The notes under the pieces are model-generated. The model was not told the origin of the DNA. It searched no databases and saw nothing but the letters and a program-made list of their open reading frames with translations. A stretch of DNA of 64,000 bases from Armatimonadota bacterium. GTDB lineage: Bacteria > Armatimonadota > SYMT01. Shown here piece after piece: positions 1 to 64,000 of this stretch (its first letter is position 1; every line of letters starts with the position of its first letter). The translations under genes and the position numbers were made by a program. The stretch spans positions 992,001 to 1,056,000 of the forward strand of contig JAWLHY010000001.1 in the NCBI GenBank assembly GCA_041690135.1. The letters run 5' to 3'.

Positions 1-92
1 CCGTGGCCTCGACCGTGGCCGCCGGCGCCTCCGAAGCCGAGCTTCTTTCACTCCTGAACGAACTGGATGCTGCCGAGGTATGGGACCCATGA
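1..92 (+). CDS. 3' end of upstream NRPS-cluster protein (partial; acidic docking-like tail)
   Basis: Frame from base 3 reads VASTVAAGASEAELLSLLNELDAAEVWDP*. Its TGA (90-92) overlaps the ATG at 89 (ATGA coupling). Confidence 0.6.
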   Translation, partial: VASTVAAGASEAELLSLLNELDAAEVWDP

Positions 93-2032
93 GCGCAATG
101 CCTGCTCCATGCAACAATGACACTGGCGCTTCCCCCCGGTCCTCGGTCCATCGGCTGGCTCTACCGCTGGTGTCCCCGGCAGCTGGTTATATGCCTTTCT
201 TTTCCTCGGGGAAGACGCGGACGATCCACGGCCGGTTCGAAGAGGTGGTGCAGCGAAACCCGTCCGCTGCCGCCCTGCTGCACGATGGTGATTCTTGGAC
301 ATACCGGCGCCTGAATGCCGCGGCTAACCGGATCGCCCACCAGCTTCTAACATTCGGTGTCCGTCCCGGACAACCGGTGCCACTGGTTGCCGGACATCAT
401 CCCCAGGCAGTGGCCGCTTACCTGGGAATCTGCAAGGCCGGAGGCATCGTGGTTCCCCTCGACCGGAAGAGCCCCACGGGTCTCTTGTCGCGGTTTCAGG
501 CAGACTGCAACGCGCCGTTGTTGGTGGCCGACTCCGCGAGTGCGGGGAACCTCCGGAGCCTGGCGGACTCCGCCGGATGTCGGGTCATGGTCCTGGGGAG
601 TGAAGTGGACCAGCCGGAACGGAGCCCGGGAGTACCGGTAAGCCCGGATGATCCCTTTGCAATCGTCTACAGTTCGGGGACCACCGGCGCTCCCAAGGGA
701 GTCCTGCTCACCCATGCACAGCGGTTCTACCAGACGGGGCACTACGCGGACGCAATCGGGATCGGTCCCGGCGACCGGTTCTCCTTTCTTCACCCACTCC
801 ACTCCGCCGCAGCGATGGCCGATTTCGTGACCGGTCTGCTGGTCGGAGCGACGATGGTGATGTACGATGTGCAGGAGCAAGGGCTGGAGCCGCTGGCGCG
901 CTGGGTGCGCCGGTCGGAGTTGACGGTGTTCCACTGGATGCCGGGCGGCTTCCGGAGGTTTGCGGCCACGCTGGCTCCGGAAGACCGTTTCACCGGTCTC
1001 CGGCTCGTTATGTTGGGAAGCGAGCCGGCGCTCGATAGCGACCTGGCGGCCTACCAGCACCATTTCGCACCCCCCTGCCGCTTTATCAACCGCTTCGCGG
1101 CCGCCGAGTCGGGCTGCTTTTCCTATTTCACCGCGGATCATTCCACCCCTTCGCCGGGTCCCGTCCTCCCCATTGGCGCCTGCATCGATGGCTGGCAGGT
1201 GGAGGTCGTTGATGGCGAGGGGCAGGCTCTCCCTCCCGGTGTAGAGGGGCGGCTTTTCATCCGCAGCGCGTTTCTCAGCTCCGGGTACTGGCAGCGACCC
1301 GACCTCACCTCCACCGCATTTGCCGAGGCGCCGGGCACGCACGAAAGGCTCTGGAAAACGAGCGATCTGGCTGTCTTCCGCGCCGATGGAAACCTCGTCC
1401 ACCTCGGCCGCGGCGATGCGGTGGTCAAGGTCAGCGGGCGCAACGTGGCGCTGCTGGAAGTGGAGGCTGTGCTGCAGCGGCACCCGCAGGTGGCCGAGGC
1501 GGCCGTGGTTGGCCAGTCGCGGCCGGGTCGCGAGCCTCGGATCGTGGCCTACGTTGTCCCGTCCGAGCACCCAGCGCCGTCTTCCACCGATTTGCGGCAG
1601 TTCGCGGCATCCCAGTTGATCCCGGCCGCCGTGCCGGCGCGCTTCGTCTACCTGTCGGCCTTTCCCCACACGCGTACGGGCAAAGTCGACCGGAAGGGGC
1701 TTCCGGATCCCGGCCGGGGTCGCCCCGACCTGGCCCAGGAGTTTGTCCCCGCGGCGAGCCCGATCGAAGCCGCCCTCGCCGAGATCTGGTCCGAGGTCCT
1801 GGACGTTTCGCCGATCGGCCGCCTCGATCCGTTCCTGGAGCTGGGCGGCTCCTCCCTGATGGCGGCACAGATTGTCGCTCGCCTCGCCGAACGGTGCGAG
1901 GTGCGCCTGACGCCGGCCCAGGTGTTCACCGCCGGGACCCTCGCCGCGCTGGCGCAGTTGGTGGTGGCGGAGTTGACCAGCGGCCTGGACTCGACCCTCC
2001 TGGATGAGTTGCTGGGCGAGGCCGGAGAGTAA
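89..2032 (+). CDS. Standalone NRPS adenylation-PCP didomain protein
   Basis: A3 YSSGTTGAPKG, A7 WKTSDL, A8 GRGDAVVKVSG, A10 TGKVDR; PCP FLELGGSSL. No C domain. Start placed at the ATGA overlap. Confidence 0.9.
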   Translation: MSAMPAPCNNDTGASPRSSVHRLALPLVSPAAGYMPFFSSGKTRTIHGRFEEVVQRNPSAAALLHDGDSWTYRRLNAAANRIAHQLLTFGVRPGQPVPLVAGHHPQAVAAYLGICKAGGIVVPLDRKSPTGLLSRFQADCNAPLLVADSASAGNLRSLADSAGCRVMVLGSEVDQPERSPGVPVSPDDPFAIVYSSGTTGAPKGVLLTHAQRFYQTGHYADAIGIGPGDRFSFLHPLHSAAAMADFVTGLLVGATMVMYDVQEQGLEPLARWVRRSELTVFHWMPGGFRRFAATLAPEDRFTGLRLVMLGSEPALDSDLAAYQHHFAPPCRFINRFAAAESGCFSYFTADHSTPSPGPVLPIGACIDGWQVEVVDGEGQALPPGVEGRLFIRSAFLSSGYWQRPDLTSTAFAEAPGTHERLWKTSDLAVFRADGNLVHLGRGDAVVKVSGRNVALLEVEAVLQRHPQVAEAAVVGQSRPGREPRIVAYVVPSEHPAPSSTDLRQFAASQLIPAAVPARFVYLSAFPHTRTGKVDRKGLPDPGRGRPDLAQEFVPAASPIEAALAEIWSEVLDVSPIGRLDPFLELGGSSLMAAQIVARLAERCEVRLTPAQVFTAGTLAALAQLVVAELTSGLDSTLLDELLGEAGE

Positions 2033-2037
2033 ACCCT

Positions 2038-5000
2038 ATGAGTGACCTGCAAGAACGCCTGGCCCGCCTGACCCCCGCGCAGCGCGCCGAATTGGAGCGA
2101 CGCCTGCTGCAGCGTGCTTCAGCCGGAGCCGTCGCGAGCCACATTCCCCGGCGAGACCCGGAAGTCCCCTGCCCGCTTTCGTTCTCGCAGCGTCGACTCT
2201 GGTTCATGGAGCAGTTGGAGCCCGGCAACGCCGCCTACCACATCGCCGTTCGGTGGGAGCTCCGCGGCGCCCTGGAGCCGTCGGCCCTCCGCGCCGCGTT
2301 CGAGGCGGTGGTCCGCCGGCACGAGGCCCTGCGCACCGTTTTCCGCCTGGAGGGAGGCGAGCCGGTCCAGGTTGTGGTCGACCACTGCTCCGGCTACTTT
2401 GCGGAACAGGACCTGCGCACCGTGGCGGAGGAGCAGCGTCAGGCGGCATGGGAAGAGGCCTGCCAGGGACAGATCCGGACCCCGTTCGATCTGGTTCAAA
2501 GCCCGCTCTTCCGGGTGCTGCTGGGACGGCTGGCCGACCAGGAGTACCGGATGTGCGTGGTGATCCACCACATCATCGGCGATGGGTGGACCATGGGCAT
2601 CCTGTGGAAGGAGCTGTCCCAGGCCTATACGGCCCAGGTGACCGGAGCCGCGCCGGGTTGGCCGGAGTTGGAAATCCAGTTCCCGGACTATGCCCAGTGG
2701 CAGCGAGATCATCTCCAGGGCTCCGAGTTGGAAAAACATCTGGAGTTCTGGAAAGAGGAACTGGCTGGCGCCCCGACCGTGATCGACCTCCCTTACGACC
2801 GACCGGTTCCACCTGCTCGCGACCATGCCGGATCCCGGTATCACTTCCCGATGTCCAGCGAGTTGCTGGAAGAGCTCCGGGGTCTTGCCCGGACCGAAGG
2901 GGTGAGCCTGTTCATGCTGCTGCTGGCGGCCTTCCAGGTGCTCCTCCACCGCTATACCGGTCAAGACGATCTCCTGGTAGGCACCCCCGTGGCGAACCGT
3001 GGCCGCACGGAGGTCGAGCCGCTGATAGGATTCTTCGTCAACACCCTCGTGCTGCGCGGGCGCCTGGAGGGTGATCCTTCCTTCCGGGCGTTCCTGCGGC
3101 GGACGCGGGAGATCTGCCTGCGCGCGTTTGGCCATCAGGACCTGCCGTTCGAACGGATGATCGAGGACCTCCACCAGGAGCGCAGCCTGGGCCACAACCC
3201 GGTGTTCCAGGTGATGTTCAGCCTCCAGAACGCCCCCCGGACCTTTCTGGAGCTGCCGGAGGTACAGGCCGCGCGTGAGGTCGTCCCGCGTGAGACCTCG
3301 ATGTTCGACCTGACCTTCGATCTCACGGAAACCGCCGAAGGTCTCTGGTGCTGGATGGAGTACGCGGCCGATGTGTTCGATCGCCCCACGATTGCGCGCA
3401 TGGCAGGCCATTACGAGACCCTCCTGCGAGCCATTGTCACCGATCCCGAGAGACCGATCTCCGCGCTTCCGCTGCTCCCGGAAGCGGAGCGCCGGCAACT
3501 GCTGGTCGCGTGGAACGCTACGGAAGCTCCGCTCCTAGCAGGAACGTGTCTCCACCAGCTCTTTGCGGAGCAGGTTGGGCGTACTCCGGACGCGCCGGCC
3601 GTGGTGTGGCAGGGACGGACCTGGACCTACGCCGAGCTGGACTTGCGAGCGGAGACTCTGGCCCGGCGTTTGCTCGCCCAAGGGGTGGGTCCGGAAAGCC
3701 GTGTGGGGATCTGCCTGGAACGCACCCCGCAGATGATCGCGGCGGTGCTGGGCGTGCTCAAGGCGGGTGGCGCCTACGTGCCCCTGGACCCTGCCTATCC
3801 CCGGGACCGTCTCGACTTCATGCTCCAGGACGCGGAGGTAGCTGTTCTCATCTCCGAGCGGGAACTGGCTTGCGGTTTCGCGCAATGCCCCGCCCCCGTG
3901 CTCTTCATCGACGGTGACGAAGAGCCTTTCGCGCGTGACCCTGCGAACCTCCCGGAAGTTTCCGACCGCAACCTCGCCTACGTGATGTACACCTCCGGCT
4001 CCACGGGGAGGCCGAAGGGAGTGGCGGTGGAGCACCGGAGCGTGGTCGCTCTGGTCGAGTGGTCGAAGAGCCTGGTCGGCCCGGAGGAGATCGCGGGCAT
4101 GCTGGCCTCCACTTCCCTCTGCTTTGACCTTTCCGTCTTCGAGATCTTCGCCACGCTCTGTCGCGGCGGCGCGGTCATCCTGGCGAAGAACCTGCTGGAG
4201 CTGCCGGAACTCCCGGATGCCCTCCGGGTGACGCTGGTCAATACCGTTCCCTCCATCCTGGCCGAGCTCTTGCGCCGCCACACTCTCCCGACGGGAGTGC
4301 TCACCACCATCCTTTGCGGCGAGCCCCTCTCCACGGAGCTCGTGGATACGCTTTACGCGCAGGGGGTGGAGCGCGTCTACGATCTCTACGGTCCCACGGA
4401 AGACACGGTTTACTCCACGTGGGTGCTGCGCCGGGCCGGGGGACCGGCGACGATCGGGCGGCCGATCGCTAACTCGCAGGCCTACGTTCTCGACCCCCGG
4501 CGGGAGCCGGTTCCCATCGGCGTGCCCGGTGAGCTGTACCTGGGCGGGGCCGGGCTGGCGCGGGGCTATTTGCACCGGCCAGAATTGACCGCCGAGCGGT
4601 TCGTCCCCCATCCCTTCAACCAGGACCCGGAAGCTCGCCTCTACCGCACGGGCGACCGGGTCCGGTTTCTCCCGGATGGCCAGCTACAGTTCCTGGGGCG
4701 GCTCGACAACCAGGTGAAGCTTCGCGGTTTCCGGATCGAATTGGGCGAGATCGAAGCGCTGCTGCGTGCCCATCCGGCATTGGCTGAAGTCGCCGTCCTG
4801 CTGCGGGAAGACGCGGGGGAGAAGCGGATCGTGGCCTACTGCATTGCGGGTGAGGCGGCCCCCACCGCTTCCGACCTGCGCTCGCTGCTGCGCGAGCGCC
4901 TTCCGGAGCATGTGATTCCCTCGGCTTTTGTCTTCCTGGATCGCCTGCCGCTGCTGCCCAACGGAAAGCTCGACCGGCGGGCGCTCCCGGCGCCACAAGT

Positions 5001-6147
5001 CAAGGCCCTGGCAGTGGATACTCACGCCGGCAATTCCGGACCGCGCGACGTGCTGGAACGGCAGCTCCTGGCCGTCTGGAAGCGGACCCTCGGTGCCGGC
5101 CAGGTCGGCACCCGGGACAGCTTCTTCGATTTGGGGGGGCATTCACTGCTAGCGCTGCGGTTGTTCGACGAAATCGAGCGGACGCTGGAGCGGCGCTTGC
5201 CGCTTTCACTGATCTTCCAGGCGCCGACCGTGGAGCAGATGGCGGAAGTCTTGCGTAAGGACGGCTATCAACCCCGCTGGACCTCCCTCGTCCCGATCCA
5301 GCAGCAGGGGAGTCGTCTCCCATTCTTTTGTGTCCACGGCGGCGGTGGTTACGTGGTCTTCTTGAAAGATCTGGTGGCGCGGCTCGGTCCCGACCAGCCG
5401 TTCTTCGGCCTGCAACCGGCCTACTTGGGAGGTGGCCCGCGTCACCAATCCATCGGGGAGATGGCGGCGCACTACCTCCACGAAATCCGCCAGGCTCAAC
5501 CGGAGGGGCCGTACCAATTGGGCGGCGCGTCATACGGAGGCGTCATAGCGTATGAGATCGCGCAGCGACTCATGGCTGCCGGGGAAGAGGTGAGTCTACT
5601 CGCCCTGTTCGACACCCATGCTCCCGGATACGGTCGCTCCCGTCCGGGCTTGGGCCGCTGGGTGCGGCGCCTGCTGGCCCAGGCCTACCGGGTAGAGCAC
5701 CACGTGGTGAGCGTCCTCTTGCTGGAACAGGAGCGGCGTGGGAAATACATCCGCGAGAAGCTAGAGCGAGTCCGCTACGAAGCGGAAACGGGTGTGATAG
5801 GGCTTAAAAGGCGTGTGACCCGGGAACAGGTCCGCTTATCCGGTGCGAGCGAAGGTTCCCTCGCACCCGAGGCTACGACCTACGTCGACCTCTTGCGGCG
5901 CTACGAGCCTGAGCCCTATCCTGGTAAAGTGACCCTGTTCCGCGCGGGGCGGCAGTGGCCGGTGGAGCGCCCCTTACCGTGTCTGGGTTGGAGCGCCCTG
6001 GCGGAAGGTGGTCTGGAGATCATTCCCGTTCCCGGTTTCCACGCCGCCCTCCTTCAGGAGCCTCATGTCCGCACCACCGCCGAAAAGCTCCGGGAACGGA
6101 TTACTGTGTCGGCTCATACTGAACGTGTCCATCCACAAACAGGTTGA
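2038..6147 (+). CDS. Terminal NRPS module C-A-PCP-TE
   Basis: C domain LSFSQRRLWF and HHIIGDG; A domain YTSGSTGRPKG, YGPTE, YRTGD, NGKLDR; PCP FFDLGGHSL; TE GASYGG. Confidence 0.95.
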   Translation: MSDLQERLARLTPAQRAELERRLLQRASAGAVASHIPRRDPEVPCPLSFSQRRLWFMEQLEPGNAAYHIAVRWELRGALEPSALRAAFEAVVRRHEALRTVFRLEGGEPVQVVVDHCSGYFAEQDLRTVAEEQRQAAWEEACQGQIRTPFDLVQSPLFRVLLGRLADQEYRMCVVIHHIIGDGWTMGILWKELSQAYTAQVTGAAPGWPELEIQFPDYAQWQRDHLQGSELEKHLEFWKEELAGAPTVIDLPYDRPVPPARDHAGSRYHFPMSSELLEELRGLARTEGVSLFMLLLAAFQVLLHRYTGQDDLLVGTPVANRGRTEVEPLIGFFVNTLVLRGRLEGDPSFRAFLRRTREICLRAFGHQDLPFERMIEDLHQERSLGHNPVFQVMFSLQNAPRTFLELPEVQAAREVVPRETSMFDLTFDLTETAEGLWCWMEYAADVFDRPTIARMAGHYETLLRAIVTDPERPISALPLLPEAERRQLLVAWNATEAPLLAGTCLHQLFAEQVGRTPDAPAVVWQGRTWTYAELDLRAETLARRLLAQGVGPESRVGICLERTPQMIAAVLGVLKAGGAYVPLDPAYPRDRLDFMLQDAEVAVLISERELACGFAQCPAPVLFIDGDEEPFARDPANLPEVSDRNLAYVMYTSGSTGRPKGVAVEHRSVVALVEWSKSLVGPEEIAGMLASTSLCFDLSVFEIFATLCRGGAVILAKNLLELPELPDALRVTLVNTVPSILAELLRRHTLPTGVLTTILCGEPLSTELVDTLYAQGVERVYDLYGPTEDTVYSTWVLRRAGGPATIGRPIANSQAYVLDPRREPVPIGVPGELYLGGAGLARGYLHRPELTAERFVPHPFNQDPEARLYRTGDRVRFLPDGQLQFLGRLDNQVKLRGFRIELGEIEALLRAHPALAEVAVLLREDAGEKRIVAYCIAGEAAPTASDLRSLLRERLPEHVIPSAFVFLDRLPLLPNGKLDRRALPAPQVKALAVDTHAGNSGPRDVLERQLLAVWKRTLGAGQVGTRDSFFDLGGHSLLALRLFDEIERTLERRLPLSLIFQAPTVEQMAEVLRKDGYQPRWTSLVPIQQQGSRLPFFCVHGGGGYVVFLKDLVARLGPDQPFFGLQPAYLGGGPRHQSIGEMAAHYLHEIRQAQPEGPYQLGGASYGGVIAYEIAQRLMAAGEEVSLLALFDTHAPGYGRSRPGLGRWVRRLLAQAYRVEHHVVSVLLLEQERRGKYIREKLERVRYEAETGVIGLKRRVTREQVRLSGASEGSLAPEATTYVDLLRRYEPEPYPGKVTLFRAGRQWPVERPLPCLGWSALAEGGLEIIPVPGFHAALLQEPHVRTTAEKLRERITVSAHTERVHPQTG

Positions 6148-7468
6148 TGCGGCCCCCCGCTACAGGGGCATAGCCCAACAGCGTCTTCGAAGGCTCCGTG
6201 ATGTCCACAAGTCTGCTGCCAGGGTATGTGTAGGTGAACCCTTCCAGCACGGTCTCCTGTTTCAGGTAGGGGTTGAGGAGCGTACGCAAGTCCGCGTCGC
6301 TGCTCGGGAGCGTCTCCTGGTGGTCCTGCGCGTAAATGAGCAGGGCGGTGCCTAAATGTTTCAGGTTCGACATCACCGTAGTTCTCTCGGCTTCCGCTTT
6401 CGCAAGTAGGTAAAGCTTCCGATCCATGCGCACCAGGCGCCGGACGTAAGCGGTCCCCTCACTCGTGTACAGCACGGCATCACCCTTCGGCGAGAGGAAC
6501 CCTCCCGGGCTGTCGGCAGCCACCAGAACACGGGGGCGCTCGCTGACCTCTACGGACTCCAGCCAGAGTGGCTGGAGTTTTCGCGCCGTCTCGCCTTCCC
6601 TTACCGTAACTGTTCCGGTGCGGATCCGGAAGGGCTGGCTTGCGGGCGGCGGCGGTGTGACTCTCCGAGGACGCGTGGGAGACGGAGTAATCTTGCCGGA
6701 GACCGCATCCAGCAGGTGCCAGCGCAGCTTGGGGCGCATCGCGCCCGCTCCGCTGCGGTCGTTGAGGACAAACGCAACGTGGCTCCCCCCTTCGGCCCAG
6801 TAAATGGTCGTGATCTGCTCCTCTGCCTTTGGCGCACTGTATTCTCGCACGGCCCCCGAAGCGCTGATGAGGCGCAAGGTATTCCGCTCCAGGCTGGAGA
6901 GGTAGGCTAGGGGGTGGGTGGGCGACGCGCGCATCCGCGTATCTCCCGGCACGCGGAAGAGCAGGTGAAAGGAAGATCGGCGGGCATCGATCCGCAGCAG
7001 CCAGTGCTCGACGGGGCGAGGCGCCGCAGTCGTGGGGGTTCCCTTGGGAAGTGGTGGCACCACCTGGACCAGCGCCAGGGCGATCTCCGAGTTCGGTAGC
7101 CAGGTGAACTGGATGAGTTCGGGGTCGGCGCTATCGGACTTCCACACCTCGCGGGAGCGGCCTCCTTCAGATTTCCAGTGCACGAGCGCCGTGTGGATGG
7201 AAGGTCGCCCTGCCAGGCCGGCCCGTAGGTTCGGTTTCACACGGAGCGCCAAAATGTGCGCCCCCGACGGTGACCAGAGCGCCAGCGGCACCGGGCCCTG
7301 TGCCACGACCTCGGGAGTATCCAGCACGAAGGCATCCGTGCGAGTGAGCAGACAGAGATCCGGGTTCGGCAGCGATACCGGGGCTGCTGCTACGGGAGCG
7401 AGGGCGCCAAGCACCAGGCAGAGCCCGGTGAGTTTGAGCGGATGCGGGTGCCGCAGACGAAATCTCAT
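6101..7468 (-). CDS. Exported protein: TolB/beta-propeller-like N-terminus plus C-terminal DUF1559/H-X9-DG-like pilin body
   Basis: Signal-like hydrophobic N-terminus; WSPSG and LSPKG blade-like motifs; C-terminal SNLKHLGTALLIYAQDHQETLP...NLFVDGHV. Overlaps the NRPS 3' end by 47 bp (convergent). Confidence 0.65.
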   Translation of the reverse strand: MRFRLRHPHPLKLTGLCLVLGALAPVAAAPVSLPNPDLCLLTRTDAFVLDTPEVVAQGPVPLALWSPSGAHILALRVKPNLRAGLAGRPSIHTALVHWKSEGGRSREVWKSDSADPELIQFTWLPNSEIALALVQVVPPLPKGTPTTAAPRPVEHWLLRIDARRSSFHLLFRVPGDTRMRASPTHPLAYLSSLERNTLRLISASGAVREYSAPKAEEQITTIYWAEGGSHVAFVLNDRSGAGAMRPKLRWHLLDAVSGKITPSPTRPRRVTPPPPASQPFRIRTGTVTVREGETARKLQPLWLESVEVSERPRVLVAADSPGGFLSPKGDAVLYTSEGTAYVRRLVRMDRKLYLLAKAEAERTTVMSNLKHLGTALLIYAQDHQETLPSSDADLRTLLNPYLKQETVLEGFTYTYPGSRLVDITEPSKTLLGYAPVAGGRINLFVDGHVQYEPTQ

Positions 7469-7574
7469 GACGGGTACCTCTGGGAACGAGGAGTGGCTGT
7501 TCTGTCGTGATAAACGTTGCGGTGCCGGGGTGGTTTCGCCTGGCAAGGCGCGTCCCTTCCACCCCTGCTATCCC

Positions 7575-7583
7575 TGCTATAAT
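7575..7583 (+). promoter_or_regulatory. Extended -10 promoter (TGcTATAAT) for the DUF1080 gene
   Basis: Consensus TGnTATAAT about 50 bp upstream of the ATG at 7635, in otherwise GC-rich DNA. Confidence 0.55.
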
Positions 7584-7634
7584 TCAGCCGTCCGTTCCGA
7601 TCTTCCGGTCGATCTTCCGGCCCTGAAATCCACT

Positions 7635-8606
7635 ATGATGACCCGACGTCTTCTCCTCTTCCCGGCGGCACTGGCTCTCGTAGCCGGAACGCCCCAGCTC
7701 TTCGCCGCCCCGCCTTCGGGCGCCTCCCCCGTGATCGGGCGGTGGGACATCACCGTGAGAAACCCCGGGGGTGGGACCTCCCCTTCCTGGCTCGACATCC
7801 AACTTTCCGGCCGCTCGACCCTGGTGGGCTACTACGTGGGCCGGGGCGGCAGTGTCCGACCGATCTCCCGCATCCACCAGCAGGGGGACCGCATCCACTT
7901 CTCCGTTCCGGTCCAGTGGGAAGAGCCGGACCGCGATCTTACCTTCGAAGCGCGGCTGGCCGACGGCAAGCTGGTTGGTAAGCACACGGATCAGAACGGC
8001 AAGCAGTTCGAATGGACGGGGGTACGCGCGCCCGCCCTCCGGCCGGAAGGCGAGCCTCGTTGGGGTACGCCCATCGAACTGTTCAACGGGAAGGATCTCT
8101 CCGGCTGGCGTCCCCGCCATACCGGCCGCCAGCATGGGTGGAAGGTGGAAAACGGAATGCTCCGCAACCTGAAGCCTGGGGTGGACCTGGTCACCACCGA
8201 TACCTTCGGAGACTTCAAAGTTCACGCGGAGTTCCGCTATCCCAAGGGCAGTAACAGCGGTCTCTACCTCCGCGGCCGGTACGAGGCCCAGATCGAAGAC
8301 AACTACGGGCGCCCGCCCGAAAGCCACCTGATCGGCGGCATCTACGGATTCCTCACCCCACGGATCAATGCCGCGAAGCCGGCCGGTGAGTGGCAGACCT
8401 ACGACGTTACCCTGGTGGGCCGCTACGTCACCGTGGTCCTCAACGGCCAGGAAGTGATCGACCGGCAGGAGATCCCCGGCATTACCGGTGGCGCGCTCGA
8501 CAGCAACGAGGGCGAGCCCGGCCCCATCATGCTCCAGGGCGATCACGGTCCCATCGACTTCCGCAAGGTCACCCTCACCCCCGCCCTGAACACCGCGGCC
8601 AATTGA
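7635..8606 (+). CDS. DUF1080 / 3-keto-disaccharide hydrolase family protein, secreted
   Basis: Signal peptide; LFNGKDLSGW, NSGLYLRG, YEAQI, GEWQTYDV, GPIMLQGDHGPIDFRKV. Confidence 0.9.
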   Translation: MMTRRLLLFPAALALVAGTPQLFAAPPSGASPVIGRWDITVRNPGGGTSPSWLDIQLSGRSTLVGYYVGRGGSVRPISRIHQQGDRIHFSVPVQWEEPDRDLTFEARLADGKLVGKHTDQNGKQFEWTGVRAPALRPEGEPRWGTPIELFNGKDLSGWRPRHTGRQHGWKVENGMLRNLKPGVDLVTTDTFGDFKVHAEFRYPKGSNSGLYLRGRYEAQIEDNYGRPPESHLIGGIYGFLTPRINAAKPAGEWQTYDVTLVGRYVTVVLNGQEVIDRQEIPGITGGALDSNEGEPGPIMLQGDHGPIDFRKVTLTPALNTAAN

Positions 8607-8626
8607 GTCCACCCACGCGCCGCCGG

Positions 8627-9646
8627 TCACTCATCGGCGGCGCGCCCGGTCACAAACAAATCCGTGGGCGGTTCCGGCCACGACTCCAGAATGGTCGCAA
8701 CTAACCTCCGGGTGTTGGGAACGTTGTCCCGCTCCAGATATCCGGTGAGCGTGCGTTCCAGCTCTTCCGTACCGGGATCTTGCAGCAGCTCGGGCTGATA
8801 CCGGTGGAGCAAGGGGGTATTGTAGCGGCGCAGCACCACCAGGGCTTCCAGCGCAATCAGGCTGAGTGGGCGACCCGCCTCCAGCCACCGGACCACCCGA
8901 GGCCAGGAGAGCGCCGACAGCGCCGCCAGTTGTCCCCACAAGTTGTAATGCACTCCTTCCAGGTGGTTTTCTATCCAGGCCAGCGTGTCGGATGACCGGA
9001 AATGCGCCAGCGCCAGGGCCGCGTTCTTGAGCTCGGAAGCAGGTAGTGGCTCGAGTGCTGCTGTTACACGTGTGAAGCCTTCTTCCGGTGGGAGGCAGGC
9101 AGCGGAAGCATCCGCCAACGAGAAGAGCACTACCGGCCGGTAGCTTTCCCACCGCGACTGAATCCAATCCCCAGCCACCTCGCCGAGCACCCGCGCGCAG
9201 ATTTCGTAGGCGCGCGTTTCGATTCCCAGGCTGCGACAGGAGGCCACGCGTTGTTGCAGCACCGCCAGCAGGATCCGGGTGTCCTGCGCCCGGAGCGCCT
9301 CCACCTGCTCGTCCGTCAGCCAGTAATCGGCCATCACCCGGTCCACGAGCCGCTCCGGGTTCCGCGCGGCTTCTTCCAGCGTGGGGGCCGGATACTTCTC
9401 GGGCTCCTCCACGTCTTCGTCGGATGCGTACGCCACGCCGTTCTCGTCATAGAAATCGTCGTGGAGCAGGAACTTGTCCGGACCGTGTAGGGCCGCCAGG
9501 TTGAACCACTCCAGCGGCCGCAAAGCCATCGTCTCCAGCCGCCGGGCGCACTCCCTGCACACCCGGTAAGGCTGGCGCGGCTCTTCGTTCTCCACATTCA
9601 TTTCCACCGGCCGTAACCGGCACGCCTCACACACGGATAGTTCCAT
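8627..9646 (-). CDS. Hypothetical protein with N-terminal CxxC...CxxC zinc-binding motif
   Basis: CEAC...CREC, then LRPLEWFNLA and LLHDDFYD; helical C-terminal part; GGAG RBS upstream. Confidence 0.75.
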   Translation of the reverse strand: MELSVCEACRLRPVEMNVENEEPRQPYRVCRECARRLETMALRPLEWFNLAALHGPDKFLLHDDFYDENGVAYASDEDVEEPEKYPAPTLEEAARNPERLVDRVMADYWLTDEQVEALRAQDTRILLAVLQQRVASCRSLGIETRAYEICARVLGEVAGDWIQSRWESYRPVVLFSLADASAACLPPEEGFTRVTAALEPLPASELKNAALALAHFRSSDTLAWIENHLEGVHYNLWGQLAALSALSWPRVVRWLEAGRPLSLIALEALVVLRRYNTPLLHRYQPELLQDPGTEELERTLTGYLERDNVPNTRRLVATILESWPEPPTDLFVTGRAADE

Positions 9647-9769
9647 TCCGCTCCCGCCTCCATACGGGTGAGTATGACAGCCTCATCAGATTCCCGTATC
9701 TGCCATCCACCCTCTTCCACGCCTGAAACGCCACTTCCTTTCCCCCGCGGACCCTCCGTTCTCCCCTGC

Positions 9770-9855
9770 CAACTATCCAACCTCCGGCCCTCGTGGGGGC
9801 ATCAACTTTCAACCTGCCAACCTTCCACCCTGCAAACTTTCCAACTTTCCACCCA
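9770..9855. repeat. Degenerate 7-8 bp tandem repeat (CCAACCTT/TCAACTT type)
   Basis: ccaactat ccaacct...tcaacttt caacctgc caaccttc caccctgc aaactttc caactttc; same family as 30130-30270. Confidence 0.7.
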
Positions 9856-9925
9856 GCGATGGTTGAATTGGCGAGAAATCGCGCCCAACGTGGGTATACA
9901 CGCATGACCGAAGGAGGCAGACACC

Positions 9926-11497
9926 ATGGCGACCCAACTCCCCGGCCGCCGGCGCGAGACGGACCGCGAGGTCCCAAAGCGCTCGGCCGAGGGTACTTCA
10001 CGTACCCCCCACCGTCTCTCTACCGGCGTCCCCGGTTTGGACGAGGTGCTTTCCGGAGGCTTGATTCCCGACCGGGCCTACCTGCTCCGTGGCGGGCCGG
10101 GTAGCGGTAAGACGACCCTCGGCCTGCACTTTCTCGCCGCCGGAGCGGTGACTGGAGAGCCGGTGTTGTTCCTGACGCTGGCGGAGCCGGAAGCGCAGAT
10201 TCGCCAGACGGCGGAGGGTCAGGGGTTCGACCTGACGGGTGTCTCCTTCCTGGATCTTTCACCAGGGTCCGAGTATTTCTCCGAGAGCCGCGCCTACGAC
10301 GTTTTCAGCCCGTCCGAGGTGGAGCGGGAGCCGACTACGCAGCGCATCGTGGAGACCGTCAAAGAGCTCCAACCCCGCAGAGTGTTCCTGGATGCTATCA
10401 CCCAGCTCCGGTATCTCTCGCCCGATGCCTTCGAGTTCCGGAAGCAGGCGCTCTCCTTTCTCCGCTTCCTCGTCGAGCAGAATGCCACGGTACTCTTCAC
10501 TTCGGAAGCCAGCGAAGCGGCACCCGATGACGACCTTCAGTTCATGGCCGATGGGGTCCTGCACCTGACCGCGGCCCAGGAGGGGCGGAACGTCCAGGTC
10601 GAAAAGTTCCGCGGCTCCGGGTTCCGCACCGGCCGTCACGCGCTGCGCCTGAGTCAACGTGGGATGGAGGTCTTTCCACGGCTGTTGCCGCCCCTGCGGA
10701 CCGCGCGTCCGGATTTCGGGATGATGCCCTCCGGCGTGCCCTATCTCGACGAGATGCTCCACGGGGGATTGGAGCGCAGCACCATCACCATCATCAGCGG
10801 CCCGAGCGGGGTGGGCAAGACCACCCTGGGTCTTCAGTTCATGAAAGAAGCCGCGGGCCGTGGGGAGCGGTCGGTAGTGTATCTCTTCGAAGAGGCGCCC
10901 GAGGTCCTGATCGAGCGCAGCGAAAACGTGAACATCCCGGCCCGCGCGATGGTGGAACGCGGGACGCTCTCCCTGGTGGCGGTGGAGCCTCTCCGGTTCT
11001 CCCCGGACGAGTTCGCCAGCATGGTGCGCCGCGACGTGGAAGAGCGCGGCACACGCATCGTGATGATCGACAGCGTCGGTGGCTATCGGCTTTCCCTTCA
11101 GGGGGAAGACCTGGTCGTGGCGCTTCACGCGCTCGGCAAGTACCTCAGCAGCCACCAGGTCTCACTCGTGCTGATCAATGAGATCGAGAACGTCACCGGC
11201 GATTTCCGCCCCACGGATGCCGGGATCAGCTACCTGGCGGACAACATCCTGTTCCTGCGGTTTCTGGAGATCAATGGGGAACTGCGGAAGGCCATCGGCG
11301 TCCTGAAGAAGCGCCTGGGGGACTTCGAGAAGGCGATGCGCCAGATCGAGATCAGCCGGTATGGGCTCAAAGTCGGGCCACCGCTCACCGGGCTTCGGGG
11401 CCTGCTTAAGGGCACCCCCGAATGGAGTCAGAGCCCCGAATCCACGGGTGCCGACGGGGGCGCCTCCTGGGACCCTCTGCGTATGCCGCGGTCGTGA
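9926..11497 (+). CDS. KaiC-like duplicated RecA-fold ATPase
   Basis: Two domains (TGVPGLDEVL/GGPGSGKT and SGVPYLDEML/GPSGVGKT), KFRG and KKR fingers, GISYLADN; GGAGG RBS. Confidence 0.92.
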   Translation: MATQLPGRRRETDREVPKRSAEGTSRTPHRLSTGVPGLDEVLSGGLIPDRAYLLRGGPGSGKTTLGLHFLAAGAVTGEPVLFLTLAEPEAQIRQTAEGQGFDLTGVSFLDLSPGSEYFSESRAYDVFSPSEVEREPTTQRIVETVKELQPRRVFLDAITQLRYLSPDAFEFRKQALSFLRFLVEQNATVLFTSEASEAAPDDDLQFMADGVLHLTAAQEGRNVQVEKFRGSGFRTGRHALRLSQRGMEVFPRLLPPLRTARPDFGMMPSGVPYLDEMLHGGLERSTITIISGPSGVGKTTLGLQFMKEAAGRGERSVVYLFEEAPEVLIERSENVNIPARAMVERGTLSLVAVEPLRFSPDEFASMVRRDVEERGTRIVMIDSVGGYRLSLQGEDLVVALHALGKYLSSHQVSLVLINEIENVTGDFRPTDAGISYLADNILFLRFLEINGELRKAIGVLKKRLGDFEKAMRQIEISRYGLKVGPPLTGLRGLLKGTPEWSQSPESTGADGGASWDPLRMPRS

Positions 11498-11509
11498 GGA
11501 GAACCCGGA

Positions 11510-12844
11510 ATGAGCCGAATCGCCCTGTTGGTCGACCGGAAAGAGAACCGGCGGATACTCGGTCAATGGTTAGCTTCGCGTTACGAAGTGCACGATGCGC
11601 ACCAGGAGCTCAACGGTACGGCGCCCGACCTGGTGCTGGTGGACGGTCCTGCCCTCTCCCGGCTATGCGAGCAGTTGATCGCTCGCCGTGAGAACGAACG
11701 ACCAGTGACTCTACCGGTACTGCTGATCGCTTCCAGCGGCGAGGGACCCGTGCCGCGTTGGGTCTGGAATTGTGTCGATGAAGTGATCCGGGCTCCAATC
11801 GAGAAGGTGGAGCTCCAGGCTCGGGTGGAGGTGCTTTTGCGCCTCCGCCGGCTCTCGCTGCAACTCCACGAACGGGCGGAGGCCCTGGCCAGCCGGCTGG
11901 GCCGCGTCCTCGACGACTCGCCGAACGGCATCTTTATCTTCGACGCTGGGTCACTTCGCTTTGTACAGGTAAATCACGGGGCCTCACGTGCTCTCGGCTA
12001 TACCGCCGACGAACTCCTGGGGATGACGCTCCAGGATCTCCAGCCCGAACTGACGATGGAACAACTGCGCGAGGTGCTGGAGCCGCTTCGCACCGGCGAA
12101 CAGGAACAGGCCGTATTCGAGACGACCCAGCAACGCAAAGACGGATCCAGTTTTCCTGTCGAGTACCGCATTCGCCATTCTCCGGGCGAGAGCCCCCCCG
12201 TGTTCGTGGCGGTGGTCCAGGACATCACCGAGCGGCGCCGGGCCGAGGAACTGGAGCAGGAGGCGCATCTTCGAGCCCTGCAGGGGGAGGTGGAAAAACG
12301 CCGCTTTGCCCGGGACGTGCTGTGCGCCGTTACCCAGCGGAAGTTTCTCCTGGTGGATCGTTCGGAGATTCCCACCGAGGGCCGGCTGGTCCTGGACCTC
12401 CCCACCGAGAACGGCCAGCAATACCGGCAGGCGCGCCATGCGTTGGAGACGGTAGCACTGGACTGCGGAATGTCGGACGAGCGGGCCGCCAACCTGGTGC
12501 TGGCGGTGGGAGAAGCCATTGGGAATGCTCTCAAACACGCCACCCACGGTCGCTGTCAGGTCTACGTGAAGGAAGGCGCCCTTCTGGTCCGCGTGTCCGA
12601 CCGCGGCCAGGGGATGCGTTGGCAGGATCTCCCCGCCACGGTGCTCACCGCTGGTTACTCCACCAAGATCTCCCTGGGCGTGGGCTACACCCTCATGCTG
12701 GAACTGGCGGACCAGATCTGGCTCAGCACGGGCCCGGAAGGCACCATTGTCCAGCTTGCCTGCTCCGTCGAACCGCAACCCGAACTGGAGCCCGCCGAGC
12801 TCCTCGCCTCCGCCATGGACCGGCTTGGAAACGACGGCTGGTAG
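11510..12844 (+). CDS. Degenerate REC + PAS + RsbW-like (HATPase_c_2) signalling protein
   Basis: PDLVLVD receiver-like N-terminus; PAS (VNHGASRALGYTADEL...RKDGSSFPVE...DITER); EAIGNALKHA, VSDRGQG, LGVGY; no HisKA H-box. Confidence 0.8.
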   Translation: MSRIALLVDRKENRRILGQWLASRYEVHDAHQELNGTAPDLVLVDGPALSRLCEQLIARRENERPVTLPVLLIASSGEGPVPRWVWNCVDEVIRAPIEKVELQARVEVLLRLRRLSLQLHERAEALASRLGRVLDDSPNGIFIFDAGSLRFVQVNHGASRALGYTADELLGMTLQDLQPELTMEQLREVLEPLRTGEQEQAVFETTQQRKDGSSFPVEYRIRHSPGESPPVFVAVVQDITERRRAEELEQEAHLRALQGEVEKRRFARDVLCAVTQRKFLLVDRSEIPTEGRLVLDLPTENGQQYRQARHALETVALDCGMSDERAANLVLAVGEAIGNALKHATHGRCQVYVKEGALLVRVSDRGQGMRWQDLPATVLTAGYSTKISLGVGYTLMLELADQIWLSTGPEGTIVQLACSVEPQPELEPAELLASAMDRLGNDGW

Positions 12845-12861
12845 CGCCTATACTCGGAGCA

Positions 12862-13512
12862 CTAGCTTGACCTGGACGCCAACCTGGCTTCCACCGCCTG
12901 CTCGTATGCCTCCAGCGGCACGGTCCCCACCAGCACTTCCTCGCCGATCAACACCGTGGGTACGGCGCTAATCCCCAGGGCCAGCGCATCCTCGTGCTCC
13001 GCCAGCACGCGGCCATCGAACTCCCCGTCTTCCACGGCCGCCATCAGTCGTTCGGCGGGAAGCCCCACCTGCTCCGCCAGGTCCGCGAGCACCTCCGGAT
13101 CGCTGATGTCCGCCGTTTCCCGGAAGAACGCATCGTACAGCGAGAGGTCGAACTCGTCGAAGTGCTCCGGATACTCGTGCTGCACCCACCGTGCCGCCGA
13201 CAGCGCCGGCAGGGACGACGTGGGATAGGGGCTGCCCACCGGCGGCAGGTCGTAGGGCAGGCCGGACATTTTCCACGCCGCCCGCCGGTGCTCCAGGTGA
13301 TACTCGGTAAAGGTCCGCGACGCCCCCTCCGGAAGCAGCAGGAAACTGCGGTGTTCCAGCTCGATGGCACCCGGACGACGGTCGCGCAGTTCTCGCAGCC
13401 GGACGGCCGGCGGCCAGCACCAGGGACAGAGGTAATCGGCAAAGATGGTGACGCGCACCTGGATCTCGGCGCCGCTGTGGAATCCCTCTGCGCGCTGGAA
13501 GCGGGTCGACAT
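12862..13512 (-). CDS. DsbA/FrnE family thioredoxin-fold protein
   Basis: FADYLCPWC and GISAVPT motifs; start uncertain. Confidence 0.85.
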   Translation of the reverse strand: MSTRFQRAEGFHSGAEIQVRVTIFADYLCPWCWPPAVRLRELRDRRPGAIELEHRSFLLLPEGASRTFTEYHLEHRRAAWKMSGLPYDLPPVGSPYPTSSLPALSAARWVQHEYPEHFDEFDLSLYDAFFRETADISDPEVLADLAEQVGLPAERLMAAVEDGEFDGRVLAEHEDALALGISAVPTVLIGEEVLVGTVPLEAYEQAVEARLASRSS

Positions 13513-13658
13513 GTCTCGTACTCCTCGGGACGACGTATCGCTGTCGCTGTTCCGAACAGTTTTCCCATCTCCGCCCGGATGAAACCTTGGAAACCGGCCC
13601 TGCGACCGGAGCCGGGTGACGAAGAGGGCAATCCCCGCAGGGTAGAGAAAGGTATTGC

Positions 13659-15095
13659 ATGCACCGATCCCTTCTCTGCCTCCTGGCGACGGCTATCGGC
13701 ATTGTGGCCATGGGCGTGCCCGGGCGCGCGCAGCCGCCGGGTACGGAACGCCCCAACGTCCTGTTCATTTCGGTGGACGATATGAACAATGACCTGGGCT
13801 GCTACGGCCACCCGCTCGTGAAATCGCCGCACATCGATCGGCTCGCGAACCGGGGCGTGCGGTTCGACCGGGCTTACTGCCAGCTACCACTGTGCAGCCC
13901 CAGTCGCTCCTCGGTGATGACGGGTCTCCGCCCGGACACTACCCGCGTCTACAACCTCACCTACCACTTCCGGAAGGGGCTGCCGGACGTAGTCACGCTG
14001 CCGCAGGTGTTTAAGAACCACGGCTACTTCGCCGCAAGGGTGGGCAAGATCTACCACTACGGCAACCCGGGACAGATCGGTACGAGCGGCCTGGACGACC
14101 CGCCCTCCTGGAACCAGGTCGTCAACCCGGCCGGGGTCGACAAGACGCTCCTCGAACCGGAGATCGTCAATCACACGCCGAAACGCGGCCTCGGCAGCGC
14201 CCTGTCGCTCCTGGCCGACCCGCGGCATCCCGATGAGGAGCACACCGACGGCAAGGTTGCGACCGAGACCATCCGGCTTTTGGAGCAAAACCGGGACCGG
14301 CCGTTTTTCATTGCCGCGGGGTTCTACCGGCCACACACCCCCTACGTGGCGCCAAAGAAGTACTTCGACCTCTATCCGCCCGCGGAGATCCGCCTCCCGG
14401 AGGAACCGGCGGAGCACCTTAAAGCCATCCCCGCGCCCGCTCTCGCTTCCACCCGCCCCTGGCCCCTTCTGGGGGTGACCCGCGAACAGGCCCTCGAAGG
14501 GAAGCGGGCCTATTACGCGTCGATCTCGTTTGTGGATGCCCAGGTCGGGCGGCTCCTCGACGCCCTGGATCGCCTGAAGCTCCGCGAGAAGACCCTCATC
14601 GTCTTCTGGAGCGATCACGGTTACCACCTGGGCGAACATGGATTGTGGCTGAAGCAGAGCCTTTTCGAAGAATCCGCGCGCGTCCCGCTGATCGTGGCCG
14701 GCCCCGGCATCCAGGCCGCCGGAAAGGCGAGCCCGCGGATCGTGGAACTCGTCGACCTGTACCCCACCCTGGCGGATCTCGCCGGTCTAAAGCCGCCGGG
14801 CAACCTGGAAGGAGCCAGCCTACGACCGCTTCTCGGCAATCCGCAGCGGAAGTGGGAACGTCCCGCCTTCACCCAAACGCCTCGCGGCCGGTTCTCGGGC
14901 TACTCCGTGCGCACCGAGCGCTGGCGCTACACCGAATGGGATGAGGGGCGTGCCGGGGTCGAGCTCTACGACCACGAGAAAGACCCGCGCGAATACCGCA
15001 ACCTGGCTTCCGTGCCCGAGTACGCCGCCATGCTGGCGCAAATGAAGGCGCTCCTGGCCCAAACCCGGCGCCCTCCCGCAAACGAGAAACCCTGA
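13659..15095 (+). CDS. Cys-type sulfatase (iduronate-2-sulfatase-like)
   Basis: Signal peptide; [35 protein letters not shown]. Confidence 0.93.
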
Positions 15096-16639
15096 TGAAA
15101 CTGATCCAGCCACTCCTGACCCTGGCGGGCGCGATGGCGCTCACCGTCACGCTCGGCAGCCGCACCCAGGCGCAGAACCCGGCGGCGCAGCGGCCGAACA
15201 TCGTCTTCATCTTCTCGGACGACCACGCCTACCAGGCGATCGGCGCTTACGGCTCGAAGCTGAACCAGACGCCGAACCTGGACCGCATTGCGCGGGAGGG
15301 GATGCGGTTCGACCGCTGCCTGGTGCCCAACTCCATCTGCGGCCCCAGCCGGGCCACCATCCTCACCGGCAAGTACTCCCACCTCAACGGCTTCTACAAC
15401 AACGCCCGCAACCGCTTCGACGGCTCGCAGACCACCTTCCCCAAGCTCCTCCAGAAGCAGGGGTACCAGACGGCCATGATCGGCAAGTGGCACCTGGTGA
15501 CGAACCCGACGGGTTTCGACCACTGGGATATCCTGCCCGGCCAGGGCCAGTACTACAATCCGCCGATGATCCGGAACGGCGAACGCCTGAAGCGCGAGGG
15601 CTACACCACGGACATCATCACGGACCTCTCTCTCGACTGGCTGCAGAAGCGGGACCCGAACAAGCCGTTCATGTTGATGTGCCAGCACAAGGCCCCGCAC
15701 CGGGAGTGGGCTCCCAACCTCAAGTACCTGGGCAAGTACTCTGAAGGGAAGATCCCCGAGCCCGACACCCTGTTCGACGATTACGCGGGGCGAGGGGCGG
15801 CCGAGAAGTCCCAGGACATGACCATCGAGAAAACGATGACGCCGAAGGACCTGAAGCTGACCCCTCCGCCTTACTTGAATGCGGAACAGCGGAAGGTGTG
15901 GGACGCTTATTACGAGCCCCGTAACGCGGCCTTCCGCAAGGCCAACCCGCAGGGAAAGGATCTCATCCGGTGGAAGTACCAGCGCTACATGCACGATTAC
16001 CTGGGCAGCGTTGCTTCCGTGGATGAGAGCGTCGGCCGCGTGCTCGACTACCTGAAAGATACGGGCCTCGATAAGAACACCATCGTCGTCTACTCCTCGG
16101 ACCAGGGCTTCTACCTGGGTGAGCACGGTTGGTTCGACAAACGGTGGATCTACGAGGAGTCGCTCCGCACGCCGCTGCTGGTCCGCTGGCCGGGCGTAAC
16201 GAAGCCGGGCAGCGTCAACCGGGATATGGTCTCCAACGTGGACTTCGCCCAGACCTTCCTGGAAGCCGCCGGCGTCTCCTCCCCCGCCGACATGCAGGGC
16301 CGCAGCCTCGTCTCCGTGCTCAAGGGCAAGACCCCGAAGGATTGGCGGCAGAGCTTCTACTATCACTACTACGAATACCCCGGCGCTCATAGCGTGCGCA
16401 AGCACTATGGCGTGGTCACCGACCGGTACAAGCTGGTCCGCTTCTACGAACCCGATGTGGACTACTGGGAGCTCTTCGACCGCAAGACCGACCCGAAGGA
16501 AATGCGCAGCGTCTACGGACAGGCTTCTTACGCCAAGGTCCAGAAGGATCTGGAGCGGGAGTTGGCCCGCCTCCGCAAAGAGCTGAAGGTCACCGAGCAA
16601 GACCCGCCGGACTCCTTCACCCGCGTCCCCCGCCAATGA
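15095..16639 (+). CDS. Cys-type sulfatase (N-acetylglucosamine-6-sulfatase-like)
   Basis: [42 protein letters not shown]; TGATG coupling to the previous gene. Confidence 0.93.
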
Positions 16640-16818
16640 ATGGCTGAGGGCATCGCCCACGAGTGGGCGGTGCCCTCACGGTCACGGCATGGGCGCTGGC
16701 GCACCAAATTCCTTCACGGAATCCGGAGCCGTGTGCCGATGCTCTGCCGATTCCCGCTCTCCCGGAAGAGTGACTGTCGGTTTGGCCTCCTCAATTGTGC
16801 CGCGCTAACCTCTCCTGA

Positions 16819-16853
16819 CCCCTGGCCCCTGGCCCCTGGCCCCTGGCCCCTGG
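16819..16853. repeat. Perfect heptamer tandem repeat (CCCCTGG)x5
   Basis: Five exact copies read directly. Confidence 0.95.
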
Positions 16854-17011
16854 CCCCCGTCCTTCACCATCCCACGTGCGTCGTGTCCGGCCCCCAGCCA
16901 CCTCGAGGCCAGTTCTGCTGCCCCGCGTCAGACGGCTTCCCCACTTCTTGAGGGATTTGCTAAACACACGTGCAGAACAGCACAATTATTGGGATTCGGC
17001 TAAAAAATTAC

Positions 17012-17030
17012 AGATCTGTTAAACAGTTCT
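17012..17030. promoter_or_regulatory. Putative operator palindrome in AT-rich promoter region
   Basis: AGATCTGTT-A-AACAGTTCT, 8/9 inverted match, upstream of the prepilin-like gene. Confidence 0.4.
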
Positions 17031-17174
17031 ACTTCTGAAGGAATGACCTGAAGTCAGGACGAACTGCTCCCATCGGACCGGGGAAGGCGGGTCTCCGTCC
17101 TGGTCCGGTGCTCGCGGAGTGGCGAGCGCGTGCTACTGCGGCTCAGTCGCCGCATCGCCTTCATTGGAGAACTC

Positions 17175-17864
17175 ATGTTACGGAATCCTCGACGCGGCTT
17201 CACTCTAATCGAATTGCTCGTGGTGATTGCCATTATCGCCATCCTCGCCGCCATCCTTTTTCCCGTCTTCGCCCAGGCCCGCGAGAAGGCCCGTTCCATC
17301 AACTGCCTGAACAACATGCGTCAGCTCGGCACGGGCTTCGCGATGTACACGCAGGACTACGACGAGTGCCTGATCCCGCTCGCCATCGGCCAGCCCGCGC
17401 CGGCCGGTTCCATCATCGCCTCTGCGCAAACGTGGTGGCCCGACCTGCTCCAGCCCTACGTCAAGAACCGCCAGATCTTCCGCTGTCCGAGCCTACCGCC
17501 GAACCGCTTCGGTATTGCCTACAACCATCCGGAGTTGGGTTACTGGTTGGGTGGCGGGCTCTCGCTCGCCAGCATCGATAAACCGACCGACACCGCCGCA
17601 CTCGCGGACGCCGCCACGATTGCCAACCCCAATGAGCCGGACCCCGACAAGTGGGTGGCCGCCTCCGGCAACAGTGACAGCTACTTCTTCCGAACCCCGA
17701 ATAACGTGCCCCATTACACGGACAGTCCCTCGCGGGTCGTTAACCGGCATCAAGGAATGACCAACGTGGTCTTCGTGGATGGGCACGCCAAGGCGATGAA
17801 GACCAGTGCGCTCGGCTTCCAGTTCCCGGCGGGAGATGCCCGCGCCCTCTGGGATAAGCGATAA
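17175..17864 (+). CDS. Prepilin-type N-terminal cleavage/methylation, DUF1559/H-X9-DG protein
   Basis: [25 protein letters not shown]; CLNNMRQLG; [16 protein letters not shown]; GGAGA RBS. Confidence 0.93.
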
Positions 17865-17906
17865 CCACCGCCGCGGCTAGGTCCGACTACCTCGCCGACC
17901 AACATG

Positions 17907-17956
17907 AAAAGCCCGGACCAGGATGATAAGCCGTCCCGGTCCGGGCTTCTCTTTTG
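17907..17956 (+). terminator. Intrinsic terminator
   Basis: AAGCCCGGACC...GGTCCGGGCTT stem followed by CTCTTTT, after the stop at 17864. Confidence 0.7.
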
Positions 17957-18089
17957 CCGTGAAGGAGTGCCCCAGCGAAGAGACGAACAGCCCGGCAACG
18001 TGCGGTGAACGGTGAGTTCCGTCCATTGCCGGACAGTTCCATTGACTCCAAGACGGACACCACGGCGCCGCCGCCAACCTGGAAACCCC

Positions 18090-18836
18090 ATGTCACTCCC
18101 CCACCTCTACACCGTCAAAGACGGCGCGGTACTTTGGAACGGCAAACCCACCAAGGCGGACGTCGCCAGTTTCACTCCCCTGGGAGGCGCCTGGGCGCGC
18201 GATGCCTCCCACATCTTCGTTCAGGGCGCTCCCCGGCGGGGCATCGACCTGGCGACCTTTCAATACCTGAACCCCGTTTTCGTGAAGGATGCCTGCGCCG
18301 TTTATGACTGGGAAGGGACGATCAAGGGCGCCAATCCGGCCACATTCGTTATCCTCGACCCGGGCGTTTTCATCCAGGACGAGATCGTTCCACAGGCCTG
18401 GGCTCGGGGCTACGCACGGGATGCGGATGCCGTTTACTACCACGACCAGATGTTCGGCCGTGCTACCGCGCTGCGCGGCGCGGACCCCGGCAGCTTTGTC
18501 TCGCTGCGCAACGATTACGGCCTGGATGTCCAGGGCGTGTGGCACCAGAAGTCCCGGCTGCCGAAAGCGGCTCCCGCCACATGGGTGTACCTGGGTCGCC
18601 TGTGGAGTCGCGACCAGACCCGCGTCTTTTACGCGGAACGCGAGGTGACCGGCCTCGACCGCGAGCGGTTCGCTCCGGTCCTGGCCCCCACAATCGGCAA
18701 CTTCGCCACCGACGGGAAGCGCTTCTTCAACGCCGATCGCGAGATCCCGGAAGAGGAGTTCTGGGCCGAACTGGCGGAGAACTTCGGCGCCTTCGAACAG
18801 CGCCTCCGCGTGGCCCGTCGCCGTTTTATTCGCTAA
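18090..18836 (+). CDS. DKNYY-family repeat protein
   Basis: Repeated ADxxSF/TF...xARDxxxVYY units (ADVASF, IDLATF, ANPATF, ADPGSF). Confidence 0.75.
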   Translation: MSLPHLYTVKDGAVLWNGKPTKADVASFTPLGGAWARDASHIFVQGAPRRGIDLATFQYLNPVFVKDACAVYDWEGTIKGANPATFVILDPGVFIQDEIVPQAWARGYARDADAVYYHDQMFGRATALRGADPGSFVSLRNDYGLDVQGVWHQKSRLPKAAPATWVYLGRLWSRDQTRVFYAEREVTGLDRERFAPVLAPTIGNFATDGKRFFNADREIPEEEFWAELAENFGAFEQRLRVARRRFIR

Positions 18837-18928
18837 GGAGCGGCTTGGATCGGTAAGAATCTCGGCTCCGCGTCCGCTACAAGAACAGGCGTGGCGAGTG
18901 TCCCAGGCAGGCGTAAAGGATCAGCTCC

Positions 18929-20284
18929 ATGGACGACCGCATCGACATCAGTTCCTATCCTCTTAACTCCCGCCTCCGGATAGCCGTATCGACGGGGGAC
19001 GTCGGCATCGTGCGGGAACTGATCGCCCAGGGGGCCGACGTGAACTCGACCGATGAAGACGGCTGGAGCCTCCTGGAGTGGGCGGTCAACCGCAATCATT
19101 TGGATGTAGTGGAGATCCTGCGGGCAGCGGGCGCTCAAGACACGCTCCAGTCGGCGGCTGCGTTGGGCGATGTGGAGTTGGTGCGCCGGCTGCTGGATGA
19201 GGGCGCCTCGCTTGCGGAAACAAACTCCGATGGCACTTCCCCGCTCATGTGGGCGGCTTCGGAAGGCCACGTCGAAGTTGTGCGGATCCTCCTCGAAAGA
19301 GGAGCGGATGTTCATCACCGCAACCATTTCGGCGATGACGTCCTCCGCTGGATGGGCGGACGTAACGTATCGGCCATGATGGAACTCCTTCGGCAGGCGG
19401 GCGCCCACCTGGGATTGGCCGATTTCGCGCACGGCGATAACCGACCGGCGGTTGAGGAATTGCTCCGCGACGGCGAGGATGCAAACCGCCGTGACGAAGG
19501 CGGCACTACGCCGTTAATCGGCGCCGTGTGCAGTGAGGGCAAGACTTGCCTGGATCTGCTACTGCAGCATGGCGCAGATATTAATGGGACGGATGTTCAC
19601 GACAACACTCCTCTCACTTACGCGGCAAGACTGGGGGATGTGGACCTGATCCACTATCTGGTTGAGCGCGGTGCCAGGGTTAACCCGGAGACCGGGAGTT
19701 CGTCACCGCTGTCGGATGCCGTATGGTGGGAGCGTGTCGATGCCGTCCGGACGCTGTTGGACCTTGGCGCGCAGTTCGAACCCGCGGGCTTTCAAGGTTC
19801 AGGTCCCTTACCGAGATTCCTCGGCAGGGTCACCCCTGACACAATTACGATCGCGGAGTTGCTCATTGCCGCAGGGGCGGACGTCAACGCACGCTCCACC
19901 ACCGATGGGAAACAACCACTCCATGAAGCAGCGAAGAAAGGGAGTAATGAACTTGTCGCCTTGCTCCTTGAACATGGGGCGGACCCTAATGGACGCGACA
20001 AGTTTCAGCAGACCCCCTTGTTCGACGCGGTGGATCGGGGGCATCTGGAGACTGCCGAGTTACTTCTCTGCGGTGGAGCGGACCTGAATGCGGAGACTTC
20101 CCCCGGCGTGACGGTTCTATCCAACGCAGCTTACTTTGGTCGCCTGCAAACCGTGAAGCGGTTGCTGGCCTGGGGGATTTCCCTGGAAGGAAAGCGAGGA
20201 TGGCTGCCATTGAACAAGGCTCGCTGGCGAGGCCACACCCAAGTCGTCGAACTGCTGCTACAAGCAGGGGTGCGCCAGGAGTGA
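18929..20284 (+). CDS. Ankyrin repeat protein
   Basis: About 10 repeats of the GxTPL...A...G...V..LL..GADVN type. Confidence 0.93.
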   Translation: MDDRIDISSYPLNSRLRIAVSTGDVGIVRELIAQGADVNSTDEDGWSLLEWAVNRNHLDVVEILRAAGAQDTLQSAAALGDVELVRRLLDEGASLAETNSDGTSPLMWAASEGHVEVVRILLERGADVHHRNHFGDDVLRWMGGRNVSAMMELLRQAGAHLGLADFAHGDNRPAVEELLRDGEDANRRDEGGTTPLIGAVCSEGKTCLDLLLQHGADINGTDVHDNTPLTYAARLGDVDLIHYLVERGARVNPETGSSSPLSDAVWWERVDAVRTLLDLGAQFEPAGFQGSGPLPRFLGRVTPDTITIAELLIAAGADVNARSTTDGKQPLHEAAKKGSNELVALLLEHGADPNGRDKFQQTPLFDAVDRGHLETAELLLCGGADLNAETSPGVTVLSNAAYFGRLQTVKRLLAWGISLEGKRGWLPLNKARWRGHTQVVELLLQAGVRQE

Positions 20285-20444
20285 TGTCGCGTGGCAGCCA
20301 GCCCCTATAGCCCCAGAAATAGCAAAAATTTGTTCTGTAATGCCGAAACTTGCACCACCCGGCGGGTTCCTATTCCGGTGATGATGGACGGCCGACCGCA
20401 GCCGTGAAAGGATGCCGTTGCCAGGAGGTGCAACATTAGCTACT

Positions 20445-21929
20445 ATGAATATCCGGAACCTCATCCCGTCTACCCTTGCGGTCACCGCCGGTCTCTTCCT
20501 GACCGCGGCCGCCCATACCCGGGTCCAGGCACAGGCGCCGGACCGGCCCAACATCTTGCTTGTTCTCTCGGACGACCACAGCGCCGCGCACCTGGGCTGC
20601 TACGGTAACCCGGACATCAAGACGCCCAACTTCGACCGGTTCGCGGCCCAGGGCATACGCTTCGACCGCGCCTACGTCGCCTCTCCCCAATGCGTGCCCT
20701 CGCGCGCTTCCATCATGACCGGTCGCTCTCCCGTGGCGATCGGCATGACCCGCTTCTCGGCGCCCCTGCCGCGCGAGGTGGTTACCTATCCGGAGGTGCT
20801 GCGGGCCGGCGGCTACTTCACGGGCGTGGCCGGCCGCACCTATCACCTGGACGGCAGCCGGATGCCCCCCGCCACGCAGAAGGTGGTGGAAGAGCGGAAG
20901 CTCCGGACCTTTCCCGACCGCCTCGACTACGTGAAAACGGCCGGGCAGGGCGCGCAGTCGCTCTCCCAGTACCGGGAGTTTCTAGACCTGGCCCAGGGCA
21001 AGCCGTTCTTTCTCCAGCTCTGCTTTAGCGAGCCGCACCGGCCGCTGGACCGGAACGCCATTCCCCAGCCGCACGACCCTGCGAAGCTGAAACTCCCCGT
21101 CTTCTACCCGGACACTCCCGGCGTGCGGGACGACTTCGCCCGCTACTACGACGAGATCGCCCGGTTGGACGGCTACTTCGGCGAGGTGCTGGCGGAGCTG
21201 GAAAAGCGCGGGCTGGCCAACAACACCCTGGTGGCATTCATGGGCGACAACGGCGCGGCGCAATTCCGGGGCAAGGGCACCCTCTACGAGTTCGGCGTCC
21301 GGGTTCCGCTCCTGGTCCGCTGGCCGGGTAAGGTCAAACCCGGCGAGGTGGCCGCGGAGCTGGTCTCCGGTGAGGATCTCGCCCCTACGTTCCTGGAAGC
21401 CGCCGGGCGTCCCGCGCCGAAGGAGATGACCGGCCGCAGCTTCCTGAAGCGTCTCCGCGGCGAGCCCTACGAGGTTCGGCGCCATGTCTTTGCAGAGCGC
21501 GGCGCGCACGGCAGCGGCCTCCCCACGAACTCGGCCGCCTTCGACCTGGGTCGCTGCGTCGTCACCCCCACGCACAAGCTGATCTACAACGCCCTTTGGC
21601 AGCTCCCCTACCACCCGGTCGACTTCGCCGGGGATCCGTTCTTCAAGGAAGTGCAGCGTCTGCATACGGAGGGGAAGCTCGACCCGAAGCTGTCGCAGCT
21701 CTATTTCTCCCCCACCCGCCCCATGTTCGAGCTGTACGACCTCCGGCAGGACCCGAACGAGCTGAACAACCTGGCCGGAAAACCGGAAGCCGCCGTCGTG
21801 GAGCGCGAGTTGAAGGCGGCGCTCCAGGAGTGGATGTTGCTGGAACGCGATTACGTCCCCCTCCCCATCCCCCCACCCGCCCAGATGCGCCGGGCCAGAC
21901 AAAGGATGAAGAGTGCCTTCGGCCGATAA
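20445..21929 (+). CDS. Cys-type sulfatase (heparan N-sulfatase/sulfamidase-like)
   Basis: PNILLVLSDDH, CVPSR, EPHRP, GDNG...GKGTLYE, ELYDLRQDPNELNNLA. Confidence 0.92.
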   Translation: MNIRNLIPSTLAVTAGLFLTAAAHTRVQAQAPDRPNILLVLSDDHSAAHLGCYGNPDIKTPNFDRFAAQGIRFDRAYVASPQCVPSRASIMTGRSPVAIGMTRFSAPLPREVVTYPEVLRAGGYFTGVAGRTYHLDGSRMPPATQKVVEERKLRTFPDRLDYVKTAGQGAQSLSQYREFLDLAQGKPFFLQLCFSEPHRPLDRNAIPQPHDPAKLKLPVFYPDTPGVRDDFARYYDEIARLDGYFGEVLAELEKRGLANNTLVAFMGDNGAAQFRGKGTLYEFGVRVPLLVRWPGKVKPGEVAAELVSGEDLAPTFLEAAGRPAPKEMTGRSFLKRLRGEPYEVRRHVFAERGAHGSGLPTNSAAFDLGRCVVTPTHKLIYNALWQLPYHPVDFAGDPFFKEVQRLHTEGKLDPKLSQLYFSPTRPMFELYDLRQDPNELNNLAGKPEAAVVERELKAALQEWMLLERDYVPLPIPPPAQMRRARQRMKSAFGR

Positions 21930-21997
21930 GGACGGGTTGCGGCCGATAAAGATAAGGATAAAGAGGGACCTGCGGAGGAATTACGGCGGAAGGTCAG

Positions 21998-22110
21998 CCC
22001 CAACACCTGAAGGCCGAACACCCGAACGCCTGAGCACCCAACGCCCAACACCCGAACACCGGAACACCTGAAAACCCGAATACCTGAAAACCCGAACACC
22101 CGAACCCCGA
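21998..22110. repeat. Degenerate octamer tandem array (CCCGAACA/CCTGAAAA)
   Basis: About 13 imperfect 7-8 bp units directly upstream of the RBS of the 22124 gene. Confidence 0.8.
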
Positions 22111-22123
22111 TTGGAGGATAACG

Positions 22124-22552
22124 ATGTCCCCGACACTCACAGTCGAAGCAAAGATGCTGGGTCAGCGAAAACCGCTGATCTCCGATTGGCACATCACTCT
22201 CCCCCCCGAGCTTGGGGAGCGAACGACGCTCCGCCAATTGATCACGCAGGTGGTCCTGGCGGAAGTGGCCGCCTTCAACGAGCGCCAGGAGCAGCGTCGG
22301 TTTACCCAGGTACTGTCGGCGGAGCAGATTCAGGCGGGTGTGGCGGCCGGAAAGATCGATATGGGAGGCCGGGAGGAAGTCACGCCGGCCGACGCCGAGG
22401 CAGCCATATCGACGGCGATCCAGGCCTTCGCGGACGGCCTCTACTTCGTCTTCCTGGATGACGAACAGCAGACGGAACTGGATCGCGAGGTCTCCCTCAA
22501 ATCGGCCAGCCGCCTTCTGTTTCTGCGTCTCGTAGCGCTGGCGGGAGGGTAG
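22124..22552 (+). CDS. Small protein with C-terminal Gly-Gly; candidate ubiquitin-like beta-grasp protein with helical insert
   Basis: GGAGG RBS; ends YFVFLDD...LDREVSLKSASRLLFLRLVALAGG*, a MoaD/Urm1-like pattern. Confidence 0.7.
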   Translation: MSPTLTVEAKMLGQRKPLISDWHITLPPELGERTTLRQLITQVVLAEVAAFNERQEQRRFTQVLSAEQIQAGVAAGKIDMGGREEVTPADAEAAISTAIQAFADGLYFVFLDDEQQTELDREVSLKSASRLLFLRLVALAGG

Positions 22553-22554
22553 CC

Positions 22555-25500
22555 ATGCTGAACCCACAGGAAGCCGAGCGCCGGCTCAAGGAGTTCAAGG
22601 TCAAGGATGGCAAGGGCCGGCGCCTCGCGCGGATCGCGGAGTTGCCGGAAGCCTTGCGCGCTATCGGCTACGGAATGTATGGGGCGGCTGCGGACGGCGG
22701 GCACGTGAAGGGCACGGATGCTCGTGAGAAATTGGTGGAAGCCTCTTTCCGCGCACTGGACGAGTTGTCTCAGGCGGACCGGGAGCAGCTCTTTGAGGTC
22801 CTTTTTCCTCAACTCGGCCGCTACGTGGAAGGTGCCTGGCAGATGTTAGGCCAGCGGCCGTATCAGCACGGATGGGAGCGCCGGGCCTTCCGCGCCCCAG
22901 GTGACAACGAGCGCTCACGGGCTATTCGCCGGGCTCGCCTGGACCAGTATCTGGAGCAGCTCAAAGGTTACGAGCAGGACATCACCTGGCTGGCCGCCTG
23001 GACCCCCTACATCTTCCATTATTGGGCGGAGAGTGTAGCGGAATTGCTGGCCGCGGCGATCGACGCGGGCGGCTCAGCGGGTAACGAAGTCTTCGAGATC
23101 CTCTGTGCTTCCGCCCGGGGTGAGCACCCGATCGGCGCCATGGGAAGGCATGTCACCGGGGCGCTTCTCTGCGCTTCCCGGCCGGACGGCTGGGAGTTTG
23201 TGGAGCGACTCTTGCTGGCGGCACAGCGAGAAGAGGGGCTGCGGCAGACCATTCTGGAAAGCGTGGACCAGGCGCATCCGGAGGCGTTCCGGCGAATGGT
23301 GCGCCTGATCCTGGACCATGACCTTCTGCGGTTCAGTGCGACCATCCGCGCGGTGGACGTCTGGTTCGGCTTCCAGTTGGAAGCGACGGATGCGCGGGTG
23401 GCTCGCGGCATTCTGGAGCAAGTCCTCCGGTTCATGGAAGATCCGGCCGCTAGGGAGGCGGCGATCCACGGGGGCGACGCCCGCTCCGCCTATCTCGCCC
23501 TTTGGGCGACTGCGTTTGAGAATGCTCCGGCCGCGGTCGCGCCGGCCACCCATCTGCTGAGCACTGGAGCGCTGGAAGGTCGCTACGCGGCCGCGCTCCT
23601 TTTGTCGCAACTCGCCCTTTCCGAATCCCGGTCGGCACTGGTGTCCGCGCTGGATGACCCCGACCTGCGGGTTGCCCTCACCGCCTTCTCCGGCCTGGGT
23701 CTGGGTGGCTACTACGGCGGCTACTCCGACGACGATGAAGACGAGGACATCGCTCCGGAGAAGCAGCCTGGTGTTTTCGAGGCGCTGACGCGGCTAGTGG
23801 CCCGGGTCCCGAAGAAAGAAAACACCATCGCGGACCTGGTGTGGCCCGGCAACGTGCTCCAGGCCGACCAGGCCACCGTCGCCGGCGCGCTGCTTTCCAC
23901 CCTCGGCCAACGTTCCCCGACCGAGCTGATTCCCTTCTTGCCACTGATGGAGCCGTATACCCGGAGCAGCGTGGCCGGCCTTCTGAGCAAGAAGAAGCTG
24001 CGCAACCTCCCGGAGGTCCGCGACACTCTGCTGTCCATGGCTGGGGATGCCGCGGAAGGGGTTCGCGAGGAAGCGCTCAAGGCTCTCGGCAAGCAGAAGA
24101 TCAACCCAGAGGAAGCTCCCCGACTGGAAGGCTTGCTGACCCGGAAGGCCGCGGACCTGCGCCGGGGCGTGATCGGGCTCCTTCTCAACCAGGAAGATGA
24201 GGCGGCTTTGGCCAGTGCCGAGCGCTTGGCGAGCGCAAAGAACGTCAACCAGCGCACCGCCGGGCTGGAAGTCCTCCAGCAGCTCTGCCAGAGCGATCGC
24301 CAGGCGGAGGCCTGCCGCCGCCTGGCCTCGGAGTACCCCGCCCGGCAGAAAGCTCTTTCCGATGCGGAGAAGCAGCTCCTCGATACCCTCACGGAAGAGG
24401 CGGCCGCCGCGCCGGAGGTCACGCTCAAGGACGGCCTGGGCCTCTTCGATCCGGCCCACCTCACCCCGGTGGAGCGGCCCCTGGAGGTGCCGGGGCTGCA
24501 ACTGGAGTCGGAAGCAGCCGGAGCGCTCCTCCAGTCCCTGGACGATCTGGTTCACCAGCATCGCGAAGTGCCGGTGCGCCTCTGGTACGCCCATCAGATC
24601 GACGAGGATGACGAGGATGCGGAACCGGGAGTGGAGCCGGATGAGGGCAATTCCGTCTTGCTCGGCGACCTCACTTGGGGGCTCCCGTCTCCCTACCCCA
24701 ACGTCCCGGTGGAGAAAGATGCCGCGCGTCTGCCACTCCGGCAGGTCTGGGAGGACTGGTGGGCCGTCCGGCCGACGGAAATGCAGGATCCCGACGGGAT
24801 GGAGCTGCTCCGGGCTCTGGCGATGGTTCAGGACCTCTCGAAGAAGAAGCTCCGGCATCGCGAGGTGACCCAGAGCGTCCTCGAGTGGCTTTTCCGTCTG
24901 AACCCTCCAGCGGAGGCGCTGCCGTTCCTCCTGGGAGCTGCGGAGACCATCTTCGCACGGGTCCCGGAGGAGAAGATCCGCAAGGCCCCCAACCCCAACC
25001 GGCCCTGGGCGGCACTAGGCTGGCGGAATAATGAAGCGCGCCTCTTCTGGCTGCAGTTGGCGCGGACCCATCGAAAGTACCGTCCGGAAGACTGGCGCGA
25101 CGAGGACCACAACCGCTTGTGGCGGCTCCTTCGCTGGTTGGACAAGCCCACGCCGGAAGCGCCCCGCTTCAACATCGAACTCGAGGAGGTGCTGCGGGCC
25201 TGGCGGGCCGGCAGCGCCACCGAGGCGGACCTCATCGAGATGCTGCTGGCGACCCGCGGGGAAGGCAACGAGTACTACTACGGAAACCGGCACTCCGAGC
25301 TGCAGTTGCTGACCGGCCGGAAACCGTCTCCTCTGTTCGAGCAGTACCCCGGCCTCCGCGAGATCGTTGTGCGGTGCCGCGACCGGGTGCTGGAGGTGGA
25401 ACTCGCGCGCGGTGAACTGCCCAGCCCGGCCACTCCTGCCGCGCTTTGTTTGCGGAGTGCAGGCGGTCTCGATACGCTGATCCGGCTCCTGAAAGCCCTG

Positions 25501-27531
25501 GGACGGACCGGATTCATCCGCGGTTGGATCTACAACGACCAGGGGCGCACGGCCGTCTTCAGCAAGCTGCTGCGGAGCACCTTTCCGGAGGAGGGCGATA
25601 CTCCCGAACGGTTCCGCGAGGCGGTGGAAGCGGCGAAGATCCCGGCGAAACGGCTGGTGGAAGTGGCGGTATACACGCCGCAGTGGGCGCGGTACGTGGA
25701 ACACGCCCTGGGCTGGCCGGAGTTCGAGGAGGCCGTCTGGTGGGTGCACGCCCACACCAAGGATGACCGCTGGAGCGTGGATGAAGACATCCGCGAGACC
25801 TGGACGGCACAGGCCAGCGAACGCACTCCGCTCACGGCGCAGAACCTGATCGATGGCGCGGTCGACGTGACCTGGTTCCACCGGGTGTATCAGGGGCTGG
25901 GAGCGGATCGTTGGAGTATTCTCGACGACGCGGCCAAGTACGCTTCCGGCGGCGGCGGGCATAAGCGCGCCCAGCTCTTCGCTGATGCGATGCTGGGCCG
26001 GGTAGCGCGAGAGTCGCTCGTGTCGCGCATCCAGGAGAGCCGCAACCAGGACTCGCTGCGCGCCCTGGGGCTCCTGCCCCTGCCGGACTCGGCGGCCGAG
26101 CGGGAGGCGGAGGTGTTGGAGCGCTACCGCATCATCCAGGAGTTCCTCCGCACCAGCCGCCAGTTCGGCTCGCAGCGCCAGGCCAGCGAGAAACTGGCGT
26201 CGGGGATCGCCATGGAAAACCTCGCCCGTACTGCCGGCTATGCCGACCCGGTCCGGCTCGAATGGGCCATGGAAGCGCGCGCGATCGCCGACCTGGCCGG
26301 TGGAGCCCTGGTTGCCACGGCGGCGGAGGTCACGGTCACGTTGAGTATCAACGACCTGGGTGAGCCGGACCTCACTTTCGTCAAGAACGGCAAATCCCTG
26401 AAGGCCCTACCGGCGGCGGCGAAGAAGGACCCGGACGTGGCGGCCCTGGTCGCCCGCAAGCGCGACGTGCAGCGGCAGGCCTCGCGTATGCGTCTCTCGC
26501 TTGAGAACGCCATGTGCCGGGGCGACCGGTTCACGGGGGCGGAGTTACACACCCTGTCCGGTCACCCGGTCCTGGCCCCCATGCTCCGCAACCTGGTCTT
26601 CCTGGTCGAACCGACCACCGGAGGCGAAGGGGGCGTATGCGGGGCCGGTTACCCGGTTGAGGGCGGCCGGGAGTTGGAAGCGCACGACGGTAGCCGCTAC
26701 CCGGTGGGCGAAACGGATCCGCTGCGGCTGGCGCACCCGCACGACCTGTTGAGAACCGGCGAGTGGCACCTCTGGCAGCGTGAGTGTTTCCGGCGCGAGC
26801 GGGTCCAGCCGTTCAAGCAGGTATTCCGGGAGTTGTACGTTCTCACGGAGGCCGAACAGCAGGGCGGCATTCGTTCTGTCCGTTATGCCGGCCACCAGAT
26901 CCAGAACCGCCGGGCCATGGCGTTGTTGGGCAAGCGCGGATGGGTGAGCAATTACGAAGAGGGGGATGTCCGCCGGACCTTCCACGCCGAAGGTCTCACG
27001 GCCTGGCTGGAGTTCGACGCCGGCATCACCACGCCTGCCGAGGTGGAGGGCCTCACGGTCGAGCACGTCGGCTTCACCCGGCGCGGCGAGTGGAAGCCCC
27101 TTCGCCTTGAGGAAGTACCCCCACGGATCTTCAGCGAAGTGATGCGCGACGTGGACCTGATCGTCAGCGTCGCCCACGCGGGCGGAGTCGATCCGGAAGC
27201 CACCCAGTCCACGGTGGAGATGCGCGCGTCGCTCCTGCGCGAGACCTGCGGGCTGCTCAAGCTGGAGAACGTACGCCTCCAGAACACCCACGCGCTCATC
27301 GACGGCAAGCTGGGGACCTACTCGGTCCACCTGGGCAGCGCCGTGGTGCACCGCCAGCCGGGGGGACACCTCTGTATCGTGCCGGTTCACTCCCAGCACC
27401 GGGGCCGCCTCTTCCTGCCCTTCGCGGACAACGACCCGCGTACGGCGGAAGTGGTCTCCAAAGTGCTGCTGCTGGCCCGCGATCACGAAATCAAGGACCC
27501 CACTATCCTCGAACAGATCTACGCGCAGTAG
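22555..27531 (+). CDS. Large HEAT-repeat DUF5724/DUF4132 (YehI/MolR-like) protein
   Basis: HEAT-like ALDDPDLRV; QFGSQRQASE; RLSLENAM; HPVLAPML; QPFKQVFRELY; FSEVMRDVDL; DPTILEQI C-terminus. Starts 2 nt after the previous stop. Confidence 0.85.
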   Translation: MLNPQEAERRLKEFKVKDGKGRRLARIAELPEALRAIGYGMYGAAADGGHVKGTDAREKLVEASFRALDELSQADREQLFEVLFPQLGRYVEGAWQMLGQRPYQHGWERRAFRAPGDNERSRAIRRARLDQYLEQLKGYEQDITWLAAWTPYIFHYWAESVAELLAAAIDAGGSAGNEVFEILCASARGEHPIGAMGRHVTGALLCASRPDGWEFVERLLLAAQREEGLRQTILESVDQAHPEAFRRMVRLILDHDLLRFSATIRAVDVWFGFQLEATDARVARGILEQVLRFMEDPAAREAAIHGGDARSAYLALWATAFENAPAAVAPATHLLSTGALEGRYAAALLLSQLALSESRSALVSALDDPDLRVALTAFSGLGLGGYYGGYSDDDEDEDIAPEKQPGVFEALTRLVARVPKKENTIADLVWPGNVLQADQATVAGALLSTLGQRSPTELIPFLPLMEPYTRSSVAGLLSKKKLRNLPEVRDTLLSMAGDAAEGVREEALKALGKQKINPEEAPRLEGLLTRKAADLRRGVIGLLLNQEDEAALASAERLASAKNVNQRTAGLEVLQQLCQSDRQAEACRRLASEYPARQKALSDAEKQLLDTLTEEAAAAPEVTLKDGLGLFDPAHLTPVERPLEVPGLQLESEAAGALLQSLDDLVHQHREVPVRLWYAHQIDEDDEDAEPGVEPDEGNSVLLGDLTWGLPSPYPNVPVEKDAARLPLRQVWEDWWAVRPTEMQDPDGMELLRALAMVQDLSKKKLRHREVTQSVLEWLFRLNPPAEALPFLLGAAETIFARVPEEKIRKAPNPNRPWAALGWRNNEARLFWLQLARTHRKYRPEDWRDEDHNRLWRLLRWLDKPTPEAPRFNIELEEVLRAWRAGSATEADLIEMLLATRGEGNEYYYGNRHSELQLLTGRKPSPLFEQYPGLREIVVRCRDRVLEVELARGELPSPATPAALCLRSAGGLDTLIRLLKALGRTGFIRGWIYNDQGRTAVFSKLLRSTFPEEGDTPERFREAVEAAKIPAKRLVEVAVYTPQWARYVEHALGWPEFEEAVWWVHAHTKDDRWSVDEDIRETWTAQASERTPLTAQNLIDGAVDVTWFHRVYQGLGADRWSILDDAAKYASGGGGHKRAQLFADAMLGRVARESLVSRIQESRNQDSLRALGLLPLPDSAAEREAEVLERYRIIQEFLRTSRQFGSQRQASEKLASGIAMENLARTAGYADPVRLEWAMEARAIADLAGGALVATAAEVTVTLSINDLGEPDLTFVKNGKSLKALPAAAKKDPDVAALVARKRDVQRQASRMRLSLENAMCRGDRFTGAELHTLSGHPVLAPMLRNLVFLVEPTTGGEGGVCGAGYPVEGGRELEAHDGSRYPVGETDPLRLAHPHDLLRTGEWHLWQRECFRRERVQPFKQVFRELYVLTEAEQQGGIRSVRYAGHQIQNRRAMALLGKRGWVSNYEEGDVRRTFHAEGLTAWLEFDAGITTPAEVEGLTVEHVGFTRRGEWKPLRLEEVPPRIFSEVMRDVDLIVSVAHAGGVDPEATQSTVEMRASLLRETCGLLKLENVRLQNTHALIDGKLGTYSVHLGSAVVHRQPGGHLCIVPVHSQHRGRLFLPFADNDPRTAEVVSKVLLLARDHEIKDPTILEQIYAQ

Positions 27532-27541
27532 GCGCTAACCG

Positions 27542-28115
27542 CAAGGGGCGGGCGTCTCGCCCGCCCCACTGACCCGGGTCTTCCCCGCACTTGTACTGCA
27601 CCACGGTAGCCGCAATGGTGGCAGTAGGGTCGTGGTCGCCGTCCCCGACCAGCACTACGATCCCGCACCCGTACTGCACCGCGAACCGCCGTCTCGAGCT
27701 CCAGCCGAATCCGCCGCATGGGGGCCGATCCCGTCCCGCACCACGCGCCACCGTCACGGACTACAACCGGATCCGGGGCATTGGTCCTGCTGTGCACCAT
27801 ACGCCACCGTCCCCACTGCTTTCAGGAGGCGCTGCACGGTGGGCCGACGGGTGCCGGACCATACTCTGGGGAAGGGATAGCGACCGTTCCCCTACCTCCA
27901 CCAGGCCGGCTACATGGTGGGCCGACAGGTGCGGTAGCAGGGTCGGCTCGGGACGTGTGGTAACCGCCATGCCTACCCAAATCCCCCACGAGCGAGGGTA
28001 GGGTCGCGGTCGTACTCCCGGCGAAGTGAGAGCAGTACCCGACCAGGATCATGCCTCCGCACCCGGAATGCATCCCGGTAGTAGCGCAGTGGGGCGGGCG
28101 TCTCGCCCACCCTTG
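27542..28115. repeat. Two REP-like palindromes (GGGCGGGCGTCTCGCCC-G/A-CCC) bracketing a degenerate internally repetitive spacer
   Basis: Copies at 27542-27570 and 28088-28115; internal imperfect repeats at 78-bp spacing (27583/27661, 27831/27909). Confidence 0.7.
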
Positions 28116-28233
28116 GAGCGACCAAGACTGTGTTTCCACCTCCCGATGGCAATCCCCAAAGGGTCCCTTTTTCCCTTCCCTTTCCCCTTCTTTGCGTCTT
28201 GGCGTCTTTGCGAGAGATTCGTCCCCCAGCGCT

Positions 28234-30036
28234 TCAAAGCTGATCCAGGATTCCCTCCCACTGCGCGCGTTCCTCCTCCGCCAGGTGGGGCCGCTGCAGG
28301 GCACAGTAACAGAGGGTATTCAGATAGCAGACGTATCCCTCTCGGGGCGCCTGTCGGAGCAGTTCCACATGGAGGGCCGCGATCTCCCTTTCGGCCGCCG
28401 GGTCCTCGGGGGCGATGCCGGCCAGGGCCAGGAGTGCGGCTTCCACCGACCAATCCACCGGCCCCCGCGCGAGGGAGAGCAGCACGCGGCGTCGCTCGCT
28501 TCCCTCCCAGCTATCCTCCCGACCGGCGAGCACCATCGCGGCCGCAACCTGAAGGCGATAGATCCAGGTCCACCACCGCATCCCATCCGGAGCTTCCGGT
28601 GGGTGCGTCATCACCGCCAGGATGTCGTTGACCGGATACTCCCGTAGGCAGCCAGACGCGTCCCGTGCCTGCGCGCGCCAGCCCTCGAAGGAATAGGGCG
28701 TGCGCGCGAGGTCCGCCACTTGCTCCGCGACTTCCGGTGATGGAGGCGTGAGAACCGGGGTGGCTTCGGAGTCCCGGTATGTCCACAGCCGGTACTCCAG
28801 GCGCGCTTTCAGTCTTCGCGGGTCGGGCTCGGCGATCTTGCCGACCTTCAGGCGTGGCTTCACATTCAATCCGAGTGCACGCAGTTGGCGCTCCACGGAC
28901 AGCAGGGCGCTGGGGCACTCCAGGTAGTTCACCGTGATCTCGAAGGGGTCGTCCAGCCCCAATTCTTTGCCCTCTTCCACGGCTGCAGCCAGGTCGCGTG
29001 TCAGGTTGATAATCGCCTCGCTGGGATCAGGGAGGTAGCTGCCGAAGTACGGGAGAAAGCGACGCATGAGCATGGCGGCCCGCTGGTTGTCCGGATGAGA
29101 CGCCGCAAACGTCTCCAGCTTCTGTCGCCACTCGTCAGCGCCCGTCAACTCGTGCTGCACCACCCACCAGGAGGGCAACGCCCAGGGATGCTCCGGTTCC
29201 TTACCGAGCACCCGCTCGTACTGCCGGGCCGCCTCGCGAGGGTCGCCGGTCTCCCAATAGAGATCCGCCAGGCTGAGCCAGATCGACTCCTCCTGCGGCC
29301 GGAACCGCTCCGCTTCGCGGAACACCGCAATCGCCTCCGCTGGTCGCTCCAGGTCCTGGAGAGCCGAGCCCACCGCCACCGCCGTCTCGAAAGAAGGCGC
29401 CGCCGCGTGCGCAGTGCGGGCGAGCGCCAGGGCCTCATCCTTCTCCCCCAGGCGTCTCAGCAGGCTTGCGCTGAGGAACGGGAGATATTCGCCCCAGGGC
29501 GACGGCGTGAGGACGGTTCGGATCAGCAACGGCAGACGCTGCAGCGTGGCTTCCCCGCTTCGCAGGTCGGATTGGAGCGCCGGTAACTGCTGCAGCAACT
29601 GCGTGTAGAACCCGATGAGCGGCTGCTCTGGTACCTTCCCCCGGTGCTCCGCCTTCTGCAGCCACTCAATGGCCCAGTCGAGGTACGAGGCGTCCGGTTT
29701 GGTCAACACCACCTGGAACAGGACTTCCAGCGCCTCCCCCAGGCGGTTGAGGCGCTCCAGCAGGTAAGCGCGCACCGCCACGGTGGCGAAGTAGTTCTCT
29801 TTCGCCAGGGGTGCCAGTTGGAGAGGGTCCGGGGCCACGTCGCTGATCCGCTCCAGCAGATTCCGCCACTCCGCCCGCATCGGGTCGTGGGCCAGGGCGC
29901 AGCCGGCATGGAAGGCGGCGTGCTGCAGGTCATTGGCTTTGAACGCCGCCTCCGCCAGCCGGATATCCTCCTCGGGTGTCGTCGCCGGCTTCGGCCGCTT
30001 CCTTCCAAAGAGCGCCTTGAACTGTTCGAACATCAA
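28234..30036 (-). CDS. Tetratricopeptide-repeat protein
   Basis: TPR-like helices (AEAIAVFREAERFRP, SLADLYWETGDPREAARQYERVLGKEPEHPWA). Confidence 0.8.
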   Translation of the reverse strand: MMFEQFKALFGRKRPKPATTPEEDIRLAEAAFKANDLQHAAFHAGCALAHDPMRAEWRNLLERISDVAPDPLQLAPLAKENYFATVAVRAYLLERLNRLGEALEVLFQVVLTKPDASYLDWAIEWLQKAEHRGKVPEQPLIGFYTQLLQQLPALQSDLRSGEATLQRLPLLIRTVLTPSPWGEYLPFLSASLLRRLGEKDEALALARTAHAAAPSFETAVAVGSALQDLERPAEAIAVFREAERFRPQEESIWLSLADLYWETGDPREAARQYERVLGKEPEHPWALPSWWVVQHELTGADEWRQKLETFAASHPDNQRAAMLMRRFLPYFGSYLPDPSEAIINLTRDLAAAVEEGKELGLDDPFEITVNYLECPSALLSVERQLRALGLNVKPRLKVGKIAEPDPRRLKARLEYRLWTYRDSEATPVLTPPSPEVAEQVADLARTPYSFEGWRAQARDASGCLREYPVNDILAVMTHPPEAPDGMRWWTWIYRLQVAAAMVLAGREDSWEGSERRRVLLSLARGPVDWSVEAALLALAGIAPEDPAAEREIAALHVELLRQAPREGYVCYLNTLCYCALQRPHLAEEERAQWEGILDQL

Positions 30037-30129
30037 CCCACCCCCCCTGCACTACTGTGCCCACGCCACCCTCGCAGTTCTCTCATCCACCGGCCCTAAT
30101 CGTAATCATAGCCCTAATCGACCGAAGGC

Positions 30130-30270
30130 CCCCTTCAACCCCTCGACCCCAAGGGGGCTTCAACCCCTGGCCCCCGCGGGGGGCTTCAACCTTCAACCTT
30201 CCAACCTCCAACCCCTGGCCCCCGAGGGGGGCTTCAACCTTCAACCTGCCAACCTTCAACCTTCAACCCG
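30130..30270. repeat. Composite short tandem repeat (TTCAACC units and CCCCTGGCCCCCGxGGGGGGC mini-hairpins)
   Basis: Repeated ttcaacc/ccaacct units with a 2-3x cccctggccccc..gggggcttcaacc block. Confidence 0.8.
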
Positions 30271-30273
30271 ACC

Positions 30274-30714
30274 TCACATCCGTCGCAGCAGTACGACTCC
30301 GGCGGCAATCAACGCCGCACCCAGCAGGCGGCCGGCCGAAATTGGTTGACGCTCTACCCCTAGCCAGCCGAAGTGGTCCAGCACCAGCGACATTCCCATC
30401 TGTCCGGCAACCACGAGCCCCAGCGTCACCGCGATGCCCAGCCGCGGCGGCGCGATGATCGCCACCACCACGTAGAAGGCGCCCAGCAGACCGCCGGTCC
30501 ATGCCCAGGAAGGGATACGCTGCAGCACCACCGCCGTAGGAAGAGGAGGCCGGGCCAGGGCCAGGTAGAGAAGTATCCCGGCGGTGCCCACGAGGAACGA
30601 GACCAGGCCGGCCAGCACCGGATGCCCTAACTCCCGGCCCAGGCGCGCATTCACGCCCACCTGCAGCCCCACCGCCGCCCCCGCTGCCGCCACCAGCAAC
30701 ATGAACCAGGCCAT
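30274..30714 (-). CDS. DMT family transporter (YdcZ/DUF606-like)
   Basis: QVGVNARL, SFLVGT, WAWTGGLLGA, AGQ...LDHFG, RLLGAAL. Confidence 0.9.
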   Translation of the reverse strand: MAWFMLLVAAAGAAVGLQVGVNARLGRELGHPVLAGLVSFLVGTAGILLYLALARPPLPTAVVLQRIPSWAWTGGLLGAFYVVVAIIAPPRLGIAVTLGLVVAGQMGMSLVLDHFGWLGVERQPISAGRLLGAALIAAGVVLLRRM

Positions 30715-30841
30715 CCGTTCTACGCCTTTCCGCCCACTGGAGGTATACTCGTTTCTCCGGTGAATGTTACGACAGTCTCCGCCCAGGACGCCATCCGGGC
30801 ACCCGTTTCCTGGCGTTCGGCCGGCTGGACCCGTAGGAGCA

Positions 30842-31819
30842 ATGGATACTTCGCACTCCGCCGAATCCCTCATTGAACAGGGTTGTGACCTTCTGGAGCA
30901 GGAACGCTTCCAGGAAGCCATCGCCTGTTTCGATTTCGCCCTCCGGTTCGATTCCGACTCCGCTTACGCCTGGTATTGCCGGGGCTGCGCCCTTTCCTCG
31001 CTGGAGCGATACGCGGAAGCCGCCGAGTCGTACTTGAAGGTCACGAAGCTGGCCCCGGAACGCAGCATCGCCTGGTACAACCTCGGTAACGCGCTCCAGC
31101 AACTCGGCCAGGTCGAGCAGGCGCTGCAGTGCTTCGACGCGGCTACCCACCTCGACCCGGAAGACGCCGATGCCTGGATCAACAAAGGCCGGCTCCTCGA
31201 CGATGCGGGTGACCCTTCGCAAGCCATCGAATGCTACGACCGCGCCCTGGACCTCGCCCCGGAGGACCTGGTCGCCTGGTCCAATCGCGGGAATAGCTTG
31301 AAAGATCTGGAACAGTTCGAGGCGGCCCTGGAGAGCTACCAGGAGGCCTTGAGGCTGCAGGCTCACCATTGGCCCGCCCTGTTCGGCGCCGGGGATTGCC
31401 TGATGGCTCTGGACCGGCCGCAGGAGGCCCTCGGTTTCCTGGAGCGGGGTCTTCGGTACAACCCGGAATGGGCGGCCGGTTGGTGCAACCGCGGCGTGGT
31501 GCTGGGCCAGCTCGGACTGGATACGGAGGCGCTATTGTCCCTTCAAGAGGCGGTGAAACGGGAGCCGGATGAACCGGCGGTTTGGAACAATCTGGCGGAA
31601 ATCCACGCGCGTCTGGAGCAATCCGAAGAAGCGATCCAGGCTTTCGACCGCGCCCTGGCCCTCTCCAACTCTTACGCTCCCGCCTGGTTCGGAAAGGCAC
31701 GTCTCCTCTACCACCTGGGTCAACAGGACCAGGCGCGCAGAGCGTACCAGCAGTACGTCACCCACGGCGATCCCGAAGACCCGCATGTCCGCCAGGTCCG
31801 TCAGTGGCTTGCCTCCTGA
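30842..31819 (+). CDS. TPR repeat protein (about 9 canonical TPRs)
   Basis: AWYCRG, AWYNLG, AWINKG, AWSNRG, GWCNRG, VWNNLA, AWFGKA repeats. Confidence 0.93.
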   Translation: MDTSHSAESLIEQGCDLLEQERFQEAIACFDFALRFDSDSAYAWYCRGCALSSLERYAEAAESYLKVTKLAPERSIAWYNLGNALQQLGQVEQALQCFDAATHLDPEDADAWINKGRLLDDAGDPSQAIECYDRALDLAPEDLVAWSNRGNSLKDLEQFEAALESYQEALRLQAHHWPALFGAGDCLMALDRPQEALGFLERGLRYNPEWAAGWCNRGVVLGQLGLDTEALLSLQEAVKREPDEPAVWNNLAEIHARLEQSEEAIQAFDRALALSNSYAPAWFGKARLLYHLGQQDQARRAYQQYVTHGDPEDPHVRQVRQWLAS

Positions 31820-31820
31820 G

Positions 31821-33407
31821 ATGGAAGAACCCACCCACGAAGATCGTCAGCTTTCGCTCTCACTCCGCGACGAAGCAGGCTTGCGCGCCATGTTGGAAGC
31901 CGTGGTGGACCAGCTTCCGGCGGGAGTTATCCTGGCTGAGGCGCCCTCCGGGCGCCTCATCTTGGGAAACCGGGAAGTAGAGCGCATCTTCCGTCAGTCT
32001 TTCCAACCGGCGTCGGCCGCCGAGAGTTACGAACGTTGGATCCTCATGCGCCCGGACGGAACTCCCTTGCCCACCGACGAGCGTCCCCTTCGCCGCGCGC
32101 TCCGGGGAGAGACGGTTACCCAGGATGAGGTTGCAATCCAGCGGGGTGATGGGACGCAGGGATTACTCTCGGTCAACGCGTCGCCCGTTCTGGATGAGGC
32201 GGGGTCGATCATTGCCGCCGTGGCCACCTTCACCGATGTGACGCTCCAGAAGCAGCTCGAGCAGGAATTGCGCGCGAGCGAAGAGCGCTTCCGCACCCTG
32301 GTCGAACAGTCGCCGTTGAGCATTCAAGTACTGGCGCCGGACGGCACCACCCTGCAGGTGAACCGGGCCTGGGAAGAACTGTGGAGCCTGACTCTGGCGC
32401 AGTTGCAGCAGGTCGGCTATAACGTGCTGCAGGACCCCCAGTTGGAGCAACGGGGCATTCTTCCTTACCTACGGAGAGGGTTTGCCGGCGAGGCGACGCG
32501 CATTCCGCCCATTCTCTACCAGCAGCATGAGACGCTGCCCCAGGCGGCTTCGCCGGATGATTCGGGACGGTGGGTGCGAGCCGTAATCTACCCGGTGCGC
32601 AATCTGGCGGGAACGATCGAGCGGCTGGTGCTCATCCACGAGGACTTCACGGAAACCAAGCGCTTGGAGGAGGCGCTGGCGCAGCGAGTGAAGGAGCTGG
32701 CCGCCGCGGACCGTCGCAAAGATGAGTTCCTGGCTATGCTCGGGCACGAATTACGAAACCCACTGAGTGCCGTGGCGAATGCGCTCCAGGTGATGGAGAT
32801 CGCCCCGCCCGGCTCGCCCGCTTTCCAGCGCAGCTTCGCGGTGGCCCGTCGCCAGTTGGCCCATCAGCAACGGATCGTGGATGATTTGCTCGATGTGAAC
32901 CGGATTTCGCGGGGGCGTATCCAACTCTACTCCGAGCAACTCGATCTGGCAGCTCTCGTTCGGGATGCGGTGGAGGATCGGCGCGACAGCATTCAGGCCG
33001 TGGGGCTCGAATTGTCGGAAGACATTCCGCCCAGCCCCGTCCAGGTGACCGGTGACCGTACCCGCCTGCTTCAGGTGGTGGACAACCTCCTGGACAATGC
33101 TCGCAAGTTTACGCCTCCGGGCGGCCGGATTCACGTGCGCCTCCTATTCGATCCCGCTGTGCGTGAGGCTCGCCTCGTAGTGGCTGACACGGGGGTCGGG
33201 TTGGACCCGGATCTCCGCGAGTACCTGTTCGAGGCCTTCGCGCAGGCGGAACACAGTCTCGAGCGCAGCCGTGGCGGTCTTGGCCTGGGACTCTACCTCG
33301 CCCGGAGCCTGGTGGAACTGCATGGGGGCCGCCTTATTGCGGAAAGCGGGGGGCCTGGCCAGGGCACCGAGTTCTCCGTCTATCTACCCCTCGCCGGATC
33401 GAACTGA
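31821..33407 (+). CDS. PAS-PAS sensor histidine kinase
   Basis: Two PAS domains; GHELRNP H-box; NLLDNARKFT, DTGVG, GLGLGL. Confidence 0.93.
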   Translation: MEEPTHEDRQLSLSLRDEAGLRAMLEAVVDQLPAGVILAEAPSGRLILGNREVERIFRQSFQPASAAESYERWILMRPDGTPLPTDERPLRRALRGETVTQDEVAIQRGDGTQGLLSVNASPVLDEAGSIIAAVATFTDVTLQKQLEQELRASEERFRTLVEQSPLSIQVLAPDGTTLQVNRAWEELWSLTLAQLQQVGYNVLQDPQLEQRGILPYLRRGFAGEATRIPPILYQQHETLPQAASPDDSGRWVRAVIYPVRNLAGTIERLVLIHEDFTETKRLEEALAQRVKELAAADRRKDEFLAMLGHELRNPLSAVANALQVMEIAPPGSPAFQRSFAVARRQLAHQQRIVDDLLDVNRISRGRIQLYSEQLDLAALVRDAVEDRRDSIQAVGLELSEDIPPSPVQVTGDRTRLLQVVDNLLDNARKFTPPGGRIHVRLLFDPAVREARLVVADTGVGLDPDLREYLFEAFAQAEHSLERSRGGLGLGLYLARSLVELHGGRLIAESGGPGQGTEFSVYLPLAGSN

Positions 33408-33408
33408 C

Positions 33409-33458
33409 CAAAATAAATCGGGCCCGCGTTCCGTTGGAATGCGGGCCCGATTTATTTT
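33409..33458. terminator. Bidirectional intrinsic terminator
   Basis: AAAATAAATCGGGCCCGCGTTCC-gtt-GGAATGCGGGCCCGATTTATTTT between convergent genes. Confidence 0.85.
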
Positions 33459-33473
33459 GCTATCCGTTAAGGA

Positions 33474-33824
33474 TTACCAGCGGTTGCCACCGCCGCCGCC
33501 GTAGCCGCCGCGGCCACCGCCCCGGCTGCCGCCGCCGCCACCGTAGCCGCCGCCACCGCCGTAGCCGCCACCACCGCTGCGCTCGGGGCGCGGGCGGGCT
33601 TCGTTGACGTTGAGGGTGCGGCCATCCAGCTCCTTGCCGTTCATGGCGGAGATGGCCTCGTTCAGCTTGTCATCGTCCACGTCCACGAACCCGAAACCCT
33701 TGCCGCGGCCATCGTGATCCGTGGGGATCGTGGCGCTGGTGGCGCCGTAGGGCGCGAAGGCGCTCTGCAGTTGCGCTTCGTTCGTGTTCCAGGAAAGGTT
33801 ACCGACGAAAAGTCGCTTGCTCAT
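33474..33824 (-). CDS. Glycine-rich RRM RNA-binding protein
   Basis: RNP2 LFVGNL, RNP1 KGFGFV, LNVNEARPR, Gly/Tyr/Arg tail; GGAGG RBS. Confidence 0.95.
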   Translation of the reverse strand: MSKRLFVGNLSWNTNEAQLQSAFAPYGATSATIPTDHDGRGKGFGFVDVDDDKLNEAISAMNGKELDGRTLNVNEARPRPERSGGGGYGGGGGYGGGGGSRGGGRGGYGGGGGNRW

Positions 33825-33942
33825 TCTGTATGTTCCTCCCGGTCATCCGGTGCTCCCCGAAGGGGCCGACATGCCGGTCTCGATGCGGCTCGACCCGAGC
33901 CACGTGGGGTCAACAGAGGGTCCGTCGGCGATCGGCAACAGA

Positions 33943-33996
33943 AGACAAAAACAAACAGCCCGCGCCCGGTGCTGGTATAGCACTAGCGGGGCAGGC
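33943..33996 (-). terminator. Terminator-like hairpin plus U tract inside the RRM gene leader
   Basis: Minus strand GCCTGCCCCGCTAGTGCT-ATACC-AGCACCGGGCGCGGGC followed by TGTTTGTTTTTGTCT. Confidence 0.55.
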
Positions 33997-34050
33997 CTGG
34001 GCTTCCGAAACGGTAATGCTGTACGAACTCGATCTGAACTTGACGGGGAC

Positions 34051-34079
34051 ACTTTACCATGGCCCGGGAGAGATGGCAA
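34051..34079 (-). promoter_or_regulatory. Sigma70-type promoter for the RRM gene
   Basis: Minus strand TTGCCA-17 bp-TAAAGT with TG extension. Confidence 0.6.
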
Positions 34080-34235
34080 CAAAATCGTAACGGGGAAAAG
34101 AAATCCTTTTGCGGGCCCCGGGGAACGTTGATTCTTCGCCCGCTTGCGGGATATTCCGTTACTGTCCCCGTCGCCGGGAAGGTTTGGAACGCTTCCCCGT
34201 GGGGCCAAGATGAAGGCAGGTGGAAGGAGCTAACC

Positions 34236-34694
34236 ATGAGTGCGGAAACCACACCCTCCACGGCGCGGAAACACTCGGCGTCCGGATATGACATCACCCC
34301 GCTGACCCCGGCGGAGCGCGACCGGCTGGCGTCCGGCCTCAGCGCCGAAGAACGCCACGTGCTGCTCGACCACGGCACCGAGCGGGCGTTCTGTGGCGGG
34401 CTCCTGCACAATAAGGGCGAGGGAGTCTATGCCTGCCGTCTCTGCGAACTGCCCCTGTTCCAGTCCGGCGCGAAGTTCGACTCGGGCACCGGCTGGCCCA
34501 GCTTCTACGAGGCGTTCGACCCGGAGCACATCCGGAACATTGAAGATGTCAGTTACGGGATGCGGCGTACCGAGATCCGTTGCGCCCGCTGCGACGCGCA
34601 CCTCGGCCACGTCTTTCCGGACGGCCCTCCTCCCACCGGACTCCGCTACTGCCTCAACTCGGTGGCGATGCAGTTCGTCCCCGACGAAGAGTAA
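34236..34694 (+). CDS. msrB: Peptide-methionine (R)-S-oxide reductase
   Basis: GTERAF, CRLC/CARC Zn ligands, KFDSGTGWPSF, HLGHVFPDGP, RYCLNS. Confidence 0.96.
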   Translation: MSAETTPSTARKHSASGYDITPLTPAERDRLASGLSAEERHVLLDHGTERAFCGGLLHNKGEGVYACRLCELPLFQSGAKFDSGTGWPSFYEAFDPEHIRNIEDVSYGMRRTEIRCARCDAHLGHVFPDGPPPTGLRYCLNSVAMQFVPDEE

Positions 34695-34800
34695 CCCGGC
34701 CGGGGGCACTTCCTCGCGCAAATGAATGGTCCGCCGGTGGACTATCATTCCGTAACGGAGCCCACCGGCTGAAGACCGGCTCCGGACCGCGAGGAGCGAG

Positions 34801-35625
34801 ATGCCACAACCCTCTCCAGCCACCACGGGCAGGCGGCGCCCTTCACTCCAGGAATTGGGCGTGGACCTGGTTCGTGTCTCACCCCTCCGCCGCACCGTTT
34901 CGCTTGCGCTGCCGTTCGGATATGCGATCGGATACTTCATTCTGGCGATACAAGGTTGGTGGGTTCCCGCCGTCCTCTGCCTGATGGCGCTCAGCTTCGT
35001 CACCTACGGCTCCGTCTCGCACGACCTGGTCCACCGCTCTCTCGGCCTGAACCGCCGGGCGAACGATGTGCTGTTGACCCTCATTGAGTTGCTCGCGCTT
35101 CGGAGCGGGACGGCCTACCGGCTGAGCCACCTCCATCATCACCGGCGCTACCCGGCCGAGGACGATATAGAAGCAGCGGCAGCCGGGATGACCCTGTGGG
35201 GCGCCCTGGTGGAAGGGGTGAAGTTCCAGCTCAAGATTTTTGTCTGGGCGTGGCGGCAGTACCCGGCCCGGCGTAACCGGTTGGCACTGGAGGGGGGCCT
35301 GATCGCCACGCTTTATGGGACGGGTGGACTGCTCCTTCCCTGGACCCCGGTTCCGTTCCTCTATGCCCTGTTGATGACGACGGGCGCCTGGGTCATCCCG
35401 CTCATCACCTCATATCTGCCGCACGATCCGCACGCGGAGGATGAGCTGCACCAGACCCGCGCCTACCGCGGCACGGTGTTCTCCATCCTGGCTTTCCAGC
35501 ACCTCTATCACCTGGAACACCACCTTTACCCCGCGGTGCCTCATCATCACTGGCCGGAGCTGGCGCGGCGGCTGGACCCCTTTCTGCAGCGGTCGGGGGT
35601 CGTTCCCCTCCGGCTCTGGTTCTAA
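34801..35625 (+). CDS. Membrane fatty-acid-desaturase-family di-iron enzyme
   Basis: His boxes HDLVH, HLHHH, HLEHH; hydrophobic segments. Confidence 0.88.
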   Translation: MPQPSPATTGRRRPSLQELGVDLVRVSPLRRTVSLALPFGYAIGYFILAIQGWWVPAVLCLMALSFVTYGSVSHDLVHRSLGLNRRANDVLLTLIELLALRSGTAYRLSHLHHHRRYPAEDDIEAAAAGMTLWGALVEGVKFQLKIFVWAWRQYPARRNRLALEGGLIATLYGTGGLLLPWTPVPFLYALLMTTGAWVIPLITSYLPHDPHAEDELHQTRAYRGTVFSILAFQHLYHLEHHLYPAVPHHHWPELARRLDPFLQRSGVVPLRLWF

Positions 35626-35634
35626 AGTTTAAAG

Positions 35635-36612
35635 ATGGTTGCCCGCTGGCTCATCCGTTACGGTTGGCGTCCCTTCGAGATCCTGGCGCGGAGCACTCCG
35701 CCCTGGCCGCTCTCGGCACGCCTGGAGGAGCCGCTTCCGGGAGTGGTCTGCGTGCGGGTCGAGAACGGGATGACCCGCGCCCTGTCCCGTCTGGCGGGCG
35801 GCTATGACTACGCGGTCCTCTATGTTCTCCGCGGCTCCGTGATGATCGATACCGGCTATCCCTGGGCGGCGCGCGAGCTCCGGCGGGTCTTTGCCTCGCA
35901 GGGCTGGGGCCGCACCGTGCGGACCGTCATCAACACCCACTACCACGAGGACCACATCGGGAACAACGATGTGGTCGCGGAGCTGACGGGTGCTCGTTTC
36001 CTGGGTGGCGACGCAACAACCGCGGAGGTGCGGTTACCTGCCCGGCTGCCCTGGTACCGGCGGTTCCTGTTCGGCCCGGTCTCCCCGCTGCGGCCGGTAC
36101 GGATGGAGGTCGCCCCCTCGCGGCTGGAAGTGGACGATCTGGTGCTGGAATGCCTGGAGACCCCGGGGCACTGCCCCGGCCACCTGTGCGTCTTCGTACC
36201 CGAGACCGGTTGGCTCTTCAGCGGCGACCTGTTCGTGGCGCCGGATCTGGACACCCAACTCCCCGACGTGGACGGCCCCGCATGGATTCGTAGTCTCGAA
36301 CGGATCCTCACGCTTCCGGTCACCGCCCTCTTCGATGCCCACGGCACCGTCATCCTGGGCGAGGTCCCGGTGCGTCAGGCGTTACGGCTCAAGCTGGAGT
36401 TCTTGCGGGAGATCCGGGGCCGCGTCGAGGTCCATCTGGAAGAGGCCACGAGTCTGGATGATCTCACCCAGCGGGTCTTCCCTACGCACAACTGCAAGGA
36501 GCGCCTGGCCCTGGGAGACGGATGGCTCTCGGTCTGGACCGGCGCCGACTTCTCTCGGTATCACCTCGTCCGTTCGTTCGCCCGTTCTCTGTTGGCGCCA
36601 CGACCCGATTAG
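35635..36612 (+). CDS. MBL-fold metallo-hydrolase
   Basis: IDTG, THYHEDH, PGHCPGH, SGDLF, DAHG. Confidence 0.9.
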   Translation: MVARWLIRYGWRPFEILARSTPPWPLSARLEEPLPGVVCVRVENGMTRALSRLAGGYDYAVLYVLRGSVMIDTGYPWAARELRRVFASQGWGRTVRTVINTHYHEDHIGNNDVVAELTGARFLGGDATTAEVRLPARLPWYRRFLFGPVSPLRPVRMEVAPSRLEVDDLVLECLETPGHCPGHLCVFVPETGWLFSGDLFVAPDLDTQLPDVDGPAWIRSLERILTLPVTALFDAHGTVILGEVPVRQALRLKLEFLREIRGRVEVHLEEATSLDDLTQRVFPTHNCKERLALGDGWLSVWTGADFSRYHLVRSFARSLLAPRPD

Positions 36613-36646
36613 GCTCCTTCTCCGGTCTGTTCCCGGTGTTCCCCTC

Positions 36647-37876
36647 TTACTCTCGGCGGAGAGCTTCGATCGGGTGGAGCTTGGCGGCTTTACGGGCGGG
36701 CCAGTAGCCAAAGAAGATCCCGATACCGGCGGAGACGCCGACCGCGAGGAGCACGCTTTCCAGCGTGGGGGTGATGTTCCACTTGGAGATGCGGGCGGCG
36801 ATAAGGGCGATGCCGCCGCCGAAGAGGACCCCGAGGATCCCTCCGGCGATGGAGAGCAATGCGGACTCGATCAGGAATTGGGCGCGGATGTTCGCTTCGG
36901 TGGCGCCGAGGGCCTTGCGGATGCCGATCTCGCGGGTCCGCTCGGTCACCGAGACGAGCATGATGTTCATGATTCCGATCCCGCCGACGGTGAGGGAGAT
37001 CCCCGCGATGCTCGCCAGCAGGATGGTGAGCACCCCCGTGATGGTCTGCATGATCTTCAGGAGCTGGGCCTGGGAGAGCACGGTGAAGTCGTCGTTATCG
37101 GGGAACGGCGGCGAGAGACGGTGGCGGCGCCGGAGCAGGGAGATGATCTGCTCCTGGGCCAGGTCGATGGTGTCGGAGGAGCGGCACTCCACGCTGATGG
37201 CGGAGACGTGCTTCTGGTTGAGCACGCGGTAAAGGGCGGTGTTCAGTGGGATCAGGACCATGTCGTCCTGGTTCTCCCCGAACGTGTTGGTGCCTTTCTC
37301 GCCGAGCACGCCAACTACCTTGAACCGGACCCGGTTCAGAGCCACCTCCAGGCCCACGCAGTTCGCGTTCTTGCTGCCGAAGAGGCTCTCCACCACCGTC
37401 TTACCCAGGACCACGACCCGGGACCGGGCGTCCTCGTCGGACTGGTTGAGCTGTCTCCCCAGGGAGATGGTGAAGTTGTTCACCACCAGGAAAGAGGGCG
37501 TGGCGCCGTTGACGGTGGTCCGCCAGTTCTGGTTGCCGGCCTTGACCAAGACGGAACTGCGCACCATCGGGCAGACCCGTGAGACCGTGTTGGCACAGCG
37601 GGCCAGGATTGCCTCCGCGTCCGAGGGTTTCAGGGTCTGTGTCAGCCCGCTGGGCTCGCCGGGGCCTAGCCGGGGGTTGGCGGGAACGATGTAGAGCAGG
37701 TTGTTGCCGAGCTGGCCGACGGAGTTGGTAACGGAAGCCGCCGCCCCCTGCCCTACCGCCACGGCCGCCACGACCGCCGCCACACCGATGATGACGCCCA
37801 GCATGGTAAGGCCGGAGCGCATCCGGTTGTCGCGCAACGCCCGCCAGGCAAAGCGAAAAGTGTCCAGCGGCGTCAT
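36647..37876 (-). CDS. MacB/FtsX-like ABC permease
   Basis: RSGLTMLGVIIGV, GGIGIMNIMLVSVTERTREIGIRKALGA, PIEALRRE. Confidence 0.95.
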   Translation of the reverse strand: MTPLDTFRFAWRALRDNRMRSGLTMLGVIIGVAAVVAAVAVGQGAAASVTNSVGQLGNNLLYIVPANPRLGPGEPSGLTQTLKPSDAEAILARCANTVSRVCPMVRSSVLVKAGNQNWRTTVNGATPSFLVVNNFTISLGRQLNQSDEDARSRVVVLGKTVVESLFGSKNANCVGLEVALNRVRFKVVGVLGEKGTNTFGENQDDMVLIPLNTALYRVLNQKHVSAISVECRSSDTIDLAQEQIISLLRRRHRLSPPFPDNDDFTVLSQAQLLKIMQTITGVLTILLASIAGISLTVGGIGIMNIMLVSVTERTREIGIRKALGATEANIRAQFLIESALLSIAGGILGVLFGGGIALIAARISKWNITPTLESVLLAVGVSAGIGIFFGYWPARKAAKLHPIEALRRE

Positions 37877-38619
37877 CAAAGCTCCAGGATGCCGGTCGTC
37901 AGGTTCTCGGGCGTCTCCAGCCATTCGCGGGCCAGGATGCGCCGCCGGATGGGGCTATCCGCCACGATGTGCCCGTCCTGCACCTGCACCAGCCGCAGGG
38001 CATGGCGGGCGATGTGCGCCTCGTGGGTGACCAGGGCGATGGTGATCCCCTGGTCGCTCAGCTCCTGGAAGATCTGCATGATCTCCTCACCCATCTGGGT
38101 GGAGACGTTCCCGGTCGGTTCGTCGGCGAAGAGGATTCGCGGCTCGCCCGCGATGGCCCGCGCAATCGCCACCCGCTGCTGCTGGCCGCCGGAGAGTTCG
38201 TTCGGACGGTGGTCCATCCGGTTGGCGAGGCCCACTCGTTCCAGCGCCACCTCGGCGCGTTTCCGCCGGTTGGGGATGCCGCCGTAGACCATCGGAAGCT
38301 CCACGTTCTCCAGGGCCGTGTAAGAGGGCAGCAGGTTGAAGCTCTGGAACACGAAGCCGATCATCCGATTGCGGATCCGGGCCAGCTCGATGTCGTCCAT
38401 CGCCGAGACCTCCTCGCCGGCGAGATGGTACGTGCCGCTGGTCGGTGCGTCGAGGCACCCCAGGATGTGCATCAGGGTGCTCTTCCCGGAGCCGGAGGGG
38501 CCCATGATGGCGACGAACTCCCCGTCGCCCACCGTGAGGTCCACGCCGTCCAGCGCGCGGACTTCCTGGTCCCCCATCCGGTAGATCTTCCGGATGTCGC
38601 GGAGCGTGATCAGGCTCAT
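37876..38619 (-). CDS. MacB/LolD-like ABC ATP-binding protein
   Basis: GPSGSGKS, LSGGQQQR, FADEPTGN. Confidence 0.95.
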   Translation of the reverse strand: MSLITLRDIRKIYRMGDQEVRALDGVDLTVGDGEFVAIMGPSGSGKSTLMHILGCLDAPTSGTYHLAGEEVSAMDDIELARIRNRMIGFVFQSFNLLPSYTALENVELPMVYGGIPNRRKRAEVALERVGLANRMDHRPNELSGGQQQRVAIARAIAGEPRILFADEPTGNVSTQMGEEIMQIFQELSDQGITIALVTHEAHIARHALRLVQVQDGHIVADSPIRRRILAREWLETPENLTTGILEL

Positions 38620-40334
38620 TGCCGGTTCCGATCCGCATCCTGCGCGTCGGTGGCCTTCACGCCCAGCCGCGGCAGGCCCGCCAGGATGACCTCCTCCCCC
38701 TCCTTCAGGCCCGAGGTCACTTCGGTCCGCGAGCCGTCGTCGACCGCGATGGTGACCACGCGCGTCTCCACCCGCTCCTTGCCCTGCTTCTCGCGGTGCA
38801 AGACGTAGACGATGTTGCGGGTGATCTCCCGGTGGACGGCTTCGGAAGGGATTAGCAACCGCTCCTTGCGGCGCCCCAGGATCAGCGTTACATCCGCGGT
38901 CATGTCCGGCCGGAGCAGGCCCCCACTATCGTCCAGGGCGATCGTCGTTTCGTAGGTCACAACGTTGTCCTTAACGGTGGAGGCGCTAGCCGCCTTCGTC
39001 ACCCGGCCCTGGAAGACGCGGTCGGGGAACGACTCCACCCGAATCTCCGCCGGGAGACCGATCCGCACTTTCCCGATATCGACCTCGTCCACGTACGCCC
39101 GCACCTCCAGCCGCTTGAGGTCCGCGACCGTGATCAGCGTGGGGGTGGCGAACCCCGCGGCCACCGTTTCCCCCTGCTGGGTGGTGATGGTCAACACCGT
39201 GCCGGTGATCGGTGAGCGGATCACGGTGCGCGCGAGCTGGACTTCCTGGTAGTCGAGGAGTGCCTGGGCCTGTTTGAGACTGGCGCGCGCCTGCACCACG
39301 GCGGAACTGGCCTCCTTCACCGCCTGGAGACGCACGGTGTTCTGGGTCAGGCCGGTTTTGCGTAATTCCAGCGAGGCTTCCGATTGGCGCACGGTCTCCT
39401 GAGCGCTGCCCGCTTCCGCGGCGCGGAGTTGGTTCTGTAGTTGACCGGCGCGGGCCGCAGTTAGGGCAGCCTCCGCCTGGACCACCTGGTTGCGGGCCGT
39501 CTGGAGGTCCGCCTCGACCTTCTCCTTCACCACTCGCTGGCTGGCCTCGGCGTTCTTAAGGCGCGCCGACGAAAGCCGGAAGGCGGTCCGGGCGTTGTCA
39601 CGGTCCTGCTGGGAAGTGAAACCCAGTTGATAGAGGCGCTCCTGCCGCTGCAGCACCCGCTGGTCGTTCTCCACGCTGGCCTTTGCTTCATCGATGGACG
39701 CCTGGGCCTGCACGAGTTGGAGATTCACCGTTTGCTTGACCTGCTGCTCCTGGGCTTTCGAGGTAGACAGGGCCGCCTCGGCGCGGGCGATCTCGGCGGA
39801 AGTCTGCGTGGGCTGGTACTCCGCGGCCGCCTCGGACATGCGCAAACGCTCCGTCGCCGCCTTCAGGGCGAAGTCGGCCTCCCGGATCTGCGCTTCCGTT
39901 TGCTCCTCGGTGAGGCGGGCATTTAGACGGGCCTGTTCCAGGCGACTTTCGGCCTGCTGCAGGTTGGCCTGGGCCACCGCCACGTTGTGCCGCTGTTGAT
40001 CCACCTGCGCCTGGAAGTCCGGCGCATCGATGACCGCGACCACCTGCCCCTCGCGCACGAGCGTCCCCACATCGGCGGGAAGGGAGGCGATCCGGCCGCT
40101 GATCTGCGTGCCGATGTTGACCCGGGCGCCTACCTGTGCGGAGACCACGCCGGTGGCGGTGATCTTCTGGTCGATGTCCCCACGCTCGACCTGCCCCACC
40201 TGGACGCCCTGCGGGAGCTTCTTGGCGTTCTCCGCACTCGCTCGCTGCTGCCAGAACCAGAACCCACCGCCGCCGGCAATAGCGACCAGAACCAAGATCC
40301 AACCCCACGAAACCCGGCGCTTCTTCGCGGCCAT
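38616..40334 (-). CDS. MacA-like periplasmic adaptor with long coiled coil
   Basis: N-terminal TM (MAAKKRR...WFWQQ), GTQISGRI lipoyl half, IRSPITG, VDEVDIGKV, LRPDMTA. Confidence 0.9.
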   Translation of the reverse strand: MAAKKRRVSWGWILVLVAIAGGGGFWFWQQRASAENAKKLPQGVQVGQVERGDIDQKITATGVVSAQVGARVNIGTQISGRIASLPADVGTLVREGQVVAVIDAPDFQAQVDQQRHNVAVAQANLQQAESRLEQARLNARLTEEQTEAQIREADFALKAATERLRMSEAAAEYQPTQTSAEIARAEAALSTSKAQEQQVKQTVNLQLVQAQASIDEAKASVENDQRVLQRQERLYQLGFTSQQDRDNARTAFRLSSARLKNAEASQRVVKEKVEADLQTARNQVVQAEAALTAARAGQLQNQLRAAEAGSAQETVRQSEASLELRKTGLTQNTVRLQAVKEASSAVVQARASLKQAQALLDYQEVQLARTVIRSPITGTVLTITTQQGETVAAGFATPTLITVADLKRLEVRAYVDEVDIGKVRIGLPAEIRVESFPDRVFQGRVTKAASASTVKDNVVTYETTIALDDSGGLLRPDMTADVTLILGRRKERLLIPSEAVHREITRNIVYVLHREKQGKERVETRVVTIAVDDGSRTEVTSGLKEGEEVILAGLPRLGVKATDAQDADRNRQ

Positions 40335-40544
40335 TCGCCCATGCCCCCACCACATACCCGACTCGCCGGATAAGTATAGAGGTGTGATGGAGACCCGACA
40401 ATCGGGCCGGCTGCACTGGGCGAGCAAGCACAGCCGGGGAGGTGGGATAGCACAGTGGACATGAGACACAGAGCGTTGCTCGGCGGCTGTATTGGGGGTA
40501 GATAGGAGGGGCAACCTCGATTGCCACCCACGAGGAGTTGAACC

Positions 40545-41606
40545 ATGAGCGAGCAGCCGGACAAGATTGGGGTCTTCGTGGCCGGCGGACCGGCGCCCGG
40601 GATTAACGGGGTGATCAAGGGCGTCGTCCAGGAGGCCCACAACGCGGGCCTGCGCGTCATCGGCTTTCAGGATGGGGCCGATGGCCTGGTCAACAAGCGG
40701 ATGGTGAACCTGACGCGCAGCCGGGTCGAGGACATCCACATCCTGGGCGGCAGCATCATCGGCACGTCGCGATACCGGATCAACGCCGACGGCAACGACC
40801 TCCGCCGGATATTGAAAAACCTCCAGGAGGAGGGCATCGATGGCCTCATCTCCATCGGCGGGGAGGGCACGTTGCAGTTCGCGGACGTGCTGCGCCGGGC
40901 CGGCGTGCCGGTGATCCATGTCCCCAAGACGATCGACAACGACATCGCGGGGGTGGATGAGACCTTTGGCTTCGATACGGCGGTCCACGAGGCCTCACGG
41001 ATGTTGACCGCCATCAAGTTGGACGCCGAGGCGGGCGACAACTGGTTCATCGTGGAGATCATGGGTCGCAACACGGGCCATCTGGCCCTGGAGGCCGGGC
41101 TGGCGGCCGGATGCACGCGGGTGTTAATTCCGGAAGACGGCCCCATCAGTGTGGACGAGCTGAGCGACACGATGCGGGCCCGGGCGCGCAGTGGGCGCAA
41201 CTGGGGCGTGATCCTGGTGGCGGAAGCTTCCCACTTCGGGCAGGGCGCCATCACCCGTTACGGGCGGCTAGGGGGCGTGTGTGACGAGTTGGCGATGCGC
41301 CTGGACGTTGCCTGCCATCTGAAGGGGCTTGCCTGTAAGATCCGGACGAGCAATCTCGGATACTTCCTGCGCTGCGCCGAGCCTACCGGTCACGACCGCG
41401 CTTACGCCGCCATGCTCGGCCTGGGTGCCGCGCGCTTCATTCTCGACCCGAGCCGCTCGGGGCAGATGGTGGTGGTCCGCGACGGGCAGTTGGACGGCCT
41501 GCCCATGGAAGAGGTTGCCGGCAAGATCAAGCCGGTGGACCGGAACGGGATCCTCTACCAGGCACTCAAAGCCGTCGAGAGTTACGAAGCCACTCCCAAG
41601 ACCTGA
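40545..41606 (+). CDS. pfkA: 6-phosphofructokinase (PfkA family, likely ATP-dependent)
   Basis: GGPAPGIN, GGEGT, PKTIDND, EIMGR. Confidence 0.9.
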   Translation: MSEQPDKIGVFVAGGPAPGINGVIKGVVQEAHNAGLRVIGFQDGADGLVNKRMVNLTRSRVEDIHILGGSIIGTSRYRINADGNDLRRILKNLQEEGIDGLISIGGEGTLQFADVLRRAGVPVIHVPKTIDNDIAGVDETFGFDTAVHEASRMLTAIKLDAEAGDNWFIVEIMGRNTGHLALEAGLAAGCTRVLIPEDGPISVDELSDTMRARARSGRNWGVILVAEASHFGQGAITRYGRLGGVCDELAMRLDVACHLKGLACKIRTSNLGYFLRCAEPTGHDRAYAAMLGLGAARFILDPSRSGQMVVVRDGQLDGLPMEEVAGKIKPVDRNGILYQALKAVESYEATPKT

Positions 41607-41756
41607 AACCCCATCCTGTCCATCTTGTCTGCTCCCTCCGCACCCAGGCGATACATCCCGGAACCGGCGCCTCCCAACTTTCGTCCTAGTGATGGATGAT
41701 CACAGTATCCCCGTCCCCCACTTTTGGTCGGACCTTACCGCCTCTCGGATAGACCC

Positions 41757-42086
41757 ATGGATCCACAGTATCTGCCGTACGTATGGCTGGGCGCTTCCCT
41801 GCTCGGCGCGGTGCTTCTCGATTTTGTGGTCGTGCGGATATTGCTGGACCTGGTCCGGCCTACGACGGCCTATGTCTTTTGGATCGGGCGGGCGGGTAAG
41901 CTGGTAGCGCTGCTGGGCTGGTGCGTGTTCTTCAACCGCTTCTGGTACCCGACCTACCTCGGGCAGGGAGCGGCTGCTCCGCCGATGCTCGGGGCGATCG
42001 AGTGGGCAGTGGCCGGGATCATGATCTTACTGGCGGCAACTTCTCTTCCTCGCGGCTTTGCCGGAAAGGGCACTCCGGATGCCTGA
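41757..42086 (+). CDS. Small membrane protein (about 3 TM helices)
   Basis: Three hydrophobic stretches; its stop overlaps the next start (ATGCCTGA). Confidence 0.7.
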   Translation: MDPQYLPYVWLGASLLGAVLLDFVVVRILLDLVRPTTAYVFWIGRAGKLVALLGWCVFFNRFWYPTYLGQGAAAPPMLGAIEWAVAGIMILLAATSLPRGFAGKGTPDA

Positions 42087-45000
42087 CACCCTCGTTATTG
42101 GCCTGGGCGGAGCCGGCGCGACGGTTTGCCGTCGCCTGCTGGAACGGATCATTCCCGCATTCGACAGCCCGGTTCCGGCCTTCGGGCGGGGAGTGCGCCC
42201 GCCGGACGTGCTGGTCCTGGATACCGACCGGGGGACCGGACAGGTGTTCGGGGACCGGAGCCTGGTGCTAACGGCGAACACCGCGGTCCTTGATGCCGCC
42301 TACCGGACGCCGGAACGGTTCCACGCGGAGTGGATCGACCGCCGCATCCTGCGGGGCCGCGGCTCTCTGGAGCAGGGCACCCGCGGCCAGCGGATGCTGG
42401 GGCGGTTCCTGTTCCTGCTGCCGGAAAACCGCGGCGCGGTCCGCGAGCGGATCGGCAAGTGGCTGAACAACCGTCCCGACAAGGAGGCGCCCGCGCGGGT
42501 CTATGTGGTGGCGGGCGCGTTCGGCGGCACCGGCGGCGGCGCATTGGTGGATCTCGGTTATCTGCTGCAGGACGCGGCCGCTCAGGCCGGGGCCGGGCTG
42601 GATGCGCGCGGCATCCTCTTCGTTCCCCCGCCGGGCGACGCGCAGACCTCCCCCAACAGCTTCGCGACTCTGACTGAGCTCCACTATTTCGCCGACCCGT
42701 TCACCCGCTACCGGGCGCACCTCGACGACAGCGACACTCCCTTCGAAACCCGCCGCGCGCCCTATTCGCGGGTGAGCCTGCTGACCTCCGTCACTCCGGA
42801 AGGCGGCACGCTGCCGCTGGTCGAGCTGCAGGAGCGGGCCAGCGTGTACCTGTTGACTGCAACTATGGCGGACGACGGCCACTGGGAGAAGGAACGGGGG
42901 CAGCGCGAAGGCCAGATCCACGCGGTGGATACCGACGGAAACCCGCAGGTCTTCTCCACCTTCGGTACGGAGTGGGTCGAGTATCCGGAAGATCGCCTGG
43001 TCAGCGCCGTCTACCGCAACCTGGTCCGGCGCTCGCTGGTCCCGTGGCTTTCCGGCGATCATCCCGTGAGCGTGGCGGATATGCGTCCGGACCTGCCGAT
43101 GACCGACCCCGAGGCGCTTGCGGCGCGGATGGTGCCGGTGCGCCCGGGCGATGAGCCGCCGGAGGCGATCTACCGCCCGGTGAAGACCCGGCTCCCGTGG
43201 ATCCACAAGGCGCCCGCGCACCAGTGGAACGTGATGGACCAGGAGTTGACGGCGCAGCTTACCGAGGCGACCGGAATCCCTCCCTCTCCGGGGCGTCCGG
43301 GCAAGGGGCCGGTGGCGGAGAAATACCGGGCCTTGCGGGAGGAGGCCCTGGCCGGTTTCCGCCAGCGGGCGCGGGACCGGATGTGCCAGGAGAACACGAG
43401 CCTGGAGCGCGTCGCTCGGGCCCTGAACGAGGCCGCCGCCGAGCTGCGGACCCAGGTCGATCCCGTGGCCCAGTGGGACGGCGCCCGGCAGGCCGGCGAG
43501 ATGGCCCGGAGGCGGGTCTTGTGGTGCGGCGCCGCCGTCCGCAAGGACCCCTTCCTCTTCTTCTGGCGCCGGGTCGCGCTGCAGAAGCTGGCCCTCGATT
43601 ACGATCGCATCGCCCGCCTGTACATCTTCTCCCACTTCCAGGCCTCCACGCTCCCCTACCTCAAGGAGCTGCGGGAGTTCCTGCTCGAGCCCGTGCGGAC
43701 TTGGGCGGGACGAATCGGCGAGGCGGGCGCCCTGTTCGCCAAGCTGAGCCGCGCCTGGGCGGACCACGAATCCGCCATGCTGGAGCGCCTCCGGAAGGAT
43801 GAGGAAGAGCACCGCCTGGCGCTGGGAATGCTGCGTCTACCCGGCGCGGAGACGCCCTACGTCGCCAACTCCGGGTGGAACCTCCCCTATTGCCGCCCGG
43901 AAGATGAAAAGGCGGCCATCCGGGACCTGCGGGCCGGTTGGATCCAGCTCCTCGTCGACCGCGAGGACGGGATCCTGGCGCTCCCCGGCCGGTCGGTCCT
44001 GGACGGCACCGCCGCGGAGACCCGGGAAGACCGCCTTCCCTGGCTGATGCCGTCTTCGTACTCGGCGCTCCCCGAGGCGGCGACCGCGCAGATGCGGCAG
44101 GTGGTCAGCCTGATCGACCGGGAGCTGCGCACTCGCCTGGAAGACCGGCTCCGCACCTGGCTTTCCGCCACGGCCTTCCAGCGCCTGGCCGAGCAGCACC
44201 GCGACCCGATCCAGCTCGAGTTCGAGCTGCGGCGGATGGTGAACGTTTCCAGCGAGCTGCCGGCGCTGGAGCCGCCGCATGCCCGGCCGGCTGGTCTCCC
44301 GCCGGAGTATCAGCTCATTTTCTTCAGCGATTTGAAGACCGGGCAGGTGCCTTCGGCGCTGAACATGGTGGTGGACGGAGCCAACCAGGAACATCCCACG
44401 TGCCTGGTGCCGTCGCGCTCTCCGCACTACCTCACCGCCGTCACCGAACATGCCGGTTTCGCCCTCTCCCGCTGCCCCGCTTACCACCACCTGGAAGAGG
44501 TCTACCGGGAATGGTACCGGCGATTGGATGCGGAAGTCCCGCTTCCGTTCAGCCGCGCGGACGTGCCCTGGCTCTCCGCTACGCTCGTAACGGGAGAACG
44601 GATGCGCGCGGCGTCCGACGTGCTCCTTCTCGCCCTGGCACTCGGAATTCTGCATTCCGGGCCGGATGGTCAGATCCCCCTTCCGGGCAACATCATCGCG
44701 CCCGAACCGCGCGAGCCCCGGTTTCCGCTGCCCGGAGAGTTCGATCTCGCGGTGCGCCAGCTCGCCGGAGATACGGCCGCCCTGGCAGCCGTAGCCCAGG
44801 CCGTCGATCGGGCGGTCCAGGGACGCGGTGCTTCCTGGTGCTCGCTTCAGGTCGAGCGAGCCCTGCGCGGCGAGTTGACGCTGCCGGTCACCTTTCCCGG
44901 CACCAACCCCCTGCTGCAGCACCGGTCGCTCCGGCTGGCGGCCCAGCGGGCCGTGTCAAGATACGAGGACTTGCTGGAAGAGTTCGCGGGCACGCCCACC

Positions 45001-46344
45001 GCGCGCGACAGCCAGTGGCTCGCCGTGGGGCCGCGGCACTACTGCCCGGCTTGCGCCCAGGACCTGGGCGAAAGTGCCGAGGCGCTGCCCGGGTTCTGCC
45101 CCAGTTGTCGCGAGCCGCTGCTGCTCCACAAGGCGCACAACGTGGCGGCCTCGGACGGCTTCCGGCGCATTCCCAACCCGTTCGTCGTCGGCACGCCGCT
45201 CGAGACGGGCACGAACGTCTTCGTGGGTCGCGAGGACATCGTCCAGCAGATCCGCGACCGCCTCATCCGGCCGGCGCAGCGGACGATTCTGATTCTCATC
45301 GGCGAGCGGCGCTGCGGCAAGACCTCCGCGCTCCGCCAGTTAAAGAACCAGCAGTTGGGCGACCTGCATCCCCTCTTCATCGACATGCAGGGCCTCACCG
45401 CCACGGATCTCCCCGGGTTTGTCTGGTGGCTCGCCTGGCGGATGAAGGACGCGCTGGACGAGCGGGGCGTGCAGGTCGAGTTGCCGACCTGGGAACAGTT
45501 CAGCTCCAACCCACCGGACTACCAGTTCGAGACGGTAATCCTGCCCGAGGTGCGCCGGAAGCTGCAGGGCGGTCGCGTCCTCCTGATGCTGGACGAGTTC
45601 GAAGTGCTCGCCCAGCGCGTGATCAACGGCACCTTCGACTCCCGTGCCTTCGACTACATCCGTCACCTGATGCAGCACGGCGAGGGCATCGAGTTCCTGT
45701 TTGCCGGCACCCACGTGCTGCGGCAGTTCGCGGCGAACTACGTCACCTTCCTGTTCAACATCGGCGTGTTCCTCGGAGTCGACTTCCTGCGCCCGCAGGA
45801 CGCGCTCCGGCTGGTCCAGGAGCCGGTTCAGGCCGCGGGGGTCACTTACACCGAAGAGGCCCTTGCGTCGATCCTGGAGTTGGGCGGGGCGCATCCCTAC
45901 TTCTCGCAGATGTTCGGGTTCCACCTGGTGGAGCGGTTGAACCGCCTGCGGAAGCGGAACGTGACCCGCGACGATGTGGAAGAAGAGGCCGGACCCGTGA
46001 TCGCCGCGGCGGGCGCTCACCTCGACCACGTGTGGGGCCAGCTTGGCGGCGCGGATCGCCTGCTGATCTCCTTCTTCACCGACTTCTGTCCGCGCGGGAA
46101 GTGGGCGCGTGAGGATGAGTTGCTGGCCGCCGCCATCCGTGACGATTCCACGCTTCGCCCGTTCATCTTCCGCACCGCCGTGGAGAAACTGATGGCCGTT
46201 GGCCTGCTCCGCGCGCGGCAGGAAAACACGGACGACGGCCGGCAGGTGCGCACGCTCGCCCTCACGGCCGAGGTCTACCGCCAGTGGCTGCAGACTTCTC
46301 ATGGTTACAGTCGCCTGCGGGAAGAGGGCGTGACCTGGGAGTAG
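42079..46344 (+). CDS. Tubulin/FtsZ-like (Tubulin_2-type) GTPase domain + helical region + Zn ribbon + STAND-type AAA+ ATPase/wHTH
   Basis: VIGLGGAG, VLDTD, GTRGQRMLGR, GGTGGG, NSFATLTEL; CPAC..CPSC; NPFVVG..FVGRE, GERRCGKTS, LLMLDEFE, GAHPY. Confidence 0.85.
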   Translation: MPDTLVIGLGGAGATVCRRLLERIIPAFDSPVPAFGRGVRPPDVLVLDTDRGTGQVFGDRSLVLTANTAVLDAAYRTPERFHAEWIDRRILRGRGSLEQGTRGQRMLGRFLFLLPENRGAVRERIGKWLNNRPDKEAPARVYVVAGAFGGTGGGALVDLGYLLQDAAAQAGAGLDARGILFVPPPGDAQTSPNSFATLTELHYFADPFTRYRAHLDDSDTPFETRRAPYSRVSLLTSVTPEGGTLPLVELQERASVYLLTATMADDGHWEKERGQREGQIHAVDTDGNPQVFSTFGTEWVEYPEDRLVSAVYRNLVRRSLVPWLSGDHPVSVADMRPDLPMTDPEALAARMVPVRPGDEPPEAIYRPVKTRLPWIHKAPAHQWNVMDQELTAQLTEATGIPPSPGRPGKGPVAEKYRALREEALAGFRQRARDRMCQENTSLERVARALNEAAAELRTQVDPVAQWDGARQAGEMARRRVLWCGAAVRKDPFLFFWRRVALQKLALDYDRIARLYIFSHFQASTLPYLKELREFLLEPVRTWAGRIGEAGALFAKLSRAWADHESAMLERLRKDEEEHRLALGMLRLPGAETPYVANSGWNLPYCRPEDEKAAIRDLRAGWIQLLVDREDGILALPGRSVLDGTAAETREDRLPWLMPSSYSALPEAATAQMRQVVSLIDRELRTRLEDRLRTWLSATAFQRLAEQHRDPIQLEFELRRMVNVSSELPALEPPHARPAGLPPEYQLIFFSDLKTGQVPSALNMVVDGANQEHPTCLVPSRSPHYLTAVTEHAGFALSRCPAYHHLEEVYREWYRRLDAEVPLPFSRADVPWLSATLVTGERMRAASDVLLLALALGILHSGPDGQIPLPGNIIAPEPREPRFPLPGEFDLAVRQLAGDTAALAAVAQAVDRAVQGRGASWCSLQVERALRGELTLPVTFPGTNPLLQHRSLRLAAQRAVSRYEDLLEEFAGTPTARDSQWLAVGPRHYCPACAQDLGESAEALPGFCPSCREPLLLHKAHNVAASDGFRRIPNPFVVGTPLETGTNVFVGREDIVQQIRDRLIRPAQRTILILIGERRCGKTSALRQLKNQQLGDLHPLFIDMQGLTATDLPGFVWWLAWRMKDALDERGVQVELPTWEQFSSNPPDYQFETVILPEVRRKLQGGRVLLMLDEFEVLAQRVINGTFDSRAFDYIRHLMQHGEGIEFLFAGTHVLRQFAANYVTFLFNIGVFLGVDFLRPQDALRLVQEPVQAAGVTYTEEALASILELGGAHPYFSQMFGFHLVERLNRLRKRNVTRDDVEEEAGPVIAAAGAHLDHVWGQLGGADRLLISFFTDFCPRGKWAREDELLAAAIRDDSTLRPFIFRTAVEKLMAVGLLRARQENTDDGRQVRTLALTAEVYRQWLQTSHGYSRLREEGVTWE

Positions 46345-46377
46345 GCACGTAACCGGTCCCACCCCAAGGCGTCGGAG

Positions 46378-47667
46378 CTAAATGCCAGGGGTGGGACCGG
46401 TGTAGCCGGTCAGCTCCACGTATCCAACCCCGGCCACCGGCACATTGCGGTCCTTCCCTTCCACCCGCACGCTGCCTTCCCAGTAGGTGATCCCCGTGCT
46501 CTTGCCGGTGGTCAACTCCTGGTCCGCCACCGTGGGGGTCAGTTGGAGGTCGATCCCTTCTTCCGGGACTTTCACCTGCCACGCCGCGGGATAGACCGCG
46601 CCGGACTTCGAGCTCTTCCAGCTCTTCTGGTTCTCGATCTGGAAGGCGGCGAGGGGGAGGTGCTTCCAGGTGCCGTCCGCCTGCACGACCGTGCCACTCG
46701 ACATCGGCTCGATGCCGCCGCCCTGGAGGCGCAGGACGTACAGCATCAACTCGCGGCCGTTGTCGAGTTGCAGACTGAACCAGTCCCAGCCCTTCTGCAC
46801 CGGCGTTAACTGGTTGCTGCCGAACTCGTGGTCCATCCAGGAAAGACCCGTCACCTGCAGCTTCTCGCCCTGGAACGTCAGGGTGCCGGAAGTCTCCAGG
46901 CGGGTCATCGAATAGTAGTGCGAGGCGCGCCCCAGGCCGGCCGACTTCTGGCTGACCCCGTCGTGCCCGTGGACCACCGGCGCTTTTGCCGGGTGGAGGT
47001 CCAGCTCGATGGCGAACTCCGGGGCCGAGGCCCGAAGCCGGTGGGTCAGGTCATCGGCCAAGAGCTGCGCCGACCAGTCGTGGACCCACACATGGTAGCG
47101 GTCGGTGCGCGCCCCCGCCATTCCCAGGGCCGGGCGGCTGATTTGCTCCGTAAAGCGGAAGGTCCGCTGGTTCTCATCCGTAAGGGTGAAGTGCGCAAAG
47201 TAAAGCGTGTGCAGCGCCCAGGCGGACCGGCTCCGCTTCCGCTCCGGATCGATGCCCACCTGGAAAAAGGTCAACTCGAAGCCGAACTTCCGCTTCCCCT
47301 TCGCCAGGTGCCCCGTGTAATACCACCACTCCGTCTGGAACTCCGGGTGCGCCGCGTGATCCCGCGGGAAGTTGAACTGGTAGCCCGGAAGCGCCAGGAG
47401 ATACCCCCCTTCGGGATTAGGATTAGGATTAGGATGAAGATGAGTATTAGGAGCGGCGGGGGGCTGAGGCGGCGGTGTTCTTGCACCTGATGGATGTTTG
47501 GGTCCGGATCGATCGATGCTGGGGGACGCTTCCGAACTGGTCCGAGGAGGGGTGCCACGCGCCGGGAGGGCCGTTGGCGACGTTGCCGAGTATGCCACGG
47601 TGGCGGCGACCACGGTTCCCAACGCCAGGACTGCTCCGAGTATGCTTTTGAGGCCAATCTGAATCAC
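46378..47667 (-). CDS. AttH/CrtC-like lipocalin-fold secreted hydrolase
   Basis: FPRDHAAHPEFQTEWWYYTG, SHYYS, WMDHEF, GWDWFSLQL, YWEG, GYVELTGY. GTG start chosen before the signal-like segment (start uncertain). Confidence 0.85.
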   Translation of the reverse strand: MIQIGLKSILGAVLALGTVVAATVAYSATSPTALPARGTPPRTSSEASPSIDRSGPKHPSGARTPPPQPPAAPNTHLHPNPNPNPEGGYLLALPGYQFNFPRDHAAHPEFQTEWWYYTGHLAKGKRKFGFELTFFQVGIDPERKRSRSAWALHTLYFAHFTLTDENQRTFRFTEQISRPALGMAGARTDRYHVWVHDWSAQLLADDLTHRLRASAPEFAIELDLHPAKAPVVHGHDGVSQKSAGLGRASHYYSMTRLETSGTLTFQGEKLQVTGLSWMDHEFGSNQLTPVQKGWDWFSLQLDNGRELMLYVLRLQGGGIEPMSSGTVVQADGTWKHLPLAAFQIENQKSWKSSKSGAVYPAAWQVKVPEEGIDLQLTPTVADQELTTGKSTGITYWEGSVRVEGKDRNVPVAGVGYVELTGYTGPTPGI

Positions 47668-47765
47668 TTCGGCTTTGTCCCTATCGCCCGGCGACAGCAC
47701 GCCGGCGCTTTTCCCGTTCCCTATTCGCTCTATTCGCGTTATTCGCGGATCGCTTCCCTTCCCGA

Positions 47766-50369
47766 TCAATCCACCCGCATCGCCTCCGCGGCGACCTTGT
47801 TCGCGGCCAGGCGCGCGGGGACCAGGCCGGCGATAATAGCCGTCACCACCATCAGGACCACGGTCTGGACGAAGAGCCACGGCTCCAGGGTCCAGCGGAT
47901 GCTCCAGCCGAAGAACTGCTTGTTGATGACGTAGGTCAGCAGCAGCGAGAGCGCGATGCCGCAGACGCAGCCCAGAGCGGCGCCGATCAAACCGAGCAGA
48001 CCGCTCTCGACCAGGACCATCTTCCGGACCTGGCTGCGCATCGCTCCTACGCCGCGCAGCACGCCGATCTCTCGGCCGCGCTGCAGGATCAGCGCGGTGA
48101 GCGTGCTGATGACCCCCAGCACGGCCACCAGGATGGAGATTCCCTGGAGCGCATAGGTAATCTGGAAAGTCTGGTCGAAGATCACCATCACCCGAGACCG
48201 GAGCGTCCGGTTGGGCGTGACGTAGAGCGCCGCCCGGTCGCCCACGGCCGCCACGAACCGGTTGCGCACCTGGGAGACGTCGACACCCGGCTCGACATAG
48301 ATCGCCAGGCTCTCCGTCCGGCGGTCGCGCCACAGCTTCCAGAAGAGCGGGTAGTGGACCATCACCGCGCCGGCATCGGTGCTGTAGTCGTAGTAGATCC
48401 CCTCCACCCGCATCGGCGTCTCGCCGGCGGGCGTGGGCATCCGGATCGTGTCTCCCTCTTTCACCCGGTTGCGGAACGCGAAACTCTCCGAAACGATTGC
48501 CCCCTCCCCTTCCCGGGCCCGCGCCAGGATCTCGGCGGCATCCCCGCGGAGGAACTGCAACTGGCCGTGCTCTTCCTGCACCCGGAAGTTGATCCCCGCA
48601 ACGTAAGCGAGGCGGCCATTGTGGGTGACCTGGACCGATCTCAGCGTGTCCACGGCAGCTACCCCTGGCAGGTTTTCCGCTGCTTCGACGACCTCCGGCG
48701 GCAGGGCGGTCGCCGCGCCGGAGATGGTGCGGCCCACGGCCTCCACATACAGGTCGCCACGGATCGTCTGGCTGACCCAGGTGTCCACGGTCTTGCGGAA
48801 GCTGCCCACCATGATGGAGAGGCCGATCATCATGCCCACTGAAACCATCAGGGCCGCCACAACGACGCTGGTCCGGGCCACGGCCTCACGCAGGTAGCGG
48901 GCGCCCAGCATCCCTTCGATGCCGCCCACAGCACGGGCCAGGGGGGAAAGCAGCCGCTCTCCCAGCAGCGTGGTGCCGGGGGAGAGCAGCGAAAACCCGA
49001 TCAGCAGCAGGAACGCGCTGGCAAAGCCCCCGAGGGGCTGGCGCTCGCCGACGGTCCACGCCGCGAAGCCCGCGGCGGCGGCCAGCGTGGCGAAGCCTGC
49101 AACGGTGAACTTACCGAGGGGAAGCGGCTGGGCCTCGATCAGCGTGCCCTGCCTCACCGTGAGGCTCGGTGGCGTGAGCGAGGCCTCGATGGCCGGCCCC
49201 AGCGCCGAGAGGAGCGACATCCCCATCCCCAGCAGGAACCCCAGCGCATAGACCCGCGGGTCGAGATAGACGTTCTCCGCATGGACCACCAGGTACAGCG
49301 CGCTGATGGTCCGGGACACGGCGTGCAGCGCGCCCTGGGCCATCAGCGTTCCCAATGCCAGGCCGGCAAGACTCCCCGCAAAGCCGAGGAACAGCGCCTC
49401 CAGCAGGAAGAGACGCACTACCTGTCCACGCTCCAGTCCCAGGCTTCGCAGGATTCCGATCTCCCGCCGCCGGCGCAGCACGCTCATCGACACGGCATTG
49501 AAGATCAGGAACATGGACACGAAAAGGGCGATGAACGAGAGCGCCGTCAGGTTGAGGTCGAAGGCGCGAACCATATTCTCGACCTGCTGCGTCCGCCCCT
49601 GGGGCTGCGCCACGCGGACGTGGGCCGGCAACTGCCGCTCGATCGTCGCCCGGACCTGTTCCTTCTTCTGGGGATCGACGAGCAGATCGATCCGGTCGAG
49701 CTTGCCGAAGCGCTCGAACACTTCCTGGGCTACCGCGATGTCGGTGATGACGACGTTGCCCCCCATCGCCTGCTGAAGCTCCGGCGAGTCGAGGATCTGG
49801 CGCACGTTGAGAGTGAAGAGCCGGGCACCCGCCACCACAGTTACCGGGTCGCCTTCCTTCAACGCGTAGCGGTCGGCCAGCGAGCGGGTGACGGCGATAG
49901 CACGCGGATCGGTGAGAAACCGGAGCGCGGCAAACCGCTCCTCGCGGCGCGGCGGCTCGTACCGGGCAAACGGCTCTTCCGCGAACAGGTCCAGGCCCAG
50001 CAGCAGCAGGGTCTCCGGATAGGCCGTATCCTCGGCCGTTTTGAGCGAGATGGCCGGTCCCGTGGCCCGGCCCGGCGCGGCGCGCACGTGGACCTGGACG
50101 ACCGGGGCTGCGGCCTGCACTCCCGATGTGGATCGGATCGTCGTATAGAAGCGCTCGTCGAAGCCGCCCGTGTCCGAGACCACCTGGAGGTTGGCCTTCC
50201 CCGCCACGGCATCCACCGTATCGGCGAACGAGGCCATCGCGGAGTGGTTGGCGAGGCGGATACTGACGAAGACCGCCACCCCCAGGGCCACGCCCAGTAT
50301 GGTCAGCAGGCTGCGGCCGCCCTCCTGAAACAGGTGGCGTAGGGTAATCCAACGCGAAAGCGGGCCCAT
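47766..50369 (-). CDS. AttFG-like double FtsX ABC permease
   Basis: LTILGVALGVAV, AFDLNLTALS, RRREIGILRSLG, FDQTFQIT, INKQFFGW. Confidence 0.92.
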   Translation of the reverse strand: MGPLSRWITLRHLFQEGGRSLLTILGVALGVAVFVSIRLANHSAMASFADTVDAVAGKANLQVVSDTGGFDERFYTTIRSTSGVQAAAPVVQVHVRAAPGRATGPAISLKTAEDTAYPETLLLLGLDLFAEEPFARYEPPRREERFAALRFLTDPRAIAVTRSLADRYALKEGDPVTVVAGARLFTLNVRQILDSPELQQAMGGNVVITDIAVAQEVFERFGKLDRIDLLVDPQKKEQVRATIERQLPAHVRVAQPQGRTQQVENMVRAFDLNLTALSFIALFVSMFLIFNAVSMSVLRRRREIGILRSLGLERGQVVRLFLLEALFLGFAGSLAGLALGTLMAQGALHAVSRTISALYLVVHAENVYLDPRVYALGFLLGMGMSLLSALGPAIEASLTPPSLTVRQGTLIEAQPLPLGKFTVAGFATLAAAAGFAAWTVGERQPLGGFASAFLLLIGFSLLSPGTTLLGERLLSPLARAVGGIEGMLGARYLREAVARTSVVVAALMVSVGMMIGLSIMVGSFRKTVDTWVSQTIRGDLYVEAVGRTISGAATALPPEVVEAAENLPGVAAVDTLRSVQVTHNGRLAYVAGINFRVQEEHGQLQFLRGDAAEILARAREGEGAIVSESFAFRNRVKEGDTIRMPTPAGETPMRVEGIYYDYSTDAGAVMVHYPLFWKLWRDRRTESLAIYVEPGVDVSQVRNRFVAAVGDRAALYVTPNRTLRSRVMVIFDQTFQITYALQGISILVAVLGVISTLTALILQRGREIGVLRGVGAMRSQVRKMVLVESGLLGLIGAALGCVCGIALSLLLTYVINKQFFGWSIRWTLEPWLFVQTVVLMVVTAIIAGLVPARLAANKVAAEAMRVD

Positions 50370-50372
50370 CGC

Positions 50373-51107
50373 TCAGCGGCCCTCGTCCCGCACGACCCGG
50401 CCGTCCCGCAGTTCCACCGTTCGGCGCGCGACCGCCGCGGCTTCCAGGCTGTGCGTGACCAGAACGACCGTTACCCCGTGACGATCACCCACCTTCCGCA
50501 AGAGATCCATTACCTGTTCGGCAGTGCGGGAGTCGAGGTTGCCCGTCGGTTCATCCGCCAGGATCAGCGTGGGGTTGTGAATGAGCGCCCGGGCAATGGC
50601 GGTCCGCTGCATCTCACCCCCGGAAAGCGTGTGCGGCCGCGCGTTACGGCGATGGGCCATGGATACCTCGTCCAGCAGGGCGTCGGCGCGGGCCAAGGCA
50701 TCCTTCTCCGGATCGCCCGCCAGCAGCGCCGGCAGCGCCACGTTCTCGCGGACCGAAAGCGTGGGCAGCAGGTTGAAGAACTGGTACACCATCCCGAGCT
50801 TCTCGCGCCGCATCCGGGTGAGGGCACCGTCATCGAGGCGGCTCAGCTCGCGGTCGTCGATCCAGATCTGGCCGGAGGTCGGTTGATCGATCCCGGCGAG
50901 GAGGTTCAGGAGAGTGCTCTTCCCCGATCCGCTGCGACCGAGGATCGCCACGAATTCGCCGTGCGGAATGGAAAGTGAGATTCCATCGACCGCACGCACC
51001 CGCTGCTCGCCCAGCGGAAAATCCTTCACCACCTCCACCAGGCGCACAGCGGCGGCTTCGTAAGTATTCGCAACGCGGTTCTCAGGCAGGCTTTCCAGGC
51101 TCGTCAT
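50373..51107 (-). CDS. ABC ATP-binding protein (AttE/LolD-like)
   Basis: GRSGSGKS, LSGGEMQR, LADEPTGNLD; start uncertain. Confidence 0.92.
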   Translation of the reverse strand: MTSLESLPENRVANTYEAAAVRLVEVVKDFPLGEQRVRAVDGISLSIPHGEFVAILGRSGSGKSTLLNLLAGIDQPTSGQIWIDDRELSRLDDGALTRMRREKLGMVYQFFNLLPTLSVRENVALPALLAGDPEKDALARADALLDEVSMAHRRNARPHTLSGGEMQRTAIARALIHNPTLILADEPTGNLDSRTAEQVMDLLRKVGDRHGVTVVLVTHSLEAAAVARRTVELRDGRVVRDEGR

Positions 51108-51199
51108 GGGACATTCGTTCTCAGGGATCCAGCACTTCCGGGCAAACAATTCACTCTATCCTATACGCGGCCGAAGCGGATGCAAGGCAGCAAAAAGGG

Positions 51200-51600
51200 A
51201 GTGGCACTCCTCTCTCGCGATCCGACCGGTTCGAAATCCCAGGCAACCCCCACTTTCCGTGGCAACCACCCATGACTTCGGCCTTCGACCTGGCACGGGC
51301 TGGGAGTCCCGACGCCAGTCGGGTTCCCCTTGCGACCACCGCCTCCGAACCCCGGATTGGCATCCGGACTCCCCTCTCGCACTCCGACCGGTTCGGAAGC
51401 CTGGAGCAACCCCCACGATCCGTGGCGATTACCAGGGTGTTCGCACTCGTACTCAGTGCGGAGTGGGAGTCCGGACGCCAGTCCGGTATTTCTTGCGACC
51501 ACCGTTTCCGAACCCCGGACTGGCGTCCGGACTCCCATTTCGAGCTCAGACAGGTTCCAAACCACTGGCGAACACCGCACTCAGCGGCAACCACAGGTAA
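51200..51600. repeat. About 163-bp tandem repeat (about 2.5 copies) carrying inverted REP-like pairs (BIME-like)
   Basis: GGGAGTCCGGACGCCAGTCCGG (51465-51486) / CCGGACTGGCGTCCGGACTCCC (51515-51536); imperfect copy at 51302-51373; the actcc..tcgc..ccgaccggttcg motif recurs at 51206, 51368 and 51531. Confidence 0.85.
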
Positions 51601-51631
51601 ACCGACTCCCTCCCTCGGGTGCCGTCTGAGC

Positions 51632-51673
51632 CAAAACAGGGATCCGGAGCTTGCCGCTCAAGCTCCGGATCCC
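51632..51673 (-). terminator. Intrinsic terminator of moeB
   Basis: Perfect 15-bp stem GGGATCCGGAGCTTG/CAAGCTCCGGATCCC followed by TGTTTTG on the minus strand. Confidence 0.75.
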
Positions 51674-51710
51674 CGCACAGTGAACTGCCAGTATCGCTGC
51701 AAGCGATCGT

Positions 51711-52919
51711 TTAGTACTTGGGCATGGTGGGGTCGATTTCGTCGGACCACCGGAGGGTGCCGCCGGGCAGGTTGCGGACCTTGTTGAAGCCCTTGCTGCG
51801 GAGGAACTCGGCGGCCTTGGCGCTGCGCCCGCCCGAACGGCAGTAGACCACGATCTCCTGGTCGCCGGGCAGCTCCACGTACCGCTGCGCCAGCTCCGGC
51901 AACGGGATGAGGGTCGCCCCTTCCAGCCGGGTGATCGCCCATTCTTCCGGATTGCGGACATCCAGCAGGTACGGCCGGTTGCCGTTGCCGAGCCGCTCTG
52001 ACAGTTCCTTCGGCAGGATGTCTTCTACAACCACAGTTGATTGTTCGTGACCCACCTCCCCATCGCAAAGCGCAACATAGTCCTCATCATCAATGCTGCG
52101 GATGCGCGGGTTCTCACCGCAGACCGGACATTCCGGGTCTTTGCGCAGGCGGAGTTCGCGGAACTTCATCTTGAGGGCATCGAAGAGCATCAGGCGTCCG
52201 ATCATCGGCTCGCCGATCCCGGTGATCAGCTTCACACCTTCCGTGGCCTGGATGCAGCCGATGATGCCGGGGAGCACACCCAGCACGCCGCCCTCGGCGC
52301 AACTCGGTACCATCCCTGGAGGCGGCGGTTCCGGATAAAGGCAGCGGTAGCATGGCCCGTGCTCCGCCCAGAAGACGGAGGCCTGTCCCTCGAACCGGAA
52401 GATGCTGCCGTAGCAGTTCGGCTTCCCTAGTAGCACGCAGGCGTCATTTACCAGATACCGGGTGGCGAAATTGTCCGTGCCATCGATCACGATATCGTAG
52501 TTGCGGATAATTTCGGCGGCGTTGCCTTTGTCAAACACTCCCGGATGCAGCTCGACATTGACGAACGGGTTGATATCGTTGATGCGGTCCCGCGCGGACT
52601 CCAGCTTCGGCCGGCCCACGTCCTTGGTCCCGTGGATGATCTGGCGTTGGAGGTTGCTGTAGTCGACCACGTCAAAGTCGACGAGGCCGAGCGTCCCGAC
52701 CCCCGCCGCGGCCAGGTACATGCCCAGGGGTGCTCCCAGCCCGCCGGTCCCGATCAGGAGAATGCGCGCGGCTTTGAGGCGCTTCTGCCCTTCCATCCCC
52801 ACTTCCGGCATGATCAGGTGCCGGCCGTAGCGGAGGATCTCTTCATTCGAAAACTGGACTTCCTCACTGATCTGACCCGGCTGGATCAGCGGAGAGAGGC
52901 GATTGTTCTGGGTCTCCAT
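51711..52919 (-). CDS. moeB: MoeB/MoeZ E1-like adenylyltransferase with C-terminal rhodanese
   Basis: RYGRHLIMPEVG, GTGGLG, SNLQRQ, DGTDNFATRY, CYRC, PSCAEGGVLG, CPVC, YCRSGGRS. Confidence 0.93.
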   Translation of the reverse strand: METQNNRLSPLIQPGQISEEVQFSNEEILRYGRHLIMPEVGMEGQKRLKAARILLIGTGGLGAPLGMYLAAAGVGTLGLVDFDVVDYSNLQRQIIHGTKDVGRPKLESARDRINDINPFVNVELHPGVFDKGNAAEIIRNYDIVIDGTDNFATRYLVNDACVLLGKPNCYGSIFRFEGQASVFWAEHGPCYRCLYPEPPPPGMVPSCAEGGVLGVLPGIIGCIQATEGVKLITGIGEPMIGRLMLFDALKMKFRELRLRKDPECPVCGENPRIRSIDDEDYVALCDGEVGHEQSTVVVEDILPKELSERLGNGNRPYLLDVRNPEEWAITRLEGATLIPLPELAQRYVELPGDQEIVVYCRSGGRSAKAAEFLRSKGFNKVRNLPGGTLRWSDEIDPTMPKY

Positions 52920-52948
52920 GGTCGCTCCCTGGGAAACGTGTCCCGGCG

Positions 52949-53206
52949 TTAACGTACCCGGTTCTTGAACCGGGCGGCCGGGTCTTTGACGACGTCAAGG
53001 TTGATCTGGGCGTACCGCTCGGGCGCTACCAGTTGGTACGCGGGTTGCTGGTCCGGTTCCTCGATGCGCTCCAGCACTCCCTGTGCGGCGAGTGCCTCCA
53101 GCGCGTCGCGGATCACGGACGTGGAGAAGTGGGGCAGCTTTTCTGCCAGCGAATCCACGGTGTGCGGGCCCGGGTTGGACAGGGCTTCGGTCAGTTCGCT
53201 CGACAC
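52949..53206 (-). CDS. Small winged-helix-like protein
   Basis: TVDSLAEKL...SVIRDALEALAAQGVLER wHTH-like pattern; GGAGGG RBS before the GTG. Confidence 0.6.
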   Translation of the reverse strand: MSSELTEALSNPGPHTVDSLAEKLPHFSTSVIRDALEALAAQGVLERIEEPDQQPAYQLVAPERYAQINLDVVKDPAARFKNRVR

Positions 53207-53326
53207 GACGGCATCCCTCCTCATATTCACCGCATTATATGCCCTGCCTTGAACCATAGTCTACCGGCCACGTCCGAAGACGCGTGGGACGGGGGCGAGG
53301 CGAACGTTGTGATCGTAACTATCTCA

Positions 53327-53355
53327 TTGTCCGCGCTCGGGACGAATGATAGAAT
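53327..53355 (+). promoter_or_regulatory. Sigma70-type promoter for mrp
   Basis: TTGTCC-17 bp-TAGAAT with TG extension. Confidence 0.6.
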
Positions 53356-53413
53356 GAGGCGGCTGACGTGCGGCCACGGAGTGCCGTACGTGACGGAATG
53401 CGGGTGAGACTCA

Positions 53414-54577
53414 ATGTCGGAGCAGGATTTTATTTCGGAAGAAGCCGTGCTGCGGGCGCTGCAAAGCGTGGGAGCACCACAGATTGGGGGCGACATCGTC
53501 CAGCGCGGGCTGGTGCGGGAAGTCAAGATTTGCGACGGGCATATCGCGTTCGAATTACTGCTGCCCGCGCCGATCGCCAACTTTCAGGCGGCCCTGGAAC
53601 AAGGCTGCCGCGAGGCGCTTTCCCATGTGGAGGGTGTGCGGTCGGTGAACGTGCGTACCCGCATCCTCTCTAGCGGACCGGCTCCATCCGGACCGGCGCA
53701 AGGCCCGGCGGGACCGAGCCCGGCGGCGCCCGGCCCGCAGGCGGGGAGCAACCTTCTTCCCGGCGTGCGCCACGTGATCGCGGTCGGGTCCGGTAAAGGC
53801 GGGGTGGGTAAATCCACCGTTGCTGTTAACCTGGCCACGGCCCTGGCCCTGGATGGTCACCGCGTCGGCCTGTTGGATGCCGATGTGTATGGTCCGAGCA
53901 TCCCGATGATGATGGGCCTGCGCCAGACACCGCACACCGTGGATGGGAAACTGGTCCCCCTGGAGCGGCATGGCGTGCAGTTGATGTCGCTCGGTTTCCT
54001 GATGCCGGACGACTCCGCGCACGTGATCTGGCGCGGTCCCATGGTCGGCAGCGCCGTGCGCCAGATGATCACCGACTGCCACTGGGGCGAGCTGGACTAC
54101 CTGGTCGTTGACCTCCCTCCCGGCACCGGCGATGCCCAACTGACGCTGGCGCAGACGGTTCCCCTGACCGGAGCCGTGGTCGTGATGACCAGCCAGGATG
54201 TAGCGGTCAACATCGCCAGCAAGGCCGTGGGCATGTTCCAGCGGCTGAACGTGCCGATCCTGGGTGTGGTGGGGAATATGGACTTCTTCGCCTGCCCCTC
54301 CTGCGGGACCCACACCCCTATCTTCACCCGCGGCGGAAGTGAGACCGCCTCGGAGAAGCTGGGCGTGCCGTTCCTGGGCAGCATTCCCCTGGAGCCCGCA
54401 ACAGTGGAACACGGGGACCGCGGCGTTCCCACTGTAATCGCCGCGCCGGATTCCTCTCCGGCCCAGGCGTTTCGCGAAGTCGCCCGCAACGTGGCGTCGC
54501 AGGTGAATGCCCTTGATGCGGCGCAGGCGACGACGCCGGGTCTTGGCGGCCTCTTGGGACGCTTCAAGAAGGACTGA
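53414..54577 (+). CDS. mrp: Mrp/ApbC/NBP35 Fe-S cluster carrier ATPase
   Basis: DUF59-like N-terminus; GKGGVGKS, DADVYGPS, WRGPM, DLPPGTGD, CPSC. Confidence 0.93.
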   Translation: MSEQDFISEEAVLRALQSVGAPQIGGDIVQRGLVREVKICDGHIAFELLLPAPIANFQAALEQGCREALSHVEGVRSVNVRTRILSSGPAPSGPAQGPAGPSPAAPGPQAGSNLLPGVRHVIAVGSGKGGVGKSTVAVNLATALALDGHRVGLLDADVYGPSIPMMMGLRQTPHTVDGKLVPLERHGVQLMSLGFLMPDDSAHVIWRGPMVGSAVRQMITDCHWGELDYLVVDLPPGTGDAQLTLAQTVPLTGAVVVMTSQDVAVNIASKAVGMFQRLNVPILGVVGNMDFFACPSCGTHTPIFTRGGSETASEKLGVPFLGSIPLEPATVEHGDRGVPTVIAAPDSSPAQAFREVARNVASQVNALDAAQATTPGLGGLLGRFKKD

Positions 54578-54589
54578 CTACCCCCCCTC

Positions 54590-54627
54590 GCCGACCCACG
54601 TCTCGTTAGCCCGACGTGGGTCGGCGG
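54590..54627. terminator. Stem-loop after mrp (possible terminator)
   Basis: GCCGACCCACGTC...GACGTGGGTCGGC 13-bp stem; no clear U tract. Confidence 0.45.
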
Positions 54628-54906
54628 GAACTCTACGTGGCTGTGCTGCGTCTTCCAACTGGTACAGGTTTTCGCGAGCCCTCCGGTTCCTGTATGATCT
54701 AACCGGTGTTCTATCCGGGCGAGACCTAGACTCGGCTCTTTCCGCATGTGGGTCCGCTGTGCTCATGCACAGAGCCGGACCGCCTGTGGTACAGCGTCGG
54801 CGCGTATCCGCGGCGGTCGGAACAGGAAAACCCACCCCCGGTGGCGTATCTGTTCTCCATAAAGACTCTATGAATATCGCACTTATTCTCGTACAGGAGG
54901 TCCCAG

Positions 54907-56508
54907 GTGCTGGACGGTGAAGGTCTCCATACCCCGAGTGATAGCGAGACGCTGTCGCGCATCCTCAACCGGACCGCGGCACTACTTCAGGCGCGCGGCT
55001 GCGGGGTGCTCTTGCTGGACCGTAAGAAGAATGTCCTGGCTGCGCTTCGCCCTTTTAGCGGTTTGCCCGAAGAGCGCACCAAAGCCCTAGAGTTCTCCCT
55101 GGGCGGCGGCAGTCCGATGGGGGAAGTGGTTGCCCACGATACGCCGGTCCTTCTCGACCAGCAGACCAACGGCGGCGCCGCCAGCGTGCTCAACTCTCTC
55201 GACGTCCAGAATGCCGTGTTCGTGCCGTTGGCTCTAGAGCAGCGCGATGAGAACAACCAGGTCGTCCAGCGCCGGGTGATGGGGGCGTTCTGCGCCTTCG
55301 ATAAGTTTTACGGCCGTCCCTTCGATATGGAAGATGCCCGGCTGCTGGGCATGATGGCCCGTCAGGCCTCGGCGGTCCTCGTCACCAGCCAGGTCTACTG
55401 GGCGGAAGTCGAGCGGATCAAAGAAGTCGAGTCGATCCTGGAGAGCACCTCCGTCGGCCTGCTGGCAGTATCCCCGAAGGGGACCGTCACCCAGGTTAAC
55501 GAGGCGGCCCGCATCGCCCTCGGCCTGGACAAGATGGACTACTTCGGCCGTCCGTACGACGACCTGATCACCCGCAGCGACATCTGTGAGTTGATCAGCG
55601 ACACGCTGGACGGGCGCCCACCGACGGAGCCGAAGGAGTTTCCGCTCCGCGTCAAGGAAGGCGATCCGGAAGAGGAAGACCGTATCTACCGGATCCAGAT
55701 GGACCAGATCCGTTCGGAAGACCGGCAGTCGATGGGCTGGGTGATGGTGATGGAGAATGTCACCGATATTCGCCGCGCCGAGCAGATGATGGCCGCCTTC
55801 GTGGACATGATCTCGCACGAACTCCGCACACCGCTCACGTCGATCCGCGGCTTCGTCGCCACGATGCTCCAGGCGGGCGAGGGCGTTTTTCCTTGGGAAA
55901 CACAGGAAGAGTTCCTTCAGATTGTCGACACGGAAGCCGAGCGGCTCGGAGGGATGATCGACGAGCAGTTGAACATCGCTCGTATCCAGAACGGACGCGG
56001 ACTCCAGTACAACTTCGCTCCGACGGATATCCGGCAGCTTGCCGCCCAGGTCTTCCGGCTCCAGAAGCAGAGCTCGAGTTGGCGGGGGCATGAACTGGTG
56101 GTCGATATTCCCGAGGACTTCCCGCAGTTCCAGTCGGACGAGTCCAAGCTCCTTCAGGTGTTCCACAACCTGGTGGGCAATGCGCTGAAATACTCCCCTT
56201 CCGCGGGCACGGTCACCTTTTCGGCGCGCCAGGTGGAAGGTGGGGTCCAGATCAGTGTTTCGGACCAGGGTCTCGGGATTCCGAAGGAACAGCTGCCCAA
56301 GATGTTCAGCCAGTTCTTCCGCGTGGAGACGAACCAGCACACCGCCATCAAAGGAACCGGCCTCGGGCTCTGGCTCACCAAGCACATGATCGAAGGGCAC
56401 CACGGCCGCATCTGGGTGGAGAGCGAATACGGACACGGCAGCACGTTCCACGTCTTCATCCCGACAGATCCCACGCGCGCACCCGAAGGCTCTGGCAGCG
56501 CCGAATGA
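54907..56508 (+). CDS. GAF-PAS sensor histidine kinase
   Basis: GAF-like N-terminus; PAS; SHELRTPL, NLVGNALKYS, DQGLG, GTGLGL; GGAGG RBS before the GTG. Confidence 0.92.
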   Translation: MLDGEGLHTPSDSETLSRILNRTAALLQARGCGVLLLDRKKNVLAALRPFSGLPEERTKALEFSLGGGSPMGEVVAHDTPVLLDQQTNGGAASVLNSLDVQNAVFVPLALEQRDENNQVVQRRVMGAFCAFDKFYGRPFDMEDARLLGMMARQASAVLVTSQVYWAEVERIKEVESILESTSVGLLAVSPKGTVTQVNEAARIALGLDKMDYFGRPYDDLITRSDICELISDTLDGRPPTEPKEFPLRVKEGDPEEEDRIYRIQMDQIRSEDRQSMGWVMVMENVTDIRRAEQMMAAFVDMISHELRTPLTSIRGFVATMLQAGEGVFPWETQEEFLQIVDTEAERLGGMIDEQLNIARIQNGRGLQYNFAPTDIRQLAAQVFRLQKQSSSWRGHELVVDIPEDFPQFQSDESKLLQVFHNLVGNALKYSPSAGTVTFSARQVEGGVQISVSDQGLGIPKEQLPKMFSQFFRVETNQHTAIKGTGLGLWLTKHMIEGHHGRIWVESEYGHGSTFHVFIPTDPTRAPEGSGSAE

Positions 56509-58364
56509 CGAAACGTCCCACCGCCCTCGCCGTTCTGGCGGTTACGGCGCTCGGCGCCTTGTTGGGGCTTGCGGACCTCCGGGGACTGTTGACTTACCTG
56601 GGGAGCCAGTGGGCGGAGTGGACTGATAAGTATCAGGATCTCCCGCGGCCCACCTCCATCCTCTGGCTGGAAGGTGCCGCGGGAGTCGCCCGAAAGATGG
56701 AAGGTACCGAGGGTTGGCTGGCTGCGCTGACCCTCGTGGCCCTTTTTTTTGCGTTGCTTGCGCTGGCAGCCCTGTTGCAGCCGGGCTTCCGGCTTTCCAA
56801 GCCTCCCGAAGAAAACGAAGGCCAGGGGATTACCACCCACCTGGAAGTACCCCTGCTGATGCGAGTGGCGGCGGTGGCGCTGCTCTCCTTCTGGCTCTGC
56901 GGTGCGCTGGCGCCCGTGAGTATGTTCCTGGCGGGCAGTGGGGGGCAGTTCTTCGCGGCGGCTCGTCTACTGGCGGGTCTCCCTACCTGGACGGCGCTGC
57001 TGCCCGGGTTTATCGCTCCCGTCGTCCATTCGCTCCTCCTCTTTTCCGGTCTCTGGCTCCTCTGGGGGCCCTCCGGACCGCTGTCGCGCGCGCCCGGTAG
57101 CCAATTCCGCGAGACTCTCCTGACGGGGCTCCTCGCTGGCCTCGCTGCCATTCCCGCCGTCATCGCACTCCATGATGGGCGGATGTGGCTTGGCCTCGTC
57201 ACCCAGGCCTACAGTATGGCAGACCGGGACGGTTGGAAGCTCCTTCAGGTTCTGACCGTCATCCTGCCGGTAGCGGGAGCCTTTTTCCTGCTGCTGGTTG
57301 GGCTCGTGTTCCGGCCGGGTGCCTCTCGGCTTCTTACCCCGCGCCGCATCGCGTTCGCCGTGGCGGCTCCCCTCTTCGCGTTCTTCGGCTCCCAGGCCTG
57401 TGCCCGGATCATGGAGCGGATGGACGTGCAGAGCGGTAGCCTGGCGCGCACCCTCCAGCTTCCGGCCTCGGGATTGCAGCGCTTCGCATTGCTCCTCGCC
57501 CCGGAGGGCCAGACCTTCTTCAGCATCGTGCCCGATGGGTCCGGGGATAGGCGCTGGGACCGGATTGCTTGCAACGGTGAGACGGTGAAGGCGGCGGAGC
57601 AGTTTTTGGAGAAGCGCAACTACCGGTCGCGGTTGACCTATCGCGCCTATGTCCACCTGCACGACTGTGCCTCGCTCGACTGGCTGACCACCGAGAGCCT
57701 GAAGCGCAACCTGGAGACCCTGGAACGTGCCCCCTACCGGGTTGCCGCGCAGCTTCTGGAATACAAGCTGATGACCTGCCCCATCTTGCCGGAGAACCGG
57801 GAGGTGCTCGATCGGCTGGCGGACCCGGCGGTGTTTGCCTGGCGTGATCCACAGGTGAGCAAGCGGACCCTGGGACGGCTCTATCTCCGCTTCGGTGATA
57901 TGGACCGGGCTCGAAGCTACCTGATGGACGCCGGCCTCGACCAGGCAGGATTCCGGCAGTTGATGGGGGGACTTTCCCCTCTGACAGAGGGGAAGGTACG
58001 CGGCCGTCTTACCTTCGGTGGAAAAGCGGTCGCCGGCGTGCGCCTGGGTCTCGTTCACGCCGATCAACCCTGGGGGGAGATGGTGACGGAACCGCGGCCC
58101 CACACCTGGCGGCATGTTTCCGCCGCCGCGCACACGGATGAGAAGGGTAATTTCGAGTTCACCCATCTGGCCGAAGGAAGGTACTTCCTGGTCATCACCG
58201 GTGGCGGTATCGGGCGAGTACCCGGTCAGCCTATCGTGACCGGGCACCCCAGGATGTTTCAGTTAGACCGTTTCCGCCCCACCCAAATCCTGCCGAAAAT
58301 CGACATCAATTTTCGGCCTGTGGATCCATCCCAACCCGGTCGCACCGGTAGGAACACCGCCTAG
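56505..58364 (+). CDS. Multi-TM membrane protein with C-terminal carboxypeptidase-regulatory-like beta domain
   Basis: About 7 hydrophobic segments, then a soluble region ending G.V.G.L...TDEKGNFEFTHLAEGRYFL; ATGA-coupled to the kinase. Confidence 0.75.
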   Translation: MTKRPTALAVLAVTALGALLGLADLRGLLTYLGSQWAEWTDKYQDLPRPTSILWLEGAAGVARKMEGTEGWLAALTLVALFFALLALAALLQPGFRLSKPPEENEGQGITTHLEVPLLMRVAAVALLSFWLCGALAPVSMFLAGSGGQFFAAARLLAGLPTWTALLPGFIAPVVHSLLLFSGLWLLWGPSGPLSRAPGSQFRETLLTGLLAGLAAIPAVIALHDGRMWLGLVTQAYSMADRDGWKLLQVLTVILPVAGAFFLLLVGLVFRPGASRLLTPRRIAFAVAAPLFAFFGSQACARIMERMDVQSGSLARTLQLPASGLQRFALLLAPEGQTFFSIVPDGSGDRRWDRIACNGETVKAAEQFLEKRNYRSRLTYRAYVHLHDCASLDWLTTESLKRNLETLERAPYRVAAQLLEYKLMTCPILPENREVLDRLADPAVFAWRDPQVSKRTLGRLYLRFGDMDRARSYLMDAGLDQAGFRQLMGGLSPLTEGKVRGRLTFGGKAVAGVRLGLVHADQPWGEMVTEPRPHTWRHVSAAAHTDEKGNFEFTHLAEGRYFLVITGGGIGRVPGQPIVTGHPRMFQLDRFRPTQILPKIDINFRPVDPSQPGRTGRNTA

Positions 58365-58437
58365 CTCCCCGGATTCCGCCTTTCGAGCACCGTTGCGGGC
58401 AGCCATGGAACGGCAACGCGCACCCGCGCTGGATCTA

Positions 58438-58591
58438 AGTGTGGAGTCGCCGCTTGCAGCGGCGGTCTTGCGAACAAGGTGCCGACCACTCGTGCTGGAT
58501 AACCGCAACCAGTACTTGCCTGCGCTTTGGCAGGCACGGGATTCCATTCCCGCAGTCGCCAGTCGCCGCTGCAAGCGGGCGACTCCACACT
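58438..58591. repeat. Inverted pair of 27/28-bp REP-like palindromes (REPIN-like)
   Basis: AGTGTGGAGTCGCCGCTTGCAGCGGCG (58438-58464) and its reverse complement with one extra base (58564-58591). Confidence 0.85.
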
Positions 58592-58598
58592 CAATGGC

Positions 58599-58646
58599 AC
58601 GACGTCGCTCAAGTTGCAGTAGGGGCTGCAACTTGAGCGACGTCGT
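58599..58646. terminator. Perfect 21-bp hairpin between convergent genes
   Basis: ACGACGTCGCTCAAGTTGCAG-TAGGGG-CTGCAACTTGAGCGACGTCGT, 12 bp from the DUF1552 stop; no U tract. Confidence 0.55.
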
Positions 58647-58658
58647 CCAGCGCCTGCC

Positions 58659-60089
58659 TTATCCGGTGACCGCACCCTTGAAGTTGGGGTCGGAGAGGCC
58701 GGGGAGTTCGCCGGTGCTGTCTCCGAAGCCGGGCACCGGTGTCCCCAACCGGGAGAGCAGCCCCACGTAGAGGTTGCAGAGCGGAGTCTTCTTTTCGTAG
58801 ACCAGGTGCCGGCCGGTGGCGAGGGTGCCGCCCGCGCGACCCGCCAGGACCAACGGGAGGTTGACCGGGCTGTGGGCGTTGCCGTCCCGCATGCCGCTGC
58901 CGAAGAGGACCACCGAGTTGTCCAGCAGGGTCCCCTCGCCTTCCTTGATCGCCTTCATCCGTTCCAGCATGTAGGCGTACTGCTGGAGGTGCCAGAGGTT
59001 GATGGCCTTGTATTCTTCCAGCTTCGCCTTGTCGTTCTCGTGGTGCGAGATCTGGTGGTGTCCGCCGCTCACGCCGGGGAGGAAGGAGAAGTTCCGGCCG
59101 CTGACCTCGTTCGCAAACATGAAGGTGGCCACGCGGGTGGAGTCGGTCCAGAAGGACAGGACCATCAGGTCCAGCATCAGGCGCACCTGTTCGGTGTGGT
59201 CGATGCCGCGCTTCCGGCTCAGGCGCGCGGGGTCGCTGTAGTAGTCCTTGATACGGCCGCCGAGCTTTTCGATTTCCTTCCGGGCCTCGGGATCGTCCTG
59301 GTACTGCCCCTTGCGGCGTTCGGCGTCGAAGGCGATCCGCTTCTCGACGGAGCGTACCGACTCGAAATATTCTTCGAGCTTGAGCTGGTCCATCTTGCCG
59401 ACCTTGCCCTTTAGCCGCCGGGCGTCGTCCGCCACCAGGTCGAGAATGCTGCGGTCCTGCGAGAGGTCGCCTTTCGCGCGGGCCTGGCTGGTGCCGAACA
59501 CCCGGTCGAAGGCGAGTTGCGGGTTGATCTCGCGGGTGACCGGGGTCGTAGGCGAGCTCCAGGAGATGTGCGAGCCGTAGAGGCGGGTGAAGCCGACGTT
59601 GGTATCCACGCCCATCGTCACCGGCTCGATGCTCAACTCCAGGGAAGGCAGCGGAGTAAGATTGCCGACCCGCTGCGCCACCACCTGGTCCAGCGAAACA
59701 CCCCCGCAGCGCAGGTCGCTGCCCGTGGTCTTGGTTACCTGGGTGCCGGTGAGCCAGGGTGCGACCTTCACGTAGTGCCCGTCGCCGACGATGCTCCCCT
59801 TGTTCATCAGTTCGCTGAGCACCAGGATGTCGGACTTCACTCCCGCGAGCGGCGCCAGGATCGGTGAGAGCTCGAAATCGGCGCCGGTGCCGATGGGCGT
59901 CCAGTGGTGCGGGTTCACGCCGTTGGGGAAGTAGAGGGCGGCGAACCGGACCGGCGCCTTGCCTTTAGCACCGGCCGGAGCGGCGCCGGCGCTCCGGGGC
60001 TGCAGGCTTTCCAACATGGGCAGGAACATGGTGACGCCGAGACCGCGTAGCACGGTGCGGCGTGAAATCGGCTGCGTTACTCGCTCCAT
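58659..60089 (-). CDS. DUF1552 domain protein (Tat-exported)
   Basis: ISRRTVLRGLG Tat signal; FPNGV, SLDQ, LPSLEL, DSTRVAT, HQISHH, GTLLDNS, DGNAH. Confidence 0.92.
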   Translation of the reverse strand: MERVTQPISRRTVLRGLGVTMFLPMLESLQPRSAGAAPAGAKGKAPVRFAALYFPNGVNPHHWTPIGTGADFELSPILAPLAGVKSDILVLSELMNKGSIVGDGHYVKVAPWLTGTQVTKTTGSDLRCGGVSLDQVVAQRVGNLTPLPSLELSIEPVTMGVDTNVGFTRLYGSHISWSSPTTPVTREINPQLAFDRVFGTSQARAKGDLSQDRSILDLVADDARRLKGKVGKMDQLKLEEYFESVRSVEKRIAFDAERRKGQYQDDPEARKEIEKLGGRIKDYYSDPARLSRKRGIDHTEQVRLMLDLMVLSFWTDSTRVATFMFANEVSGRNFSFLPGVSGGHHQISHHENDKAKLEEYKAINLWHLQQYAYMLERMKAIKEGEGTLLDNSVVLFGSGMRDGNAHSPVNLPLVLAGRAGGTLATGRHLVYEKKTPLCNLYVGLLSRLGTPVPGFGDSTGELPGLSDPNFKGAVTG

Positions 60090-60135
60090 CGTCCTCTCGC
60101 TTTCGCTACTCTTCCGCTGCTTCCGTTGTTCATCC

Positions 60136-62064
60136 TTAACCCGATTTCCTGTACTGGAACGGGTAGCTCTTCACGATCTCGCGAATGAGCGTCGAGCTCT
60201 TGTAGTTGTCCCGGACCACCGCCTCCGTAATGCGGCGGACCGTGGGAATGTCGTAATACTCCAGCCCTCGCCCCAGGGAGTAGGCCAGCATCCGCTCCAC
60301 CAGGTTGCGGACGAACTCCTCCTGGCGCTTCAGCATCTGCTGCTTCAGTTCCACGGGTCCCGAGAACTTCTCCCCGGTCGTCAGCACCCCCGCCGAGTCG
60401 ACCGGCTGGTCACCGATCTTCGTCCGCCAGCGACCGATCGCGTCGAAGTTCTCCAGCCCGAACCCGATGGGGTCCATCCGGCTGTGGCACCCGGCACACT
60501 CCGGCTTCTCCCGGTGCTTCTCCAGCCGCTGCCGGAACGTGAGCCCTTCCTTTGGGGCATCGTCGGCGGGAAGACCGCCGGCATTGGGCGGAGGCGGCGG
60601 CATCTCCGAGCCCAGCACCTCCTCCAGCACCCAGGTTCCACGCAGCACGGGGCTGGTGCGTTGCGGATAGCTGGTAACCGTCAAAACGCTCGCCATCGTG
60701 ATAATGCCGCCCCGCCGCCTGTCCGGCAGCGAGACCCGCCGCATCTCCGGTCCCGTTACCCCTGGCACCCCGTAATGACGGGCGAGTTCCTCGTTCAGGA
60801 AGGTGTAGTCCGCGTCGAGCAGGGTCAGCAGACTGCTCTCCTCCTTCAGCACGGAAGCGAAGAACTGGACCGTCTCCTGATACATTGCGTCCCGGAGGGT
60901 AGGGGTGTAGGTGGGGTAGCGGCGGGGATCCGGTTGGGTGCCCGCAAAGAGGCTCCGCACCCGCAGCCACTGGCCCGCGAAGCTGTCCGCAAAGGCATCG
61001 AACTTGGGGTCCTGCATCATCCGGAGGACCTGCTGATCGAGCACCTTGGGATCGCTCAGTTTCTTCTGTGCAGCCAGGCGATAGAGTTCTGGGTCCGGGG
61101 TGGAAGCCCACAGGAAGTAGGAGATACGGGTCGCCAGCTCAAAATCGTTGATGCGGTAAGGCGTGGTCGACGCCTGGTCCGTTTCGACCCGGAACAGGAA
61201 GTTGGGCGAAACGAGTACGGCCTTGAGCGCGAATTTGACGGCACCCTCGAACGGCTCGCCGCGTTTGACCGCCGCATCGTAAAGAGCGAGGAGCCGTTCG
61301 ACCTCGGTGGCCTCCGCTGGACGCCGGAACGCCCGGGTGGCGTGATGGGCCAGCAGGCGCTTCGCGGCATCTCGCGGCTTGAGGGTCTTGCTCGGCCGAA
61401 CCACGAAGAGCTTCGCGGCGGGCGCTTCCGCCAGCACCTGGCCGGCGGCTTCCAGGTAGCGCTCCATCAGGATGGGCGGAATGAACAGGGTGTCCGCGTT
61501 GTTGTCGAAGCCTCCGCCCCCGCCGCCGTCCGCCGGGAATTTATCGGCGGGCTTCGAGTCGACGCCGAACAGGTCGCGGACCGAGTTGTTGTACTCCAGC
61601 CGGTTCAGGCGGTGAATCAGCACCTTGCCGGGGTTCGGCGGCAGCAGTTTCTCGTCCACATTGTCCAGCGTGTGCGAGAGCCACGCCGAGATGCGGTCGC
61701 GCTGGTCCTGGTTCGGCTGCGGTACCCCGCGGGGCGGCATACTCCGCTCCCGGATCGCCGTGAGGACCTTCCGCCAGCCGACCTGCTCCTTCTGGATCGC
61801 CACGACGTCTGCGTACTTCACCAGGTTGATGCCGCCCCGCGGGTTCTTCTCACCGTGGCAGCCGTAGCAGTACTGCTTGAGGAAGGGCTGGATCGTTTCG
61901 GTGTAGGCCTTCTGGGGCGGCACCTCCGTCTGGCCGACGGCGACCCGGGCAAGCCCGAGGCCCAGAAGCGCCAGGGACGGCACGATCCATGCGTGCGCGC
62001 AGGTAAGGGAGAGCGCGGAGCGCTGGGGGGTGGAAGAGGTGGGTTTACTGCTGGACCGTTTCAA
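60136..62064 (-). CDS. DUF1587/1592/1588/1585/1595 planctomycete cytochrome c-type protein
   Basis: CYGCH and CAGCH heme motifs; RLNRLEYNNSVRDL, LVSPNFLFR, SYFLW, TSPVLRG, GFGLENFDAIG; start uncertain. Confidence 0.92.
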   Translation of the reverse strand: MKRSSSKPTSSTPQRSALSLTCAHAWIVPSLALLGLGLARVAVGQTEVPPQKAYTETIQPFLKQYCYGCHGEKNPRGGINLVKYADVVAIQKEQVGWRKVLTAIRERSMPPRGVPQPNQDQRDRISAWLSHTLDNVDEKLLPPNPGKVLIHRLNRLEYNNSVRDLFGVDSKPADKFPADGGGGGGFDNNADTLFIPPILMERYLEAAGQVLAEAPAAKLFVVRPSKTLKPRDAAKRLLAHHATRAFRRPAEATEVERLLALYDAAVKRGEPFEGAVKFALKAVLVSPNFLFRVETDQASTTPYRINDFELATRISYFLWASTPDPELYRLAAQKKLSDPKVLDQQVLRMMQDPKFDAFADSFAGQWLRVRSLFAGTQPDPRRYPTYTPTLRDAMYQETVQFFASVLKEESSLLTLLDADYTFLNEELARHYGVPGVTGPEMRRVSLPDRRRGGIITMASVLTVTSYPQRTSPVLRGTWVLEEVLGSEMPPPPPNAGGLPADDAPKEGLTFRQRLEKHREKPECAGCHSRMDPIGFGLENFDAIGRWRTKIGDQPVDSAGVLTTGEKFSGPVELKQQMLKRQEEFVRNLVERMLAYSLGRGLEYYDIPTVRRITEAVVRDNYKSSTLIREIVKSYPFQYRKSG

Positions 62065-62349
62065 CGCGTTCGTAGTTCCCGGATACGGCTCGTGGGTGGC
62101 TCGGCGCCCGCAGGGCTGCCTTCCCTCCTATATCTTACGGCACCGAAGACGCCTCCGAGGTTGGACTATTGTGGGTTCTTCGGCCGATGTCCAGACAGCA
62201 TGTTCCACAGTCCGATCACGCATCCGTGACCAACCGTTCCATCCGTGTCAAATGAGTCGAGCATGGACCACTGCGAGGGAACTGGAGCATTCACGCCGAA
62301 CCATCCTGGCGTGAAAAGCTCCTACCAGAACCCTCGAAGATTCGCAGCT

Positions 62350-64000
62350 ATGTGGCGGATCGCCTTCCTCGCTCTGCCGGCGCTGGCTGCCGCTACCCAG
62401 GGTGGCGCCCAACCGACTCCGGACCTGGTCACCCCTCTTCCGGCCGCGATCGACGCGCTCTTCAAGACGTGGGACCGGCGTGACACTCCGGGATGTGCCC
62501 TGGCGGTGGTGCGGGATGGGCGGGTCGCCTACGCCCGTGGCTACGGGATGGCGGACCTGGAGCACGACGTGCCGATCACGCCGGCTTCGGTGTTCCAGAT
62601 CGCTTCGGTCTCCAAACAGTTCACGGCCATGTCGGCCGTACTCCTGGCGGGGCAAGGGAAGCTCTCACTGGAAGATGACGTCCGGAAGCACGTGCCGGAA
62701 ATGCACGACTTCGGTAAGCCGATCCGGGTGCGGCATCTCATCCACCACACCAGCGGGCTGCGGGACCAGTTCGACCTGCTGGAGATGGCGGGCTGGGGGT
62801 TCAGCGATGCCACCACGCAGGACGACCTGCTGAAGCTGGCTTACCGGCAGCGCGACCTGAACTTCGAGCCGGGCGCCGAGTTCCTCTACTGCAACACGGG
62901 CTATACCCTGCTGGCCGAGGTGGTCCGGCGCGCGAGCGGCAATTCCCTGCGGCAGTACGCCCGGGAGTCGATCTTCCTACCGCTGGGGATGCTCAGCACG
63001 CACGTCCACGACGACAGCCGGATGCTGGTAAAGGACCGCGCCCATTCCTACGTCCCCCGGCGGGGCGGCTACGCGCAGGCGATCCTCTCCGCCTCCGAAG
63101 TGGGGGCCACCAACCTGTTCACCACCATCGAGGACCTGGCCCGGTGGGACGCCAACTTTCTGAGTGGAAAGGTAGGCGGCCCGGCGGCGCTGGCGGAGAT
63201 GCTGCGCAAGGGGCGCCTCAACAACGGCAAAGAAGTCAACTACGCCGGCGGCCTCTCCCACGGCACTCACCGCGGCCTCCCCACCTTGTCGCACAACGGA
63301 GTGCACGCAGGCTACCGCACCACCTTCGTCCGCTTTCCGGAACAGCGTCTCTCCGTCATCGTGCTGGCCAACCTGAGCAGCATCACCCCGGCGCCCCTGG
63401 CTCGGAGAGTGGCCGACCTCTACCTCGCTCCGCTCCTCAAGAAGGAGCCCGCACACAAAGCGGCGCCGAAGCCCGCGGAGCCGGCGCGCAAGCTGGAACC
63501 GGCGCTCCTGGAAGCCTACGCGGGCCAGTACCGCTTCCGTCCCGGCCTCGCGCGGACCTTTGTGAAAGAGGGCGACCGGCTCCTGATGCTGAACGGCGGA
63601 AGCCGCCTGCCGATGGTCGCGGTCTCCGATCGGGAGCTGTACGCCGAGGGGTTCACGGCGCGCTACCGGTTCTCGTCTCCCGAGGCGGGCAAGTCGCGCG
63701 AGGTGGTCCGCCAGGATGAGGGCGAGGAGACCACGGGGCGGCGGCTGGAGCCTTACTCCCCCACTCAGTCCGACCTGGAGGCATGCGCCGGCCGCTACTA
63801 CAGCCCGGAGCTCGAAGTGATCTACACGCTGGACACGCGCGATGGGAAATTGACGGCAACCCACCGGCGTGGCGAGGTGACCCTGCGGCCGGTGACCCGC
63901 GACGAGTGGGACAGCAGCCTGGCCACCTTTACCTTCGCGCGCGGACGCGGCGGGAAGGTGGAAGGATTCCTGCTGAACACCTCCCGCTCGCGGAACATCC
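62350..64000 (+). CDS. Serine hydrolase, beta-lactamase class C/AmpC-like family (partial, runs off the window)
   Basis: Signal peptide MWRIAFLALP; PGCALAV, GYGMADLEH, SVSK (SxxK), YCN, HNG. Absent from the ORF track because no stop falls within the window. Confidence 0.9.
   Translation, partial: MWRIAFLALPALAAATQGGAQPTPDLVTPLPAAIDALFKTWDRRDTPGCALAVVRDGRVAYARGYGMADLEHDVPITPASVFQIASVSKQFTAMSAVLLAGQGKLSLEDDVRKHVPEMHDFGKPIRVRHLIHHTSGLRDQFDLLEMAGWGFSDATTQDDLLKLAYRQRDLNFEPGAEFLYCNTGYTLLAEVVRRASGNSLRQYARESIFLPLGMLSTHVHDDSRMLVKDRAHSYVPRRGGYAQAILSASEVGATNLFTTIEDLARWDANFLSGKVGGPAALAEMLRKGRLNNGKEVNYAGGLSHGTHRGLPTLSHNGVHAGYRTTFVRFPEQRLSVIVLANLSSITPAPLARRVADLYLAPLLKKEPAHKAAPKPAEPARKLEPALLEAYAGQYRFRPGLARTFVKEGDRLLMLNGGSRLPMVAVSDRELYAEGFTARYRFSSPEAGKSREVVRQDEGEETTGRRLEPYSPTQSDLEACAGRYYSPELEVIYTLDTRDGKLTATHRRGEVTLRPVTRDEWDSSLATFTFARGRGGKVEGFLLNTSRSRNI

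Follow-up and report, generated by a model that had tools for sequence, protein, structure and literature searches.

A Gly-Gly-ended ubiquitin-fold protein and its giant DUF5724-DUF4132-DUF7737 partner: a widespread two-gene bacterial module predicted to form a complex

Background

Why does a small bacterial protein end in Gly-Gly directly in front of the gene for a giant protein made of Pfam families of unknown function, and do the two proteins act together? The question is raised by two adjacent genes in a 64,000-nucleotide stretch of DNA from an Armatimonadota bacterium (contig JAWLHY010000001.1), referred to here as the window. A first-pass annotation had read the pair as an atypical ubiquitin-like (Ubl) module in which a DUF4132 protein is the receptor, target or ligase of a small protein activated at its C-terminal glycine, possibly in stress or anti-phage conflict. 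In bacterial operons of the Bil and Bub types a small Ubl likewise terminates in Gly, and E1, E2 and protease genes accompany it, whereas the module in the window consists of two genes only. We propose, with a probability of about 0.6, that the pair forms an obligate two-protein complex in which the Ubl docks on the C-terminal module of the giant protein, and that this complex has a likely role in stress. What the first-pass annotation had observed (the two open reading frames, the fold, the Gly-Gly end and the giant partner) was confirmed; of its interpretation, the persistence of Gly-Gly, the linkage, the docking and the stress link gained support, and conjugation and anti-phage defence did not.

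Results and discussion

Gene organization of the pair

The Ubl gene (22124..22552, plus strand) encodes 142 amino acids and is preceded by the ribosome-binding site GGAGGA (22113..22118, plus strand), which is read directly in the sequence 5 nt upstream of the ATG. The partner gene (22555..27531, plus strand) encodes 1658 amino acids according to the ORF call and its translation, and the junction between the two genes reads GGA GGG TAG CC ATG, leaving the gap of 2 nt noted in the first-pass annotation. The last two Ubl codons, GGA GGG (22544-22549, plus strand), make a GGAGGG Shine-Dalgarno-like run 5 nt before the partner ATG and double as the ribosome-binding site of the downstream gene; the partner gene is translationally coupled to the Ubl gene across the 2-nt gap. 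No E1, E2 or JAB gene was found among the neighbours scanned (window 17130-33407), in agreement with the first reading of the locus, and a gene for a ThiF+rhodanese protein is located in the same window at 51711-52919 (minus strand), 24 kb from the pair.

The Ubl fold and its family

In the AF2 model of the Ubl (pLDDT 79), strands at residues 4-12, 19-25, 108-111, 114-116 and 128-136 and a helix at 36-63 are arranged in the beta-beta-alpha-beta-beta(-beta) order of a ubiquitin-like beta-grasp protein, the C-terminal strand forming an edge of the sheet. Extra helices span 66-75 and 91-103, and residues 137-142 make up a free tail. The proposed helical insert is thus real in the model, with a length of about 40 rather than about 50 residues. 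When the model was searched with Foldseek, no match was obtained at E 0.001 and the top match was human MOCS2A (5mpo, E 0.02); the best 50 rows, judged by their titles, are all ubiquitin-fold proteins or domains, among them MoaD, ThiS, CysO, SAMP1, ubiquitin, ISG15, FAT10, and UBL and DIX domains, which bears out the beta-grasp assignment. By sequence the Ubl matched no Pfam family at E <= 1, including ThiS/MoaD (PF02597), and gave chance-level rows only against NCBIfam. It belongs instead to a large new unnamed beta-grasp family: one search returned 200 homologues at E <= 1e-3 and another 2510 cluster representatives, and the family, with thousands of members, spans Armatimonadota, Chloroflexota, Cyanobacteriota, Planctomycetota, Verrucomicrobiota, Bacteroidota and Deinococcota. 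In every database record examined it is annotated as hypothetical protein.

Conservation of the Gly-Gly end

The Ubl ends in FLRLVALAGG, that is, with the free C-terminal Gly-Gly expected of a ThiS/MoaD carrier, and its C-terminal strand and tail (residues 131-142, LLFLRLVALAGG, 22514..22549, plus strand) are conserved in the alignment. Among 80 genome loci the chain ends in GG in 67 and in GA in 10; the corresponding numbers are 119 and 11 among 143 cluster representatives, and GG was counted in 115 of 120 relatives listed in a second set. Rare members run one or two residues past the glycines (GGC, GGYF, GGIF).

The first-pass annotation had cautioned that the Gly-Gly could be a by-product of the next gene's ribosome-binding site, in which case the small ORF would have no tail-dependent role. 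The overlap in the window and the codon usage at abutting genes, where the penultimate Gly codon is GGA or GGG in 35/39 loci, are what such a by-product would leave behind. Where at most 12 nt separate the genes, GG is present in 38/39 loci, but GG is also kept in 21/26 loci with gaps of 14-830 nt, and there the penultimate codon is GGC or GGT in 22/24; furthermore, the entire RLVALAGG block is kept across at least five phyla. Because GG persists across these spacings, with the ribosome site affecting no more than which Gly codon is used, the by-product explanation is refuted by the codon-versus-spacing test and retains practically no probability.

The giant partner and its linkage to the Ubl

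The partner protein matches three Pfam families of unknown function, all above their cut-offs of 25, 27 and 27 bits: DUF5724 (residues 58-1239, 22726..26271, plus strand; 737.7 bits, E 4.2e-221), DUF4132 (residues 1279-1463, 26389..26943, plus strand; 164.2 bits) and DUF7737 (residues 1554-1655, 27214..27519, plus strand; 130.3 bits). The DUF5724 region is a helical, HEAT-like solenoid with a HEAT_2 match at residues 459-540 (23929-24174, plus strand; E 4e-8). A motif scan found neither a Walker A nor any further simple catalytic motif here. According to column counts the DUF4132 domain bears a subtype-specific QPFKQxFRELY motif. The DUF4132 domain is shared with the WGR-DUF4132 MolR type (E. 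coli MolR/YehI; DR2173), but the WGR-type paralogues of the same genome have PPFPQxGR at this place and are without DUF7737, Ubl and the QPFKQxFRELY and MRDxDL motifs. Passages of PMC8533742 connect this type with DNA damage and describe DR2173 as a DdrO target and molR as a member of the LexA regulon. The DUF7737 domain is alpha/beta, with a helix, five strands, a Cys-bearing loop and two helices; the Cys codon (Cys1607, 27373..27375, plus strand) lies in the motif PGGxLCIVPV, and Cys occupies this alignment column in 43 of 54 aligned partners.

The linkage to DUF4132 genes proved to be conserved: a giant homologue is directly downstream of the Ubl in 79/80 genome loci. No third gene is common to the loci; the widest flank family occurs in only 8/80, and the flank families are generic (kinase, ABC ATPase, aminotransferase). 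Four annotated records, two from Deinococcus and one each from Chondrinema and Bacteroides, contain the pair together with different neighbours in each. A WGR domain has been inserted into one of the giants that are paired with a Ubl (L028), and the pair also occurs on large plasmids. In the genome of the window, a second Ubl is paired with an 855-aa DUF4132+DUF7737 protein, so that each of the two DUF7737-bearing DUF4132 proteins is preceded, at a distance of 2-8 nt, by a Ubl ending in GG, and the four DUF4132 proteins without DUF7737 all lack one. In a sample of 151 genomes of the phylum, 18 of 22 strong DUF7737 matches are preceded by a Ubl that shares their contig and strand; for two more, the assembly is fragmented and the Ubl is found on a different contig. 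At the aligned positions, the eleven readable DUF7737 proteins without a Ubl have neither the Cys nor the Ser-Lys pair (0/11 each), and two of them have the LPF loop. The domain that goes with the Ubl is DUF7737 rather than DUF4132 in itself, and the first-pass annotation, naming DUF4132 as the partner domain, did not mention it; DUF4132 is also contacted in the predicted complex.

Predicted complex and co-variation of Cys1607

When the Ubl and the partner were predicted together, ipSAE values of 0.77, 0.74 and 0.77 were obtained in three runs, compared with 0.04 for the best control; in the calibration of the prediction tool, 58/80 solved complexes and 2/110 mismatched pairs reach this mark, counts that are only a rough guide here since custom alignments were used in the prediction. 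The runs share at least 68% of contacts, the partner pLDDT is at least 73, and the predicted interface has 170-192 contacts. The tail is placed on the partner: all Ubl residues 131-142 are within the predicted interface, which on the Ubl side includes most invariant residues (G76, K77, G81, A98, A101, F133, L136, L139, G141, G142) and on the partner side E1426, L1427, Y1428, D1534, 1607-1611, 1616-1626, S1635 and K1636. Model residues 346-350, the Cys1607 region, contact Ubl L139. The second contact is predicted for the Ubl insert loop (residues 73-82, AAGKIDMGGR, 22340..22369, plus strand), in which G76, K77 and G81 are invariant in the alignment and which touches the DUF4132 FRELY motif (contacts 1:165-167 / 2:76-78, expected error 0.6-0.8 A). 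Both the tail and the insert loop are thus predicted to rest on invariant partner residues, including the Cys1607 strand, and the tail is predicted to dock on DUF7737.

The presence of Cys1607 tracks the last Ubl residue. Among 84 Ubl-partner pairs, 54 have GG with Cys, 9 have GG without Cys, none has GA with Cys and 19 have GA without Cys. The GA end arose only on Cys-less backgrounds, namely in one 25-row clade and separately in L058; the independent events are few (three supported pairs), and the sign test is not significant.

Taken at face value, the model describes the Ubl as a ubiquitin-fold subunit that would clamp the C-terminal DUF4132-DUF7737 module through two conserved elements: the FLRLVALAGG strand and tail, which may be wedged between a DUF7737 helix and the Cys-bearing strand, and the GK..G loop of the helical insert, which may be seated on the FRELY motif. 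The Gly-Gly end would be needed to fit a tight site beside Cys1607, and the HEAT-like DUF5724 solenoid of about 1200 residues could serve as the working or recognition platform. Two observations are less easily accounted for by a purely structural tail: nearly all members terminate precisely with G-G or G-A, and the Cys near the tail is retained in 54/63 GG pairs.

Possible chemistry at the Ubl tail

These two observations fit a true carrier, in which an E1-type enzyme from another locus would adenylate the Ubl at Gly142, an E2-like DUF7737 would hold it as a thioester through Cys1607, and the giant protein or clients of the HEAT solenoid would then receive it. We consider this possible but unlikely. 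The GGC, GGYF and GGIF ends resemble precursors. DUF7737, which may be loosely UBC/UEV-shaped, has the element order of E2 (UBC) enzymes and of their inactive, ubiquitin-binding UEV, RWD and FANCL-ELF relatives: a helix comes first, then a meander of strands, a loop with the Cys and finally two helices. The Cys comes after the last strand in G-x-L-C-I, and the predicted complex puts the Ubl tail there. Six of the eight VIA rows covering DUF7737 are UBC, UEV or FANCL-type folds, and the sole hhalign match to ten bacterial UQ_con proteins aligns PGGxLCI with GGxVCI at the catalytic Cys, at a probability of 0.8% (E 0.068, 7 columns) that is not significant. As to the activating enzyme, four ThiF-family genes of the genome exceed the Pfam cut-off, one of which, the rhodanese-fused gene at 51711-52919, is a candidate E1, and in a short-type pair (G110) a ThiF-like gene is divergently adjacent to the Ubl; a single E1 is known to serve several Ubls in Thermus (TtuC) and Haloferax (UbaA). 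On the other hand, no E1, E2 or protease gene is linked to the Ubl in the window flanks or common to the 80 loci, and the Prok-JAB matches of this genome sit on other contigs. A ThiF-family gene is present in 1/160 loci of this type (MoeZ-like, 3.5 kb away) and adjoins 1/35 DUF7737 places in the phylum and 0/19 in 201 Planctomycetota genomes. Unlike E2 enzymes, DUF7737 has neither significant profile similarity to them nor an HPN motif nor an invariant Cys, the residue being present in about 55/84 pairs and absent in about 30/84 although the domain is otherwise invariant; it also ends a giant protein and forms a composite site with DUF4132. The very large predicted interface is typical of stable subunits, and the co-variation rests on the few independent events noted above. 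In a more elaborate form, which we likewise think unlikely, the module would be a minimal, so far unrecognised bacterial Ubl carrier that uses a housekeeping MoeZ/ThiF-type E1 and tags scaffold clients in the DNA-damage response, and the Cys-less GA lineages would be UEV-like descendants that only bind. As regards the roles first suggested, then, docking of the tail on the DUF4132 protein is predicted, no sign of activation or conjugation at the terminal glycine was found, and the last Gly is replaced by a terminal Ala in the minority of loci and representatives counted above.

The same tail geometry recalls MoaD in MoaE and brings to mind a MoaD-like sulfur carrier, on whose C terminus a rhodanese-bearing E1 of the MoeZ type would build a thiocarboxylate and whose sulfur would be delivered into a DUF4132-DUF7737 pocket. 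The conserved GG end and the ThiF+rhodanese gene within the window would suit such a role, and the DUF4132 gene molR of E. coli, according to citations in PMC8533742 and in PMC7824862, was first described via a molybdate phenotype. We regard it as improbable: the Ubl is outside the sequence families of MoaD (of MoaD-MoaE and MoaD-MoeB), ThiS, CysO, SAMP and TtuB, the ThiS/MoaD Pfam family is not matched even at E 1, and, unlike MoaD-type carriers, the protein has a helical insert of about 40 residues and no linked E1. The partner is unrelated to MoaE, a search of known folds recovered no known sulfur-acceptor fold in it, and terminal Ala is tolerated in some Ubl lineages. YeeE, trxC and modA are near the D. 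radiodurans pair, which would also agree with sulfur transfer, but these neighbours are not kept in D. ficus, Chondrinema, Bacteroides or the 80 loci, and moeA and moeB are not co-regulated according to passages of PMC8533742.

Deinococcus orthologues and the stress link

The preferred reading, a stable Ubl-giant complex, takes its stress component from Deinococcus. The D. radiodurans pair DR_A0165/DR_A0166 is orthologous to that of the window: a Ubl of 134 aa, 43% identical and ending in LLRLTALAGG, is followed after a 2-nt gap by a 1626-aa DUF5724+DUF4132+DUF7737 protein; DR_A0165 has also been published as SEP068184. In passages of PMC8533742 the drA0165-drA0166 operon is a DdrO target, and DRA0166-V5 increases after mitomycin C in an IrrE-dependent manner. 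Passages of PMC9650054 report that the DR_A0165 product increases after gamma rays and H2O2, that its deletion increases H2O2 survival, and that it interacts with Trx1, DR_A0166 not being mentioned as a partner there. The same passages call DR_A0165 Deinococcus-specific and without an operator; both statements are contradicted, by our homologue searches and by the published DdrO operator, which we located 63-82 nt upstream of the D. radiodurans pair. A similar palindrome precedes the D. ficus pair. As far as the passages considered go, the Deinococcus papers do not recognise the family, and neither treats DR_A0165 and DR_A0166 as a complex.

The DdrO operator is a feature of the D. radiodurans pair that was not seen in the window: no RDRM or damage-type operator is present upstream there, and a loose pattern occurs in only 2/79 loci, none shared. 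The stress role is therefore borrowed from another phylum. Since the DdrO/IrrE regulon is Deinococcus-specific, the absence of the operator bears on regulation and not on orthology, and it is because of this orthology that a role in the DNA-damage or oxidative-stress response appears likely for the complex in this organism as well.

Whether the pair might instead sense or restrict invaders was also considered, the first reading having named stress or anti-phage conflict. The distribution is patchy (DUF7737 in 30/151 genomes sampled from the phylum and in 18/201 Planctomycetota genomes), several paralogues are found in this genome, neighbourhoods vary and large plasmids carry the pair, all of which would be compatible with defence. 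However, neither protein matched a PADLOC-DB model at E <= 1, the flanks are not defence islands, one relative was found among 2.9 million viral contigs, and the sole experimental system is a DNA-damage regulon. Stress was thus the half of the proposal that held, through the Deinococcus orthologue, and an anti-phage function, of which no other sign was seen, is very improbable.

Conclusions

The pair is most likely a widespread, almost unstudied bacterial stress module, the stress part being drawn from Deinococcus. Fold, family, linkage, codon usage and co-variation were computed from sequences and models, the complex with its interface is a prediction, and a stress role in this organism, like any tail chemistry, is an inference. 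The small proteins make up a ubiquitin-fold family with a GG end that counts thousands of members and so far has no name, and DUF5724, DUF4132 and DUF7737 obtain a first structural and functional handle through the predicted complex. Two Deinococcus papers, one treating DR_A0165 as a lone small peptide and the other the operon as an unexplained DdrO target, can be tied to one predicted complex. The GG tail, Cys1607, the LPF loop and FRELY are now open to direct testing. If the tail proves chemically active, the two genes would form a Ubl system with a borrowed E1, and this would bear on the origin of ubiquitin-type signalling from sulfur carriers.

Gene pair and its surroundings

The gene for the small ubiquitin-like protein (Ubl) occupies positions 22124-22552 (+) as an ATG-initiated ORF encoding 142 aa with the C-terminal end FLRLVALAGG, and the gene for its giant partner lies at 22555-27531 (+), an ATG-initiated ORF encoding 1658 aa. 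At the junction, GGA GGG TAG CC ATG, 2 nt separate the two genes, and the final glycine codons of the Ubl constitute a Shine-Dalgarno-like GGAGGG. Pfam places DUF5724 (residues 58-1239, E 4e-221), DUF4132 (residues 1279-1463), DUF7737 (residues 1554-1655) and a HEAT_2 match in the giant, and a motif scan of this protein found no Walker A or similar motif. The Ubl has no match in Pfam, NCBIfam or PADLOC.

Among the neighbours scanned, those upstream encode DKNYY, ankyrin and sulfatase proteins and those downstream TPR, YdcZ and histidine-kinase proteins; no E1, E2 or JAB gene is among them. Upstream of the pair, positions 17130-17864 and 18012-20284 encode three proteins: one type IV pilin-like with N_methyl/DUF1559, one of the DKNYY type and one of 451 aa with ankyrin repeats. 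A promoter/terminator scan detected no promoter-like site and fewer terminator-like sites than expected by chance. Directly 5' of the ribosome site of the Ubl gene is a 12.5-copy array of the octamer CCGAACAC (22014-22110). An operator specific to the Ubl operon was considered for this array and rejected because similar arrays are found at 123 places in the genome (24 nt matched, at most 4 mismatches); it is a genome-wide short repeat that is not particular to the Ubl operon.

Conservation of the pair and of the Gly-Gly end

One search found 200 Ubl relatives at E <= 1e-3, and a profile search of 1.84 billion cluster representatives found 2510 at the same threshold and 1488 at E <= 1e-10. When one genome per species was scanned, 225 relatives were recovered and 80 loci were kept, from Chloroflexota, Armatimonadota, Planctomycetota, Verrucomicrobiota and Cyanobacteriota, with Pseudomonadota as single records. 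The linkage to a DUF4132 gene, proposed in the first-pass annotation, is conserved: a giant homologue is located directly downstream of the Ubl on the same strand in 79 of the 80 loci, and in the sole exception the contig ends 66 nt past the Ubl gene. Among 1740 clustered flanking ORFs the widest family is present in 8 of the 80 loci, and the top families are generic (hybrid kinase, ABC ATPase, aminotransferase, WD40 protein). The pair is also found together, with unrelated neighbours, in annotated records of Deinococcus radiodurans, D. ficus, Chondrinema and Bacteroides finegoldii, where the Ubl gene is annotated as "hypothetical protein". Viral contigs contributed one close relative, and no Ubl-giant fusion was found among proteins of 250-2000 aa, a weak negative. 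A distant Ubl relative of 140 aa with the end RFVRVYPLPDARGG was detected in genome G023 (locus L109, 1496-3080), with a similar match in genome G007; at L109 a 385-aa PCMT-type protein carboxyl methyltransferase replaces the DUF4132 protein, starting 4 nt after the Ubl, and each of these two genomes carries two UQ_con E2-like genes.

A GG end is present in 115 of the 120 representatives listed earlier and in 119 of 143 newly listed ones, which also include 11 GA ends and, among the remainder, several fragments; three of the 143 have one or two residues beyond GG (GGC, GGYF, GGIF). In a 37-row alignment, G141 is invariant and RLVALAGG is the best-conserved block. The two glycines had been suspected of being a mere by-product of the ribosome site of the next gene, an explanation refuted by a comparison of codons and spacing in the 65 of 80 loci in which the downstream gene start could be placed. 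With gaps of up to 12 nt (39 loci), GG is found in 38 and the penultimate Gly codon is GGA or GGG in 35 of 39; with gaps of 14-830 nt (26 loci), GG persists in 21 and GA is found in three, and the penultimate Gly codon is GGC or GGT in 22 of 24. Thus the Gly-Gly residues are kept whatever the gene spacing, and their codons take the form of a ribosome site only when the next gene requires it.

Fold of the Ubl

The Ubl was folded with AlphaFold2 from a 37-sequence alignment (pLDDT 79, pTM 0.69). The model contains strands at residues 4-12, 19-25, 108-111, 114-116 and 128-136. Its helices span 36-63 (the longest), 66-75 and 91-103, the last two connected by a loop of poor model quality, and the tail is free. 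A Foldseek search with this model returned nothing at E <= 0.001; the best rows, all above that value, are MOCS2A, Urm1, ubiquitin, SAMP1 and Ras-binding domains. The predicted model and these rows bear out the beta-grasp fold assigned in the first-pass annotation, and the helical insert described there is present, at about 40 residues instead of about 50. All clusters returned by the ESM Atlas for the Ubl are unnamed, and for DUF7737 it gave no usable result.

DUF7737 as the matching partner domain

The 9.1-Mb genome of the window's organism encodes six DUF4132 proteins. Besides the giant, one is preceded, at a distance of 8 nt, by a second Ubl (L094, G000:C8:79899-82900; 130 aa, end FVRLVPLVGG, 32% identity to the Ubl of the window) and is an 855-aa DUF4132+DUF7737 protein without DUF5724; such short-type pairs are also common in the sampled genomes of the phylum. 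The remaining four (two with N-terminal WGR and two others, 903 aa and 293 aa long) are without DUF7737 and without an upstream Ubl.

Among 151 sampled genomes of the phylum, 30 have DUF7737 matches (35 in all) and 19 have matches to the Ubl profile (23 in all). Of the 22 DUF7737 matches at E <= 1e-27, 18 are preceded by a Ubl on their own contig and strand at a distance of 2.2-5 kb, two come from fragmented assemblies in which the Ubl is on a different contig, and two have none; the 13 weaker ones have no Ubl match, and in the 11 of these that are readable the gene does not follow a small ORF with a GG end. The proposal that the DUF4132 protein is the partner of the Ubl stands for the protein (79/80 loci), with DUF7737, more than DUF4132 itself, as the relevant domain. 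The 11 readable Ubl-less DUF7737 proteins keep the domain core (Y-x-V-H-L-G-S, D-x-x-T-A, L-A-x-D), and Cys1607 is found in 0/11, the Ser-Lys pair in 0/11 and LPF in 2/11; the Ubl-less DUF4132 paralogues of the window's genome have other residues at the FRELY position.

A search for short stand-alone DUF7737-like proteins yielded nothing but pieces of the giant cut off at contig ends; 115 of 120 such fragments match the motif pattern, all 115 with Cys at that position. In a Planctomycetaceae MAG, a Ubl-paired DUF5724-type giant (L028) carries, within its last 397 codons, a 94-aa insertion with a WGR domain (Pfam E 5e-18), which ties the Ubl-paired giant type to the WGR-DUF4132 (MolR-like) proteins.

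C-terminal module and predicted complex

An alignment of the C-terminal 397 residues from 54 giants is rich in invariant polar positions: H1394, W1404, QPFKQ (1418-1422), R1425, E1426, Y1428, E1528, M1530, R1531, D1532, D1534, G1543, D1546, P1547, Y1589, LGS (1593-1595), R1616, LPF (1621-1623), D1627, K1636, D1643 and D1648. No sequence relatives of the giant or of its C-terminal profile were found among solved structures. The AlphaFold2 model of this module has a pLDDT of 86.9, with low confidence in invariant segments at model residues 283-289 and 352-363.

The module and the Ubl, both entered as alignments, were then predicted as a complex. Three runs gave ipSAE values of 0.77, 0.74 and 0.77 against 0.04, 0.00 and 0.00 for controls, with at least 68% of contacts in common and a partner pLDDT of at least 73; 58 of 80 solved complexes used for calibration reached the mark, as did 2 of 110 mismatched pairs, which is a rough guide here since our own alignments were used. 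Structure prediction had been suggested in the first-pass annotation as a way to see the Ubl tail on its partner, and the whole tail (131-142) is indeed in the predicted interface (0.77 versus 0.04 for the best control). The Ubl side further includes the insert loop 73-82 (where G76, K77 and G81 are invariant) and parts of helices; the giant side includes 1395-1412, FRELY and its surroundings (1424-1432), D1534, 1560-1568, the strand CIVPV (1607-1611), the loop RGRLFLPFAD (1616-1626) and the helix 1628-1639. In the tightest predicted pairs, F133 of the Ubl meets the LPF loop, its residues 136-139 follow the helix that carries S1635 and K1636, its L139 contacts 1608-1609, and its K77/I78 contact L1427/Y1428. 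Both segments that are disordered in the monomer model of the module are ordered in the complex prediction. The predicted complex would thus explain most invariant residues of both proteins.

Cys1607 and the last residue of the Ubl

Cys1607, in the DUF7737 domain, is present in 43 of the 54 aligned giants and absent from all five that are paired with a GA-ended Ubl. The set was enlarged by 80 metagenome loci through a GA-type alignment, which gave 84 pairs with both features readable. Partners of GG-ended Ubls have Cys in 54 pairs and F, L or I in nine; partners of GA-ended Ubls have Cys in none and W, V, P, F, T, E or N in 19; the single GR-ended Ubl has a partner with Cys and the single GGYF-ended Ubl a partner with Ser. 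In a FastTree of 83 partner sequences, Cys changes state at least four times and GG at least six. Cys is missing throughout one clade of 25 Planctomycetota and Verrucomicrobiota rows, to which 18 of the 19 GA rows belong, and L058 (Chthonomonas) is a separate GA, non-Cys case; GA would therefore arise only where Cys had already been lost. Independent contrasts on supported branches number three, and the sign test is not significant. This co-variation is a pattern, not a proof. It agrees with the predicted contact between tail and Cys1607 and suggests that the two are functionally coupled, and the GA/Cys-less pairs indicate that the module works without Cys1607 or GG.

Comparison with E2 enzymes

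DUF7737 was also considered as a possible E2/UEV-type domain. The modelled order of elements in DUF7737 (helix, five short strands, a long loop starting with Cys, two helices) is in favour of this, as are the top Foldseek rows for the C-terminal module, the tandem RWD domains of Knl1, at a non-significant E of 5e-3. An hhalign comparison with ten bona fide UQ_con proteins encoded in the phylum gave a sole match, of PGGxLCI with GGxVCI at the UQ_con catalytic Cys, but with a probability of 0.8% and E 0.068. Moreover, the HPN motif is absent from the giant, Cys1607 is not invariant, and Pfam at E 10 found no UBC, RWD or Prok-E2 family in any of the 54 C-terminal sequences. From the models, DUF7737 thus appears to resemble an E2 or UEV domain in shape and use, yet we do not assign it to that family. 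Further Foldseek matches for the middle domain were only generic (YugN, TBP, KA1-like).

UQ_con-type E2 proteins with an HPN...C motif are encoded in 16 of the 151 genomes (L196-L207), often two per locus, and in genome G032 such a gene adjoins a ThiF gene. Such eukaryote-like bacterial E2s have no relation to the Ubl-giant pair.

E1 and protease candidates

Four ThiF-family genes of the window's genome exceed the Pfam cut-off. One, at 51711-52919 (-), 24 kb downstream of the pair, encodes a 402-aa ThiF+rhodanese (MoeZ/MoeBR-type) E1-like protein, a candidate trans-acting activator for the GG-ended carriers of this genome; a Mrp/NUBPL-type Fe-S P-loop NTPase gene adjoins it (53414-54577). All Prok-JAB matches of the genome are on contigs other than that of the pair. 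E1 linkage of the module is rare: a ThiF-family gene is linked at one of 160 loci of the Ubl-giant type, at one of 35 DUF7737 places in the phylum, and at none of 19 in 201 Planctomycetota genomes. The sole case in the phylum, in genome G110 (L213, 5613-6449, G110:C36), is a divergently oriented 278-aa ThiF-like gene with CxxC motifs beside a short-type pair.

Deinococcus orthologues and function of the module

A plasmid-record search located the D. radiodurans pair on a 412-kb replicon. As in the window, a Ubl (134 aa, end LLRLTALAGG) is separated by 2 nt from a DUF5724+DUF4132+DUF7737 protein (1626 aa). According to PMC8533742, DdrO binds the drA0165-drA0166 operon, which is strongly induced upon DdrO depletion, and DRA0166-V5 increases after mitomycin C in wild type and not in an irrE deletion mutant. 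The operator listed there for DRA0165 was located 63-82 nt upstream of the gene; D. ficus has a similar palindrome at the same place upstream of its pair. PMC9650054 reports that the DR_A0165 product, SEP068184, increases after gamma rays and H2O2, that deletion of DR_A0165 raises H2O2 survival and catalase activity, that SEP068184 pulled down Trx1, and that it is predicted to be similar to MOCS2A and SAMP1. It is also described there as confined to Deinococcus and without operator; both statements are contradicted by the relatives in many phyla and by the operator 63-82 nt upstream. No operator was found for the window's organism, and none is shared upstream of 79 loci. Among public sequencing runs, no RNA run was listed as carrying the sequence; two runs contain 7% of its words each. 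The thioredoxin, YeeE and molybdate-transport neighbours of the D. radiodurans pair were rejected as linked genes, not being kept elsewhere. Full-text literature on DUF4132 held nothing concerning a Ubl, that on MolR with WGR nothing bearing on Ubl pairing, and nothing was found for DUF5724, DUF7737 or the three Pfam accessions.

We conclude that the Ubl and the giant are a real, conserved two-gene Ubl module. That the Ubl tail is activated or transferred at some point we consider rather unlikely. The most likely mechanism would be a stable complex in which the tail and insert loop of the Ubl dock on the DUF4132-DUF7737 module beside Cys1607.
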